Origin: Phyllobates terribilis
Taxonomy: Eukaryota
Length of the DNA stretch: 64,000 nucleotides
Direction of reading: 5' to 3'
Assembly (NCBI RefSeq): GCF_046119375.1
Contig: NW_027362764.1
Coordinates: forward strand, 802,466,001-802,530,000
In this document: piece by piece, positions 1-64,000 of the stretch
Layout of the letters: each line of letters starts with the position of its first letter
Numbering within the stretch: position 1 is the stretch's first letter
The notes under the pieces: generated by a model
What the model saw: only the letters and a program-made list of their open reading frames with translations
What the model was told of the DNA's origin: nothing
The model's database searches: none
Made by a program: the position numbers and the translations under genes

Positions 1-429
1 AGTAATATGGACTAATGTGTATGTCTGCATCAGCGAAACAACAAACTAATGTGTGTGGGGGGCCTTTAGATATGGCCCCTCACATCAGATATGTTACTTC
101 TGGGCTCTATCCATCAAATATCTCAAGAATTATTTAATTAGATCCCAGAATTTCTAATGACTCTAAAATATATATATACAAAAAGTTAAAATATTTCCCC
201 CCATAAAATGTGACAGAGAAGTCCGCGTTGACAAAACGCGCTGTAATGCAGATGTTCAAGTTACAGAGTACAGCGAAACACGTCAACATGGCGAAACCAA
301 GTGCAATATTTCCTGAGGAGCCACTAGGACACCAGGATGCGTATCACCGGGGAGTATACATCGTATATATCTAGATTCTGCTACGTACAAATATGTTTTT
401 AAGTCTGTGATGTCCGCTAATACCATCAG

Positions 430-2109
<1,680 letters not shown>

Positions 2110-2275
2110 TCAGTCCAGCTGCTCAGGACCTGCCATGAGTATACTGCCATGCTGAGGAGGGTGCCAGGCTGTGCCCACTGACTTGCCACAGCGCCCTGTG
2201 TTTCTTCTTTTGTCTCACCCCTCCTCTCCTCCAGAGCCTAAACTCTGCCCAGTCAGGAAGAGACGCAAATACATC

Positions 2276-2376
2276 TGCGCATGCGCCGTGCTAACAACCC
2301 TGCCGCGCACACTACGCATGCGCTCGAGTTTCAGCTGTCAACTTCTGTCATAGAAGCACGCATGCGCAAGACTACA
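2276..2376. promoter_or_regulatory. Shared TIGD5/EEF1D bidirectional promoter with three NRF1-like motifs
   Basis: TGCGCATGCGCC (2276), TACGCATGCGCT (2313) and CACGCATGCGCA (2357), followed by ACTACA (2371), between two divergent genes. Confidence 0.6.
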
Positions 2377-2663
2377 TGTCTTTACTGCGTCTCCGTTGAG
2401 GATTTTTTTTTTTTTTTTTACGTCTACGTTAAGGACTCAACCATCCCAGTCATCGGACAGAATAAAGAACAGAGGTAAAATCACCCCCTCAATAATTGGT
2501 AGACGCCCCGGTGACATAAGATGAGCGGAGTGATGCCAATAATGTACGAAATTTATAGAGACTGTTGTTTTAGTAGCCGGTTTTCCCATTTCCACCCCAC
2601 ATTGCATAGTGGTACGGTCCAGCCTGTGCGCTGGTTACTAGAGCTGGCAGGTCACGTGGCCCG

Positions 2664-2708
2664 CTCCTTCCCTCCCGCGCTCTCTTCTGACAAGGCAGCG
2701 GCTGCAGC
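2664..2708 (+). other. EEF1D: Probable non-coding exon 1 of EEF1D with a 5' TOP-like pyrimidine tract
   Basis: CTCCTTCCCTCCCGCGCTCTCTTCT tract, E-box CACGTG at 2653, donor GC|GTGAGT at 2709, CpG-rich context. The exact TSS is not determinable. Confidence 0.6.
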
Positions 2709-2809
2709 GTGAGTACCGGGCCGGGCTCCGGGGGCTGCTGACCCGGCTGGCGGGGTAGTGGGGGCTGAGTCAGCTACCGGAGTTATAAAGTGGAGACAGA
2801 GGAGTGACG

Positions 2810-5800
2810 AAGCGGCCGCTGAGGAGGGGAGATGGACGGGCCTGTGTACATAGTGTGGGTATGAAGCCGGCTGAGGAGGGGAGATGGCCGGGCCTGTATA
2901 CATAGTGTGGGTATGAAGCCGGCTGAGGAGGGGAGATGGCCGGGCCTGTGTACATAGTGTGGGTATGAAGCCGGCTGAGGAGGGGAGATGGCCGGGCCTG
3001 TATACATAGTGTGTGTATGAAGCCGGCTGAGGAGGGGAGATGGCCGGGCCTGTATACATAGTGTGTGTATGAAGCCGGCTGAGGAGGGGAGATGGCCGGG
3101 CCTGTATACATAGTGTGGGTATGAAGCCGGCTGAGGAGGGGAGATGGCCGGGCCTGTGTACATAGTGTGGGTATGAAGCCGGCTGAGGAGGGGAGATGGC
3201 CGGGCCTGTATACATAGTGTGTGGATGAAGCCGGCTGAGGAGGGGAGGTGGCCGGGCCTGTGTACATAGTGTGTGGGTATGAAGCCGGCTGAGGAGGGGA
3301 GATGGCCGGGCCTGTATACATAGTGTGGGTATGAAGCCGGCTGAGGAGGGGAGATGGCCGGGCCTGTGTACATAGTGTGGGTATGAAGCCGGCTGAGGAG
3401 GGGAGATGGCCGGGCCTGTATACATAGTGTGGGTATGAAGCCGGCTGAGGAGGGGAGATGGCCGGGCCTGTGTACATAGTGTGGGTATGAAGCCGGCTGA
3501 GGAGGGGAGATGGCCGGGCCTGTGTACATAGTGTGGGTATGAAGCCGGCTGAGGAGGGGAGATGGCCGGGCCTGTGTACATAGTGTGGGTATGAAGCCGG
3601 CTGAGGAGGGGAGATGGCCGGGCCTGTGTACATAGTGTGGGTATGAAGCCGGCTGAGGAGGGGAGATGGCCGGGCCTGTATACATAGTGTGGGTATGAAG
3701 CCGGCTGAGGAGGGGAGATGGCCGGGCCTGTGTACATAGTGTGGGTATGAAGCCGGCTGAGGAGGGGAGATGGCCGGGCCTGTATACATAGTGTGGGTAT
3801 GAAGCCGGCTGAGGAGGGGAGATGGCCGGGCCTGTATACATAGTGTGGGTATGAAGCCGGCTGAGGAGGGGAGATGGCCGGGCCTGTGTACATAGTGTGG
3901 GTATGAAGCCGGCTGAGGAGGGGAGATGGCCGGGCCTGTGTACATAGTGTGGGTATGAAGCCGGCTGAGGAGGGGAGATGGCCGGGCCTGTGTACATAGT
4001 GTGGGTATGAAGCCGGCTGAGGAGGGGAGATGGCCGGGCCTGTATACATAGTGTGGGTATGAAGCCGGCTGAGGAGGGGAGATGGCCGGGCCTGTGTACA
4101 TAGTGTGGGTATGAAGCCGGCTGAGGAGGGGAGATGGCCGGGCCTGTGTACATAGTGTGGGTATGAAGCCGGCTGAGGAGGGGAGATGGCCGGGCCTGTG
4201 TACATAGTGTGTGTATGAAGCCGGCTGAGGAGGGGAGGTGGCCGGGCCTGTGTACATAGTGGGTGGATGAAGCCGGCTGAGGAGGGGAGGTGGCCGGGCC
4301 TGTGTACATAGTGTGGGTATGAAGCCGGCTGAGGAGGGGAGATGGCCGGGCCTGTGTACATAGTGTGGGTATGAAGCCGGCTGAGGAGGGGAGATGGCCG
4401 GGCCTGTGTACATAGTGTGGGTATGAAGCCGGCTGAGGAGGGGAGATGGCCGGGCCTGTGTACATAGTGTGGGTATGAAGCCGGCTGAGGAGGGGAGATG
4501 GCCGGGCCTGTGTACATAGTGTGGGTATGAAGCCGGCTGAGGAGGGGAGGTGGCCGGGCCTGTGTACATAGTGTGGGTATGAAGCCGGCTGAGGAGGGGA
4601 GGTGGCCGGGCCTGTGTACATAGTGTGGGTATGAAGCCGGCTGAGGAGGGGAGATGGCCGGGCCTGTGTACATAGTGTGGGTATGAAGCCGGCTGAGGAG
4701 GGGAGATGGCCGGGCCTGTATACATAGTGTGGGTATGAAGCCGGCTGAGGAGGGGAGATGGCCGGGCCTGTATACATAGTGTGGGTATGAAACCGGCTGA
4801 GGAGGGGAGATGGCCGGGCCTGTGTACATAGTGTGGGTATGAAGCCGGCTGAGGAGGGAAGGTGGCCGGGCCTGTGTACATAGTGTGTGTATGAAGCCGG
4901 CTGAGGAGGGGAGGTGGCCGGGCCTGTGTACATAGTGTGTGTATGAAGCCGGCTGAGGAGGGGAGGTGGCCGGGCCTGTATACATAGTGTGTGGATGAAG
5001 CCGGCTGAGGAGGGGAGGTGGCCGGGCCTGTATACATAGTGTGTGGATGAAGCCGGCTGAGGAGGGGAGGTGGCCGGGCCTGTGTACATAGTGTGTGTAT
5101 GAAGCCGGCTGAGGAGGGGAGATGGCCGGGCCTGTGTACATAGTGTGGGTATGAAGCCGGCTGAGGAGGGGAGATGGCCGGGCCTGTGTACATAGTGTGG
5201 GTATGAAGCTGGCTGAGGAGAGGAGGTGGCTGGGCCTGTGTACATAGTGTGGGTATGAAGCCGGCTGAGGAGAGGAGGTGGCTGGGCCTGTGTACATAGT
5301 GTGGGTATGAAGCCGGCTGAGGAGGGGAGGTGGCCGGGCCTGTGTACATAGTGTGTGTATGAAGCCGGCTGAGGAGGGGAGATGGCCGGGCCTGTGTACA
5401 TAGTGTGTGTATGAAGCCGGCTAAGGAGGGGAGATGGCCGGTCCTGTGTACATAGTGTGTGGATGAAGCCGGCTGGGGAGATGGCCGGGCCTGTATACAT
5501 AGTGTGTGTGTATATGAAGCCGGCTGAGGAGAGGAGGTGGCCGGGCCTGTGTGTATATGAAGCCGGCTGAGGAGAGGAGGTGGCCGGGCCTATTTACATA
5601 GTGTGGGTATGAAGCCGGCTGAGGAGGGGAGGTGGCCGGGCCTGTGTACATAGTGTGTGTATGAAGCCGGCTGAGGAGGGGAGGTGGCCGGGCCTGTGTA
5701 CATAGCGTGTGGATGAAGCCGGCTGAGGAGGGGAGGTGGCCGGGCCTGTGTACATAGTGTGTGTATGAAGCCGGCTGAGGAGGGGAGATGGCCGGGCCTG

Positions 5801-7432
5801 TGTACATAGTGTGTGTATGAAGCCGGCTAAGGAGGGGAGATGGCCGGTCCTGTGTACATAGTGTGTGGATGAAGCCGGCTGGGGAGATGGCCGGGCCTGT
5901 ATACATAGTGTGTGTGTATATGAAGCCGGCTGAGGAGAGGAGGTGGCCGGGCCTGTGTACATAGTGTGTGTGTATATGAAGCCGGCTGAGGAGAGGAGGT
6001 GGCCGGGCCTATTTACATAGTGTGGGTATGAAGCCGGCTGAGGAGGGGAGGTGGCCGGGCCTGTGTACATAGCGTGTGTATGAAGCCGGCTGAGGAGGGG
6101 AGGTGGCCGGGCCTGTGTACATAGCGTGTGGATGAAGTCGGCTGAGGAGGGGAGGTGGCCGGGCCTGTGTACATAGCGTGTGGATGAAGCCGGCTGAGGA
6201 GGGGAGGTGGCCGGGCCTGTGTACATAGCGTGTGGATGAAGCCGGCTGAGGAGGGGAGGTGGCCGGGCCTGTGTACATAGCGTGTGGATGAAGCCGGCTG
6301 AGGAGGGGAGGTGGCCGGGCCTGTGTACATAGTGTGGGTATGAAGCCGGCTGAGGAGGGGAGGTGGCCGGGCCTGTGTACATAGTGTGTGGATGAAGCCG
6401 GCTGAGGAGGGGAGATGGCCGGGCCTGTATACATAGTTTGGGTATGCAGCCGGCTGAGGAGGGGAGGTGGCCGGGCCTGTGTACATAGTGTGTGGGTATG
6501 CAGCCGGCTGAGGAGGGGAGGTGGCCGGGCCTGTGTACATAGTGTGTGGGTATGCAGCCGGCTGAGGAGGGAAGGTGGCCGGGCCCGTGTACATAGTGTG
6601 TGGGTATGAAGCCGGCTGAGGAGGGGAGATGGCCGGGCCTGTGTACATAATGTGTGTGTATATGAAGCCGGCTGAGGAGAGGAGGTGGCCGGGCCTGTGT
6701 ACATAGTGTGTGTGTATATGAAGCCGGCTGAGGAGAGGAGGTGGCCGGGCCTGTGTACATAGTGTGGGTATGAAGTCGGCTGAGGAGGGGAGGTGGCTGG
6801 GCCTGTGTACATAGTGTGGGTATGAAGCCGGCTGAGGAGGGGAGGTGGCCGGGCCTGTGTACATAGTGTGGGTATGAAGTCGGCTGAGGAGGGGAGGTGG
6901 CCGGGCCTGTTTACATAGTGTGGGTTTGAAGCCGGCTGAGGAGGGGAGGTGGCCGGGCCTGTTTACATAGTGTGGGTATGCAGCCGGCTGAGGAGTGGAG
7001 ATGGCCGGGCCTGTGTACATAGTGTGTGGATGAAGCCGGCTGAGGAGGGGAGATGGCCGGGCCTGTGTACATAGTGTGTGGATGAAGCCGGCTGAGGAGG
7101 GGAGATGGCCGGGCCTGTGTACATAGCGTGTGTATGAAGCCGGCTGAAGAGGGGAGATGGCCGGGCCTGTGTACATAGCGTGTGGATGAAGCCGGCTGAG
7201 GAGGGGAGGTGGCCGGGCCTGTGTACATAGTGTGGGTATGAAGCCGGCTAAGGAGGGGAGGTGGCCGGGCCTGTGTACATAGTGTGTGGGTATGCAGCCG
7301 GCTGAGGAGGGGAGGTGGCCGGGCCTGTTTACATAGTGTGGGTTTGAAGCCGGCTGAGGAGGGGAGGTGGCCGGGCCTGTGTGTGTACATAGTGTGTGGA
7401 TGAAGCTGGCTGAGGAGGGGAGATGGCCGGGC
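2810..7432. repeat. 52-bp minisatellite, about 88 units, in EEF1D intron 1
   Basis: Unit GTATGAAGCCGGCTGAGGAGGGGAGATGGCCGGGCCTGTGTACATAGTGTGG. Confidence 0.97.
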
Positions 7433-10400
7433 CGTATATCTATCTCTTCATCCATCAGAGCCGGCTAGATGCTGCAGTCAGTCATCGGCCTGGCAGCTGT
7501 CAGTGAGCGCCACCCTGGCAACAACTGCATGTGGGGAGGGTGACGAGGTATTGGGCCCCGTACACATGTGACGTCTGGATGAATACAAGACCTGTGTGCA
7601 CGAGGCCCAAGATTCTTGTTAATGCTCATCATATCCATAGAAAACCTGCCCTTAAAGGGGTGATCCGCTCCTGCACGACACCTTTAAATGCCCTCAGATG
7701 GCTGCATTAAATAAAATAAGTATATTCTTACTTCCTGCGCCGTTTGTCTGCACCGAGCTCCGTGTGATGTGACAGCTGAGCGGATAAGCAGCGCCTGTGC
7801 AGGGAATACACTCCTTCCTGATATTGGACGTGTCTGGTCCCTGTGTGTGATCCTGGCTCAGGAGCGGAGCCTGCCCCATTCCTGCTAGATGCCGGCCGTG
7901 TAGCTTAGCCATCATCAATCGGTGATCTAAGCTCCGCTCGCGGCTTTTGCTGCTGTCAGTCTCTTGACTACCTTATAGAAAGGTGACAGTATGGGGCACA
8001 CTGCTTCCCCCCTGCTTCTCAATTAGTGATGGGCAGTTCGGCTCTTTTTGATGATATGGCTCTTCTGGCTCCGCTCACCAAATAGAGCCGGCTCTTTTGG
8101 ATCCTAAATGGATCCCTATTAAATGTGTTCACCATAGATGAAAAGCATAATTAAGATGATGCCGAAACTCTGCGTTACGGCCGCAGATAATTGCAATTTT
8201 ACACCCATTTTCCGCAATTTTACGCCCCACAGCCTGGAGATGGATACAGCCTGATACCGCCCTCCATGTGTGCAGTGTGTGATTGCGTCTCCTGTCAGTC
8301 ATGGGGGGGGGGGGGTACGATATGGGGGCAGACTATGGATACAGCACCAAGCATGTATATAGCTTATAGTACAGGTATACAGCCGGATATAGGGGGTGCT
8401 ATACCGGGCAGGGCTGCTGCTGCTGTTTTTCTTATCTGTATCCACAATCTGTATAGTATAAATAGCGGCCACGATTCCTATGTTATAGTAAATCCTCGTG
8501 TTTCTGTTACTTCTCCTGGAAATGTAGGAATAAATTGCGTGGTGGGCGTCACAGGTTAGGGGGGATGGGGTGTCCTTCTGTTCGATCAGTGCTGAAAAGT
8601 GAAATGGCATTAGTGTAGTCATAGATTTCCAGGAGGAATAACAGAGGGACAGCACGATGCAGACTTGCTTGGGAACCTACTCAGAAATGACTTGCTGTCC
8701 TCGGCGGCTTAGTACTTGTCCTCACTTTCCTGCGCTCTGATGTGTAGAGGAGTGAGGGGCTTGGCACTCTGGTATCGGCCCCCCACGGTCCTCGTCCTGA
8801 TGGGTCGCATTGTTACAAGGAGTCGTCCGTATGAAGAAATATCTATAACGTGTAGGAGATTGAGAGAGATATGTTCTCTTTGTTGTGGGTTTCGTCCTCA
8901 GTGACTGTCCTGTTCCCCAGGTCGCGCTGTCTTCTAACCTTGCTGCTTTCTCTTTCCTGCTGACTCGGCTGCGCAGTTCTCCTGCGGTACATAGTGAGTA
9001 TGCACACCCTAGTCTGCTCCATCTGCATGTCTGCACCATCTCCCCATCCATTGCTCCATCCGTCTCTCCATCCTACTGTTCTTTCTTTCAGTCATTTCTG
9101 GAGGGTTTAGTGAGACAGATGTTTAGTAACGGGAATGCAAGAAGTGTACGGATATATAGCAGAGAACGGCGCTCTGCCGAGGTTACGGTCTGTTTTAGCT
9201 GCCCTCTACTGGGTTATTATAGGAAGTTTTACTTATAAGGACTTGTGCCAGAATCTCATATGTCCTGTCCACAGGATCAGCAAGTGTCTGATCGCCAGAG
9301 ATCGGCGTTCAATGTTCTCGCCTCCTGATGCAGAAGAGAGCCATGCTGGAGATCCCATTAAAGTTATTATTGCCTAAACCTGTGTACAGTACATGCAGTG
9401 TTGGTGTACTCACCGATCGCCATCTTCACCCGTTCTCAGCGCCGCTCCTCTTCTAGGTCACGTGACTGCGATTCTGAATTGCCGGCTACGGACCATTTTT
9501 CTGATGCTCCATACATTATAGAAGCCGCCTTTGGCTCATACACAGATCCCGGTGTTAGCCGGCAGGTCAGAGTATTCATCACGTGATTTAGAAGAGGAGT
9601 AGCACTGGGAAGATGGTGATAACCACGTAGACATTTCCACAGGTTTAGACAATACAAAGTTTCAGGAAAGTGCAGAATAGCCACAGATTGCCCGTCTTGC
9701 GGCCGCTGCCTACATGTAACCGTGGGCTAGCTGACATTGCAGATCGTTAGATCGGAATTCCCTGAGTCCCAGTCTAAATGTAGGAGGTCACTGAGATCTA
9801 GAAGCAGATCTGCCCGGGTGTCAGAAGATGCATCGGGGTGTCAGATCACACCATGAGGACGAGAGGGATCTATAGTGTGAAGTGCTCGCATCAGATGTTG
9901 TCTGGGATCATCCACCGCATCCGGCCACACAGATCGTCATTTCCCTTCTCCCTGTGCATCTGTCTGGCTGACCCTGACCTCTCCTCTCCTCTCTTCCTTC
10001 AGAGCTCTGTAGTTTCCATTGCATGTGTCTATCTGCACCACCACTACTACCCCTACCGGAAAGGCACAACCATCGAGTGGAACTGCTACTGCTCCCAGCT
10101 TACATATTATACGAGGAGCCTATTTATTGCCCAGTCACGGCCCATACACCGTATTGGCTGCTGACCACGATGGAAGCAGATGTCATTGGGGCGTCCTCCA
10201 GGGTGCAGCTGTTAAGTTGTGGTGCATCCCGTATCGGTGGCGCACTGTTGGTGACATCGCCTGTCGCTTCATCCAGTTCCTCTTGATGGTTGTCAGATTA
10301 ACGGCAGCGGGTCCTAATTCTTGATTTTCTGTAGTAAGGCCGGGACATTAATTGTCCACTCCACCCGCTCAGACTACTACTCCACCGTGCTGAATTCGGC

Positions 10401-10861
10401 TCCACCTCCCCCCTGGTCTGCTATTGTTTTTTTTTTTTTTTTTTGCAGCAGGAGGTGGAAGCGCGTTCAGGCTCCATCTGCTGATCATTGCATGATATGG
10501 CTTCGTAGAAATGTGGTCTTACCAGAGAAGACCCCTCAGATCCTCACCCTCTAACGCTCTGCCGGGCGATGGCTCAGGTACCACTCCTGCCCAGCGATTC
10601 TTTTATAAGCTGCCAATGGAGGGGTCTCTTACTTTTGCATTAAGTCGTAGTTTTCTGCCCCTGATGGCCTGTAATGAGCTGGTCCTCGTCATAGGGATGA
10701 GCAGCTTCCAGTGACATGTCTGGTCAGTCTGAGCCTCCATGGCCGCCCGTCCTTACCCCTCTGGCCCTCAGGGTCTTCTCTGGTAAACACCCTTTGTCTC
10801 TTGTGCATTTCTATTCGGCGTTACAGCTCTTGTTGTCTTTTAATGCTGCTGGACGGTGAAG

Positions 10862-11952
10862 ATGAGGACGAGGAAGCACCAGAGCCCAGCCGAGTCCAGC
10901 TGGGTGGACAAACTCAAGTGTGAGGACGGTGCCAAGCTCGTGGGTGAAACCCAGACAACCCCAAACCCTAAAAAGAGCGAAGCAACAAACGGCAACCAGT
11001 CCGAACCCTCAGAGAACTCCCTGACCACCGACCAGAAGAAAGTCAACGTCAAAAAGCAGAAAAAGAGGCGAAGGTCCCCACGAAACAAAACCTCTCTGAA
11101 GACTGACGCGGCGCTCCTCGGCATGATGGCAGACGCCGTATGGTTGGATAAGTACGTCTATGATGACGCTGAATGTTATTTCCACGCCAGGCTGGCCTCG
11201 GAGCAGAACCACCCGCCTTCAACCAAGGCAGCTGCCAGTAAAAAACACAAGAACAGTGTCACGGGCGGCTGCTGCCACTCCAGTACGGTGGCATGCCACC
11301 ACGTCAGCAAAGGCATCTGGGTCAACAAGTTCAACTTTGAGGATGCAGAGAGCCACTTTGTCATGCGGTTTTCCTCCCCGCTCGCTCCTCGTGTGCTAAA
11401 CCTCAACCTGCTCTCTCCTGACCGCACGGCTCCGAAAACGCCCGACGAAGGATACTCAAGTGCCACCCCCACCCCGGCCGCTGTGCCCAATCCACTGACT
11501 GTAAACGCCATAACATCGGACCCCACTGTGAACGGGAAGCCCCACTGGGCCGGGCTGCAGAGCCTGCTGACCGAAGTGTGGCTGGACAAGTCTCTGTATG
11601 ACCAGGCGGAGACACGGTACTATGAGCACGTGGCACAAGCCAAACCCAACCCCAATGCCTGGAGCCACTACACGGGCAAAAGGGCTAAAAAGGACAAATG
11701 GAGCCGCAAATCTACTGGGAAGCAGAGGAAAGAGCTGGCCAGTATCCCGGAGGAGGCCGCGCTGTATTACCCCACGTACTACCTGCACACCGACAGCGAG
11801 AGGATATGGCTGGACAAGGGCGCGTACGACCAGGCTGAAGAAGACTTCTACTCCACCCGAAGCCATAGGACCACCGACGCCGTGAAATACTACAAGTCAC
11901 CATCTGTAGCCAAACGCCCCAGGGCTGTAAAAAGCAGACACAGTGGCAAGAA
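10862..11952 (+). CDS. EEF1D: EEF1D long-isoform (eEF1BdeltaL-type) N-terminal coding exon
   Basis: Collinear similarity to the mammalian long exon: KKQKKRRRSP NLS, VWLDK, VACHHVSKGIWVNK, VNGKPHWAGLQSLLTEVWLDK. Acceptor TTACAG at 10826. Phase-2 donor AA|GTAGGA joins in frame to the next exon (..GKK-D-MAASF). Confidence 0.85.
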
Positions 11953-12475
11953 GTAGGAGCCTAGTATATATCCTTATGTAGTAATGTCACGTTGTGTACG
12001 CTAATGTCAGTGTGTCAAGATCTCGGGAAGGGGATTATTCCATTGTTGGATGCCCTCCTCGCCTGGGACCCCCGCTCCTGTCACAGAGACGCCTCACAGC
12101 TTCTGAATCTGCTTTGTGTTTCACTTCTTTACCTTCTTATCTGTCACTGAATGGAAACCTTCTAAATACCCATTCCAATGCTGCGGTTTTGCAGCACACA
12201 CCTTTCTCGTTGAGATGGTTTGTTGCAGCGTGTCAGTGACACCTGGTTGAGATGAGCTGCGCCGCGGACGTCTGGAACCTGGCATGTATGGCCGTACCTA
12301 GTCCAGTTGTCAGGATCGGGCACCGGAAAGTGCTACGTCCACAGCGCTCCTCGCTGGAGGACCCCTTTAATCCACAATTTTGCTTTTAAAGGTGGACGGT
12401 ACGAAGGAGGCATTAATATTAGAGGAGGATCCGTTTCCTTCCCCTATCTATTACTCATCTTTACAATGGGGTCTG

Positions 12476-15015
12476 ATCGTCAGTCCGGGGATGGGGGGAA
12501 CCGTTCTGCTGCCATGCGCTGTGATCACAGGATTAGGAGGATTGTCAGTCTGGGGATGGGGGGAGCCGTACTGCTGCCCTGCGCTGTGATCACAGGATTA
12601 GGAGGATTGTTAGTCCGGGGATGGGGGGAACCGTTCTGCTGCCCTGCGCTGTGATCACAGGATTAGGAGGATTGTTAGTCCAGGGATGGGGGGAACCGTA
12701 CTGCTGCCCTGCGCTGTGATCACAGGATTAGGAGGATTGTTAGTCCAGGGATGGGGGGAACCGTACTGCTGCCCTGCGCTGTGATCACAGGATTAGGAGG
12801 ATTGTTAGTCCGGGGATGGGGGGAGCCGTACTGCTGCCCTGCGCTGTGATCACAGGATTAGGAGGATTGTTAGTCCGGGGACGGGGGGGAACCGTTCTGC
12901 TGCCCTGCGCTGTGATCACAGGATTAGGAGGACTGTCAGTCTGGGGATTGGGGGAACCATACTGCTGCCCTGCACTGTGATCACAGGATTAGGAGGACTG
13001 TCAGTCTGGGGATGGGGGGAGCTGTACTGCTGCCCTGCGCTGTGATCACAGGATTAGGAGGACTGTCAGTCTGGGGATTGGGGGAACCGTACTGCTGCCC
13101 CGCGCTGTGATCACAGGATTAGGAGGATTGTCAGTCTGGGGATGGGGGGAGCCGTACTGCTGCCCTGCGCTGTGATCACAGGATTAGGAGGATTGTTAGT
13201 CCAGGGATGGGGGGAACCGTACTGCTGCCCTGCGCTGTGATCACAGGATTAGGAGGATTGTTAGTCCAGGGATGGGGGGAACCGTACTGCTGCCCTGCGC
13301 TGTGATCACAGGATTAGGAGGATTGTTAGTCCGGGGATGGGGGGAGCCGTACTGCTGCCCTGCGCTGTGATCACAGGATTAGGAGGATTGTTAGTCCGGG
13401 GACGGGGGGGAACCGTTCTGCTGCCCTGCGCTGTGATCACAGGATTAGGAGGACTGTCAGTCTGGGGATTGGGGGAACCATACTGCTGCCCTGCACTGTG
13501 ATCACAGGATTAGGAGGACTGTCAGTCTGGGGATGGGGGGAGCTGTACTGCTGCCCTGCGCTGTGATCACAGGATTAGGAGGACTGTCAGTCTGGGGATT
13601 GGGGGAACCGTACTGCTGCCCCGCGCTGTGATCACAGGATTAGGAGGATTGTCAGTCTGGGGATGGGGGGAGCCGTACTGCTGCCCTGCGCTGTGATCAC
13701 AGGATTAGGAGGATTGGCAGTCTGGGGATGGGGGGAGCTGTGCTGCTGCCCTGTGCTGTGATCACAGGATTAGGAGGACTGTCAGTCTGGGAATGGGGGG
13801 AGCTGTGCTGCTGCCCTGCGCTGTGATCACAGGATTAGGAGGACTGGCAGTCTGGGGATGGGGGGAGCCGTGGTGCTGCCCTGTGCTGTGATCACAGGAT
13901 TAGGAGGACTGGCAGTCTGGGGATGGGGGGAGCCGTGGTGCTGCCCTGCGCTGTGATCACAGGAGTAGGAGGACTGGCAGTCTGGGGATGGGGGGAGCTG
14001 TGCTGCTGCCCTGCGCTGTGATCACAGGAGTAGGAGGACTGGCAGTCTGGGGATTGGGGGAGCTGTGCTGCTGCCCTGCGCTGTGATCACAGGAGTAGGA
14101 GGACTGTCAGTCTGGGGATTGGGGGAGCCGTGCTGCTGCCCTGCGCTGTGATCACAGGATTAGGAGGACTGTCAGTCTGGGGATGGGGAGAGCCGTGCTG
14201 CTGCCCTGCGCTGTGATCACAGGATTAGGAGGACTGGCAGTCTGGGGATTGGGGGAGCCGTACTGCTGCCCTGCGCTGTGATCACAGGAGTAGGAGGACT
14301 GGCAGTCTGGGGATGGGGGGAGCTGTGCTGCTGCCCTGTGCTGTGATCACAGGATTAGGAGGACTGTCAGTCTGGGAATGGGGGGAGCTGTGCTGCTGCC
14401 CTGCGCTGTGATCACAGGATTAGGAGGACTGGCAGTCTGGGGATGGGGGGAGCCGTGGTGCTGCCCTGCGCTGTGATCACAGGATTAGGAGGACTGGCAG
14501 TCTGGGGATGGGGGGAGCCGTGGTGCTGCCCTGCGCTGTGATCACAGGAGTAGGAGGACTGGCAGTCTGGGGATGGGGGGAGCCGTGCTGCTGCCCTGCG
14601 CTGTGATCACAGGAGTAGGAGGACTGTCAGTCTGGGGATTGGGGGAGCTGTGCTGCTGCCCTGCGCTGTGATCACAGGAGTAGGAGGACTGTCAGTCTGG
14701 GGATTAAAGGAGCTGTGCTGCTGCCCTGCGCTGTGATCACAGGATTAGGAGGACTGTCAGTCTGGGGATGGGGAGAGCCGTGCTGCTGCCCTGCGCTGTG
14801 ATCACAGGATTAGGAGGACTGGCAGTCTGGGGATTGGGGGAGCCGTACTGCTGCCCTGCGCTGTGATCACAGGAGTAGGAGGACTGGCAGTCTGGGGATT
14901 GGGGGAGCCGTGCTGCTGCCCTGCGCTGTGATCACAGGAGTAGGAGGACTGGCAGTCTGGGGATTGGGGGAGCCGTGCTGCTGCCCTGCGCTGTGATCAC
15001 AGGATTAGGAGGATT
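12476..15015. repeat. 65-bp minisatellite, about 39 units, in an EEF1D intron
   Basis: Unit CTGTGATCACAGGATTAGGAGGATTGTTAGTCCGGGGATGGGGGGAACCGTACTGCTGCCCTGCG, with a gradient of variants along the array. Confidence 0.97.
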
Positions 15016-15463
15016 TTAGCCAGTGGACTTAGTTTCCATTCACTGACAGTTAGCAGAGGGTTTTGAAAATAGAATTGAAACACAAAATAGATAAAGATGG
15101 CAGATGTTTACATATGGCTGACAAGCCTGTTTTATGAAGTATTTCAGGGCAACCACCTTGTTCATTCCTTGCCCTTGTTACCAGAGGTACAGTCCCTTTA
15201 AGAGCTTCCATATTCCCCTGGGACAGGAGAGGAGAAGGAAATGAACCAGGACAGGGGTGGGGGTTGTAGTTAATGACGTACCCTCCGGAGCTGCATGCAT
15301 CCCTGTACCAGTGTCACAAAGGATCCCTAGCGTCGGACCCTCCTCTACGGTCTCACATCGTGGATGAGACTGCTAGAGCCTCCTGCACACACGGCGTCGG
15401 CCCGGTGCCGTTGCTTCGCCCTCACGTTGCTCTCATACTTGTTGTGGTGTATCTTGCAGAGAC

Positions 15464-15589
15464 ATGGCGGCTTCATTCCTGAGCACAGACAAGATCTGGT
15501 TCGATAAGTACAAGTACGACGACGCCGAGAAGCAGTATTACGAGCAAATGACCCAGAAGTCTGCAGCCGACTGCCAGAACCAAACACAG
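15464..15589 (+). CDS. EEF1D: EEF1D core exon containing the short-isoform start ([29 protein letters not shown]...)
   Basis: Acceptor TTGCAG|AGACATG (exon starts 15460), donor CAG|GTGAGC, 42 codons. Confidence 0.95.
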
Positions 15590-16465
15590 GTGAGCACCGG
15601 GGCAGGGGCCCATATCACCACGTGCATGGAGGATACATGTTCTCCAACCATCATGTCACCCTTGTGTGAAAGTAATGGCACCCTCCCCCCCCCAGGTCGC
15701 TGGGAGCAGCAGTACGTGAGCTGCAGGTTTCAGGTCCCGCTGCAGCATCGGGTATAACCCCCATCCTCCACATGCTCCTGCCGACGTCTTGGCTCACTGT
15801 CCTATTGATGATTCGGCAGCAGTGGATCCATTATGGCAGCTGGATTCTGGTAGCAGAGGGGGCAGTTACTTTTTCACATGGGTGGTGTGGTTGTTGGATG
15901 CATGGGGGACGTCTTGTGGGGGCCTGAATGACTGACTAAAATTGCAAATGAAAGGGGACTCCAATCTTGCATTTCCTTAATCTGGTCCGGCCTGGACTTG
16001 TGAGTGGAGGGCGCTCGCCCCGATGATTTCCTTGTCTTCCTCGCTTTTCAAGATCTCTGCTTGCTGCCAGAAACATTCCTAAGGCGGAAAATCCTTCCTG
16101 TCCTAAATGTGGCCAGAAAACCAATCCGATTATTAGACAGCAAGCAGAGATGTAGAAAATAGTGTCTGGCTGATCCCCGTGTACTGTGCATGGTGCGGGG
16201 ACCCCCATACGCCGGACCCCACAGATGGCTGTATGTACGGAGTGCCCTGTGGCCGCTTCTCCCCCTTCCGGCTGCTTCTCTTCCCCTTTGGCCGCTTGTC
16301 TCCTGCTCTGTGGTGGTGGTGGTCGCCCCGGATCTGTACCCTCGCCCCGGTCCGGACGCTGCCTGCTGTTTCTTCCCTCCCGTCGGCTCGATCTTCCCCT
16401 CAGTGATTGCTGCCGTCGCTGGTATCATGTAAATGTGTGTGTGGTTCTTTGTGCACGGCCTACAG

Positions 16466-16537
16466 GATGACGGAGCGAGCACAATCCTCAGGGACATTGC
16501 CAGAGCCAGGGAGAATATCCAGAAATCGCTGGCCGGA
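16466..16537 (+). CDS. EEF1D: EEF1D 72-nt exon (DDGASTILRDIARARENIQKSLAG)
   Basis: Near identity to the mammalian exon; TACAG acceptor, GTGAGT donor, symmetric phase 0. Confidence 0.95.
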
Positions 16538-18904
16538 GTGAGTACCCGCAGGCGGTGCTGCCGTCCCATACCCCAGAGGCGGCTGCCGTCCTCTACCCTC
16601 CTCCTGTGTGTGCTAATAACCCTTGTGTGCCGAGATCTGCCGTCCGCCATCACTAACACCGATGTGTCTCATCCATCTCCAGTGTCCTGCCAGTGTTTAT
16701 GGGAGAACTCTGAGCAAAACTCAAAGCGATGCCCCCCCCCCCCCGACCTGCCATCTGCTGCAGGGGTCCAGAGATGGTGGCCATTCCTCATCCATTAGAG
16801 GAGCAGGCCATGCTGCATGTTCACACGGATGAGATTTTATCCCGGCCCGTCCACACTCTGCCGGAAAAACCCTCCGCAGAAATTCTCCATCAGATTCTGA
16901 CCACGAGGCTGTGGACCAGGGTGAAACCTGGGCACTTCCACACACGGCGTGGTGAAACTTTTGCTGATGTGGATTTTCTGCTGTGGGAAGTCCCCTATGA
17001 ATGCACCTGTAGGGTTATGTTCACACAGCGGTTTTTATGTAGATTTTTGAAGAGTATCTGCTGCAAAATCCACATCAGAAATCGCTTTGCCTTCTTGCTG
17101 AATAAGCCTCATATTAATGGAGGTGAATGCTCCTTGCTCCATTCAGCGAGTTTGGATTTTGAAAACCTTTTCAGGGGTGGGGAAAAAAAAAGTGACATCG
17201 CATTGATGCAGATTTCTCGTGGAAAGTTGTCCTTGAGGAAGAATTGACAGTGCGAGAATGAGATTTTATAACATGCCGGTACTGGATGACACCACAGGAA
17301 ATCCTTCTGCGTATCTGCCCTGTGTGAACATACCCACAGGGGGCGCAGTGCCACCCACCCCCGATGCTGCAGCCGGACCTTCTGTCGCTTCCAGGCAATT
17401 TTCTAACTTTTTTTTTTTTCTGTTTTTGAGTTTTGTTCTGATTTTTTTCCTATTCTGTGTAAGTTCAGTAATGCTGCGCCCCCTACAGATCTGCCTGACT
17501 GCTCCCCTGATGATGATGGAGCCGGGGGTGCACAGTAACAGGATAAATGCACCGCACAGCAGAGCCTGCTTCTGGATAGCAGCACAGACCGGTCGCGGTC
17601 CAGACGGCTTGTATCTGTACACGGCTTGTATCTGTACACGGCCTGTATACGGCCGCTGTGTAGGAGCAGAGTCGCCCCCTGCAGGCCGTATACACTCTTA
17701 CTGTGCACACTCATGGATCCGCACCTCTGTAGAATTATATGTGCATTTTACTGCCAAACTTCCATATTCCTCCATATCACACGCATCATTATTTTGCAGC
17801 TCTGATTTTTCAGTTGCATGATATTTTATACTCTGCTCACATCCCAAGCTGCAGTCAGTTATTACATTGCATATAGAATAAATGTTTACACCCCAGTATT
17901 GGTGCAGCTCTGGATGTGACCGGAGTATAGGATCTGATCCATAGTAAAGCAGCAGATCTCGGCGTCATTATTGTAGATATAACCTGTCGCGAGGCCACAT
18001 TATATACAGGGGGTGTGGGGGTCCGCTTGACTGTTTGCTAACTTTTGGGACCGGCGTGTAGGGAATGATGGCTGACCTTTTTAGTGTCCAGTGCTGCCAG
18101 TCCCACTTCCTGTGCACGACCTCCATTAATCCTCCCGGCCCTTCCTCTGCATGGCTGCTCCTGTCTCTCCTTCCCCCTCTTGCCTGCGTCCCCGGTGTCC
18201 CGTGTCCAGTCATTAAACGAATCCACATTTCTCCCCCTTTCTAGCTGAGGACAGTCCTGCATAGTCCTAAGGAAGGCCAGGCTCCCCCTCCCCTGAGCCA
18301 AACAGGGTCCCATACTGTAAGTCTAATCCCCCCCCCCCCCCCCTTGTGGGGTTTAGGGTTAGGTACTGCAGACATTACACCTGTCCTTTATGTGGGCAGC
18401 AGCTGCATCAAGTCTGCTCGAGTCACAGCCAGAACTGCACTCGCACCTCTGCCGAGTCACAGCCAGAACTGCACTCGCACCACTGCCGAGGACTGCAGAG
18501 AAGAGGCGAGCCTGTCCAGGCTGTGAATGCGATTGTATTACATAGAGCGGAGTTACTTTCTTTTTGTGCTATAGCAGAATACAAGGCTGATATAAGGGGG
18601 TCTCCCGCCCCATATCGAGGTTCACCTGCAGTCTTACGGCCCCCCCAGTCTGCATGTCCGCCTCTTGGCTGCTGGGACTCTGCTCTTTCTTGGAGTCGGG
18701 CTCTCGCCTCTGGCTGCACTAAAGTGTTCTCCATCTGCTCACCCCTTGCTCATCTTATGGGGCCGCAGCCTGGTGTATTATACCCTTCCCCCCACTGCTG
18801 ATCATCACATCTCAGCCCATATCCATTTACCATATGTCGGGGTCTATTACGTTTTGTCCATTGTTTTTGCAGGTTTTAATCTTTCCTCTTGGTTACTTTT
18901 GCAG

Positions 18905-18992
18905 AGTGCGGCCGCCCAGAACAGCGGAGAGAGCAGCGAGGTCCTGTCACGGGTCGCCAGCCTAGAACATGAGAACCAGAACCTGCACAAAG
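18905..18992 (+). CDS. EEF1D: EEF1D exon, first part of the leucine zipper (SAAAQNSGESSEVLSRVASLEHENQNLHK)
   Basis: TTTTGCAG acceptor, AG|GTGTGT donor, phase 1. Confidence 0.93.
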
Positions 18993-19101
18993 GTGTGTGA
19001 CCGGGAACTGGGGGCGTTGGGCTCTGTGCGGAGGTCACAGCCGGAGACCACCTTTGTCCTGTTTCTCGTGTATTGATGCACCCTCGTTTCCTTTGTTTTA
19101 G

Positions 19102-19211
19102 TGGTAAGGGACCTCCAGTCGGCCATCTCCAAACTGGAAAACCGGATCAGTGCACTGGAGAAGTCTGCTCCCTCCAAAGCAGCGGCCCCCCTACCTCCGT
19201 CTGTGTGCAAG
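19102..19211 (+). CDS. EEF1D: EEF1D exon, second part of the leucine zipper (VVRDLQSAISKLENRISALEKS...)
   Basis: TTTTAG acceptor, AAG|GTATAT donor, phases consistent with neighbours. Confidence 0.93.
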
Positions 19212-19241
19212 GTATATGGGGCTTATAGGGGAGATTCATCA

Positions 19242-20800
19242 CAGTAGTGTTCAACAATACTAGCAGTCCACTATGACTGACCAGATTAATCCCTGTTTTT
19301 GGTATAAATTCTATCACCACATGTCAAACAATTTAACAGTTGGTGCAGTAGATTATAAGAAGACCCCCAGACTCCGCATTCATGATCTACAGGTTTCTGA
19401 GTCTGTGTATGTGAATAAATAATTGCACAGGGGGGTGTTCACAATAATAGCAGTGTGGAGATCAATCAGTGAGGTCAATCATTCTGTGAAGAAACGGGTG
19501 TGAATCAGGTGGCCCTTATTTAAGGGTGAAGCAGCACATGTTGTACATGCATTTCTCCTTGAAAGCCTGAGAAATATGGGTCGTTCCAGACATTATTCAG
19601 AAGAACAGCGTACTTTGATTAAACAGTTGATTGGAGAGGGTTAAACTTATAAAGAAGTGCAGAGAATGATCGGCTGATCAGCTAAAATGATCTCCAATGC
19701 TTCAAAATGGAAGAGAGATGTGGAAGAAAACGGGAGACTACCATTCAAATGGATGGAAGAATAGCCAGAATGGCAAAGGCTCAGCCAAGGATCAGCTCCA
19801 GGATGATCACAGACAGTCTCCAGTTACCTGTGAGGACTGTGACAGTTAGAAGACGCCTGTGTGAAGCTAATCTCTTAGCAAGTAGTCCCCGCAAAGTCCC
19901 ACTGTGAAAAAAAAAACAAACCAAAAAAAAAAACCATGTACCGAAGCGAATACAAATTGCCAAAGAACACATCAACTGGCCTAAAGAGAAATGGAGAAAC
20001 ATTTTGTGGACTGATGAAAGTAAAATTGTTCTTTTGGGGTCCAAGGGCCGCAGACAATTCGTCAGACGACCCCCAAACTCTGCATTCAAGCCACAGTACA
20101 CTCTGAAGACAGTGAAGCATGGTGGAAGCATCATGATATGGACATGTTTCTGTTACTATGGTGCTGGACCTATTTACCGCATACCAGGGATCATGGACCA
20201 GTTTGCATATATTAAAATACTTGAAGAGGTCATGTTGCCTTACGCTGCAGAGGATATGCCCTTGAAATGGGTGTTTCAGCAGGACAACGACCCTAAACAC
20301 ACCAGTAAACAAGCAACATCTTGGTTCCACTCCAACAAGATTGAGGTTATGGAGTGGCCGCCCAATCCCCTGAGCTTAAAACTTGTGGGGGGGACATCAA
20401 AAATGCCTTTTCTGAGGCAATGGCAAAAAATTGTGGGATGTAGTGAAGCCTCCTGGGCTGTAATAACAGCTGACAGGGGCCAGAAGTTGGTTGACTCGAT
20501 GCAACATAGATGTGAAGCGGTTCTAAAAAAAACTGTGGTTATAAAACTAAATATTAGGTTATTGATTCAGAGGAATGCTAAATCCTCAAAAAAGGCAAAT
20601 GCAGACACTGCTATTTTCTAGGACAGCCCAATGTTCATTTTTTATTTTCCGTAAAGTAGTTAAAATTATCTACATTTCTTCATGTTTTGAATTAGAAAAC
20701 AGCGAGCGACGTCCCCAATGCTGGAAATAAAAATCTAATAGAAAGATTTTGTGCTTAACTTATGTTTTTGAACACACTGCTATTATTTTGAACACTACTG
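19242..20800 (+). mobile_element. Tc1-family DNA transposon, full length (1559 bp), degenerate transposase
   Basis: TIRs CAGTAGTGTTCAA...TAGCAGT / ACTGCTATTATTTTGAACACTACTG followed by TA. Inner direct repeat at about 19435. Transposase from ATG 19576 with stops; WTDESK, FQQDNDPKH motifs; last catalytic motif destroyed. Confidence 0.92.
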
Positions 20801-21516
20801 TACCTGCAGACGTATCCTGAGCACACAGCCGCCCCCATGGCCGGTCTCACATTAACCCCTCCCTGGCATAGGAATAGTCCTATCAGAGGCAGGCGGCTGT
20901 AATACGCCAGCGAGCGGTGCTAGCTCTGATCGCTGCTGCCATCTGCGACGGGTTTAACCCCTTAGCGCTGTGTGACGGATATATACGTTGTGGGGCTGAG
21001 CTGTGCCCGCTCCACACAGGGCAGATGCCAACTAGATTACACAGCCGACACCTTATTCATCCAAGACGGATGTTTTATTCTCAAAAGTCTCTATTCCCAG
21101 GTAAATCTGAATCCAGTGAGGGACACGATCTTACATCACTGAGAGGAGGCGACACTTGGTGCTTATAAGTTTCTATGGGGAGGGGGGGGGTGAAGAGCTC
21201 AAAAATACAACTCTTACCTCAAAAATAAAGCCCTGATACAACGATGTCCACAGAAGAAATGGGTAAAGGGGTATTTCCATCTCAGAGATCCTATCCCAAT
21301 ATGTAGTAGGTGTAATATTAGCAAACACCTTCACTTAGAAATGTTGTATAGTTCCCCTGATTAGCTATGTTGCTTACCTAATGTGCTGGTATTGTTGTAA
21401 CTTAGGTATCCATGGTTACGACAAAGAACTTCACTATACGAGTGTTACTAATCATGGATATAGTGACAGTCAATCAGAAGAACTATACTACATTTGTAAT
21501 TGGCGGTATTTGCTAA

Positions 21517-21558
<42 letters not shown>

Positions 21559-21728
21559 ACCTACAACATATTGGGATGGGAATACCCCTTTTAAAGGCTA
21601 AATAAAAACACAAAATGAAAGTTGGGTTAAAGGGGACCTCTGCTCTGATTCCGACTGAGTAAAATCTGCAGCGACTTCTACACAGGATCCCGGTGCGCAT
21701 ATATAAGTATTATATATATTTTCCATAG

Positions 21729-21950
21729 CTTCCTGCCCTGAGACCGGCACCTGCTCGCCCGCCTGCTGCAGCCCCACAACCCAAGGCAGAAGAGGACGAT
21801 GATGACGATATCGACCTGTTTGGTAGCGACGAAGAGGAAGATGCAGAAGCCGCCAGGATCAGAGAGGAGAGGTTGCAGCAGTATGCAGAAAAGAAATCCA
21901 AAAAGCCCGGACTCATCGCCAAGTCCTCCATCTTGTTGGATGTGAAGCCG
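21729..21950 (+). CDS. EEF1D: EEF1D exon with the acidic [11 protein letters not shown] motif and start of the GEF domain
   Basis: CATAG acceptor, CCG|GTGAGT donor, 74 codons ending [11 protein letters not shown]. Confidence 0.96.
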
Positions 21951-22161
21951 GTGAGTGGTGGACGGCGGCGGCAGCAAAAGCTTCCAGTGCTGCAGAATCT
22001 GTAGTGTGAAGGGGAAAATTTGTATGAAAACTTCTGGCAAGATCGCAACGTGCGACACGTAACAGGCACATTGTGATCCTGCTGTGAAGCTTCATCCTTC
22101 CTAAGGCCGCATGGTGCTCCTGTCCCACCACAAACTATAACCCCTGTTATGTTCTCCACAG

Positions 22162-22356
22162 TGGGATGATGAGACTGACATGGCGAAGCTGGAGGAATGT
22201 GTGCGCACCGTGCAGATGGACGGCCTGCTCTGGGGGTCCTCCAAGCTGGTGCCCGTGGGCTACGGCATCAAGAAGCTCCAGATCCAGTGTGTGGTGGAGG
22301 ACGACAAGGTCGGCACGGACATGCTGGAGGAGGAGATCACAAAGTTCGAGGACTAT
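22162..22356 (+). CDS. EEF1D: EEF1D GEF-domain exon ([21 protein letters not shown]...KFEDY)
   Basis: CCACAG acceptor, TAT|GTAAGT donor, 65 codons. Confidence 0.97.
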
Positions 22357-22839
22357 GTAAGTGCTGCAGGGCTGTGGTGCACATACTGCAGTCTCTGCGA
22401 GACCCTCCCAGCCTACAGGCCCGTCACATATATAAAGCGCTGACCACTGGGACCCCACTAATCCTGAGAACGTGGCTCTGTAATGCCCTGTTTGAACAGA
22501 GCAGGACCACACCTGTCATTCTCCATGGAGCGGTGGGAGACTGCTGCGTTCCCATACAGAATGAATGGAGGATTGTAAGACCCTCTGTTGTCGGGATTGG
22601 TGGGGGTTACCAGCGTGCCGACCATCCTTCTACGTTTATCACCAAACCTTCCGAGAGGTGATAAGTTTTAATAATGAGAATAACTCTTTCACTGCTGATG
22701 AGATTGACCTAACCAAACAAGGCAAAGACCCGGCACCTTTATACACCGAAGCAGCCTACAATCGAGATACATGCAAGGATCAGCTGAGACACTTGGCCCT
22801 TTTGGTACCTGGTGCTTCTCATAGGAAAGTCAGGCAGAG

Positions 22840-23143
22840 AATAAAGTCCATATAAGAAAAAAATAGCACTCACCGGTCCTAAAATGTAAACTTTATTCCA
22901 TCATAGTTAAAAACTGGAAACAGCGGAGTATGTGAAGCACATGTCAGGACGGCGGCTGTATCGTGCAAATTGCTGTCCTGCGGATCCGTTTTCTGGACCT
23001 GTAGAAGGGCATTTTGCACGATATGGCCTTCGTCCTGACGTGATTCACATACCTAAAAACTGGAAACAGCAGAGTATGATGGACTAAAGCTTACTCTTTA
23101 GGACGGGTAAGCGCTCTCTCTTTTTTCCTATATGGACTTTATT
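22840..23143. repeat. Imperfect 300-bp palindrome, probably a Penelope-like terminal-repeat remnant
   Basis: Outer inverted arms AATAAAGTCCATATA(A/G)GAAAAAA; inner inverted arms 22929-22973 / 23009-23051. Confidence 0.6.
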
Positions 23144-23334
23144 AATGAGATTAAGCCCCCCTATGACCTGACCAGCTTTGTTCCTCTAATTATCGCCATG
23201 TAGTATTACACGCAGCTTGTGCCGGAGTTCAGGGAACGTTGACTGGAGTATGACAGCTGTCAGGATTATTAGTCGATGTGAACACAATGGTATCTGCTTC
23301 CTTCTGCCAATCTATTGGCCTCTTCTGTCCTCAG

Positions 23335-23373
23335 GTGCAGAGCGTGGACATTGCCGCCTTTAACAAGATTTAA
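23335..23373 (+). CDS. EEF1D: EEF1D last coding exon (VQSVDIAAFNKI*)
   Basis: CTCAG acceptor and the invariant C-terminus. Short isoform totals 283 aa. Confidence 0.97.
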   Translation: MQSVDIAAFNKI

Positions 23374-23396
23374 GCCGGAGCGTGCCGACTGGTGTC

Positions 23397-23402
23397 AATA
23401 AA
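23397..23402 (+). terminator. EEF1D polyadenylation signal AATAAA
   Basis: Lies 23 nt after the stop codon, giving a very short 3' UTR. Confidence 0.75.
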
Positions 23403-23819
23403 GAGCAGCTTGTGTCCTCTGCCCCGCGTCCGCCTCTTCTGTCTTGTAGGGAAATCGCAGCTTCAGGTTTTGTAACAGGATCACGTGGTCGTGTAATCCG
23501 CCTCCTTCGGACACAGGAATCTGCATCCCCTACCCCTCTGATTACATCTTGTAGTCACCCATCAGCACCACTATGACCTGGTGTCATCTACCTCCACACG
23601 TGGCCGTGTACGGGCTGGGTACACTGGCAGCAATAGGGACAAGATTTTACCAAATTTTATCCAGATGCCTATGAGAAAATTTTTAGCATAATTTTCCTGC
23701 TGCTGTGGATTTTAAAGTTGTGACACCTTGTGGGTTAAGTATAAAAATCAGTGGGAGTTCTGTAGATGGTCATTCACGAAGATGTAGATTATTATGCACC
23801 TTTGGCATCGGTAACAATC

Positions 23820-25603
23820 CCAAAATGAAGGAAGACTTGGAAGCCTTTAAAGAGACCAGGATGGATGAACACAGCACTTAAACACTTGCTAAAACGGAAA
23901 AAAGAAATGTATATTAAATGGAAAGAGTCAGGCATGTCTAAAGAAGGATATAATGCTGTCTAAAGAAGGATATAATGCTGTCTGCAGGGAGTGAACGGCA
24001 AGCGTTAGAAGAGCTAAAGCCAGTAACGAAGTAAGGCTTGCAAGGGACACCAAAAGCAATAAAAAGGGATTTTGTGAGTAGGTCAAAAGCAAAAGAAAAG
24101 TCAAAGATGCTATAGGATTTTTACAGGATGAAAAGGATGAAGTGGTAAAAAATGATGCTGAGAAGGCTGAACTTTTACATTCCTATTTTGCATGTGTTCC
24201 TAAGAAAGCAAATGTACCAGCTACTGATTTTTACCGTGCAATCGAAGAAATAGTGTGGATTCTTTTACCTATAAACAGAGATATAGTGAGAGAACACTTG
24301 GCTAATTTACATGAATTAAATCTCCTGGTCCAGATAAATTTGAGCCTAGGGTACTGAAAGAGATGGCGGAGGAAACTGCAGAACCACTAGCCAGAATCTT
24401 CTGAAAATTCCTTGAGAACATGAGAAGTTACAGCAGATGCGGAGAAGGGCAAATGATGTCCCTACCTTCAAAAAAAGTAAGAAGATGGAGCCAGTGAATG
24501 ACGAGCCAGTGCGCCTTACTTCTAGCTACCTGGAAAGATCTTTGAACAAATTATTAAACAGCATGTATGTAGGTAATTGGATAAGAATACAGTAAGTAAC
24601 CAGAGCCAGAATGGGCTTGTAGCAAACAATTCATGCCACATTAACCTAATTTCCTTCTATGATGGAATCACTGACTGGGTGGATCAGGGAAATGTGGTAG
24701 ATATATCCACCCTAAGGTGGATTCATAACTAGTTCAGTGATCGTACTCAGCGTGGTAATAAATGCACATCCAATTGGAAAAGTGTTTCAGGTAGGGTAAT
24801 GCAAGGCTCTGTTGTGGGACTAGTGTTGGTCAACATTTTTATAAATGATCTAGATAAGGAAACGGACGGTAAACTAATCACATTTGCAGATGATGCAAAG
24901 CTAGGAGGGATAGCTAACACTAGAGAAGATGGAAAGGATTCAGAAGGATCTAGATAAGTATGAAGAACAGTAATTATCCCCCTCTACTCCTCCTTGGTCA
25001 GACCTCATCTGGATACTGTATCCAGTTCTGGGAGGTATTAGGAGAAGCATAGAGTCTAGATCACGTGAAGTCATTATCGGTCTTTACTCCTCTTTGGTCA
25101 GACCTCATCTGGATACTGTGTACAGTTTTGGGCACCACATTTTAAAAAAGACATCGACAAACTGGAGCAAGTTCAGAGAAGAGCGACCAGAATGGTGACT
25201 GGTCTGCAAACCATGTCCTATGAGGAACGGTTGCAGGATTTGGGAATGTTTAGCTGCAAAAAAGAAGACTGAGAGGAGACTTAATAGCTGTCTACAAATA
25301 TCTCAAGGGCTGTCACATTGTAGAAGGATCATCTTCATTCTCATTTGCACAAGGAAAGACTAGAAGCAATGGGATGAAACTGAATGGGAGGAGACACAGA
25401 TTAGATATTAGAAGACACTGTATGACAGTTATGTGATCAATGAGTGGAACAGGCTGCCACGAGAGATGGTGAGTTCCCCTTCAATGGACGTCTTCACACA
25501 GAGGCTGGACAGATATCTGTCTGAGATGATTTAGTGAATCCTGCATTGAGCCGGGGGTTGGGCACTAGGACCCTGGAGGTCCCCTCCAACGAGAACATTC
25601 TAT
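23820..25603 (+). mobile_element. CR1-type LINE, 5'-truncated and degenerate ORF2
   Basis: NDAEKAELLHSYF, QGSVVGLVLVNIFINDLD, FADDAKLGG and [13 protein letters not shown] remnants; CR1-like 3' UTR ending ATTCTAT. Confidence 0.88.
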
Positions 25604-26626
25604 AAAAGGTAGCAGGGGGTATGTGTGCTAATATTGGAGGGGTCATTAATGAAAGACTCCAGAAGCCGAGGAAACATTCACCGCTCCGTTGGGGACCAGT
25701 GCTGTCATACGTATTTAAGTACATGTATATGTATAGGCATGGATAAGGTTTTAGTGTGATCAGATGCAAGAATATGGGGGTGAGGGGGAATTGTGAAATA
25801 CACTATAGGGGTGTGTGCCCTGCCCACCTCCAGCATCTTTTCCAATCTCTCACCCTACAGGCATCGATATGGAGTTGCCCCTCTGCAGATATAACCGCTC
25901 CTGCTCTGCACAATACAGTCAGGGGGGGTAATGTCCTCCATCAGACGCAGATAGAGACGTGCGATCCGTCACTGCACAGAACACGTCTCCTCCAGAGTCC
26001 AGTGGTGGCGGCTTTACACCACTCCATCTGACGCTCAGCATTGTGCTTGGTGATGTACAGCTGCAGCAGCTGCTCGGCCATGAAGCTCACGGCGGGGGCG
26101 CAGGGTTTATACCAGAAGAGGTCTGGACTCTGCAGTTATGGGGTCAGCAGAGCAGTGGGGACTTTCCTACTCCTCAGCCCCTCCCTGCTCTATAACATTA
26201 TGGGGTCCTCACTTTGTTGCTGCGGTTCCTTCCACTTAATAACATAATCACTCATAAGTGGTGGGGGAGGTTCAGGAGGAAGAAATGTCACGGTGGCTCC
26301 TATTACAGGACCTCGCTGGTATCAGGCCGCTCTGTCACATGGTAGTATCGGCAGACGGCATGGCGGGAGGGCAGGAGGTGACAATGAAAAAACTTGAGTT
26401 CAATCATCCCCATGTGCTGCCCGCTCAGGACAAAAGGTAGAGAACAGAAAATGAAATCAGGTTTTATTATTATTTTTTTTTTATCCTTTGTGAAAACTGG
26501 AGAGTGAGTTTCTCTTTTCTGCAACTGGTCAGCGCCAGCTTTGCCATACAGACTAGGTCGGAGTCATCTCAGTAGTAGATTCTCGGGATATAATAGCCGA
26601 TTCTACTCCGCTGCGATATTCACTCA

Positions 26627-26632
26627 TTTATT
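26627..26632 (-). terminator. Candidate NAPRT polyadenylation signal AATAAA
   Basis: TTTATT on the plus strand, about 290 nt past the stop. Confidence 0.5.
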
Positions 26633-26923
26633 CGCCGCCTTTTAATTCTAGATGTTGGGAAAGCTGAGTGACAACGATAGTGAAAGTGTGAGCAGAGCGC
26701 AGAGTTGTCAGCCAGCTCGTCTGAAAGAAGTGTAACATGAGGGAAGACAACGATGTGAAGACTGATCGGATATTCTGCTACAATGCCTGTTCTCTGGACC
26801 CGGGGAGGGGGTATGAGCCCGTGTGACTGGACCGGTGGAGGCTTCTCCGGCAGATGGCACCTGTAATTCATTACGTCGCTTCCGCGACATTTCATCCCCT
26901 TAAGATCTCGGCATCTTCTCCAG

Positions 26924-26992
26924 TCACTGCAATTGGCGGCTGCTCCTCCGCAGGGAAGACAGGAGGCTGTGCAGCTTCTCACTCACTGCGAC
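26924..26992 (-). CDS. NAPRT: NAPRT exon 13 (VAVSEKLHSLLSSLRRSSRQLQ*)
   Basis: TTACAG acceptor; similar to human VVLSERLQALVNSL. Confidence 0.88.
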   Translation of the reverse strand, partial: VAVSEKLHSLLSSLRRSSRQLQ

Positions 26993-27522
26993 CTGTAAGC
27001 AAGAAGAGACGAGGCAGCTGAGACATCAACAGAGAATTTCTGCAGGTTAACCACATTGATCCTCCCCTGGGTTGTGCCTCGTGCCCACAAGTCCTGGCTG
27101 CAGCACATCACAACAGTGAAGAAACTCAATGTGCAAGCCAGCAAGGGTTAAACACTAAAGATTAAAGGGATCCCCCCGCCCCAATAAATCTAGCCTGCAG
27201 TGTAAAGAAAGGAGGATTGAGGCTTCTGCCACTTAAATGCCATAACAAAGAAGGCGGCTTAGACGAGGGAAGAACATGCACACGTAAAATATGATCTTTG
27301 ATGTGAACCCCCCATGCTTTACCCTGCTGGCTGTATCCAAATTGAGACCATAAGTATTCGCATCTTGTATGGGACCACCACCAATTCTGATAACTTAGGG
27401 GGTCTCTGGCCTTTTTCCTGCAGCTACTTCATGCTGTAGATTATGGGGGTCCCAGCAGCTACATCCCCATTAGTTTAGCAGTGCTGAGGTAAGCAGTGAT
27501 CAGACCTAGAGGGGGCACTCAC

Positions 27523-27630
27523 CCGGTACGGCTGTGGGTCGTCCAGCTCCCGCTGCTGGGGGTTAAGGCTGGTGAGTGACCTCTGGGCATAAGATCGGAT
27601 ATCTGTGATTGTGGGAAGAGGCTGCAGGAC
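27523..27630 (-). CDS. NAPRT: NAPRT exon 12 (VLQPLPTITDIRSYAQRSL...PYR)
   Basis: 108 nt, AG/GT boundaries, phase 0. Confidence 0.9.
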
Positions 27631-27847
27631 CTGAAATCACAAAACAGCACAAAGAAATGATGAGCGGCAAACCGGGCCAACAGAGTGATAAGCAAACGCC
27701 TGCTGATCAGCGGGAGCGGGGGACGCCTGCTGCATTTATAAAAGCCAGTGTCCTCCAGCAACCAAACAACGAGCAGCACATTGCTGGAGGCGAGCGCTGC
27801 ACTTCTCCTGCACCAGTGTATCACTCACACCGCTGCTGCGCTCCTAC

Positions 27848-28005
27848 CTGAGCATGCTGGAAGTAGGTGTGATGAAGGCGTTCTGCCCTGATCGGGGTCA
27901 CAATCTCGTTTTCTGTGCTTCTGCTCAGTTTATAAACTTTCACCTCCTTCTCCAGGTCTGGTGGAGGCTCATCCTCCAGCGTCATCAGGTCCAGGAGAGG
28001 CTGAT
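27848..28005 (-). CDS. NAPRT: NAPRT exon 11 (DQPLLDLMTLEDEPPP...QHAQ)
   Basis: 158 nt, AG/GT boundaries, phases consistent. Confidence 0.9.
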
Positions 28006-28059
28006 CTGTCACCAAAGATAAATGCAGGTTATAGGTAAGGAGGTAACCCAACACATCTG

Positions 28060-29479
28060 TATGATCCTCAGTTACATCCTGTATTATACTCCAGAGCTGC
28101 ACTCACTATTCTGCTGGTGCAGTCACTGTGTACATACATTACATTACTGATCCTGAGTTACCTCCTGTATTATACTCCAGAGCTGCACTCACTATTCTGC
28201 TGGTGCAGTCACTGTGTACATACATTACATTACTGATCCCGAGTTACATCCTGTATTATACTCCAGAGCTGCACTCACTATTCTGCTGGTGCAGTCACTG
28301 TGTACATACATTACATTACTGATCCTGAGTTACCTCCTGTATTATACTCCAGAGCTGCACTCACTATTCTGCTGGTGCAGTCACTGTGTACATACATTAC
28401 ATTACTGATCCTGAGTTACATCCTGTATTATACTCCAGAGCTGCACTCACTATTCTGCAGGTGCAGTCACTGTGTACATACATTACTGATCCTGAGTTAC
28501 CTCCTGTATTATACTCCAGAGCTGCACTCACTATGCTGCTGGTGCAGTCACTGTGTACATACATTACATTACTGATCCTGAGTTACATCCTGTATTATAC
28601 TCCAGAGCTGCACTCACTATTCTGCAGGTGCAGTCACTGTGTACATACATTACATTACTGATCCTGAGTTACCTCCTGTATTATACTCCAGAGCTGCACT
28701 CACTATGCTGCTGGTGCAGTCACTGTGTACATACATTACATTACTGATCCTGAGTTACATCCTGTATTATACTCCAGAGCTGCACTCACTATTCTGCAGG
28801 TGCAGTCACTGTGTACATACATTACTGATCCTGAGTTACCTCCTGTATTATACTCCAGAGCTGCACTCACTATTCTGCTGGTGCAGTCACTGTGTACATA
28901 CATTACATTACTGATCCTGAGTTACATCCTGTATTATACTCCAGAGCTGCAGTCACTATTCTGCTGGAGCAGTCACTGTGTACATACATTACATTACTGA
29001 TCCTGAGTTACCTCCTGTATTATACTCCAGAGCTGCACTCACTATTCTGCTGGTGCAGTCACTGTGTACATACATTACATTACTGATCCAGAGTTACATC
29101 CTGTATTATACTCCAGAGCTGCACTCACTATTCTGCTGGTGCAGTCATTGTGTACATACATTACATTACTGATCCTGAGTTACATCCTGTATTATACCCC
29201 AGAGCTGCACTCACTATTCTGCTGGTGCTGTCACTGTGTACATACATTACATTACTGATCCTGAGCTACATCCTGTATTATACTCCAGAGCTGCACTCAC
29301 TATTCTGCTGGTGGAGTCACTGTCTACATACATTACTGATCCTGAGTTACATCCTGTATTATACTCCAGAGCTGCACTCACTATTCTGCTGGTGCAGTCA
29401 CTGTGTATATACATTACATTACTGATCCTGAGTTACATCCTGTATTATACTCCAGAGCTGCACTCACTATTCTGCTGGT
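28060..29479. repeat. 86-bp minisatellite, about 16 units (some 81 bp), in NAPRT intron 10
   Basis: Unit CTGATCCTGAGTTACATCCTGTATTATACTCCAGAGCTGCACTCACTATTCTGCTGGTGCAGTCACTGTGTACATACATTACATTA. Confidence 0.96.
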
Positions 29480-29552
29480 TAATTAACGGACTGACTGAAC
29501 CAGCAGGGAATGCTGGGATATTTTAGCTCTATAGTTGCAGAGTTTCGCTCAC

Positions 29553-29655
29553 CGGTGCGGTCGTACAGTCTGTACACGGCTTTGCTCCCCGGGATCGTGC
29601 TCTTCTCTTGGTCCTCGCTGATCTTCATTCTCGGTTGGTCGTTCACCTGCACCAG
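29553..29655 (-). CDS. NAPRT: NAPRT exon 10 (LVQVNDQPRMKISEDQEKSTIPGSKAVYRLYDRT)
   Basis: 103 nt, AG/GT boundaries. Confidence 0.95.
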
Positions 29656-29776
29656 CTGTAAGGACGGGATCGTTACATGGCAGCAGTGGTGGAAACCTTC
29701 CCAGCCCACAACCCCCTCCAGACCACCACATGGCATATTCTCCCACCCGACCCTCCCATCACAAACATGACCTCAC

Positions 29777-29857
29777 CTTGTAGACGCAGCCCAGAGACGG
29801 CTGCAGGGGGCAGGTGACCAGGTGGGTGCCCACGCCGATCACATTAATCTCATTCTC
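29777..29857 (-). CDS. NAPRT: NAPRT exon 9 ([27 protein letters not shown])
   Basis: 81 nt, conserved SLGCVYK motif. Confidence 0.95.
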
Positions 29858-29924
29858 CTGGAAGTACAAAGATCATTCACTGACCGACCAGAGGAATAAA
29901 CCTGGGGGAGCACTGGTAACGCGG

Positions 29925-30297
29925 TGTACAGGGAGCTCCCCCTAGTGGTGACTGCAGACAGAATCTTATCATGTATCTCTGTATACAGGGAGCTCCCCCT
30001 AGTGGTGGCTGCAGACAGAATCTTATCATGTATCTCTGTATACAGGGAGCTCCCCCTAGTGGTGGCTGCAGACAGGAAGTTATCATGTATCTCTGTATAC
30101 AGGGAGCTCCCCCTAGTGGTGGCTGCAGACAGGACCTTATCATGTATCTCTGTATACAGGGAGCTCCCCCTAGTGGTGACTGCAGACAGGATCTTACCAT
30201 GTATCTCTGTATAGAGGGAGCTCCCCCTAGTGGTGACTGCAGACAGGATCTTATGTATCTCTGTATACAGGGAGCTCCCCCTAGTGGTGGCTGCAGA
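29925..30297. repeat. 57-bp minisatellite, 7 units, in NAPRT intron 8
   Basis: Unit GTATCTCTGTATACAGGGAGCTCCCCCTAGTGGTGGCTGCAGACAGAATCTTATCAT. Confidence 0.95.
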
Positions 30298-30462
30298 TCG
30301 TTAGAATGAGATTATATAACCATTTGGAAGATTTGGATCAGAAATAATATATGAGGACATTTTCGCTCATGTCTCGGTTTGTTTCCTTATGATTGGAGGT
30401 TTTACCGGTGATGTAATGGATGATGTGCGGCCTGTAGGGAGTGGGGGTAATTGTGCGCTCAC

Positions 30463-30547
30463 CGCTCGGGTCAGGAGCTTTACACTCTTCTCACTGATGT
30501 TATTACTGACAGCGATAGACAATGTTCTGAAGCACGGAGCCTCCAAC
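30463..30547 (-). CDS. NAPRT: NAPRT exon 8 (LEAPCFRTLSIAVSNNISEKSVKLLTRA)
   Basis: 85 nt, VSNN motif, AG/GT boundaries. Confidence 0.92.
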
Positions 30548-31572
30548 CTGCAAGATGGAAAGGGTTAATACGCGCTGCACTGTATACAGGGAGCTGCTCT
30601 TTTAGCCTATTCCATGCACTGAGGTCCTGGATGTATAAAGTGTCAGCCACGTGCGCCCTCCCCTAGGAACGCTCCTCCGCCCTCCCCTAGGAACGCTCCT
30701 CCGCCCTCCCCTTTCGGTTATAGGATCTGGGCATTTTACTAATATGGCTGCCGTGGTAGTCCTCTCCCAGTGCAGGGTGGTCTTACACTTACAGTAATGG
30801 GGACCGTACACAACCATGCAGTCAGCAGCTCCCCAAACCTACGACCACTCGGCCCAGCATTCATGTGTTTTCATTGGGGAGAGAGTGGCTGCTGGAACCC
30901 TCCACCCGTCTCCTCTCCCCCAACTGTTCCCACTTGTGCACCCAGTTATCACTCAGCCCACCACCCCTGGCACACCAGACCCCTGCGTACCCGCCAGATA
31001 CCTCCACCTGAACCTTCTGCTCCGTCACACCCCTTCTGCCCTCACATCTTTGCAGACCTCTTCACCCCATCAGATTCCTTCAGACCCCTCTTAACTCCTC
31101 CTGCCTGAGTATTACTCTTCTCCCGCCAGACCCCCCACCTGGTGCAACTCCCAATATAACCATTCTAGGTAGACCATCGCACGTCAGACCTTTTGGCCGC
31201 AGTCAGACACCTACACAAGACACCTATTTCCTTGTGCCGGACCCAGTTAACCTCTTCCACTTCCCCAGCCAGACCCCTCTGTCCGCACATCAGATCCCCC
31301 TGTGTCTCGTGACTGGTCACTCTGAACTTCCCCTGAACCTTCCTTCTTCACCCCCATGAGACCCCTCTGCCTGATGTGCGCCCCAATAAAACTTCGAGAC
31401 TAAGGTATGACTAAACCCAATGGGGGGGGGGGGGCTGCTGATTCTCAGGCCGTCTCCTCCATTATTTTATTCCCTATTCACACTGTGCTCCGGGGTGATC
31501 TCCAGGTCCCTCCAGAGAGTCCTGAAATGCCGCATGACCACCCACACCGCCACCCACCACACGGGCACTCGC

Positions 31573-31713
31573 CTTTCGGCACACAGCTGGAAAATCTTCC
31601 GGATCTCTACCGACTGTCTGGCGAGGTCTCCGCTGTCCAGCCGCACCCCAACTGCTTTGTACCTCAACTCCTGCAAAGCCAGGACCACCGCGCAGAAATT
31701 GGGGATCCCGCTC
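31573..31713 (-). CDS. NAPRT: NAPRT exon 7 (SGIPNFCAVVLAL...GVRLDSGDL...CAE), ending at a GC donor
   Basis: 141 nt; donor AAG|GCGAGT gives the required phase 2 and a gap-free alignment to human. Confidence 0.88.
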
Positions 31714-31796
31714 CTGCCCAAAATAAAATGATAATTTACCATTTTGGCAATAACAGCGAGCATAATGGCGGCTACTGGGGTGCGCTCACCGCTTAC

Positions 31797-32029
31797 ATCA
31801 TCACGCTGTACGTATCCACCACCACCAGAAAGTTCAGCGGGAAGGCGATGGCATAGGACACGAAGGCCGCCAGCTCCCCGGGGTGTGTGCTCCCAGCAGG
31901 AATCTGCAGCAGATGACAAACCTTCTGCAGCCACGACTGCGTCAGCGACAGGAAATCCAAGCCTGCGTCCTCCTGACCGCCCGCGACCTGACTGCCCGCG
32001 TCCTCCTGACCACCCGCCGGCAGCAGAAC
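31797..32029 (-). CDS. NAPRT: NAPRT exon 6 (...HPGELAAFVSYAIAFP...VDTYSVM)
   Basis: 233 nt, GTCAG acceptor, GTAAGC donor; contains an internal 33-nt-period duplication. Confidence 0.92.
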
Positions 32030-32100
32030 CTGACGGGAAGAAAAAGAAAATCAGCCTATCACTACAGCGGCCACCGCGGGGGAAGGGATTGTGTCCTCAC

Positions 32101-32216
32101 CTGGTGCTGGACTTCATCCGTAGAGGAGAACGATGCTACATAGGAGTGGGCCACGGTGCCCGCCACCGGGATGTCAAACCGCTGCCCGGCGAGCACGTTA
32201 CTGGTGCAGTCAAAGC
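32101..32216 (-). CDS. NAPRT: NAPRT exon 5 ([26 protein letters not shown]...)
   Basis: 116 nt; conserved TSNV and GT-AHS motifs. Confidence 0.96.
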
Positions 32217-32282
32217 CTGGAAGACAATCGGAGCATCAGTGACTGGTCCGGCGCCACGTCCAGAGCCGTCAGCGTCACTCAC

Positions 32283-32413
32283 CACCTATGTAGGAATATT
32301 TGGAGGCGGACAGTCCCCCATCAGGCCCCTGTGCCCTCCGCAGACCCATTTCCAGCAGCTTTTTATCCGGACCAACTGCAAGGCGGAAACGGGCGGCATT
32401 GGTGGCGACCAGG
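32283..32413 (-). CDS. NAPRT: NAPRT exon 4 ([10 protein letters not shown]...[25 protein letters not shown])
   Basis: 131 nt; conserved EMGLRRAQG motif. Confidence 0.96.
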
Positions 32414-33064
32414 CTAAAAGAAGAAGAAATGATTAAGACGTAGTCCCTCCTTCTCTGACTCCTGCATCTTTCTCCAGAATGGGGGTCTCACACACGTGAA
32501 AGTGGCGGCTGGGAATAGAGCGGTGGATGCACCTGTGCAGCTCCCTCCGTTCACTTCTATGGGAGAGAACAGCGAGCGTGTGCCGCAGGAGACGCCGATC
32601 ACATGACTCCCACCCAGTACTGGGAGCACCAATGTGGCAGCCAAGGGACCCTTGTCCTAGAGACGGGTGCAGATTCCACAGTTGGGACTTGCACCTATCA
32701 GACATCTACGACTTATCCTGAAGATTGAAAACACCTCTAAAAAGGTGGATATAAAGGGCGGGAGCGGCGTGTCAGCAAGCATGAAAGCTGCAGACCACCC
32801 CGCTGTATAATGTCAGTGAATTGAAATCTTCCTACAGCTGAGCGACTGCTGCAATGTATCAGTGCAAGTGACTGAGAATCGGGAGACTGTGCTCATCCTG
32901 GATTATCTGCACCGATACATTGTAACAAAACCAACCAACTCATGTGACACAGGAATGCGCCATCGATGTGTCAGTCCTTACTGCAGTTTTGGCATTATAT
33001 TAACTAACCAGGAAGCTTGTGATGAACGGAGTGAGTGCCCACCCTCCCTGCGCCCATCACGTAC

Positions 33065-33147
33065 CTGGCATAATTCACCAAGCAGAGCAGCGTGGTCTCC
33101 AGGAGCTGGACCACCAGGAGAGGCCCCCGCACCTTCATCAGCGGCTC
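33065..33147 (-). CDS. NAPRT: NAPRT exon 3 ([28 protein letters not shown])
   Basis: 83 nt, AG/GT boundaries. Confidence 0.96.
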
Positions 33148-34078
33148 CTGCGGAGATCACACACGAGTCACACGACACCCAGTACTGGGAGCACCAATAT
33201 GGCAGCAAAGAGTCCCTTGTAGAAAAGCACAAGCTGATTGGCTGGATACTTCCAGCCAATCAGCTTTTAGCATGCAGCTCTCATACTAGATCACAAAAGT
33301 CGCCAGCACTGGGGGGTCTTGGACCTCCGGTCTCTGTGTCCTCTGGCTGATCGGTGCATTTCTCTTACCGAAGCCAAAGAGGCCGGAAAACTCCCAGACG
33401 CCAGAAACTGATCGAAGTCATCAATAAAGAGCTAACATTTAGTGTTTGACGTCTTTACATTTCACTCCATCTTAAGATCTCCGCCTGGAGTCACTGAATC
33501 ATTTCTGCTTCACCACAGCCCCGTCCTGACCTCGTCCTGCTCACAGCCGCAGTCTGTCACAATGTACCGGTGCAGACAATCCTCTGAGCAGCGGAGATCC
33601 GTCCTGTCAGTCCGGAGAATAGAATATTTCCCTTACTGGATAGAAATGCGACAAACCGCGGACTGAGAAATCCTGAGAGTTATCAGCGTCTAAGTGTAAT
33701 CACTGACAGCAGAGCCAACTGATGGGAAGCCGATCAATGCCTCATTGTACAGGTGTAAGCAGCATTTACATGGGACTGCTGTGACGGAGGAGATTTAGAA
33801 AACCCTGAAAATGTAGAAGATAACCCGCCAATAATCCGGCACTGGGGATCGCTGGTTCTGGATCACCAGATTATAAAGGAGACCTGTCCCACCAATAATA
33901 CTGGACACATGTAGACGTCTCTCACTGACAGGTCCCTTTAAATCTTATAACAGGACACATCTGCCCGATCTCAGCCCGAGGAGGAACCACAAGTCCCAGC
34001 ATGCCCAGTGCCCTATCCTAAGGGGAGGGTGGGGGTCGTTATATTCACACAGATGGAGCAGAGAGTAACCATACCTAC

Positions 34079-34206
34079 TCTGGGAAACACAACGGATCCC
34101 TCCGGGAAAGACGCCAGCGACACCTCCGAGGCATCCACGGTCTCCAGGTATTCAAAGAAGCCGCGGTCCACAGATGGCGGCAGGACAGACGCCAAGTACT
34201 GGAGGT
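34079..34206 (-). CDS. NAPRT: NAPRT exon 2 (DLQYLASVLPP...FPEGSVVFPR)
   Basis: 128 nt, AG/GT boundaries. Confidence 0.95.
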
Positions 34207-34217
34207 CTGACAACACA

Positions 34218-34620
34218 GGGGAGAGGTCAGGAGTGATCACCGGGCACCAGAGAGAGGGGAGAGGTCAGGAGTGATCACCGGGCACCAGAGAGGCGACCGG
34301 GGAGACGGCGACCGGGGAGACGGCGACCGGGGAGACGGCGACCGGGGAGACGGCGACCGGGGAGACGGCGACCGGGGAGACGGCGACCGGGGAGAGGTCA
34401 GGAGTGATCACCGGGCACCGGGGAGAGGTCAGGAGTGATCACCGGGCACCAGAGAGAGGGGAGACGGGGACCGGGGAGAGGTCAGGAGTGATCACCGGGC
34501 ACCAGAGAGAGGGGAGACGGGGACCGGGGAGAGGTCAGGAGTGATCACCGGGCACCAGAGAGAGGGGAGAGGGGAGACGGGACCGGGCACCGGGGAGAGG
34601 GGAGACAGGACCGGGTCAGG
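34218..34620. repeat. Compound tandem repeat filling most of NAPRT intron 1
   Basis: GGGGAGAGGTCAGGAGTGATCACCGGGCACCAGAGAGA units interleaved with a (GGGGAGACGGCGACC)n block. Confidence 0.9.
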
Positions 34621-34713
34621 TTGCTGTTGGGGGCAGCAGTAGCGGATCCTGGCGGGGACACCGGGCAGCACGGAGCTGACACCGGCAGACATTTCTCGGT
34701 CCCGGGTCCTCAC

Positions 34714-34906
34714 CTGCTCGGGAGAAGCGGAAGTCCCGCAGGAAGCGCAGAGTCTCCTCCAGGCCACAGAACAGGGTGAAGCCGCCACTGAACGGAGCGT
34801 CCCGGAAGAAGAGCTCGAACTCCGCCGCCTCCCGGTGCCGCCCGCTCCGCCAGTAGCCGTACGCCATGGTGAACTGGTAGAGGTCGGTGAGCAGCGGGAG
34901 CTCCAT
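34714..34906 (-). CDS. NAPRT: NAPRT exon 1, nicotinate phosphoribosyltransferase ([19 protein letters not shown]...)
   Basis: LLTDLYQ-TM signature; donor CAG|GTGAGG. The 13 exons sum to 1629 nt = 542 aa plus stop. Confidence 0.96.
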
Positions 34907-34944
34907 GCCGCCTGAGCCCCGCACCGAACTGCCAATGACGGCCG

Positions 34945-35001
34945 TTATATACCCCGGAAGTCCCGCACCTGCCGCCCGGGGCATGCTGGGAAGTGTAGTT
35001 C
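34945..35001 (-). promoter_or_regulatory. NAPRT core promoter: TATA-like, ETS and ZNF143/THAP11-type motifs
   Basis: Minus-strand TATATAA (34951-34945), CCGGAAGT (34954), and minus-strand GAACTACACTTCCCAGCATGC (35001-34981). Confidence 0.65.
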
Positions 35002-35285
35002 TGTTCGCTTACTTATGTGACAGCTGAGAGGCGCGCGCCAGACTGCGCTGCGGGGTCTCCTACACGCCTCACACGGGTTGTGGAGAGACTGGTGATCCCG
35101 TCAGTGAGGTGCAGACACATAGGCTGACATTGTGGACGATCCGCCACGGCCCTGACAGAAAATAGGGAAAGAGAAGTCTGTGTTCAGGTGTTTTACCGAA
35201 AGAAAAAAACCGATTTCAATAAATTGCACTGTGACTTGTCAGGGGTCTTTGGAGGCAATTTTTGTGTATAAATCTATTCCCCTTC

Positions 35286-36499
35286 TGACGCGCCCCCTGG
35301 GCCGTGTTTGTGTGGGGATACCCGGGAACCGGACCTTTTGTAGATGCTGGGGGTTGTAGTCTCCGTGGCGGCGACCCAGTCCGTGCCCAGGGCGGTCAAA
35401 CCAAATGTCAGTCTATATGCTGAATGTCCGACTACGCCACCTGTGGATTGCGGTCAGAGTGAACCGCCGCTGCAGGGCAGACCGCTGAGGCTGGTGATGT
35501 GGGTGCAGGAGGGGATAGGATAACTCCCCACGGGAGGAGTATAGCCTCAGGGCAGCGAGTGCGGATGTTGGGGGTGATGGTGCGCGGGAGCAGCAGTAAC
35601 GACACAGAGTCCTGTAATGCAGTCCAGGGTATTTACTCACAGTTCTTTATCCACGTTACTCCAGCTGGTCATAACGTCCCTCGTCGCACTGTGCTCACCA
35701 GGTGAGGGGCTCGGCCAACTCCCAGATAACTTTGGAGCGTTTCACAGGACCCCCCCTTTGTGTGTCCTTCCTCTGGCCTGTCATACCCCGCCAGTGACCT
35801 CGCTTCTGTCCGGCTGCCTCGGACCTTCTCGGGTAAACGTTGGCCTCCGTTTCCCTGACCCTATGTGGTGCCTTCCTAGCGGGTATAGCGAGGGTCTGCG
35901 CCACATAAAATGTCACAGCCTCCAGTTTCTAGCTGAGGGTCGTTCCCCGCCTCCACTAGTTTCGGGGACCGGTCTCCCCCTTTGGCCTGACCCCCCTACG
36001 CAGGTAGATTCGGGCGTGCGGTGGCGACTCGCCGGTCCATACCCCTGGGGTCCCTTCGTTCCTTGTTCCTGGAGCCTCCTCCGCTCCTCTTCCGTCCTTC
36101 TCCTTCCTCCAGGCTCCGGCCGCTCTCTCAGGCCTGCCTGCGGAGCAGAGCCCCTTGCAGAGGCCCTTACTCTATCACTTCTTCTCTCTGACTGAACACA
36201 GAACTAAGATGGTGCCCACCTTTTATACCTCCTTCTCAGTGCACCCAGGAACTGCCCTCTCCCTCCTATGCACTACAGGGTCCCCCTTCCTCGGTGTTCC
36301 CTCCCCCCTCTCCAGCCTGGGACAGGGACTGTCACGCTCTGCTTGGAGCATATCGGTCGCCCTGCCCCCCGGAAATGTGGTGTAATGCATGCAGGTGTCG
36401 GGGTCCTGATCCACACTCCATCCTTACCTGGAAGTGAGATATCGCACATCTGGTGGAGATGCAATACCTCTGTAGCGACCGAACCCTCGGGGCGCTGCA
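35286..36499 (-). repeat. 3' LTR
   Basis: TG...GGGGCGCTGCA termini; direct repeat of 44456-45669; minus-strand TATAAAA at 36227-36221. Confidence 0.92.
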
Positions 36500-36508
36500 T
36501 TCCCCCCT
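36500..36508 (-). other. Polypurine tract of the LTR element
   Basis: Minus-strand AGGGGGGAA abutting the 3' LTR. Confidence 0.7.
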
Positions 36509-37675
36509 GGTAAATCACAGCACGTCCGCGGGCTGGAACAGAGCAAAAGACAATGCAAATTAGGACATGCAAAATTGTATTTTTTTTTTCAAAACTTTTC
36601 ACACCATAAAACTGCCAACTGCACACAACTTCCCTTTATGGGAAACATTTTCTCTTTTCACCAACATATAAAACATTCTTTTCTCTTTCCCCATGACGGC
36701 ACCACGGAGAGAGGGGATCCGCCCTTCAAGGACAGGAAACCTACAGATAAAAAGGGCGGCACCTCTCTCCCGCATCAGTTGGTTTCCTGTCCTTGACAGG
36801 GACCTACGGATGGAAGTTCCTGAAAAGGAATGAAGAAAATGAGAACTTACCAGGCCCGGCCAGACCGGTTCAGGCAGCGTGGGTTCCCTGCCTTGGCTGG
36901 TGCGGTGTCCTGTAGCACCACCGCTGGGGTCAGCGGGCCTCTAGGGTGGCAGGGAGACGCGACACAGCAAAGATCTGGATCGCCGCGGTCTTCGGTGGCG
37001 TCGAGGCCCAGGTGGTGAGTATGGCGGGGCTTCCGGGGCTCGGGTTAGTGAGTTGGCCTGAGCCCCGGGTCGGAGGCTTGCCTGGGCTTCGCGCGCCGGA
37101 AGTGACGCGGGGCGAGTGATGCGGGGCGCGCGCCGGTAGTGACGCGGACGCGGGTCCCTCTGGGAGCGGCGCGTTCAAATGCGCGCGGGAAACTGCCCAC
37201 ACGGGGGGGGGTCGCTCCCCTCGCTAATGGCACACAGCGGTGGCCTAGCGGGAGGGGGGGGCACACCTGATAGCCGCAGGTGCCAGGCCAGAAGGGGGGG
37301 CGGACCCCTGTAGAGTTTAAATGGCCAGGGAAGCACAGGGGAAGTGCTTCCTGGCATTCTCTGGCACTCTGCAGCTGTGAGCGAGCAGGAGCCCCAGGAG
37401 GTGCAGTCCCTGCACCCCCACTCACCATCGCCTCAGAGGAAGCGTATGAAAGGATCCTCCAGCGGCCCTTCACGGCAAGGTGACGGAGGAAGCGGGCGTT
37501 CTGGCAGGTCTTCACAACGTGGCAAAGACTCCAGCGCGGCGTCAGCCTCGATGAAGGACCCAGCTACTGGAACGGGTTCCTCTTCAAATCCGGTATTCCC
37601 TCTTACTACGGGTCGGTAAGTGATCTTCGTGAAAGCTCACTTGTAACTTAAGACCCCCCTCTCTTTTCCTCTCAG

Positions 37676-38910
37676 GGAAGGAAGAGTACGGGCAAGTCCA
37701 AGTACAGGGCCTGCGCGCTTTGCGCAGCGGATCTGCCCACTGCATGGCAAAAGAGACTGTGCAACTCATGCATCGAGCAAACTATCTGTGAGGAGACCCC
37801 TAAGTTTGCCTCCGAACTCAGATCCCTGATTAAATCTCAGGTGGAGGACACCTTTAAGTCCCTGCAGAAGGGGGAGAAAAAACAAGGGAAAACTAGACAC
37901 CTATCCCCGGTGCCGGAGTCCAGTGGTTCAGACGAGGAGGGAGTAGTCTCCGATTCATCGTCTTCGTCGTCTTCAGGGGACGGGGGTCGTAGCTGTTTCC
38001 CTATAGATGGAACAGATACCTTGATTAAGGCGGTTAGGTCTACTATGGGGTTCGTGGATCCTCACCCTAAAAAGTCTATCCAGGACATAATGTTTAGTGG
38101 CCTAGGACAGAAGAAAAAGAGATCCTTCCCTCTTAATGATCAAGTACAATCTCTGATTAAGAGGGAATGGAGAAAACCAGAGAGGAAAGGGTTGTTGTCA
38201 CCGAAAAGGAAATACCCCTTTGAGGACCCTGTGTGCTCCTTCTTGGGGAAGGCGCCTAAAATTGACGTCGCGATAGCCAAGGCCTCTAGAAAGTTTTCCC
38301 TGCCATTTGAGGACATGGGGGTGCTTAAAGACCCTATGGATAAGAAAGCTGACTCCTTTTTGAAAGGAGCTTGGGAGGCGGCAGGAGGGGGGGGTTAAAA
38401 CCCGCGGTGGCAGCCACATGCACGGCCAGATCTTTGATGGTCTGGCTAGACCAACTAGAAGCGCAGTTGAAGGATAAAGCCTCAAGGGATGATATAATAG
38501 ACTCCATCCCAGTGATGAAGGGCGCAGCGGCTTTTCTGGCTGACGCCTCAGCCGACTCTGTCAGGCTGGCAGCTAGGGCTGGGAGTTTTTCAAACGCAGC
38601 TAGGCGGGCCCTCTGGCTCAAATGCTGGCCAGGTGACCTCCAAACGAAGTCTAGGCTGTGCTCCATCCTGTGTGAGGAAGAATTCTTATTCGGGTCTACT
38701 CTGGATGATATCCTGGACAAGGCCGGGGATAACAAAAAACGCTTCCCGGTCCTCTCTGGTACTTCTTTTAGGAAATCTTTTCGGAGTAGGAAATTCATGC
38801 GAAGGAGACCCCCCAAAGACCAGGACAGGTGGGAGGACAGGAGGCAGAGAAAAGCCAAGGGGTTTATGTTTAACAGGCCCCCTAGTGACAATAGGAAACC
38901 CGCCCAATGA
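37676..38910 (+). pseudogene. DIRS ORF1 (gag-like; CxxC...CxxC finger and LAP2alpha-like region), frameshifted
   Basis: RACALC...LCNSC in frame with ORF 37841-38398; frameshift at the G8 run 38387-38394 into LKPAVAATC...WLKCWPGD. Confidence 0.8.
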
Positions 38911-40972
38911 AAGGCAGCCCCAGGTGGGGGGGAGGCTTCTCCATTTCCTCCCGGCCTGGGAAAAAATATCAAACGTGCGCTGGATTTTAGACCTGATAAA
39001 ATCGGGGCTAAGATTCCAGTTCCTCTCCACTCCCCGTCCAAATTTCAAAGTAACCCCCGTGAGGTCTTCAGGGGTGGAGCAGTTGGCTCTAGAACAAGAG
39101 GTTCTAGGCCTAGTGGACAAGGCAGTCCTTCGGGAAGTCCCAGCTCAGGAGGTAGGCGATGGGTTCTACTCCCCTCTATTCCTCAGGAAGAAACTGGATG
39201 GAACATTCAGGACTATTGTAAATCTAAAGAAATTGAACAGGGTTCTGAAAGTTCATTCGTTCAAGATGGAGTCAATAAAAACATCTGTGAAATTGTTGTT
39301 CTCAGGCTGTTTTATGGCTGTCCTGGATCTGAAGGACGCATATTATCATGTCCCCATACACAGAGACTACCAAAAATTCCTGAGGGTAGCGATACCGATA
39401 AGGGGCACAATAAGGCACTACCAATATACGGCTCTCCCCTTCGGGTTAGCAATAGCCCCAAGAGTCTTCACAAAGGTGGTGGCAGAGGTTATTGCCCATC
39501 TGAGGGAGAGGAACATCCTAATAGTCCCGTACCTGGACGATCTACTTATTATAGGCAACTCGTTCAGCCATTGCAAGGACCATCTAGCAAAAGTCATGGG
39601 TTCCTTGACGAGTTTAGGCTGGCTTCTGAATCTGAAAAAATCCAGGCTGGAACCAGATCAAGTGCAAGAGTACTTGGGTATCCTGTTAGATTCAAGGAGT
39701 CAGGAATGCCGTCTCCCGGCAGAAAAAATCCAAAGCATGATGGCCCGAGTGTCCTACTTGAAGAACCATCCCGATATGACACTGAGGGGAGCAATGTCCC
39801 TCCTAGGCTCCATGACTGCCTGCATCCCGGGGGTCCGCTGGGCTCAGTTGCACACCAGCGGCTTACAATGGGAGATCTTGGGGGCGGAAAGGTCACTAAG
39901 AGGGCACTTAGAAGGTCGGCTGACCTTATGATCAAAAACTTTGCTTTCCCTGACATGGTGGACAGAGGGGGACAATCTAGGCAGAGGCGTCCCATGGACA
40001 ATACCAGTATTATTATTATTATTTATTATTATAGCGCCATTTATTCCATGGCGCTTTACATGTGAAAAAGGGGTATAATACAAGAACAATTACAATAATC
40101 TTGGATACAATGTGACAGCGACTGGTACAGGAGGAGCGAGGACCCTGCCCGCGAGGGCTCACAATCTACGAGTATCTCAGATACTAACGACGGATGCAAG
40201 CCCCAGGGGGTGGGGGGCTCATCTAAACGACCAAGTGGCTCAGGGGGTCTGGTCGAAGGATTTGGAAGGGGTATCCTCCAACATGAAGGAACTTCTGGCG
40301 GTGAAGTATGGCCTCTTAGAATTTCTAGACACGCTAAGAGGGCACCACGTGAGAGTGTTTTCGGATAACAGGGTAGTGGTGGCATACCTAAATCACCAGG
40401 GGGGTACCCGGTCCCATTCTCTTCTACGGGTGTCAAGTTCCATCCTCTGGGTAGCAGAGAACAATCTAGCGTCTCTATCGGCACTCCACATAAAAGGGAC
40501 AGAGAATGTCACGGCAGATTTCCTGAGCAGGACCCAGCTGAGACAGGGCAAGTGGGAGCTGAACCAGCTAGTGTTCGACAAAATCACGAGGGTTTGGGGG
40601 CACCCCTCCATAGACCTATTCGCCAACTGGCAAAACAAAAAAGTGGACACGTTCTGCTCGTTCGACCCCAGGGGGAACCCAGCGGCGCTAGATGCCTTCT
40701 CGATCCCATGGAACCACCAGCTAGCGTATGCCTTTCCTCCGATTACTCTCATTCCGGCAGTTCTGAGGAAGATCAGGAAAGACGAGGCAAACATGATCCT
40801 CATCGCCCCCTTCTGGCCAAGGAGGCCTTGGTTTTCCTGGCTAAGGATAATGTCCACCTCCGACCCCTGGGTCCTTCCGGAAGTTCCGGATCTGCTGTCC
40901 CAGGGACCAGTTCTTCACCCACAGGTAGCAAACCTGCACCTGACAGCTTGGAGTTTGAGAGGGCGCTCTTGA
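38909..40972 (+). pseudogene. DIRS ORF2: RT, RNase H and adenine-methyltransferase-like domain, disrupted
   Basis: VGGRL, LDLKDAY, LPFGL and YLDD motifs; TDAS and DFLSR; IDLFA and YAFPP. In-frame TGA at 39929 and an L2 insertion at 40011. Confidence 0.92.
40011..40170 (-). mobile_element. L2-type LINE/SINE 3'-end fragment inserted in DIRS ORF2
   Basis: Minus-strand TAGATTGTGAGCCCTCGCGGGCAGGG...GGCGCTAT(AAT)n; flanked by AGTAT duplications (40006-40010, 40171-40175); removing it restores GVPWTIPVSQILTTDAS. Confidence 0.85.
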
Positions 40973-41982
40973 GGGATAGAGGGTTCTCCCCCAATTTAAT
41001 CTCCACCTTACTGCAGAGTAGGAAACCCGTAACTACCAAACTCTACGGTAAAACCTGGAGAAGATTTCTTTCTTTCACAGGGTCGGAAGTAGTGGGGGAG
41101 TCCCCCATTACTGCTATCTTGGAGTTTCTTCAAAAGGGGTTGGAGCAGGGGTTGGCCACAAGCACTCTGAAGGTTCAGGTGGCGGAGCTGGGAGCCCTAT
41201 ATAACTGCGACCTGGCTAGGGATAGATGGGTCTCCAGGTTCATCAGGGCATCCCATAGGTCCACGCCCATCCCCTCCCGGAATGCTCTTCCTTGGGACTT
41301 AAATCTTGTGCTTTCGGCTCTGACCAGGTGTCCCTTTGAACCTCTAGCGGATGCGTCTCTTAAAATACTGTCCCTTAAGACGTCCCTTCTAGTAGCCCTC
41401 ACATCGGCACGTCGGATTAGTGACATGCAAGCCTTATCAGCAGGGCCCCCCTTTACGCAAATCCTAGAAGATAGGGTGACACTTAGGACTGACCCAGCGT
41501 ACCTTCCTAAGGTGGGATCCCTCTTCCACAGGTCACAGGAGGTCACCCTCCCTTCCTTTTGCTCAGACCCAAAAAACAAGGGGGAAGAGGCCCTTCACAC
41601 CTTAGACGTCAGGAGGTGCATTATACAATACTTAGAGGCCACACGAGAGTGTAGGAAGGATAGGTCTCTCTTTGTGTGCTTCCAGGGATCTCGGAAGGGA
41701 CGGAAGGCTTCCAAGAGCACCCTGGCAAGGTGGATAAGGGACGCCATCTCCCTGGCTTACTCCTCAAGCGGGGAAACCGTGCCTGCGGGCCTAAAGGCTC
41801 ACTCGACTAGGGCAGTGGCAGCCTCCTGGGCGGAGAAGGCTGGGGCTTCTATCGAACAGATATGTAGAGCGGCGACCTGGTCTTCTCCTTCCACGTTCTT
41901 TAAACACTACCGGCTAGATCTAACCTCGTCTTCAGACCTTACCTTTGGCAGAAGGGTTCTGGAAGCGGTGGTCCCTCCCTAA
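40552..41982 (+). CDS. DIRS ORF3 tyrosine recombinase, open frame (true start probably later; 5' part overlaps ORF2)
   Basis: SARRISD (R), HSTR (H-x-x-R), ATWSS (W) and KHY (Y) catalytic residues all present. Confidence 0.9.
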   Translation: MGAEPASVRQNHEGLGAPLHRPIRQLAKQKSGHVLLVRPQGEPSGARCLLDPMEPPASVCLSSDYSHSGSSEEDQERRGKHDPHRPLLAKEALVFLAKDNVHLRPLGPSGSSGSAVPGTSSSPTGSKPAPDSLEFERALLRDRGFSPNLISTLLQSRKPVTTKLYGKTWRRFLSFTGSEVVGESPITAILEFLQKGLEQGLATSTLKVQVAELGALYNCDLARDRWVSRFIRASHRSTPIPSRNALPWDLNLVLSALTRCPFEPLADASLKILSLKTSLLVALTSARRISDMQALSAGPPFTQILEDRVTLRTDPAYLPKVGSLFHRSQEVTLPSFCSDPKNKGEEALHTLDVRRCIIQYLEATRECRKDRSLFVCFQGSRKGRKASKSTLARWIRDAISLAYSSSGETVPAGLKAHSTRAVAASWAEKAGASIEQICRAATWSSPSTFFKHYRLDLTSSSDLTFGRRVLEAVVPP

Positions 41983-42000
41983 TCTACACTTCTCTGCAAA

Positions 42001-42083
42001 TCTCTCCGTGGTGCCGTCATGGGGACAGAGAAAGACGTAGTTACTTACCGGTAACGGGATTTCTCGGAACCCGTGACGGCACC
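42001..42083 (+). other. DIRS internal complementary region (ICR)
   Basis: Complement of the left ITR start joined through AAA to the complement of the right ITR extension. Confidence 0.88.
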
Positions 42084-42821
42084 CGTACATTCCCTCCCTT
42101 CACACATGGGTCCGCACATTTGTTTGTTGCCTTTGTATAGTCACAGGGTGTGTCTGGCAAGCTCCTTTTTCAAAAAAGCTCTGTAAACCAACTGATGCGG
42201 GAGAGAGGTGCCGCCCTTTTTATCTGTAGGTTTCCTGTCCTTGAAGGGCGGATCCCATCTCTCCATGGTGCCGTCATGGGTTCCGAGAAATCCCGTTACC
42301 GGTCAGTAACTACGTTTTTAGTAGAAAACATATAAAACATCATCAGCAGCATATCAACGGCGAAGTCTCTTGTCAACAGGTCACAGTTCTTTCTGCGACC
42401 AGATGTCCATTCTTCTTAAGGTGCAAACTTGGCAAACTTTTGAACACGAGGGACCCGTTCATAAACCCTCAACGTAGGCCCTGGGCGTGGCTGCAGGGCA
42501 TAGGTGATCCGGCCGTTGGACCACGTCTTCCGCCACGCCAAACGGGTTTTTGTTCTGAGGTCTGTTGTTACAATGTTTATAAAACCAATAGAGGGCACTT
42601 TAGGAAGTGCAACTATTTACATGGATTGGCTGCTCCCAGTCCTCAGCCGGATAGTTCACAGAGGGTTGGCTGCTCCCAGTCCTCAGCCGGATATTACTGA
42701 CCCATTTCCGGGTAACTTTTAGCAAAACAACAGGTAACAGTCCCCAGCCGGGGTGAACTTTTATCAAACTTTTTCTTCTCTTACCCTGACGGGTAACTAT
42801 GTACAGTCAGGCTGTCGCTCA

Positions 42822-44092
42822 TTAGTAGCGATGTCCCCCTTGTGGACGCTCCTCCTCCTCGCCGTACTCTTCAGACCCGTCCGGGTCCTCTGGGTAGTAG
42901 GGTTCAGGGTAGTGTTCTTCCTCTACCCGCTGGACATTGAGGGTGTACCACCCCCGCAGGCCTCGATGTCGGGTGTAGGACACCAAGTCCCCCGGAAACA
43001 GATCGTGTCTCCGGTGACCCTCGGGCAGGTGGCTCTCCACATCCCTCCGGGTAACAAACATGTCAGTGTCTGTGGTGGGGTCCCGGATGAACCCCCACCC
43101 CTTCTCCTGATGGAATTTAACCACGGTCCCGGTAATTTTGGGACCGCGTGCAGCTTGGGGGTTTCGGCGGGTCCGCATTTTCCCCTCCGCGCTCCGGGCC
43201 TGCAGCTGCTCCCTCTTCTGGCGCCGCGTCTCCTCCTCCTTCTCCAGCTGCGCCACCTCCCGGCGACAGAATTCTCGCCTGCGGGCTGCGGCCGCCCGCG
43301 TCTCCTGCAAGAACCCCGTCAGGTCTTCCCCGGTCTGGTCCCACTCAACCTGGACCTCCTCATCTGGGAGCTGGAGGACGGTCGTTGGCTGGGAATCTGG
43401 AGGGAGCGGAGGAAGTGGGGCTAGGGCCTCCGCAGACAGATCCCTCCATTGGCAGGGGTGGACCCATCCGGGCAGCAGGGGGACCGGCTCTCCCTCAGGA
43501 CCGGTAAGCTGGGCGTATAAGTCCGTGCCCAGGGGTGGTAGTATTGGGAGCGGGGGCGCTCTTGGGTGGAAAGCGCCCGGGGGTATCAGGCTTTGCGACC
43601 TGGCTTGGGGCGGGCCGCTCCCGGTTGCACCCGGGGTCAGGGGGCTGTGCTCGCGGCTTGGGGCCTGGGTGCCGGCAGTGGGAGCGGGGGAGGCGCAGCG
43701 ACTCCCGGGACGTCTGGCTCCACGACGGGGTCCAGAGGCAGGTCTGTAGCATCAGGGCTGGTGGCAGGGGTGTCCCCCTTACCTGCTTCCAGGGCTGCGC
43801 TGCTCTCGGCTTCCGGCCTCCGCTCCTCGTCCTCAGGGGCTGGCTCGCTGTCCGGTGCTGGCGGCGTCACTTGCTGCCGGATCGCGACCCACCGGGCCAT
43901 CTCTTTTCTCCATCCCGCTATGGCCTCCCGCTGCGCCTGGACCATCCTCCGGTCCAGATCCTCCAGTGCAGTCCGAAGGGACTCCGGGTCTTCTCCAGGG
44001 AGCTGAGCCATCAGCTCCGTGAGGCTGTACGGGACCACCTCGGCCTGCAGCAGGCCACCCGTCAGGGTGCTGGAGTTGGTGCTGCTCGCCAT
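42822..44092 (-). pseudogene. LTR-element internal ORF, about 423 aa if one frameshift is repaired: helical N-terminus, Pro-rich linker, coiled coil, cold-shock domain (42924-43139), acidic tail
   Basis: KITGTVVKFHQEKGWGFI...DMFVT...LFPGDLVSYT...G.RG...LNV matches the CSD pattern (RNP1 and RNP2). The CSD frame is stop-free up to about 43780 and overlaps the upstream ORF (ATG 44092, stop 43637) in the -1 frame. Confidence 0.82.
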
Positions 44093-44435
44093 CTCTGGGT
44101 GTGGTCTACCGAGACTGATCCAAACCACACCCTGCCCCCCGGTTTTCTTCTCCTTCCGCCCCTGTTGGGGGTGGTCCCGGGGCAACCTGCTGACAATCAC
44201 TCTCAGGGGCAGCCCCCCCCACGTTGATGGACATCTCTACAGCCGCACTCAAGGCTGTTGGGGGTGGGCTCCTTCTTTGGCGCCATTCTGGGACCTGGCC
44301 CACGATGGGAGGTGGCTTCTTGTTGTCTTTTGGCGCGCACATAATGGCGTCCGTTCTGCTGGGGCGGGCACCACATTCAATACAGTAAAACAGTCTCTTT
44401 TCAGGCACGCAGTACCCGGTGATTGCGGACACGAA

Positions 44436-44453
44436 ATCCTGCCGTCTACGCCA
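44436..44453 (-). other. Primer-binding site complementary to the tRNA-Ser 3' end
   Basis: Minus-strand TGGCGTAGACGGCAGGAT versus the tRNA-Ser(AGA/TGA) complement TGGCGTAGTCGGCAGGAT (recalled sequence), 17/18 match, 2 nt from the LTR. Confidence 0.82.
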
Positions 44454-44455
44454 AA

Positions 44456-45669
44456 AGTAGCCGCGCCCCCTGGGCCGTGTGTGTGTGGGGATACCCGGAA
44501 CTGGACCTTTTGTGGATGCTGGGGGTTGTAGTCCTTGCGTGGCGGCTACCCGGTCCGTGCCCAGGGCGGTCAAACCAAATGGCAGTCTATATGCTGAATG
44601 TACGACTACGCCACCCGTGGATTGCGGTCAGAGTAAACCGCCGCTACAGGGCAGACCGCTGAGGCTGGTGTTGTGGGTGCAGCAGAGGGTAGTATAACTC
44701 CCCACGGGAGGAGTATAGCCTCAGGGCAGCGAGTGCGGATGTTGGGGGTGATGGTGCGCGGGAGCAGCAGTAACGACACAGAGTCCTGTAATGCTGTCCA
44801 GGGTATTTACTCACAGTTCTTTATCCATGTTACTCCAGCTGGTCATAACGTCCCACGTCGCACTGTGCTCACCAGGTGAGGGGCTCGGCCTACTCCCAGA
44901 TAACTTTGGAGCGTTTCACAGGACCCCCCTTTGTGTGTCCTTCCTCTGGCCTGTCATACACCGCCAGTGACCTCGCTTCTGTCCGGCTGCCTCGGGCCTT
45001 CTCGGGTAAACGTTGTTGCCGTTTCCCTGACCCTATGTGGTGCCTTCCTAGCGGGTGTAGCGAGGGTCTGCGCCACATAAAATGTCACAGCCTCCGGTTT
45101 CTAGCTGAGGGTCGTTCCCTGCCTCCAGTAGTTTCGGGGACCGGTCTCCCCCTTTGGCCTGACCCCCTACGCAGGTAGATTCGGGCGTGCGGTGGCAACT
45201 CGTCGGTCCGCACCCCTGGGGTCCCTTCGTTCCTTGTTCCTGGAGCCTCCTCCGCTCCTCTTCCTTCCTTCTCCTTCCTCCAGGCTCCGGCCGCTCTCCC
45301 AGACCTGCCTGCGGAGCAGAGCCCATGCAGAGGCCCTTACTCTATCACTTCTTCTCTCTGACTGAACACAGAACTTAGATGGTGCCCACCTTTTATACCT
45401 CCTTCTCAGTGCACCCAGGAACTGCCCTCTCCCTCCTATGCACTACAGGGTCCCCCTTCCTCGGTGTTCCCTCCCCCCTCTCCAGCCTGGGACAGGGACT
45501 GTCACGCTCTGCTTGGAGCATATCGGTCGCCCTGCCCCCCGGAAATGTGGTGTAATGCATGCAGGTGTCGGGGTCCTGATCCACACTCCATCCTTACCTG
45601 GAAGTGAGATATCGCACATCTGGTTGAGATGCAATACCTCTGTAGCGACCGAACCCTCGGGGCGCTATA
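44456..45669 (-). repeat. 5' LTR
   Basis: Direct repeat of 35286-36499 with scattered substitutions; both terminal dinucleotides appear mutated. Confidence 0.92.
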
Positions 45670-45689
45670 CTTCCACTGTCTGTACATAC

Positions 45690-47100
45690 GGTTTGTGTCC
45701 TGAGGAAGAAGTCTGGAAGGACTTGGAAACGCATTGACTAAAGGACCTGAAATAAATAAACCTTTATTTACCCCGTTTGGACCCCATCACCCCCCAGCAG
45801 CCCATAAACTGCTTTTGGCTCCTTTTATTTTCTCTTTCCTGGTCGGAAGAGCCGAGGATCTGCAGTCGCTGTTTTCATGGGTATTCATGGTTTTGTGTCA
45901 CACAACCTTATCGGGTCGGCAGATCCTTTATCCGCAGAATTGTTATTCCCAGATAAGATCCTATTTGCGCTTTTTTTGCTCCTAGTTTCTCCTATGTTAC
46001 ATTGACCTTCCTCTTAGGCTCCGCTGGGATTGTGACCTCGGCCTCCTCGTCCTCAGGTCACACTCCTCATATAACTCATTGTGTTATTTTCCAAGATCTA
46101 AAGGAATAGTTTTGCCAACTTCACTTTCTTGTAAGGAGATTAATATCTTTGACCCCCCAAAAAATGGATAATTAGTTGCACTTACACAGGATGATCGCCA
46201 GTAAGTAGATTCTCTCCCCCGGTACGTGGACGACAAGGAGATAATCCGGTAATGTTCTGTCTGCCCCAATGTTCGCCCTGGTTCTGTCCTAAAAGAGGTG
46301 CTGAGGATCCCAGAGCTGGTAAATGTGCTGAGAGCAAGGTTCCTTGTGGTCGGGTGGGTGTTTTTATCCTTGTGGTTTCCCCCCTTGTGTTCGGGTTTGT
46401 GTTTTTGTAGAACGATTGTCCAGCCATCTTTTGCATCGCCTCCCCCACTTGTCTTGGGATTTCTCGTAGTCTCTTGCCTCCTTTTGGGGTGTATCTGTGT
46501 CCGATGATTCAAGATCTGAGGATGACAAGTCAGTGGTGATCGCCTGTCATCAGTCAGTGATCGAAACGCTCTGTTTTCCTTAAACTCTCTGAGATCTCAA
46601 ATAAACTCTTTGTTTCCGATCCGTCAGTGAGTTTTGAAAACGTTCAATTGGGGTCTGCAGTGTTAGCCCCTTATTTTAGAAATCAGTCACTTTTGAATCC
46701 GAAGTTCCTGTTCAATCATTTTGTTTAGTTTTTTGATGTTTTATCCAGTGTATTGTTTTCTTCTGATAATAATTTCACGAATCTGAGTGAAGATGCCACT
46801 GATTCCTTTTCCCAGTGTTGTATTAATTGTGGGGTTCTTGATCTACAATCTGGTCTGATGTTGATCTTAAGTCTCTGAGGGACAATATTATGCTTATTCT
46901 GATTTCCAATGACTCTACCGAGTCTACAGGTGACTAGGGGGGTGAGAAAACAGGGCTGGAGGCAAGGAACGTTAGTGTTTTGGGCAGTAGGGGGTTGAGT
47001 ACCCCAACAATCCAGTGGAGGAGATGTCACCAGTCTGATAGTTCCCGCCTCAGCAGCATTTGGGTTGGTCTTCTTTGTGGGGGATGAGCAGATCGTGAAA
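45690..47100. mobile_element. Degenerate Penelope-like element remnant (terminal-repeat piece plus minus-strand ORF N-terminus)
   Basis: IVPQRLKINIRP...QHWEKES...LRFVKLL and VKDINLLTRK remnants resemble PLE ORF N-termini from memory; hammerhead-like core at 45700. Confidence 0.5.
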
Positions 47101-47914
47101 GATGTTGCTTCCTAAGATGAGAGATGGGGGCAGAGTGGTGTATCAGGAGTGATACCACAAACTTTGTAATTGGAAAGGTGGTGCCTTGAGAAGAGTTAAT
47201 TGGCCTAGTAGGTCAGCTCTGTTATAAACTGGCGTGGTGGGCGATGAAAGGGGTGTTCTCATCATGAGGAAACATCTGGGAGGAGATGGGTTTTTGCACC
47301 TTCAGCACTATCACCGTGCAAATACCCGCTTCTCTGGCCTTGTGTCTTGCAGCGATGCAGTTAGCCGTGTCATTTAGACAGACAGGTTCCGTTTGTGGGT
47401 TGTAGCCCCAATGTCCAGTGCTTTTTGACAAGTTTTTTAGGCTTAATGGAAAATGCCCATTATTGTAGCAGAGAGGAAGAGGACGTGAACTCTAGTGCAA
47501 TCTAGTGGATGTAACAATCCTAAAAGTCAATATCGAACCTTGCCACATGACTTACATGACTTAGGATAAGAAGCCAAACCAGACTCTCCATTTGCAGGCA
47601 CGTATTTTAGCGCATTTACCCCTCATCAATGTAGATTTCATTTTGATTTCAGTTCATGCATCAGAGTAAGCCCGATCAGATATACCCGCATAGGAGGGTG
47701 TGAGGGGGTTCAGAGAGCAGAATGATTGGCAGGCTGTGAATGAAAACCACTCCAGTCTTGATGTATGAGACTGAAATGAAGCACTGAGGTAGAGTAAAAG
47801 TTTTAGGAATTGGGGATGATGACGTCCCACATGGGGCTGCTGTTTCTGTTGTAGTGGCCATATCATAACTTGCACTGGACAAAGTATTTGGGAACCAGGG
47901 TCCTCGTGTCCGAT

Positions 47915-48030
47915 GCAGGATTCAGTAAACCATCTCCAACAGATGTCTGTCCAGCTTCGACTTCCATTGAAAGAGAACTCACCACCTCTCGTGGAAGCTT
48001 GTTCCACTCATTAATCTCCTCACTGTCAGG
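47915..48030 (-). mobile_element. CR1 3'-end fragment
   Basis: Reverse complement resembles 25435-25545 (AATGAGTGGAAC...CCACGAGAG...GGTGAGTTC). Confidence 0.7.
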
Positions 48031-48164
48031 TCCTAGATGGCTGACTCTGCTGTGGTGGCCATATTATAACTTGCACTGGAGAAAGTATTTGGGAAGCAGG
48101 GTCCCTGTGATACATTGGAAAGCAAACTGGAGTCAAGAGAGGTGCTGGTGATGATAAAATATTT

Positions 48165-51100
48165 GGTGGGACAGCGGAGCTGGGTCTGCTGGTTGACCAT
48201 TGGGAGCAGGATGGGACAGCGGAGCTGGGTATGCTGCTTGACCATTGGGAGCAGGATGGGACAGCGGAGCTGGGTATGCTGTCTGACCCATGAGAGAAGG
48301 ATGGAACAGCGGAGCTGGGTATGCTGTATGACCATTGGGAGCAGGGTGGGACAGCAGAGCTGGGTATGCTGTATGACCATTGAGAGCAGGGTGGGACAGC
48401 GGAGCTGGGTGTGCTGTATGACCATTGAGAGCAGGGTGGGACAGCGAAGCTGGGTGTGCTGTATGACCATTGAGAGCAGGGTGGGACAGCGGAGCTGGGT
48501 ATGCTGTCTGACACTTGGGAGCAGGGTGGGACAGCGGAGCTGGGTATGCTGTATGACCCTTGAGAGCAGGGTGGGACAGCGGAGCTGGGTATGCTGTATG
48601 ACCATTGGGAGCAGGGTGGGACAGCGGAGCTGGGTATGCTGTATGACCATTGGGAGCAGGGTGGGACAGCGGAGCTGGGTATGCTGTATGACCATTGGGA
48701 GCAGGATGGAACAGCGGAGCTGGGTATGCTGTATGACCCTTGGGAGCAGGATGGAACAGTGGAGCTGGGTATGCTGTATGACCCAGGGAGCAGGGTGGGA
48801 CAGCGGAGCTGGGTGTGCTGTATGATGATTGGGAGCAGGGTGGGACAGCGGAGGTGGGTGTGCTGTATGACCCTTGGGAGCAGGGTGAGACAGCGGAGCT
48901 GGGTATGCTGTATGACCCAGGGAGCAGGGTGGGACAGCGGAGCTGGATGTGCTGTATGACCATTGGGAGCAGGGTGGGACAGCGGAGCTGGGTATGCTGT
49001 ATGACCCAGGGAACAGGGTGGGACAGCGGAGCTGGGTGTGCTGTATGACCATTGGGAGCAGGGTGGGACAGCGGAGCTGGGTATGCTGTATGACCCAGGG
49101 AACAGGGTGGGACAGCGGAGCTGGGTATGCTGTATGACCATTGGGAGCAGGATGGAACAGCGGAGCTGGGTATGCTGTATGACCCTTGGGAGCAGGATGG
49201 AACAGTGGAGCTGGGTATGCTGTATGACCCAGGGAGCAGGGTGGGACAGCGGAGCTGGGTGTGCTGTATGATGATTGGGAGCAGGGTGGGACAGCGGAGG
49301 TGGGTGTGCTGTATGACCCTTGGGAGCAGGGTGAGACAGCGGAGCTGGGTATGCTGTATGACCCAGGGAGCAGGGTGGGACAGCGGAGCTGGATGTGCTG
49401 TATGACCATTGGGAGCAGGGTGGGACAGCGGAGCTGGGTATGCTGTATGACCCAGGGAACAGGGTGGGACAGCGGAGCTGGGTGTGCTGTATGACCATTG
49501 GGAGCAGGGTGGGACAGCGGAGCTGGGTATGCTGTATGACCCAGGGAACAGGGTGGGACAGCGGAGCTGGGTGTGCTGTATGACCATTGGGAGCAGGGTG
49601 GGACAGCGGAGCTGGGTATGCTGTATGACCCTTGGTAGCAGGGTGGGACAGTGGGGCTGGGTATGCTGTATGACCATTGGGAGCAGGGTGGGACAGTGGA
49701 GCTGGGTATGCTGTATGACCCTTGGGAGCAGGGTGGGACAGCGGAGCTGGGTATGCTGGATGACCATTGGGAGCAGGGTGGGACAGCGGAGCTGGGTATG
49801 CTGGATGACCATTGGGAGCAGGGTGGGACAGCGGAGCTGGGTATGCTGTATGACCCTTGGGAGCAGGGTGGGACAGCGGAGCTGGGTATGCTGTATGACC
49901 CTTGGGAGCAGGGTGGGACAGCGGAGCTGGGTATGCTGTATGACGCTTGGGAGCAGGGTGGGACAGGGGAGCTGGGTATGCTGGATGAGCATTTGGAGCA
50001 GGATGAGACAACGGAGCTGGGTATGCTGGTTGACCATTGGGAGCAGGGTGGGACAGCGGAGCTTGGTATGCTGTATGACCCTTGGGAGCAGGGTGGGACA
50101 GCGGAGCTGGGTATGCTGTATGACCCTTGGGAGGAGGGTGGGACAGCGGAGCTGGGTATGCTGTATGACCCTTGGGAGCAGGGTGGGACAGCGGAGCTGG
50201 GTATGCTGGATGACCATTGGGAGCAGGGTGGGACAGCGGAGCTGGGTATGCTGTATGACCCAGGGAGCAGGGTGGGACAGCGGAGCTGGGTATGCTGTAT
50301 GACCCAGGGAGCAGGGTTGAACAGTGGAGCTGGGTATGCTGTATGACCATTGGGAGCAGGATGGGACAGCGGAGCTGGGTATGCTGTATGACCCAGGGAG
50401 CAGGGTGGGACAGCGGAGCTGGGTATGCTGCATGACCCTTGGGAGCAGGGTGGGACAGCAGAGCTGGGTATGCTGGATGACCATTGGGAGCAGGGTGGGA
50501 CAGCGGAGCTGGGTATGCTGTATGACCCAGGGAGCAGGGAGGGACAGCGGAGCTGGGTATGCTGTATGACCCAGGGAGCAGGGTGGGACAGTGGAGCTGG
50601 GTATGCTGTATGACCATTGGGAGCAGGATGGGACAGCGGAGCTGGGTATGCTGTATGACCCAGGGAGCAGGGTGGGACAGCGGAGCTGGGTATGCTGTAT
50701 GACCCTTGGGAGCAGGGTGGGACAGCAGAGCTGGGTATGCTGGATGACCATTGGGAGCAGGGTGGGACAGTGGAGCTGGGTATGCTGTATCACCATTGGG
50801 AGCAGGGTGGGACAGCGGAGCTGGGTATGCTGTATGACCCTTGTGAGCAGGGTGGGACAGCGGAGCTGGGTATGCTGTATGACGCTTGGGAGCAGGGTGG
50901 GACAGCGGAGCTGGGTATGCTGGATGACCATTGGGAGCAGGGTGGGACAGCGGAGCTGGGTATGCTGTATGACCCTTGGGAGCAGGGTGGGACAGCGGAG
51001 CTGGGTATGCTGGATGACCATTTGGAGCAGGATGGGACAGCGGAGCTGGGTATGCTGGTTGACCATTGGGAGCAGGGTGGGACAGCGGAGCTTGGTATGC

Positions 51101-53935
51101 TGTATGACCCTTGGGAGCAGGGTGGGACAGCGGAGCTGGGTATGCTGTATGACCCTTGGGAGCAGGGTGGGACAGCGGAGCTGGGTATGCTGTATGACCC
51201 TTGGGAGCAGGGTGGGACAGCGGAGCTGGGTATGCTGGATGACCATTGGGAGCAGGGTGCGACAGCGGAGCTGGGTATGCTGTATGACCCAGGGAGCAGG
51301 GTGGGACAGCGGAGCTGGGTATGCTGTATGACCCAGGGAGCAGGGTTGAACAGTGGAGCTGGGTATGCTGTATGACCATTGGGAGCAGGATGGGACAGCG
51401 GAGCTGGGTATGCTGTATGACCCTTGGGAACAGGGTGGGACAGCGGAGCTGGGTATGCTGTATGACCCAGGGAGCAGGGTGGGACAGCGGAGCTGGGTAT
51501 GCTGTATGACCATTGGGAGCAGGATGGGACAGCGGAGCTGGGTATGCTGTATGACCATTGGGAGCAGGATGGGACAGCGGAGCTGGGTATGCTGTATGAC
51601 CCTTGGGAGCAGGGTGGGACAGTGGAGCTGGGTATGCTGTATGACCCAGGGAGCAGGGTGGGACAGTGGAGCTGGGTATGCTGTATGACCCAGGGAGCAG
51701 GGTGGGACAGCGGAGCTGGGTATGCTGTATGATCCAGGGAGCAGGGTGGGACAGCGGAGCTGGGTATGCTGTATGACCATTGGGAGCAGGGTGGGACAGT
51801 GGAGCTGGGTATGCTGTATGACCATTGGGAGCAGGGTGGGACAGCGGAGCTGGGTATGCTGTATGACCATTGGGTGCAGGGTGGGACAGCGGAGCTGGGT
51901 ATGCTGTATGACCATTGGGAGCAGGGTGGGACAGTGGAGCTGGGTATGCTGTATGACCATTGGGAGCAGGGTGGGACAGCGGAGCTGGGTATGCTGTATG
52001 GCCATTGGGAGCAGGGTGGGACAGTGGAGCTGGGTATGCTGTATGACCCTTGGGAGCAGGGTGGGACAGCGGAGCTGGGTATGCTGTATGACCATTGGGA
52101 GCAGGGTGGGACAGTGGAGCTGGGTATGCTGTGTGACCCTTGGGAGCAGGGTGGGACAGCGGAGCTGGGTATGCTGTATGACCATTGGGAGCAGGGTGGG
52201 ACAGTGGAGCTGGGTATGCTGTATGACCCTTGGGAGCAGGGTGGGACAGTGGAGCTGGGTATGCTGTATGACCATTGGGAGCAGGGTGGGACAGTGGAGC
52301 TGGGTATGCTGTATGACCCTTGGGAGCAGGGTGGGACAGCGGAGCTGGGTATGCTGTATGACCATTGAGAGAAGGGTGGGACAGCGGAGCTGAGTATGCT
52401 GTATGACCCTTGGGAGCAGGGTGGGACAGCGGAGCTGGATATGCTGTATGACCCTTGGGAGCAGGGTGGGACAGCGGAGCTGGGTATGCTGTATGACCCA
52501 GGGAGCAGGGTGGGACAGCGGAGCTGGGTATGCTGTATGACCATTGGGAGCAGGATGGGACAGCGGAGCTGGGTATGCTGTATGACCATTGGGAGCAGGA
52601 TGGGACAGCGGAGCTGGGTATGCTGTATGACCCTTGGGAGCAGGGTGGGACAGTGGAGCTGGGTATGCTGTATGACCCAGGGAGCAGGGTGGGACAGTGG
52701 AGCTGGGTATGCTGTATGACCCAGGGAGCAGGGTGGGACAGTGGAGCTGGGTATGCTGTATGACCATTGGGAGCAGGGTGGGACAGCGGAGCTGGGTATG
52801 CTGTATGACCATTGGGAGCAGGGTGGGACAGTGGAGCTGGGTATGCTGTATGACCCAGGGAGTAGGGTGGGACAGCGGAGCTGGGTATGCTGTATGACCA
52901 TTGGGAGCAGGGTGGGACAGTGGAGCTGGGTATGCTGTATGACCATTGGGAGCAGGGTGGGACAGCGGAGCTGGGTATGCTGTATGACCATTGGGAGCAG
53001 GGTGGGACAGCGGAGCTGGGTAAGCTGTATGACCATTGGGAGCAGGGTGGGACAGTGGAGCTGGGTATGCTGTATGACCATTGAGAGCAGGGTGGGACAG
53101 CGGAGCTGGGTATGCTGTATGACCCTTGGGAGCAGGGTGGGACAGTGGAGCTGGGTATGCTGTATGACCCTTGGAAGCAGGGTGGGACAGTGGAGCTGGG
53201 TATGCTGTATGACCATTGGGAGCAGGGTGGGACAGTGGAGCTGGGTATGCTGTATGACCCTTGGGAGCAGGGTGGGACAGCGGAGCTGGGTATGCTGTAT
53301 GACCATTGGGAGCAGGGTGGGACAGTGGAGCTGGGTATGCTGTATGACCCTTGGGAGCAGGGTGGGACAGTGGAGCTGGGTATGCTGTATGACCCTTGGG
53401 AGCAGGGTGGGACAGCGGAGCTGGGTATGCTGTATGACCCTTGGGAGCAGGGTGGGACAGTGGAGCTGGGTATGCTGTATGACCCTTGGGAGCAGGGTGG
53501 GACAGCGGAGCTGGGTATGCTGTATGACCCTTGGGAGCAGGGTGGGACAGCGGAGCAGGGTATGCTGTATGACCATTGGGAGCAGGGTGGGACAGTGGAG
53601 CTGGGTATGCTGTATGACCCTTGGGAGCAGGGTGGGACAGCGGAGCTGGGTATGCTGTATGACCCTTGGGAGCAGGGTGGGACAGCGGAGCAGGGTATGC
53701 TGTATGACCATTGGGAGCAGGGTGGGACAGCGGAGCTGGGTATGCTGTATGACCCTTGGGAGCAGGGTGGGACAGCGGAGCTGGGTATGCTGTATGACCC
53801 TTGGGAGCAGGGTGGGACAGCGGAGCAGGGTATGCTGTATGACCATTGGGAGCAGGGTGGGACAGCGGAGCAGGGTGTGCTGTATGACCCTTGGGAGCAG
53901 GGTGGGACAGCGGAGCTGAGTATGCTGGATGACAA
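48165..53935. repeat. 45/44-bp minisatellite, about 128 units
   Basis: Unit GGGAGCAGGGTGGGACAGCGGAGCTGGGTATGCTGTATGACC(CTT/ATT/CA). Confidence 0.97.
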
Positions 53936-54814
53936 CTTGCAACAGCTTGGAGCAGAGGATCTGGATATCAGAGATGTGCGCCAAGTCACATAGTAAGAAG
54001 ATACGCACCGGAGCAGAGGGAACCAGCAGCCGGAGAGGAGGATGGAGATCCTGGGGCTGGAACCAGGACAGGTGAGTAATGTGCTGTAGTGACAGGGCAG
54101 TATGAACTCTTGAGAACAGTGATTGACCTCGCCATGTCCAGGCCGTGTCCCTGCTGTGACATTTTACTTCTACTTACTCTGTTGCCACAAAGCCAAATTC
54201 TTTGATAAAACAGGAAGAGGTTACAAAGTTTCATAACTCTTCAGAGTAATTGTGGTAAGCGGATCATTCCCATCAGCCTACGTGGTCTTGAGTCGCAGCG
54301 GTGCCCGCAGTATCTACAGCAGAAGGTGGATGTGACTGACAGTGATCTTTCCTACTGTCTAACGGATCGAACAAAGGTCAAAGTGGTTCACGAAGAGAAG
54401 TGAAAGAACAAGTTCTTATACGGCCACGACAGTGAGAAAATGAGGAAAAATCTAACAAAAAAAAAAAAAATTTCCCACAAGTTTAAAACTTTTTCTTTTT
54501 TTTTTTAGTGTTCTTGTAACTAAATGACCAGGAAGCAATTGTGACAAACCCTCAGCTGGGAAGCTCCCCAACAAGAAACTACTCAGTCGTTTCTTTTCAA
54601 TTCTCTTTTTAGTAGAATTTTTTGACAAGATGTATAATAGCATTGACAGGACATTTACCTGCATTTAGATAAGTGACGAACTTTGTGTCCTTATAACAGG
54701 ACCAAGAACAGATGAAACTGTATGGTGTGAGGGAGGTGGGAGTGCTATATGTAACCCCTTCCTGACATCCCCCGTACATATGGCGCAACAAGGCAACGCA
54801 TTACATGTATGGCG

Positions 54815-55320
54815 TCACAGATTCTCTGGGATTTGGGTCTGGACTGTGTCTGCGCCGTTCACGCACATGAATATGCTCTGATCTAAACCCTCCATTGTAG
54901 CTCTGGCAGGATGTTGAGGGTTGTTGTCCTGCTGGAATAGGACAGTAAGCCCCAGTCTCAAGTATTTTTCTGCCTCTGAAAGGTTTCCCTCCAGGATTTC
55001 AGTGTATTTCGCTCCATCCATTTTACCATCACCTCTGACCAGCTTCCCTGCCCCTGCTGTAGAAAAGCCTCCCCACAGCAGGATGCTGTTACCACTAGGT
55101 GTGACGGTGGGGATGGTGTTTTCAAGGTGATGTGCAGTGTTACTGCTTCGCCGCACATAGCGTTTGGCATTTAGCTCAAAAAGTTCTCTTTTGGTCTTAT
55201 CTGACCAGTGCACCTTCTTCCACCTGCTCGCTGTGTCCCTTACATGTGACTTCTTACGGCTTTCAAAAATGGCTTCTTCTTGCCACTGTTCCATAAAGGG
55301 CAGATTTGTGGAGTATTTGA
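54815..55320 (-). mobile_element. Tc1-family transposase fragment
   Basis: WSDKTKRELF, NTIPTV, GKMDGAKY and FQQDNNPQH degenerate DDE-domain motifs; no TIRs identified. Confidence 0.85.
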
Positions 55321-58300
55321 CTAAGGCCTCATACTCACATGCGAGGAAAACGAACGAGTGCAATCCGATAAAACATCGGATTGCACTCTGACCAATGTTA
55401 ATCAGTGAGTGATATCTCATCTGCGATTTTTTTTTTCTCAGCTCAAATTGGACTGAGAAAAAAAATTGCAGCGTGCCGCGTATCTCGGACGAGACTCGCC
55501 AATGCAAGTCAATGGGTGGGTGAAAAAAATCGCACGGCACTCGGACCATGCGAGTGCCGTCTGATTCTCACGCACCCATCTCCGTGAAACCCGACAATTC
55601 ATCAGCCGCGTACTGTAAAATCACAGCGGTACCCGACATTATAGAATAGAGAGAATGACTATACATACATAGATGGAAAGATGTCAGTGACGTATATAAT
55701 TACCGCAGTTACTGTTGGTTACTATACACGTAATTTATTGTTAAATTAAAGAAATGTAAAAAAATATATATATATATGGTGTGGGGTCCCCTGTAATTTT
55801 ATACTCTAGCAGAGGTTAAGCAGACAGCTGGGTCGGATCTTTTTAGCCTGGGAAGGGGGTAATACCCATGGAGCTTCCCAGGCTACTAATATCAACCCCT
55901 AGCTGTATACCTAGACTTTGCTGGTTATTAAAATGGGGGACCCCCCAAAAAAAATTGACGTGGGTTCTCCCTATTTTAACAGCTAGCAAAGGCTATGCAG
56001 ACAGCTGGGGGCTGATATCAATAGCCTAGGAAGGGGCCATGAATATTGGCCCCCTCCCAGGCTAGAAACACCAGCCGTCAGCCGCCCCAGACATGGCGCA
56101 TCCATAGGATGCGCCAATTCTGGCACTTAGCCTCGCTCTTCGCACTGCCCTGTAGCGGTGGCAGTGGGGTAATAGGGCTGGAGTTGATGTCAGCTTATAA
56201 TGCCAGCTGACATCAAGCCCGGGTTAGTAATGGAGAGGCGTCTATAAGACACCCATATTACTAACCCCATAGTGCAAGTGGAATGTGAAATAAAACACCC
56301 AGAATAAAATACTTTATTTGAAATAAAGACAGACTCCTTTAATATTCTAAATTAAACCATACTTACCATTAAGCCCATTCCTCTGAATCCAATGTCACCT
56401 GTAATAAAAATAAAATAATAAACCAACCTCATCCTTACCTTTCTGACGTGAAGAATATAATCCATGTGTCCCGCGACGGCTTCAGCCCTGCTACATCTGG
56501 ATGGCAGGCTGCATAGTAGCTGGACACGACCATCAAGCCTGCCATACTGCAGAGACACTGAGGAGCACAGGCTTGCTCCTCAGTGACTCGCAGTGACTGC
56601 ATCAATATTATTAGCCTCGGAAGAGGCCAGGATCCAAGCTCACAGCTGTCTGTTTAGCCTTTGCTGGTTAGATTTTTATAGGGGGACCCTACATCAATTT
56701 TTTTCTGGGGTCCCCCTGTAATTTAGCTAGTAAAGGCTAAGAAACAGCTGTCAGCTTTTATTAATAGCCAGGAAACATCTTTGGCTAATGGCCCCTTCCC
56801 TGGCTAGTAATATCAGCCCCCAGCGGTTGACTTTCCCTCTGCTGGTTATGAAAATGACGAGGGGGCCCACGCCATTTTTTTAAATTTAATTCTCCATTTT
56901 ATTTCATATATAAGAAAGCCCATGCCCACTGTGCTTGTTTTTGACCCTGCATAAACTCACCCACACCATGTAAATTTCTGTAGCGGAGACTAGCTGCATA
57001 TTTTGACCAATTGAACTGTCATTACATGCGGTGGATCCACATGTACTGACAATACAAGTGCGGCATTGGAACGCAGCATTTTGGATGCAGCGAAAATACT
57101 CACCCTGGGTCTGACGGTAATCCAAGGGTTAAAGCGATGTCCCATGTTTCTTTTTTCAAATATCTCTATTTAGCATTCATTCATCTCTAAAAAGCATTCA
57201 TTGCTGTACAAAAATGCATGCAAAACACCAAAAACGTGTTTTTTTCCACAGCAAGGTGAATGAGAAACGTGAAGTGTCATGCACACATTGAGTATTTTTT
57301 GACTTGCAGATTTGGTGCAGAATATAATCATCAGCATGTCAATTCTCTGTGCGTTTTTTGCCTGTGGTTTTTCAATGCATTCAATGGGTTAAAAATGCAC
57401 TCAAAATGCACCAAAAACGAAAATAGAAAATAATCTGCAGGACGTCAATTCTCTGCTTTTTTGCCTGCGTTTTTCACCCATTGTATGCACTATATAAAAA
57501 AATACTTTTGCCTGCATTTTTATAGTATATAATGTTACAAAGATCATATCAAATATTTAAATCATATAGGACCTTAAAAATTAACTTTTATTAATAAACA
57601 CCTAAAAAGTCACAAGACTATTTGACCCACAAGAGACACAAAACACACAAAAATATCTCAATATAAAAACACTCTGGTGGCTATGTGTATATATTAATAT
57701 ATCAATCTAGCTGATAACCTAGACTGTTCCTAGACCGACCCTTTCTATCAGCGGAGGTTGGCACCCTAGGGGGAACGTTGTGGGCCCCCGCTCCTCGATG
57801 GCTTACCCTACGGTCCCTAACTGTCCCTGTATACTAGAATGTAAACCGTTAGAGAGGGCCCTGATACTGTACAGAGATATACCTCATCACTACAGGGTAA
57901 AGTGTAGGCTTTCTCAACAAGCCGATAAATACCATAGTGATTTGACAATGATAAATATTGTGACCATATAATAATGAAGCAGGTCGCACCTCTCTGGATT
58001 GTATTATACAACCTCTAATCCCTGATGCACAACAAAAATATAAAGTGCAAAGTGCTTGGAAAGTGCAAGGTGTGTCTAAGGAATTCTTGACAGAACAATA
58101 TCCATATATATGTATATATCCAAAAAATGCACCTTAACTCTTAATGTCAGATCTGCCCATGCCATACATGATTTATATTCTTAACAATAACATGATTATC
58201 AATATGTCACCATTTCCCACCATTAAATATGCCATATCTACCTATCTACAAGGGAAAGGACATCATGTTTTATCAGTCCTTCTGAAGAGCCAGCAGGGGC

Positions 58301-59394
58301 GAAACGTGCCCAGGCATTAGGGGCATATCTGTGGCCGTGGGCGCAACCTGTCTGGATGAGTATATCAACTCTTATCCTTGGATTATTATTGCTGCTTGGT
58401 CAATCTATGACATTTCATTGATACTATCAATGGTGGACACTATGTCTTGTCATCTATTTTTCTGAGCATAGTGTACTTGGTATGAGAGTTGAAGAGATTT
58501 AATCAACTATAAAGTCCATATAGTTGCGCTGCTGTGAGAGAGGTCACTGGAGTTCATCAGCTGAGAGCTCCGGTGGCCTCACTTATGGCACCACTGCTTT
58601 TTGAGAATTTACTCACGCGGCAGTGCTGTAAGTGAGGTCACATCTCCGGAAGTGGCTGTGCTATCAGTGAGATCGCAGTGGGACACTCGATATTACCTGG
58701 ACCTACGACGGATTCTTGAGAATTACGGTGGTTTGTTATTTTTTATTACAGGAGACGAGGGCATCGGGGATTTGGCATTAAGGTGAGTATATAGTGTTTA
58801 TTATTTTTATTTTTATTTAAATACTTACTTATTTAAACCTTTTTTTTAATTTCACTGCGCAAGCGCCGGCTGAGCGGTTACTACTCCCATCAGCAGCACT
58901 TGCGCTACTTGTTAATAGGGTCAGCAGGTGCCGACTGATGGGGGTAGTAGTCCCATCAGCTGGCGCCTATGATCCGCGGTAAGCTTTTTACCACGAGTCA
59001 CTGTCACAGCTGTGGGATCATGCTGACATTTGACAACGTGATCCTGCAGTGCTGTGACCAGTGGTAACGATGTTACTGCCCATCACAGCCCCTGTTTCTG
59101 CGTGACAGCGCGGGAAACCAGGGATGACCTTGTTTGAGCCGACTTTTGTGCAAAAAGCTCGGGAACCCGAACACAAATTTTAATGAACAACGTTTGTGGC
59201 AGGTTTGAAAAAATAAGGTATCTGGATAACAATGTTTATTGGTGATACTGATTATATCTCATCAGTACTGTGGTTTCTGTATGATCCGTAGTCTGATGAC
59301 GACTGGTAACAGCAACTCCTTGTATATTCTTACCTTTGTTAAGGACATACTGTGAATTGTAGGTTCATGTACTACCAATGGATTTTGTGGGGGC

Positions 59395-59630
59395 TAAGCT
59401 GACATTACTGTTGATCATTGTTCTAAGCTTGGTGCTGTATTCATGTAGTGATGTTACTTTTGGTGATGCATTCATGTACTGATAGTGGTTCTGGTGATAT
59501 ATTCATGTATTAATGTTGGTGCTGTTGATACATTCATGTCCTGCTCATGGATCTGTTGCTGTATTCATGTACTGATGCTGGTTCTAGTGATATATTCATG
59601 CACTGATGGTGGTTCTGGTGATGTAAACTG
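59395..59630. repeat. Degenerate short tandem repeat
   Basis: Recurring GTGAT(A/G)TATTCATGTACTGATG(G)TGGTTCTG-like units. Confidence 0.55.
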
Positions 59631-60256
59631 ATGAGTAAAAGGGTAACAATGTTTTGAACTTTTGACTTTCATGCTCCATAAGTCACCATTCACTACTGCT
59701 TCAAATGTGAGACTACCATAATTTTATAGACAATCATCTTGGCTATCTCCTACATAAATTTGACTTTCAACTATTTAGCATATGATTAGTTATGGAGATT
59801 CTTGTCATGTCCCTGCATTGTTACGGTTTTGCTATTAAAAATCACACGGCGAATAAGCCTCCTTACCTTGACATGCCAGAGCCGGTATGTCACTCTCCAC
59901 AAGGAAAAATGTTACCCCTTAGACCTCAATCCAGAGTCTAGCAAAATCCGTTCTCATACTTTGCACTGACGAGGGCCAACAGCCCGAAACACTGTGTCTG
60001 CAAATTGAGATACTGATTTGGCTTTTATCCGAAGTCATTTTGGACGACTCGTTAAAGGGTTGATTGTGACTTGTAGGATTGCTGCTTCCAATAGGTGGCG
60101 CTATAGAGTTCAAGTCTTCATTTTCTCTGAAGAGGCAATTTGCATATTAGGTTTCTTCTACACGTTTCCAAAGTTGGTGCACACTGGTCGACTCACTTGG
60201 TTATGTATACAGCTTTTTCTTCAACTCATAATAATAATAATAAAAAATAATCTTTA

Positions 60257-61260
60257 TTTTCCTATCACCCATGACAGCACCAGAACGAGAGAGGGGATCC
60301 GCCCTTCCAGGACAGGAAACCTACAGAATAAAAGGGCAGCGCCTCTCCACCACCTCAGTTGGTTTCTTGTCCTTGAGGGGGAACCTTGTTAAAACGGTGG
60401 CAGAAGAAAGAGGAGAAGATTATTCCCAGTCCTGGGCCGGTCAGTTTCCAACAAGGCACAGACTCTGCTGCGGCCGGCGCCAGGGACCTGGAAGCGCCAT
60501 AGTGGGTCCAAGGGGGCCTGTTCCGTTGGACGGGTGCGAGCAGCAGCCGCACCATTACCTTATGGTGGTCTGGCAGCCGCGCATCCCGGTTGCTAAGGAC
60601 GCTATCCAGGAAATCGCGCCCTAAGACTCACGTCGGTGAAAAAAGAAGTAGCGGAGACCCAGGTCTTCTAACATGTTTCCGGCTACTGTTTGGTACCAGC
60701 CTGCGGCCCTGATGACTAGCGTACCGGAGGGTCCTTGATGGGAGAACCTTAGACAGGCTTACCAGTTGAAGATCCGGATACAACTGAGCGGCGCCCCTTC
60801 CTGGGGTCGGCAGCTCCAGCTCTGCACGTCAGTGAGAGAGCAGCTGTGGAACTGCGCCCCTGTCTGGGGTCAGCAGCTCCAGCTCTGCACATCAATGGGA
60901 GCACCTGTTGAGCGCCCCTGCCTGGGGTCAGCAGCTCCAGCTTTGATCGGCACACTATTGGAGGCGCCCCTGCCTGGGGTTGACCACCCCAGTATTGCTC
61001 AGGCACGGCCAGATGGAGAGGAACAGTCCTGTGACTTGTTCCAGCCTCCGAATCCGTACAGCTGGTGGTGAGTGATCTTCGTGAATGTTTACCTTGTTTA
61101 TGAGGCCCTTTCCTTGTTATGGTTACTAGGAAAGGCTGAAGGAACTTAGCGCAAAACTCAAAAATGAGTGTGTGTGCGCTCTGTAAGACCCCATCTGGGC
61201 CAAGGGCCTCGTGCTTTAAATTTAGCTTCAGGATGGAAGCTGGACCTTAGACCTCTAGGC
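60257..61260 (+). mobile_element. Second DIRS copy, 5' fragment only (related subfamily)
   Basis: CCCATGACAGCACC...GGGGATCCGCCCTTCCAGGACAGGAAACCTACAGA matches the left ITR at 36690; degenerate VCALC; same small intron candidate. Confidence 0.8.
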
Positions 61261-61275
61261 TAAAGTTAGCCACAT

Positions 61276-61802
61276 AAGAAAAACCAAAGACAAGCAAAAT
61301 ACCCAAGTAACTGGAAGTAAATGGGTAAATCGCACAGTGCAAAAATAATAATAAATAATGAAGGGTATTTAGTTAACATAATTTTGATCAAAATAATGTA
61401 AAAGCTATCCCGCCACATCACGGCAACCCTTATGGGATAGTCCTAACTCTAATATTAAAACCTTACCATTTGTCAAGTGACGTACATATGGATAAGGGCA
61501 GAGAGACTGACCCCCTAGTAGAAGCATAGACCTGAGGCAGAATGAACAATTCAGCTCAGACAAAGGGCGGCCACACCCTTATATGTATTAAAGCACACTG
61601 AACTACAAAGAAAAAATTTTTAATATTAGAGTTAGGACTGTCCCATAAGGGTTGCCGTGACGTGGCGGGATAGCTTTTACATTATTTTGATCAAAATTAT
61701 ATTAACTAAATACCCTTCATTATTTATTATTATTTTTGCACTGTGCGATTTACCCATTTACTTCCAGTTACTTGGGTATTTTGCTTGTCTTTGGTTTTTC
61801 TT
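61276..61802. repeat. Foldback element: about 185-bp near-perfect inverted arms around a 157-bp spacer
   Basis: 61276-61460 is the reverse complement of 61618-61802 with only a few mismatches. Confidence 0.9.
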
Positions 61803-62204
61803 TGTCTAGTGGCCTTGTGTGAACATGCATTTTGCATGCACATCAATTTATGTTTCAGTTCAGACTTCTAGGTTTTTTCTTTAAAGTTAGCCACATGTCT
61901 GGGCCGCACAGAGCCTCATGATTGGGCTTCAGAATTTACCACAAAAATGAGCCTCAATCTGCTCAGTAAATGTTAAAGTAACACTCAGAGTTTTTTACTG
62001 TTGTCCCCCAGTCTGTTTACTCCATCCATTGGACGGCACATGGTGTTAATACTGCACATGGTCTCTGTGAAGGTCTGCTGTCCAGCTGCGTCTCATCAGT
62101 TGGCTCCTTCGGGTGGGGCTAGTCTGACAATTGAGATTTACCACCCAAAGGAAAGGTTTATCCTTCATTCAGATGGATTATTCTTTTAAATAAAAATCTG
62201 AGCG

Positions 62205-63745
62205 CAGTGCCTCACAGCGCCTCATAAAGCCTCTTTGCGCTTCACAAAGAGCACATCATAGTGCTTTATATCGCATCATAGTGCCTCACAGCGCCTCATG
62301 GCACATCATAGCGCTTCATAGCACATCATAGTGCCTCATAGCATAGCGCTTTATAGCACATCATAGTGCCTCATGGCACATCATATTGCCTCATAGCATA
62401 GCGCTTTATAGCATGTCATAGTGCCTCATAGCATAGCGCTTTATAGCACATCATAGTGTCTCACAGCGCTTCATGGCACATCATAGCGCTTCATAGCACA
62501 TCATAGTGCTTCATAGCATAGCACTTTATAGCACATCATAGTGCCTCGAGCGCTTCATAGCACATCATAGTGCCTCACAGCGCCTCATAAAGCCTCTTTG
62601 CGCTTTACAAAGAGCACATCATAGTGCTTTACATCGCATCATAGTGTCTCACGGCACCTCATGGCACATCATAGCGCTTCATAGCACATCATATTGCCTC
62701 ATAGCATAGCGCTATATAGCACATCATAGTGCCTCATGGCACATCATTTTGCCTCATAGCATAGCGCTTTATAGCATGTCATAGTGCCTCATAGCATAGC
62801 GCTTTATAGCACATCATAGTGTCTCACAGCGCTTCATGGCACATCATAGCGCTTCATAGCACATCATAGTGCTTCATAGCATAGCACTTTATAGCACATC
62901 ATAGTGCCTCGAGCGCTTCATAGCACATCATAGTGCCTCATAGCGCCACATGGCACATCATGGCATAGCGCCTCATAGCACATCATAGTGCCTCATAGCA
63001 TAGCACTTCATAGCACATCATAGTGCCTCATGGCACATCATAGCATTGTGCCTCATAGCATAGCGCTTTATAGCACATCATAGTGCCTCATGGCACATCA
63101 TAGTGCCTCATAGCACATCGAAGTGCCTCATAGCACATCATAGCATTGTGCCTCATAGCATAGCACTTCATAGCACATCATAGTGTCTCATGGCACATCA
63201 TAGCATAGCGCTTTATAGCACATCATAGTGCCTCACAGCGCCTCATGGCACATCATAGCATAGCGCTTCACAGCACAGCTTAGCGCCTCATGGCACATCA
63301 TAGCATAGTGCCTCATGGCACAGCATAGTGCCTCATGGCATAGCGCTTCATAGCACAGCATAGTGCCTCATGGCACATCATAGCATAGTGCCTCATGGCA
63401 CATCATAGCATAGTGCCTCATGGCACATCATAGTGCCTCATAGCACATAATAGTGCCTCATAGCACCTCACAGTGCCTCATAGTGCTTCACAGTGCCTCA
63501 TAGCACATTATAGTGCCTCATAACGCATCATATTGCCTCATAGCACTTCACAGTGCCTCATAACGCATCATAGTGTCTCATAGCACATCATAGTGCCGTA
63601 TAGCGTCTCATAGTGCTTTATAGTGCCTCATGGCATAGTGCCTCATAGCACTTCATAGCGCCTTATGGCTCTTCATAGCGCTTCATAGCATAACATATCA
63701 TAGTGACTCATAGCATATCATAGTGCCTTATGGTTCATTCATGGT
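62205..63745. repeat. Short-period (10/20-bp) degenerate satellite
   Basis: ATAGTGCCTC / ATAGCACATC / ATAGCGCTTC units; a 363-bp block is duplicated (62220 versus 62583). Confidence 0.92.
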
Positions 63746-64000
63746 GCATTATAGCGCCTGCAAAGGCGGATTATAATGAGGGCAATCTGGGCTACCGCCC
63801 GAGGCCCCAGGGGGCCCATGAATTGCTCCCATTATAATGCGCATTTTTTTCGGTCACAGGCACAGCCGCGCTGGCCGAAGGTTAGATGATCACGGTCACC
63901 GCTGCGGGCCCGCAGCTGTAGGCGGTTTGAATCATGCTGTGTCGCCCCGCCCTGCCAGTGCCACATGACGCTCCCATCTGGCTCTGCAGCTGTCTATTCA

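Follow-up and report, generated by a model that had tools for sequence, protein, structure and literature searches.

The minus-strand element at 35286..45669 of the window (the whole 64,000-nt stretch of Phyllobates terribilis DNA that was analysed) belongs to a family of non-autonomous LTR retrotransposons whose only gene encodes a cold-shock-domain (CSD) protein, as the initial annotation had supposed, and strong purifying selection acts on this single protein in many lineages in parallel. Our preferred reading, which we hold with moderate confidence, is that the family is a satellite of an active Ty3/Gypsy retrotransposon and that its RNA-binding accessory protein favours the satellite's own RNA.

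Architecture of the studied copy

The 1.2-kb LTRs, 4-bp TSD, tRNA-Ser PBS and PPT initially reported for this element are all present. Its features, from the 5' side, are as follows.

45670..45673, unstranded: TSD CTTC, 5' side of the element (sequence reading)
44459..45669, minus strand: 5' LTR, 1.21 kb (LTR alignment)
44602..44613, minus strand: second PBS-like copy, 11-12 nt, inside U5 (sequence comparison)
44436..44453, minus strand: PBS, tRNA-Ser(AGA/TGA) (complementarity to tRNA genes of the same genome)
44390..44458, minus strand: PBS and first ~50 nt of the leader, likely a priming/packaging signal (comparison with helper copies)
42822..44342, minus strand: single gene (ORFs and comparison with open copies)
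43890..44035, minus strand: conserved N-proximal helix, dN/dS 0.23-0.32 (conservation and selection analysis)
43140..43361, minus strand: W-D...G-F motif and 45-residue helix just before the CSD, dN/dS 0.10-0.21
42927..43133, minus strand: cold-shock domain, Y-box-like, five-stranded OB fold, dN/dS 0.11-0.15 (PF00313 and model)
42320..42821, minus strand: 3' UTR, portion upstream of the DIRS insertion (comparison with other copies)
about 36680..42319, plus strand: nested DIRS retrotransposon (profile matches and terminal inverted repeats)
36500..36679, minus strand: end of the 3' UTR and PPT, the latter at 36500-36508 (comparison with other copies and helper)
35286..36499, minus strand: 3' LTR (LTR alignment)
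35282..35285, unstranded: TSD CTTC, 3' side of the element (sequence reading)

The two LTRs align with 1,168 matches, 40 mismatches and 11 gap columns (3.3% divergence), and the tips of the 5' LTR, which contains TATAAA at 45397 and a possible polyA signal, AGTAAA, at 44811, are mutated. Apart from a single internal change, the PBS is complementary to the tRNA-Ser(AGA/TGA) 3' end, and the PPT AGGGGGGAA adjoins the 3' LTR. The second PBS-like copy in U5 is also retained in subfamilies A-D and in the helper Gypsy described below. No notable stable RNA structure was found in the U5 or leader of six elements (z-scores -1.6 to +1.2), and ARAGORN detected no tRNA in the four first loci or in 8 of the 12 later ones, most of which are element PBS sites. 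On the same strand, the NAPRT start codon follows 377 bp after the end of the 3' LTR; the family leaks into host promoters (NAPRT, for the studied copy) and also into host gene models (P0154).

The presence of a nested DIRS element was confirmed by its terminal inverted repeats and by profile matches to a LAP2alpha-like gag (E 3e-6), RT (E 4e-22) and RNase H (E 6e-6), the match to a tyrosine recombinase being weak (E 0.04). It is a later insertion from outside the family, lacking in the other copies examined, and its removal leaves about 2.3 kb of internal sequence, as first estimated. The two element frames scanned in the studied copy gave no match to protease, RT, integrase, capsid or CCHC, and the original statement that protease, RT, integrase and CCHC are missing stands.

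A single gene encoding a remodelled cold-shock protein

In open copies of subfamily A, the gene runs to ~510 codons from its first Met, although the second Met, at 44092, could also be the start codon. Compared with three open copies, all of which differ from it in this respect, the studied copy carries frame-breaking indels near 44,220 and 43,650 that place its N-terminal and CSD parts in different frames, so that the description of one sense ORF fits the family as a whole, whereas this copy departs from it. The protein consists of two helices, a Pro/Ala-rich linker, the CSD and, directly C-terminal of it, an acidic tail, with basic NLS-like stretches in its N-terminal part. A low-confidence full-length model (pLDDT 46) shows two long helices and the CSD, and the Foldseek matches listed for it are all CSDs. 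A viral fold library likewise returned generic CSDs only. The protein atlas had no useful match to the full-length protein and, for its C-terminal part, just generic clusters of bacterial CSDs, all below 0.9. The ORF does occupy the gag position, but this describes its place and not its ancestry: Pfam recognises only the CSD in the satellite protein, comparison with the helper Gag/Pol gave no match (hmmsearch E>0.2; hhalign probability 0.2%), and a Gag origin is unsupported by Pfam, hmmsearch against the helper frames, hhalign and Foldseek. A complex prediction pairing the helper capsid with the helix-and-CSD part scored 0.01 and counts neither for nor against an interaction.

The domain itself, with RNP1 KGWGFI and RNP2 MFVT, was correctly recognised from the start: in the studied copy it matches PF00313 with E 9e-7 and 29.1 bits (cut-off 27). 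Copies of subfamilies A and B score 29.1-39.8 bits against the same cut-off, and examples of D (19.2) and F (22.8) fall below it. The structural model of the CSD (pLDDT 82) resembles CRHSP-24 (Z 10.4) and CspB (Z 10.1). Aromatic RNA contacts in YB-1 are made by W65, F74, F85 and H87 (PMC7498358). In the A-E domains, to which the count applies (3 of 101 stretches were unparsed), F74 and F85 have a Phe equivalent in all 81 parsed domains, and RNP2 is adjoined by basic residues. By contrast, W65 is replaced by K in 75/81 and H87 by N or T in 78/81, so that the domain may bind weakly or to another target. A near-invariant W-Y pair has been gained on strand 5.

A broad profile favours YBX (59.9 bits) over bacterial Csp (40.5) and aligns the CSD to YBX gap-free over 75 positions, whereas a narrow one gives CspA 32.1 and YBX1 28.4; the Y-box assignment is thus profile-dependent, by 19 bits one way and 4 the other. 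The loop between F85 and G106 measures 21-22 residues (21 in YBX1), a length that fits the long loop 3-4 of Y-box CSDs. The CSD tree contains no host Y-box sequence, and a genome search for host Y-box exons with a Y-box-like relic as query returned only the relic itself. A Y-box protein is the most likely source of the domain, whose RNA face has since been remodelled, and a single capture from a host Y-box gene seems quite probable. Like YBX1/YBX2, the satellite protein has a Pro/Ala-rich region before the CSD and a charged region after it, but identity is about 30%, W65 and H87 are lost, and the alternating basic/acidic repeats of YBX1/YBX2 contrast with its short acidic tail. Y-box proteins are not known to have counterparts of its two long helices.

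The studied stretch is absent from runs recorded as RNA. Contigs from four runs of one study, whose RNA status is a guess, cover it but indicate neither strand nor level, and are accordingly given no weight as a sign of expression; one, similarly of guessed status, spans 43184-44398 with 1,254 nt and 181 differing letters.

Selection, copy number and distribution

The CSD evolves with a dN/dS of 0.13 within subfamily A, 0.15 between subfamilies (CI 0.09-0.24) and 0.11 in a young sample (CI 0.05-0.19), and the flanking helices are constrained to a similar degree. Values of 1.8-2.6 are obtained in four other frames, and one of 0.20 in the mirrored antisense frame. Third-position changes dominate, also outside CpG. 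The studied copy is frameshifted and copies without the CSD occur, as would be expected if the gene were neutral cargo, a functionless host fragment hitch-hiking with the element, but this very improbable reading is already contradicted by the frame-specific dN/dS of 0.11-0.15, with synonymous sites near-saturated between subfamilies, and by retention of the domain in family F, where hardly any similarity is left in the LTRs and the rest of the protein.

Exact matches to the CSD motif number 25,046 genome-wide, against 11 for the control, so the studied element is not a single copy. LTR pairs with TG...CA termini, flanked by a TSD, occur in the family. Among 20 copies sampled by their intact RNP1 motif, a choice that biases towards intact copies, 18 have an open frame of at least 553 aa (their identity to the nearest reference is 73-97%), LTR identity is 98.5% or more in 18, and 17 have a readable 4-bp TSD. 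None of the 20 carries gag or pol between its LTRs; pol matches occur in the flanks only, in 7. A short derivative (L114-L116) retains the CSD alone. The satellite's junction occurs at 48,819 sites. The first 100 junction matches include 39 with the CSD motif downstream, and examination of six CSD-less loci with the exact satellite junction identified four as helper copies and two as satellite copies that lack both the CSD and the helix before it, with different breakpoints; some insertions may therefore do without the domain in cis. If most of the 25,000 copies are full length (about 4.7-5 kb), they amount to roughly 120 Mb, about 1% of the assembly, and thus to a visible part of poison-frog genome growth.

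Relatives occur in three poison-frog genera, and word-index searches together with a full HMMER search found close single-CSD relatives in poison frogs only. Since repeats are usually masked before gene calling, absence elsewhere is weak evidence.

An autonomous Ty3/Gypsy element as candidate helper

The search for an autonomous partner with the same LTR ends and PBS led to a concrete candidate for the helper Gypsy postulated in the initial annotation: all five loci found by this pattern (L048-L052) are Gypsy elements. They encode a PNMA-like Gag with a CCHC knuckle followed by PR-RT-RH-IN, and are Gypsy-like by Gag family and domain order. The last ~290 nt of the studied LTR (U5-like) are 74-81% identical to the helper LTR, the remainder giving no BLAST match to it; the PBS and first ~50 nt of the leader are 90-94% identical to all five copies, the PPT is identical, the LTR tips are alike, and the helper TSD is also 4 bp in the three cases read. 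In contrast, the helper has a complete Gag and Pol and no CSD, and its U3 and internal region are unrelated to those of the satellite. Its LTRs are 98.1-99.9% identical and all 150 gag matches scored are at least 99% identical, so that the helper, like the satellite, is young. On the strength of the shared segments, this active autonomous Ty3/Gypsy is likely the helper of the satellite. A screen of 10 loci for a helper of family F yielded three (L146, L147 and L150) with a different common leader, two of them with a Gag-like frame; we claim no helper link for family F because only 25 nt are common to it and these loci.

How the protein may act

The satellite has kept the U5, PBS, start of the leader, PPT and LTR tips of the helper, with a U3 of its own that is unrelated. 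For packaging, its RNA very probably relies on helper Gag, and for reverse transcription and integration on helper Pol. In our favoured reading, the protein would bind single-stranded RNA, probably as an oligomer via its long helix, and act mainly on the RNA that encodes it, a view to which we incline since 18/20 young copies keep the frame open and the short derivative keeps the CSD alone. It would stabilise or unwind this RNA or, alternatively, keep it in a Y-box-like particle until pickup by helper Gag, giving the satellite a larger share of helper particles. Precedents for such a role come from YB-1, reported to stabilise HIV and MLV RNA and to support MMTV production (PMC6040738), and to unwind RNA via its CSD (PMC8464072).

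A trans-acting counter-defence or transcription factor, which would mimic or titrate host Y-box proteins (oocyte mRNA masking), block small-RNA silencing or activate the LTR promoter via single-stranded DNA and thereby aid all copies and the helper, is unlikely but agrees with several observations: the Y-box-like succession of Pro/Ala-rich region, CSD and charged tail (for the YB-1 layout, see PMC6040738), the remodelled binding face, the basic NLS-like stretches, the CSD-less copies and the abundance of Gypsy RNA reported in poison-frog ova (PMC6278860). However, if the gene worked purely in trans, free riders would benefit just as much and it should be lost to decay among >25,000 copies, whereas those 18 young copies come from divergent lineages and keep the gene open and selected.

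Less probable still is a nucleocapsid-like chaperone, co-packaged in the helper particle and aiding tRNA annealing or strand transfer on the long R-U5. CSDs do unwind nucleic acids, the ORF directly follows the PBS, and the additional PBS-like site within U5 may have to be remodelled, but helper copies manage the same U5 and PBS without any CSD, their Gag being already equipped with a zinc knuckle (CCHC), and the satellite protein shows no capsid or Gag homology. The initial suggestion that the CSD replaces nucleocapsid is unsupported, because the protein is not recognisably Gag and has no detectable capsid to carry the domain, and because of that knuckle in the helper Gag.

We give even less credence to the idea that the OB fold now mediates protein interactions, for instance to divert or restrain helper Gag, with nucleic-acid binding gone. 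Loss of W65 and H87, the new W-Y pair and helices as constrained as the CSD would fit this idea, against which stand the retained RNP1/RNP2 phenylalanines and their adjacent arginines.

Comparison with known systems

Non-autonomous LTR elements are usually viewed as non-coding or Gag-only. TRIM and LARD elements possess LTRs, PBS and PPT, as the satellite does, and likewise lack pol; their internal region is non-coding, whereas the satellite family keeps a selected 500-600-codon gene. Closer in organisation are zebrafish BHIKHARI-1/-2, which were recently active (PMC12067270), and Xenopus 1A11 and Xretpos (PMC4585706), in which LTRs flank one long ORF, pol is absent and a partner is required. 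BHIKHARI, however, a lokiretrovirus relative, encodes a Gag with a capsid domain, undetectable in the satellite ORF, and the 1A11 ORF is Gag-like, while that of the satellite ends in a host-type CSD. These elements number tens to hundreds of copies, against tens of thousands for the satellite, with its Ty3/Gypsy candidate partner.

That no vertebrate LTR family with a CSD cargo had been described, as initially stated, holds for CSD-only families as far as the literature searched, with the curated libraries Repbase and Dfam outside it, gave no description of a pol-less one, but not for CSD cargo in general: 46 bird ERVs carry a captured CSD (pfam00313), acquired in several independent events (He et al. 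2025, PMC12287698). These too are LTR-bounded retroelements, but retroviral ones (ERV-A/B, ERV-G), classified by RT, with a CSD of varying position, and the available part of that paper describes neither a selection test nor a CSD-only satellite. In the satellite, the CSD protein is the only gene, pol is missing, the association is with Gypsy and purifying selection has been measured. It may, tentatively, represent a class new to the literature searched, which has dropped all retroelement proteins, including capsid, and kept one remodelled captured Y-box domain, used on its own RNA to out-compete a Gypsy helper for particles, with tens of thousands of young copies persisting across poison-frog lineages. 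A selected, host-derived RNA-binding protein other than Gag implies that at some step of the cycle, be it RNA stability, storage or transfer to Gag, a parasite can win with an accessory factor of its own. Together with the bird ERVs (PMC12287698), the satellite family points to repeated capture of CSDs by LTR elements, and it offers measured selection and thousands of natural variants.

Anatomy of the window copy

The satellite, a non-autonomous LTR family whose sole gene encodes a cold-shock-domain (CSD) protein, is present in the window as a minus-strand insertion bounded at both ends by the TSD CTTC. The LTR pair, 4-bp TSD, tRNA-Ser PBS, PPT and nested DIRS element described in the initial annotation were all found, and the CSD it had proposed (42927-43133) is real, matching PF00313 with an E-value of 9e-7. 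The PBS (44436-44453) is complementary, with one internal change, to the 3' ends of tRNA-Ser(AGA/TGA) genes found in the P. terribilis genome, the PPT adjoins the 3' LTR, and the empty site of the DIRS insertion is seen in another satellite copy.

Features of the window
44459-45669, minus strand: 5' LTR of the satellite (LTR alignment)
35286-36499, minus strand: 3' LTR of the satellite (LTR alignment)
~36680-42319, opposite strand to the satellite: nested DIRS element (domain and repeat evidence)
433-2109, 2818-7433, 10844-11953, 12479-15013, 19908-20618, 28062-29479 and 48165-53933: together, a TIGD-type gene, presumed EEF1D-like exon and Tc1-like piece, and minisatellites

Of 1,208 aligned LTR sites, 40 carry substitutions (K80 0.034), which places the insertion roughly 7 million years ago at 2.5e-9, a substitution rate borrowed from work on a poison frog (PMC11152451). 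The single sense ORF claimed for the element holds for other family members and fails for the window copy, whose gene (42822-44342), compared with open copies (3/3), has lost its continuous frame through indels near 44,220 and 43,650, so that a full-length product is probably not made from it.

The start codon of NAPRT (PF17767, E 2.5e-15) lies 377 bp downstream of the insertion in the same orientation (34616-35286), with its CpG-rich first exon beside the insertion; the satellite 3' LTR could drive or disturb this gene. The nested DIRS has further breaks and, by eye, an AT-rich-tailed insert at ~40005-40170 that separates the RT frame from that of RNase H. Elsewhere the window holds the TIGD-type gene (DDE_1, HTH_Tnp_Tc5), long minisatellites (periods 52, 65, 86 and 45 bp) and what we take to be an EEF1D-like exon and a Tc1-like piece.

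A very large and recently active family

The satellite family is real, very large and recently active, and belongs to the non-autonomous LTR retrotransposons. Its 10.6-Gb host genome contains 25,046 matches to a 20-letter codon pattern of the CSD motif RNP1 (KGWGFI), against 11 for the reversed control, a count that may include duplicated haplotypes and that misses diverged families. Twelve subfamily-A loci, picked for long frames, have a single ORF of ~510 codons ending in the CSD, with LTRs on both sides within the fetched stretch in nine and LTR divergence of 1.9-4.6% in the seven measured. A less biased sample (20 of the first 42 listed RNP1 sites on contig 1, still favouring intact RNP1 codons) comprised 19 copies within their own LTR pair and one ambiguous copy; 17 had a readable 4-bp TSD, 18 had LTRs at least 98.5% identical, 18 had an open frame of at least 553 aa, and none of the 20 had gag or pol between the LTRs. 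Subfamilies A-E have a common protein layout (A-D are mutually 42-54% identical), and the nearest named proteins carry poison-frog labels.

A second young pol-less family, F (L131-L133, L136, L137, L139, L140), has in common with A-E just the CSD, much more diverged, and the tRNA-Ser PBS; its 1.03-kb LTRs (pairs 98.4-99.6% identical in L132, L133, L136, L139 and L140) are unrelated and its N-terminus is Arg-rich. In a short derivative family (L114-L116) a Met directly before the CSD yields a CSD-only ORF; the internal region measures 1.4 kb in L116, and the PBS has switched to tRNA-Ser(CGA) in L114 and L116. Two subfamily-B copies (L191, L193) are devoid of the CSD and the helix preceding it; their breakpoints differ, and they retain open frames of ~488 aa. 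Tandem LTR-internal-LTR-internal arrays with a 3.4-3.6 kb period occur at L035, C3:355.46-355.47 Mb and C4:51.30-51.31 Mb. Old diverged CSD relics with no LTR pair in the fetched stretch (L119-L122 at C4:791.48-791.52 Mb, L134, L135, L138, L141, L142) are candidates for early lineages or domestication; three are clustered in one orientation and two keep the histidine equivalent to YB-1 H87. Almost all loci examined from a genome-wide PF00313 search were these LTR elements, apart from the top-ranked ones (L073-L080, L093), which are presumably CSDE1-like exons and retrocopies plus one decayed copy of Y-box type. Public frog gene models (P0154, P0004, P0155) join the element CSD to an R3H-domain protein, the element ORF to a DDE/plant-transposase-type domain, or an element piece to a MIF4G protein, and are either real chimeric transcripts or annotation errors.

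The satellite reading frame extends back through the PBS (window 44342-44453; L154-L173; L131-L140). Of the 19 sampled copies in which a PBS is present, 18 have a PBS-to-RNP1 spacing (1,506-1,869 nt) divisible by three; likewise in 18 of 19 no stop interrupts this frame over the first 450 nt, the other frames having 1-8 stops, and in ten copies an AUG lies in frame 8 codons ahead of the PBS. Among stored loci, 66 of 76 are in phase (some copies counted twice), as is family F; exceptions are stops in subfamily D and a few out-of-phase A copies. The translation start is uncertain: the first Met, the second at 44092, or a site upstream of the PBS. A second, 11-12-nt PBS copy within U5 (window 44602-44613 and its counterpart in the 3' LTR) precedes the real one by 150-180 nt; it is kept in subfamilies A-D and the candidate helper described below, and is possibly a second tRNA or tRNA-fragment site. 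At L174, L175, L178, L179, L182, L184, L185 and L188 the match of the PBS to tRNA-Ser extends far beyond 18 nt, the pattern that reverse transcription continuing into the primer tRNA would leave.

A candidate helper Gypsy

Autonomous elements with the same LTR ends and PBS, whose existence the initial annotation had left to be checked, were found by a genome pattern combining these two features: all five loci returned (L048-L052) are Ty3/Gypsy elements with a PNMA-like Gag (E 1.6e-4, under the cut-off), a CCHC knuckle and protease-RT-RNase H-integrase. Identity between their paired LTRs is 98.1-99.9%, and each of the 150 gag matches scored reaches 99% or more, which marks this helper family, by sequence, as recently active. 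Over the final ~290 nt of the LTR, helper and window satellite are 74-81% identical; the 61-73 nt formed by the PBS and the start of the leader reach 90-94%, and PPT, LTR tips and 4-bp TSDs are common to both. Their U3 and internal regions do not match, and the helper has no CSD. The satellite-type junction occurs 48,819 times in the genome (control 0), with a CSD motif 0.9-2.3 kb downstream in 39 of the first 100 sites; six CSD-less junction loci comprised four helper copies and two satellites that lost the CSD. The satellite anatomy is that expected of a non-autonomous partner of this helper, by which we infer it to be mobilised. Very probably, the satellite would be transcribed from its own U3 into an RNA carrying helper-type U5, PBS and PPT, which helper Gag would package and helper Pol would copy and insert.

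Origin of the cold-shock domain

A broad profile including family F, relics and proteins of other frogs scored 59.9 bits, gap-free, against YBX1/YBX2, versus 40.5 at best for bacterial Csp, 21.8 for CARHSP1, 20.7 for LIN28B and 20.2 for CSDE1. Y-box proteins also ranked first, narrowly, in single-sequence and Foldseek searches. The narrow profile of A-D only placed CspA first by 4 bits, and a structural search over representatives had CRHSP-24 and CspB on top, with no Y-box entry among the matches listed. The satellite CSD is thus likely of Y-box origin; the satellite is not a Y-box gene proper. A survey of RNA-face residues, in which 98 of 101 stretches could be parsed, covered the YB-1 aromatic contacts W65, F74, F85 and H87 (PMC7498358): the satellite CSD keeps both Phe, W65 and H87 are replaced, and arginines after RNP2 (MFVT) and a W-Y pair on strand 5 have been gained. 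Family F and A-E have both the derived loss of W65/H87 and the strand-5 W-Y in common, which suggests one old capture. Since A-E join proteins labelled Ranitomeya and Anomaloglossus in a tree of 32 domains (100/100), the CSD lineage probably arose before those frogs diverged, or else passed from one group to another.

Structure, selection and putative role of the protein

AlphaFold models of 12 natural copies are mostly disordered (pLDDT 46); helices are predicted for residues 119-156 and 357-401, and a beta barrel for ~410-480. The C-terminal part modelled alone (pLDDT 82) forms a 45-residue helix and a five-stranded OB fold, and cold-shock domains are the top-ranked fold matches. No Gag link was found in Pfam or by comparison with helper Gag/Pol frames; judged by its sequence, the satellite is not of the Gag-only LTR type. 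Nei-Gojobori dN/dS was computed among 16 open copies (non-independent pairs, between-subfamily dS near saturation). Values within A and between subfamilies, in that order, were 0.13 and 0.15 in the CSD, 0.21 and 0.15 in the helix preceding it, and 0.23 and 0.32 in the first helix; the Pro-rich linker gave 0.52-0.57 and the initial 83 codons, whose dS is low, 0.56-0.68. The 18 young sampled copies gave 0.11 (CSD) and 0.10 (helix). Over the CSD stretch of all 20, dN/dS was 1.8-2.6 in four other frames and 0.20 in the mirrored antisense frame, and the third-position excess persists outside CpG. The purifying direction is clear, and the dN/dS among copies about which the initial annotation had asked is 0.11-0.15 for the CSD.

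Our preferred reading of the CSD protein is a putative Y-box-like accessory, with predicted RNA binding, that favours the RNA of the satellite itself. The argument is that the protein stays intact in many young lineages in parallel, an outcome that a product shared by all copies alike would not impose. For host YB-1, stabilisation of HIV and MLV RNA and a supporting role in MMTV production have been reported (PMC6040738), as has RNA unwinding (PMC8464072). Against this reading count the altered RNA-binding face and the two CSD-less satellite copies. Action in trans, in counter-silencing or transcription, is unlikely, the same intactness of parallel lineages weighing against any purely shared product; a chaperone within the helper particle is a more doubtful proposal still, and a pure protein-interaction module, despite the altered RNA face, appears quite improbable. 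Neutral cargo, set beside the purifying dN/dS, scarcely merits consideration.

Comparison with published systems

In openly accessible literature we found no description of the satellite family or of any with a CSD as its only gene; 'cold' and 'Y-box' are absent from the main text of two frog repeat papers (PMC6278860, PMC12822217), and a third reports many unclassified LTR elements (PMC11152451). Pol-less single-ORF LTR elements are known in zebrafish and Xenopus (PMC12067270, PMC4585706); where these reports name the product it is Gag or Gag-like, whereas the satellite ORF has no Gag homology. Capture of a CSD has been reported in 46 bird ERVs (PMC12287698).
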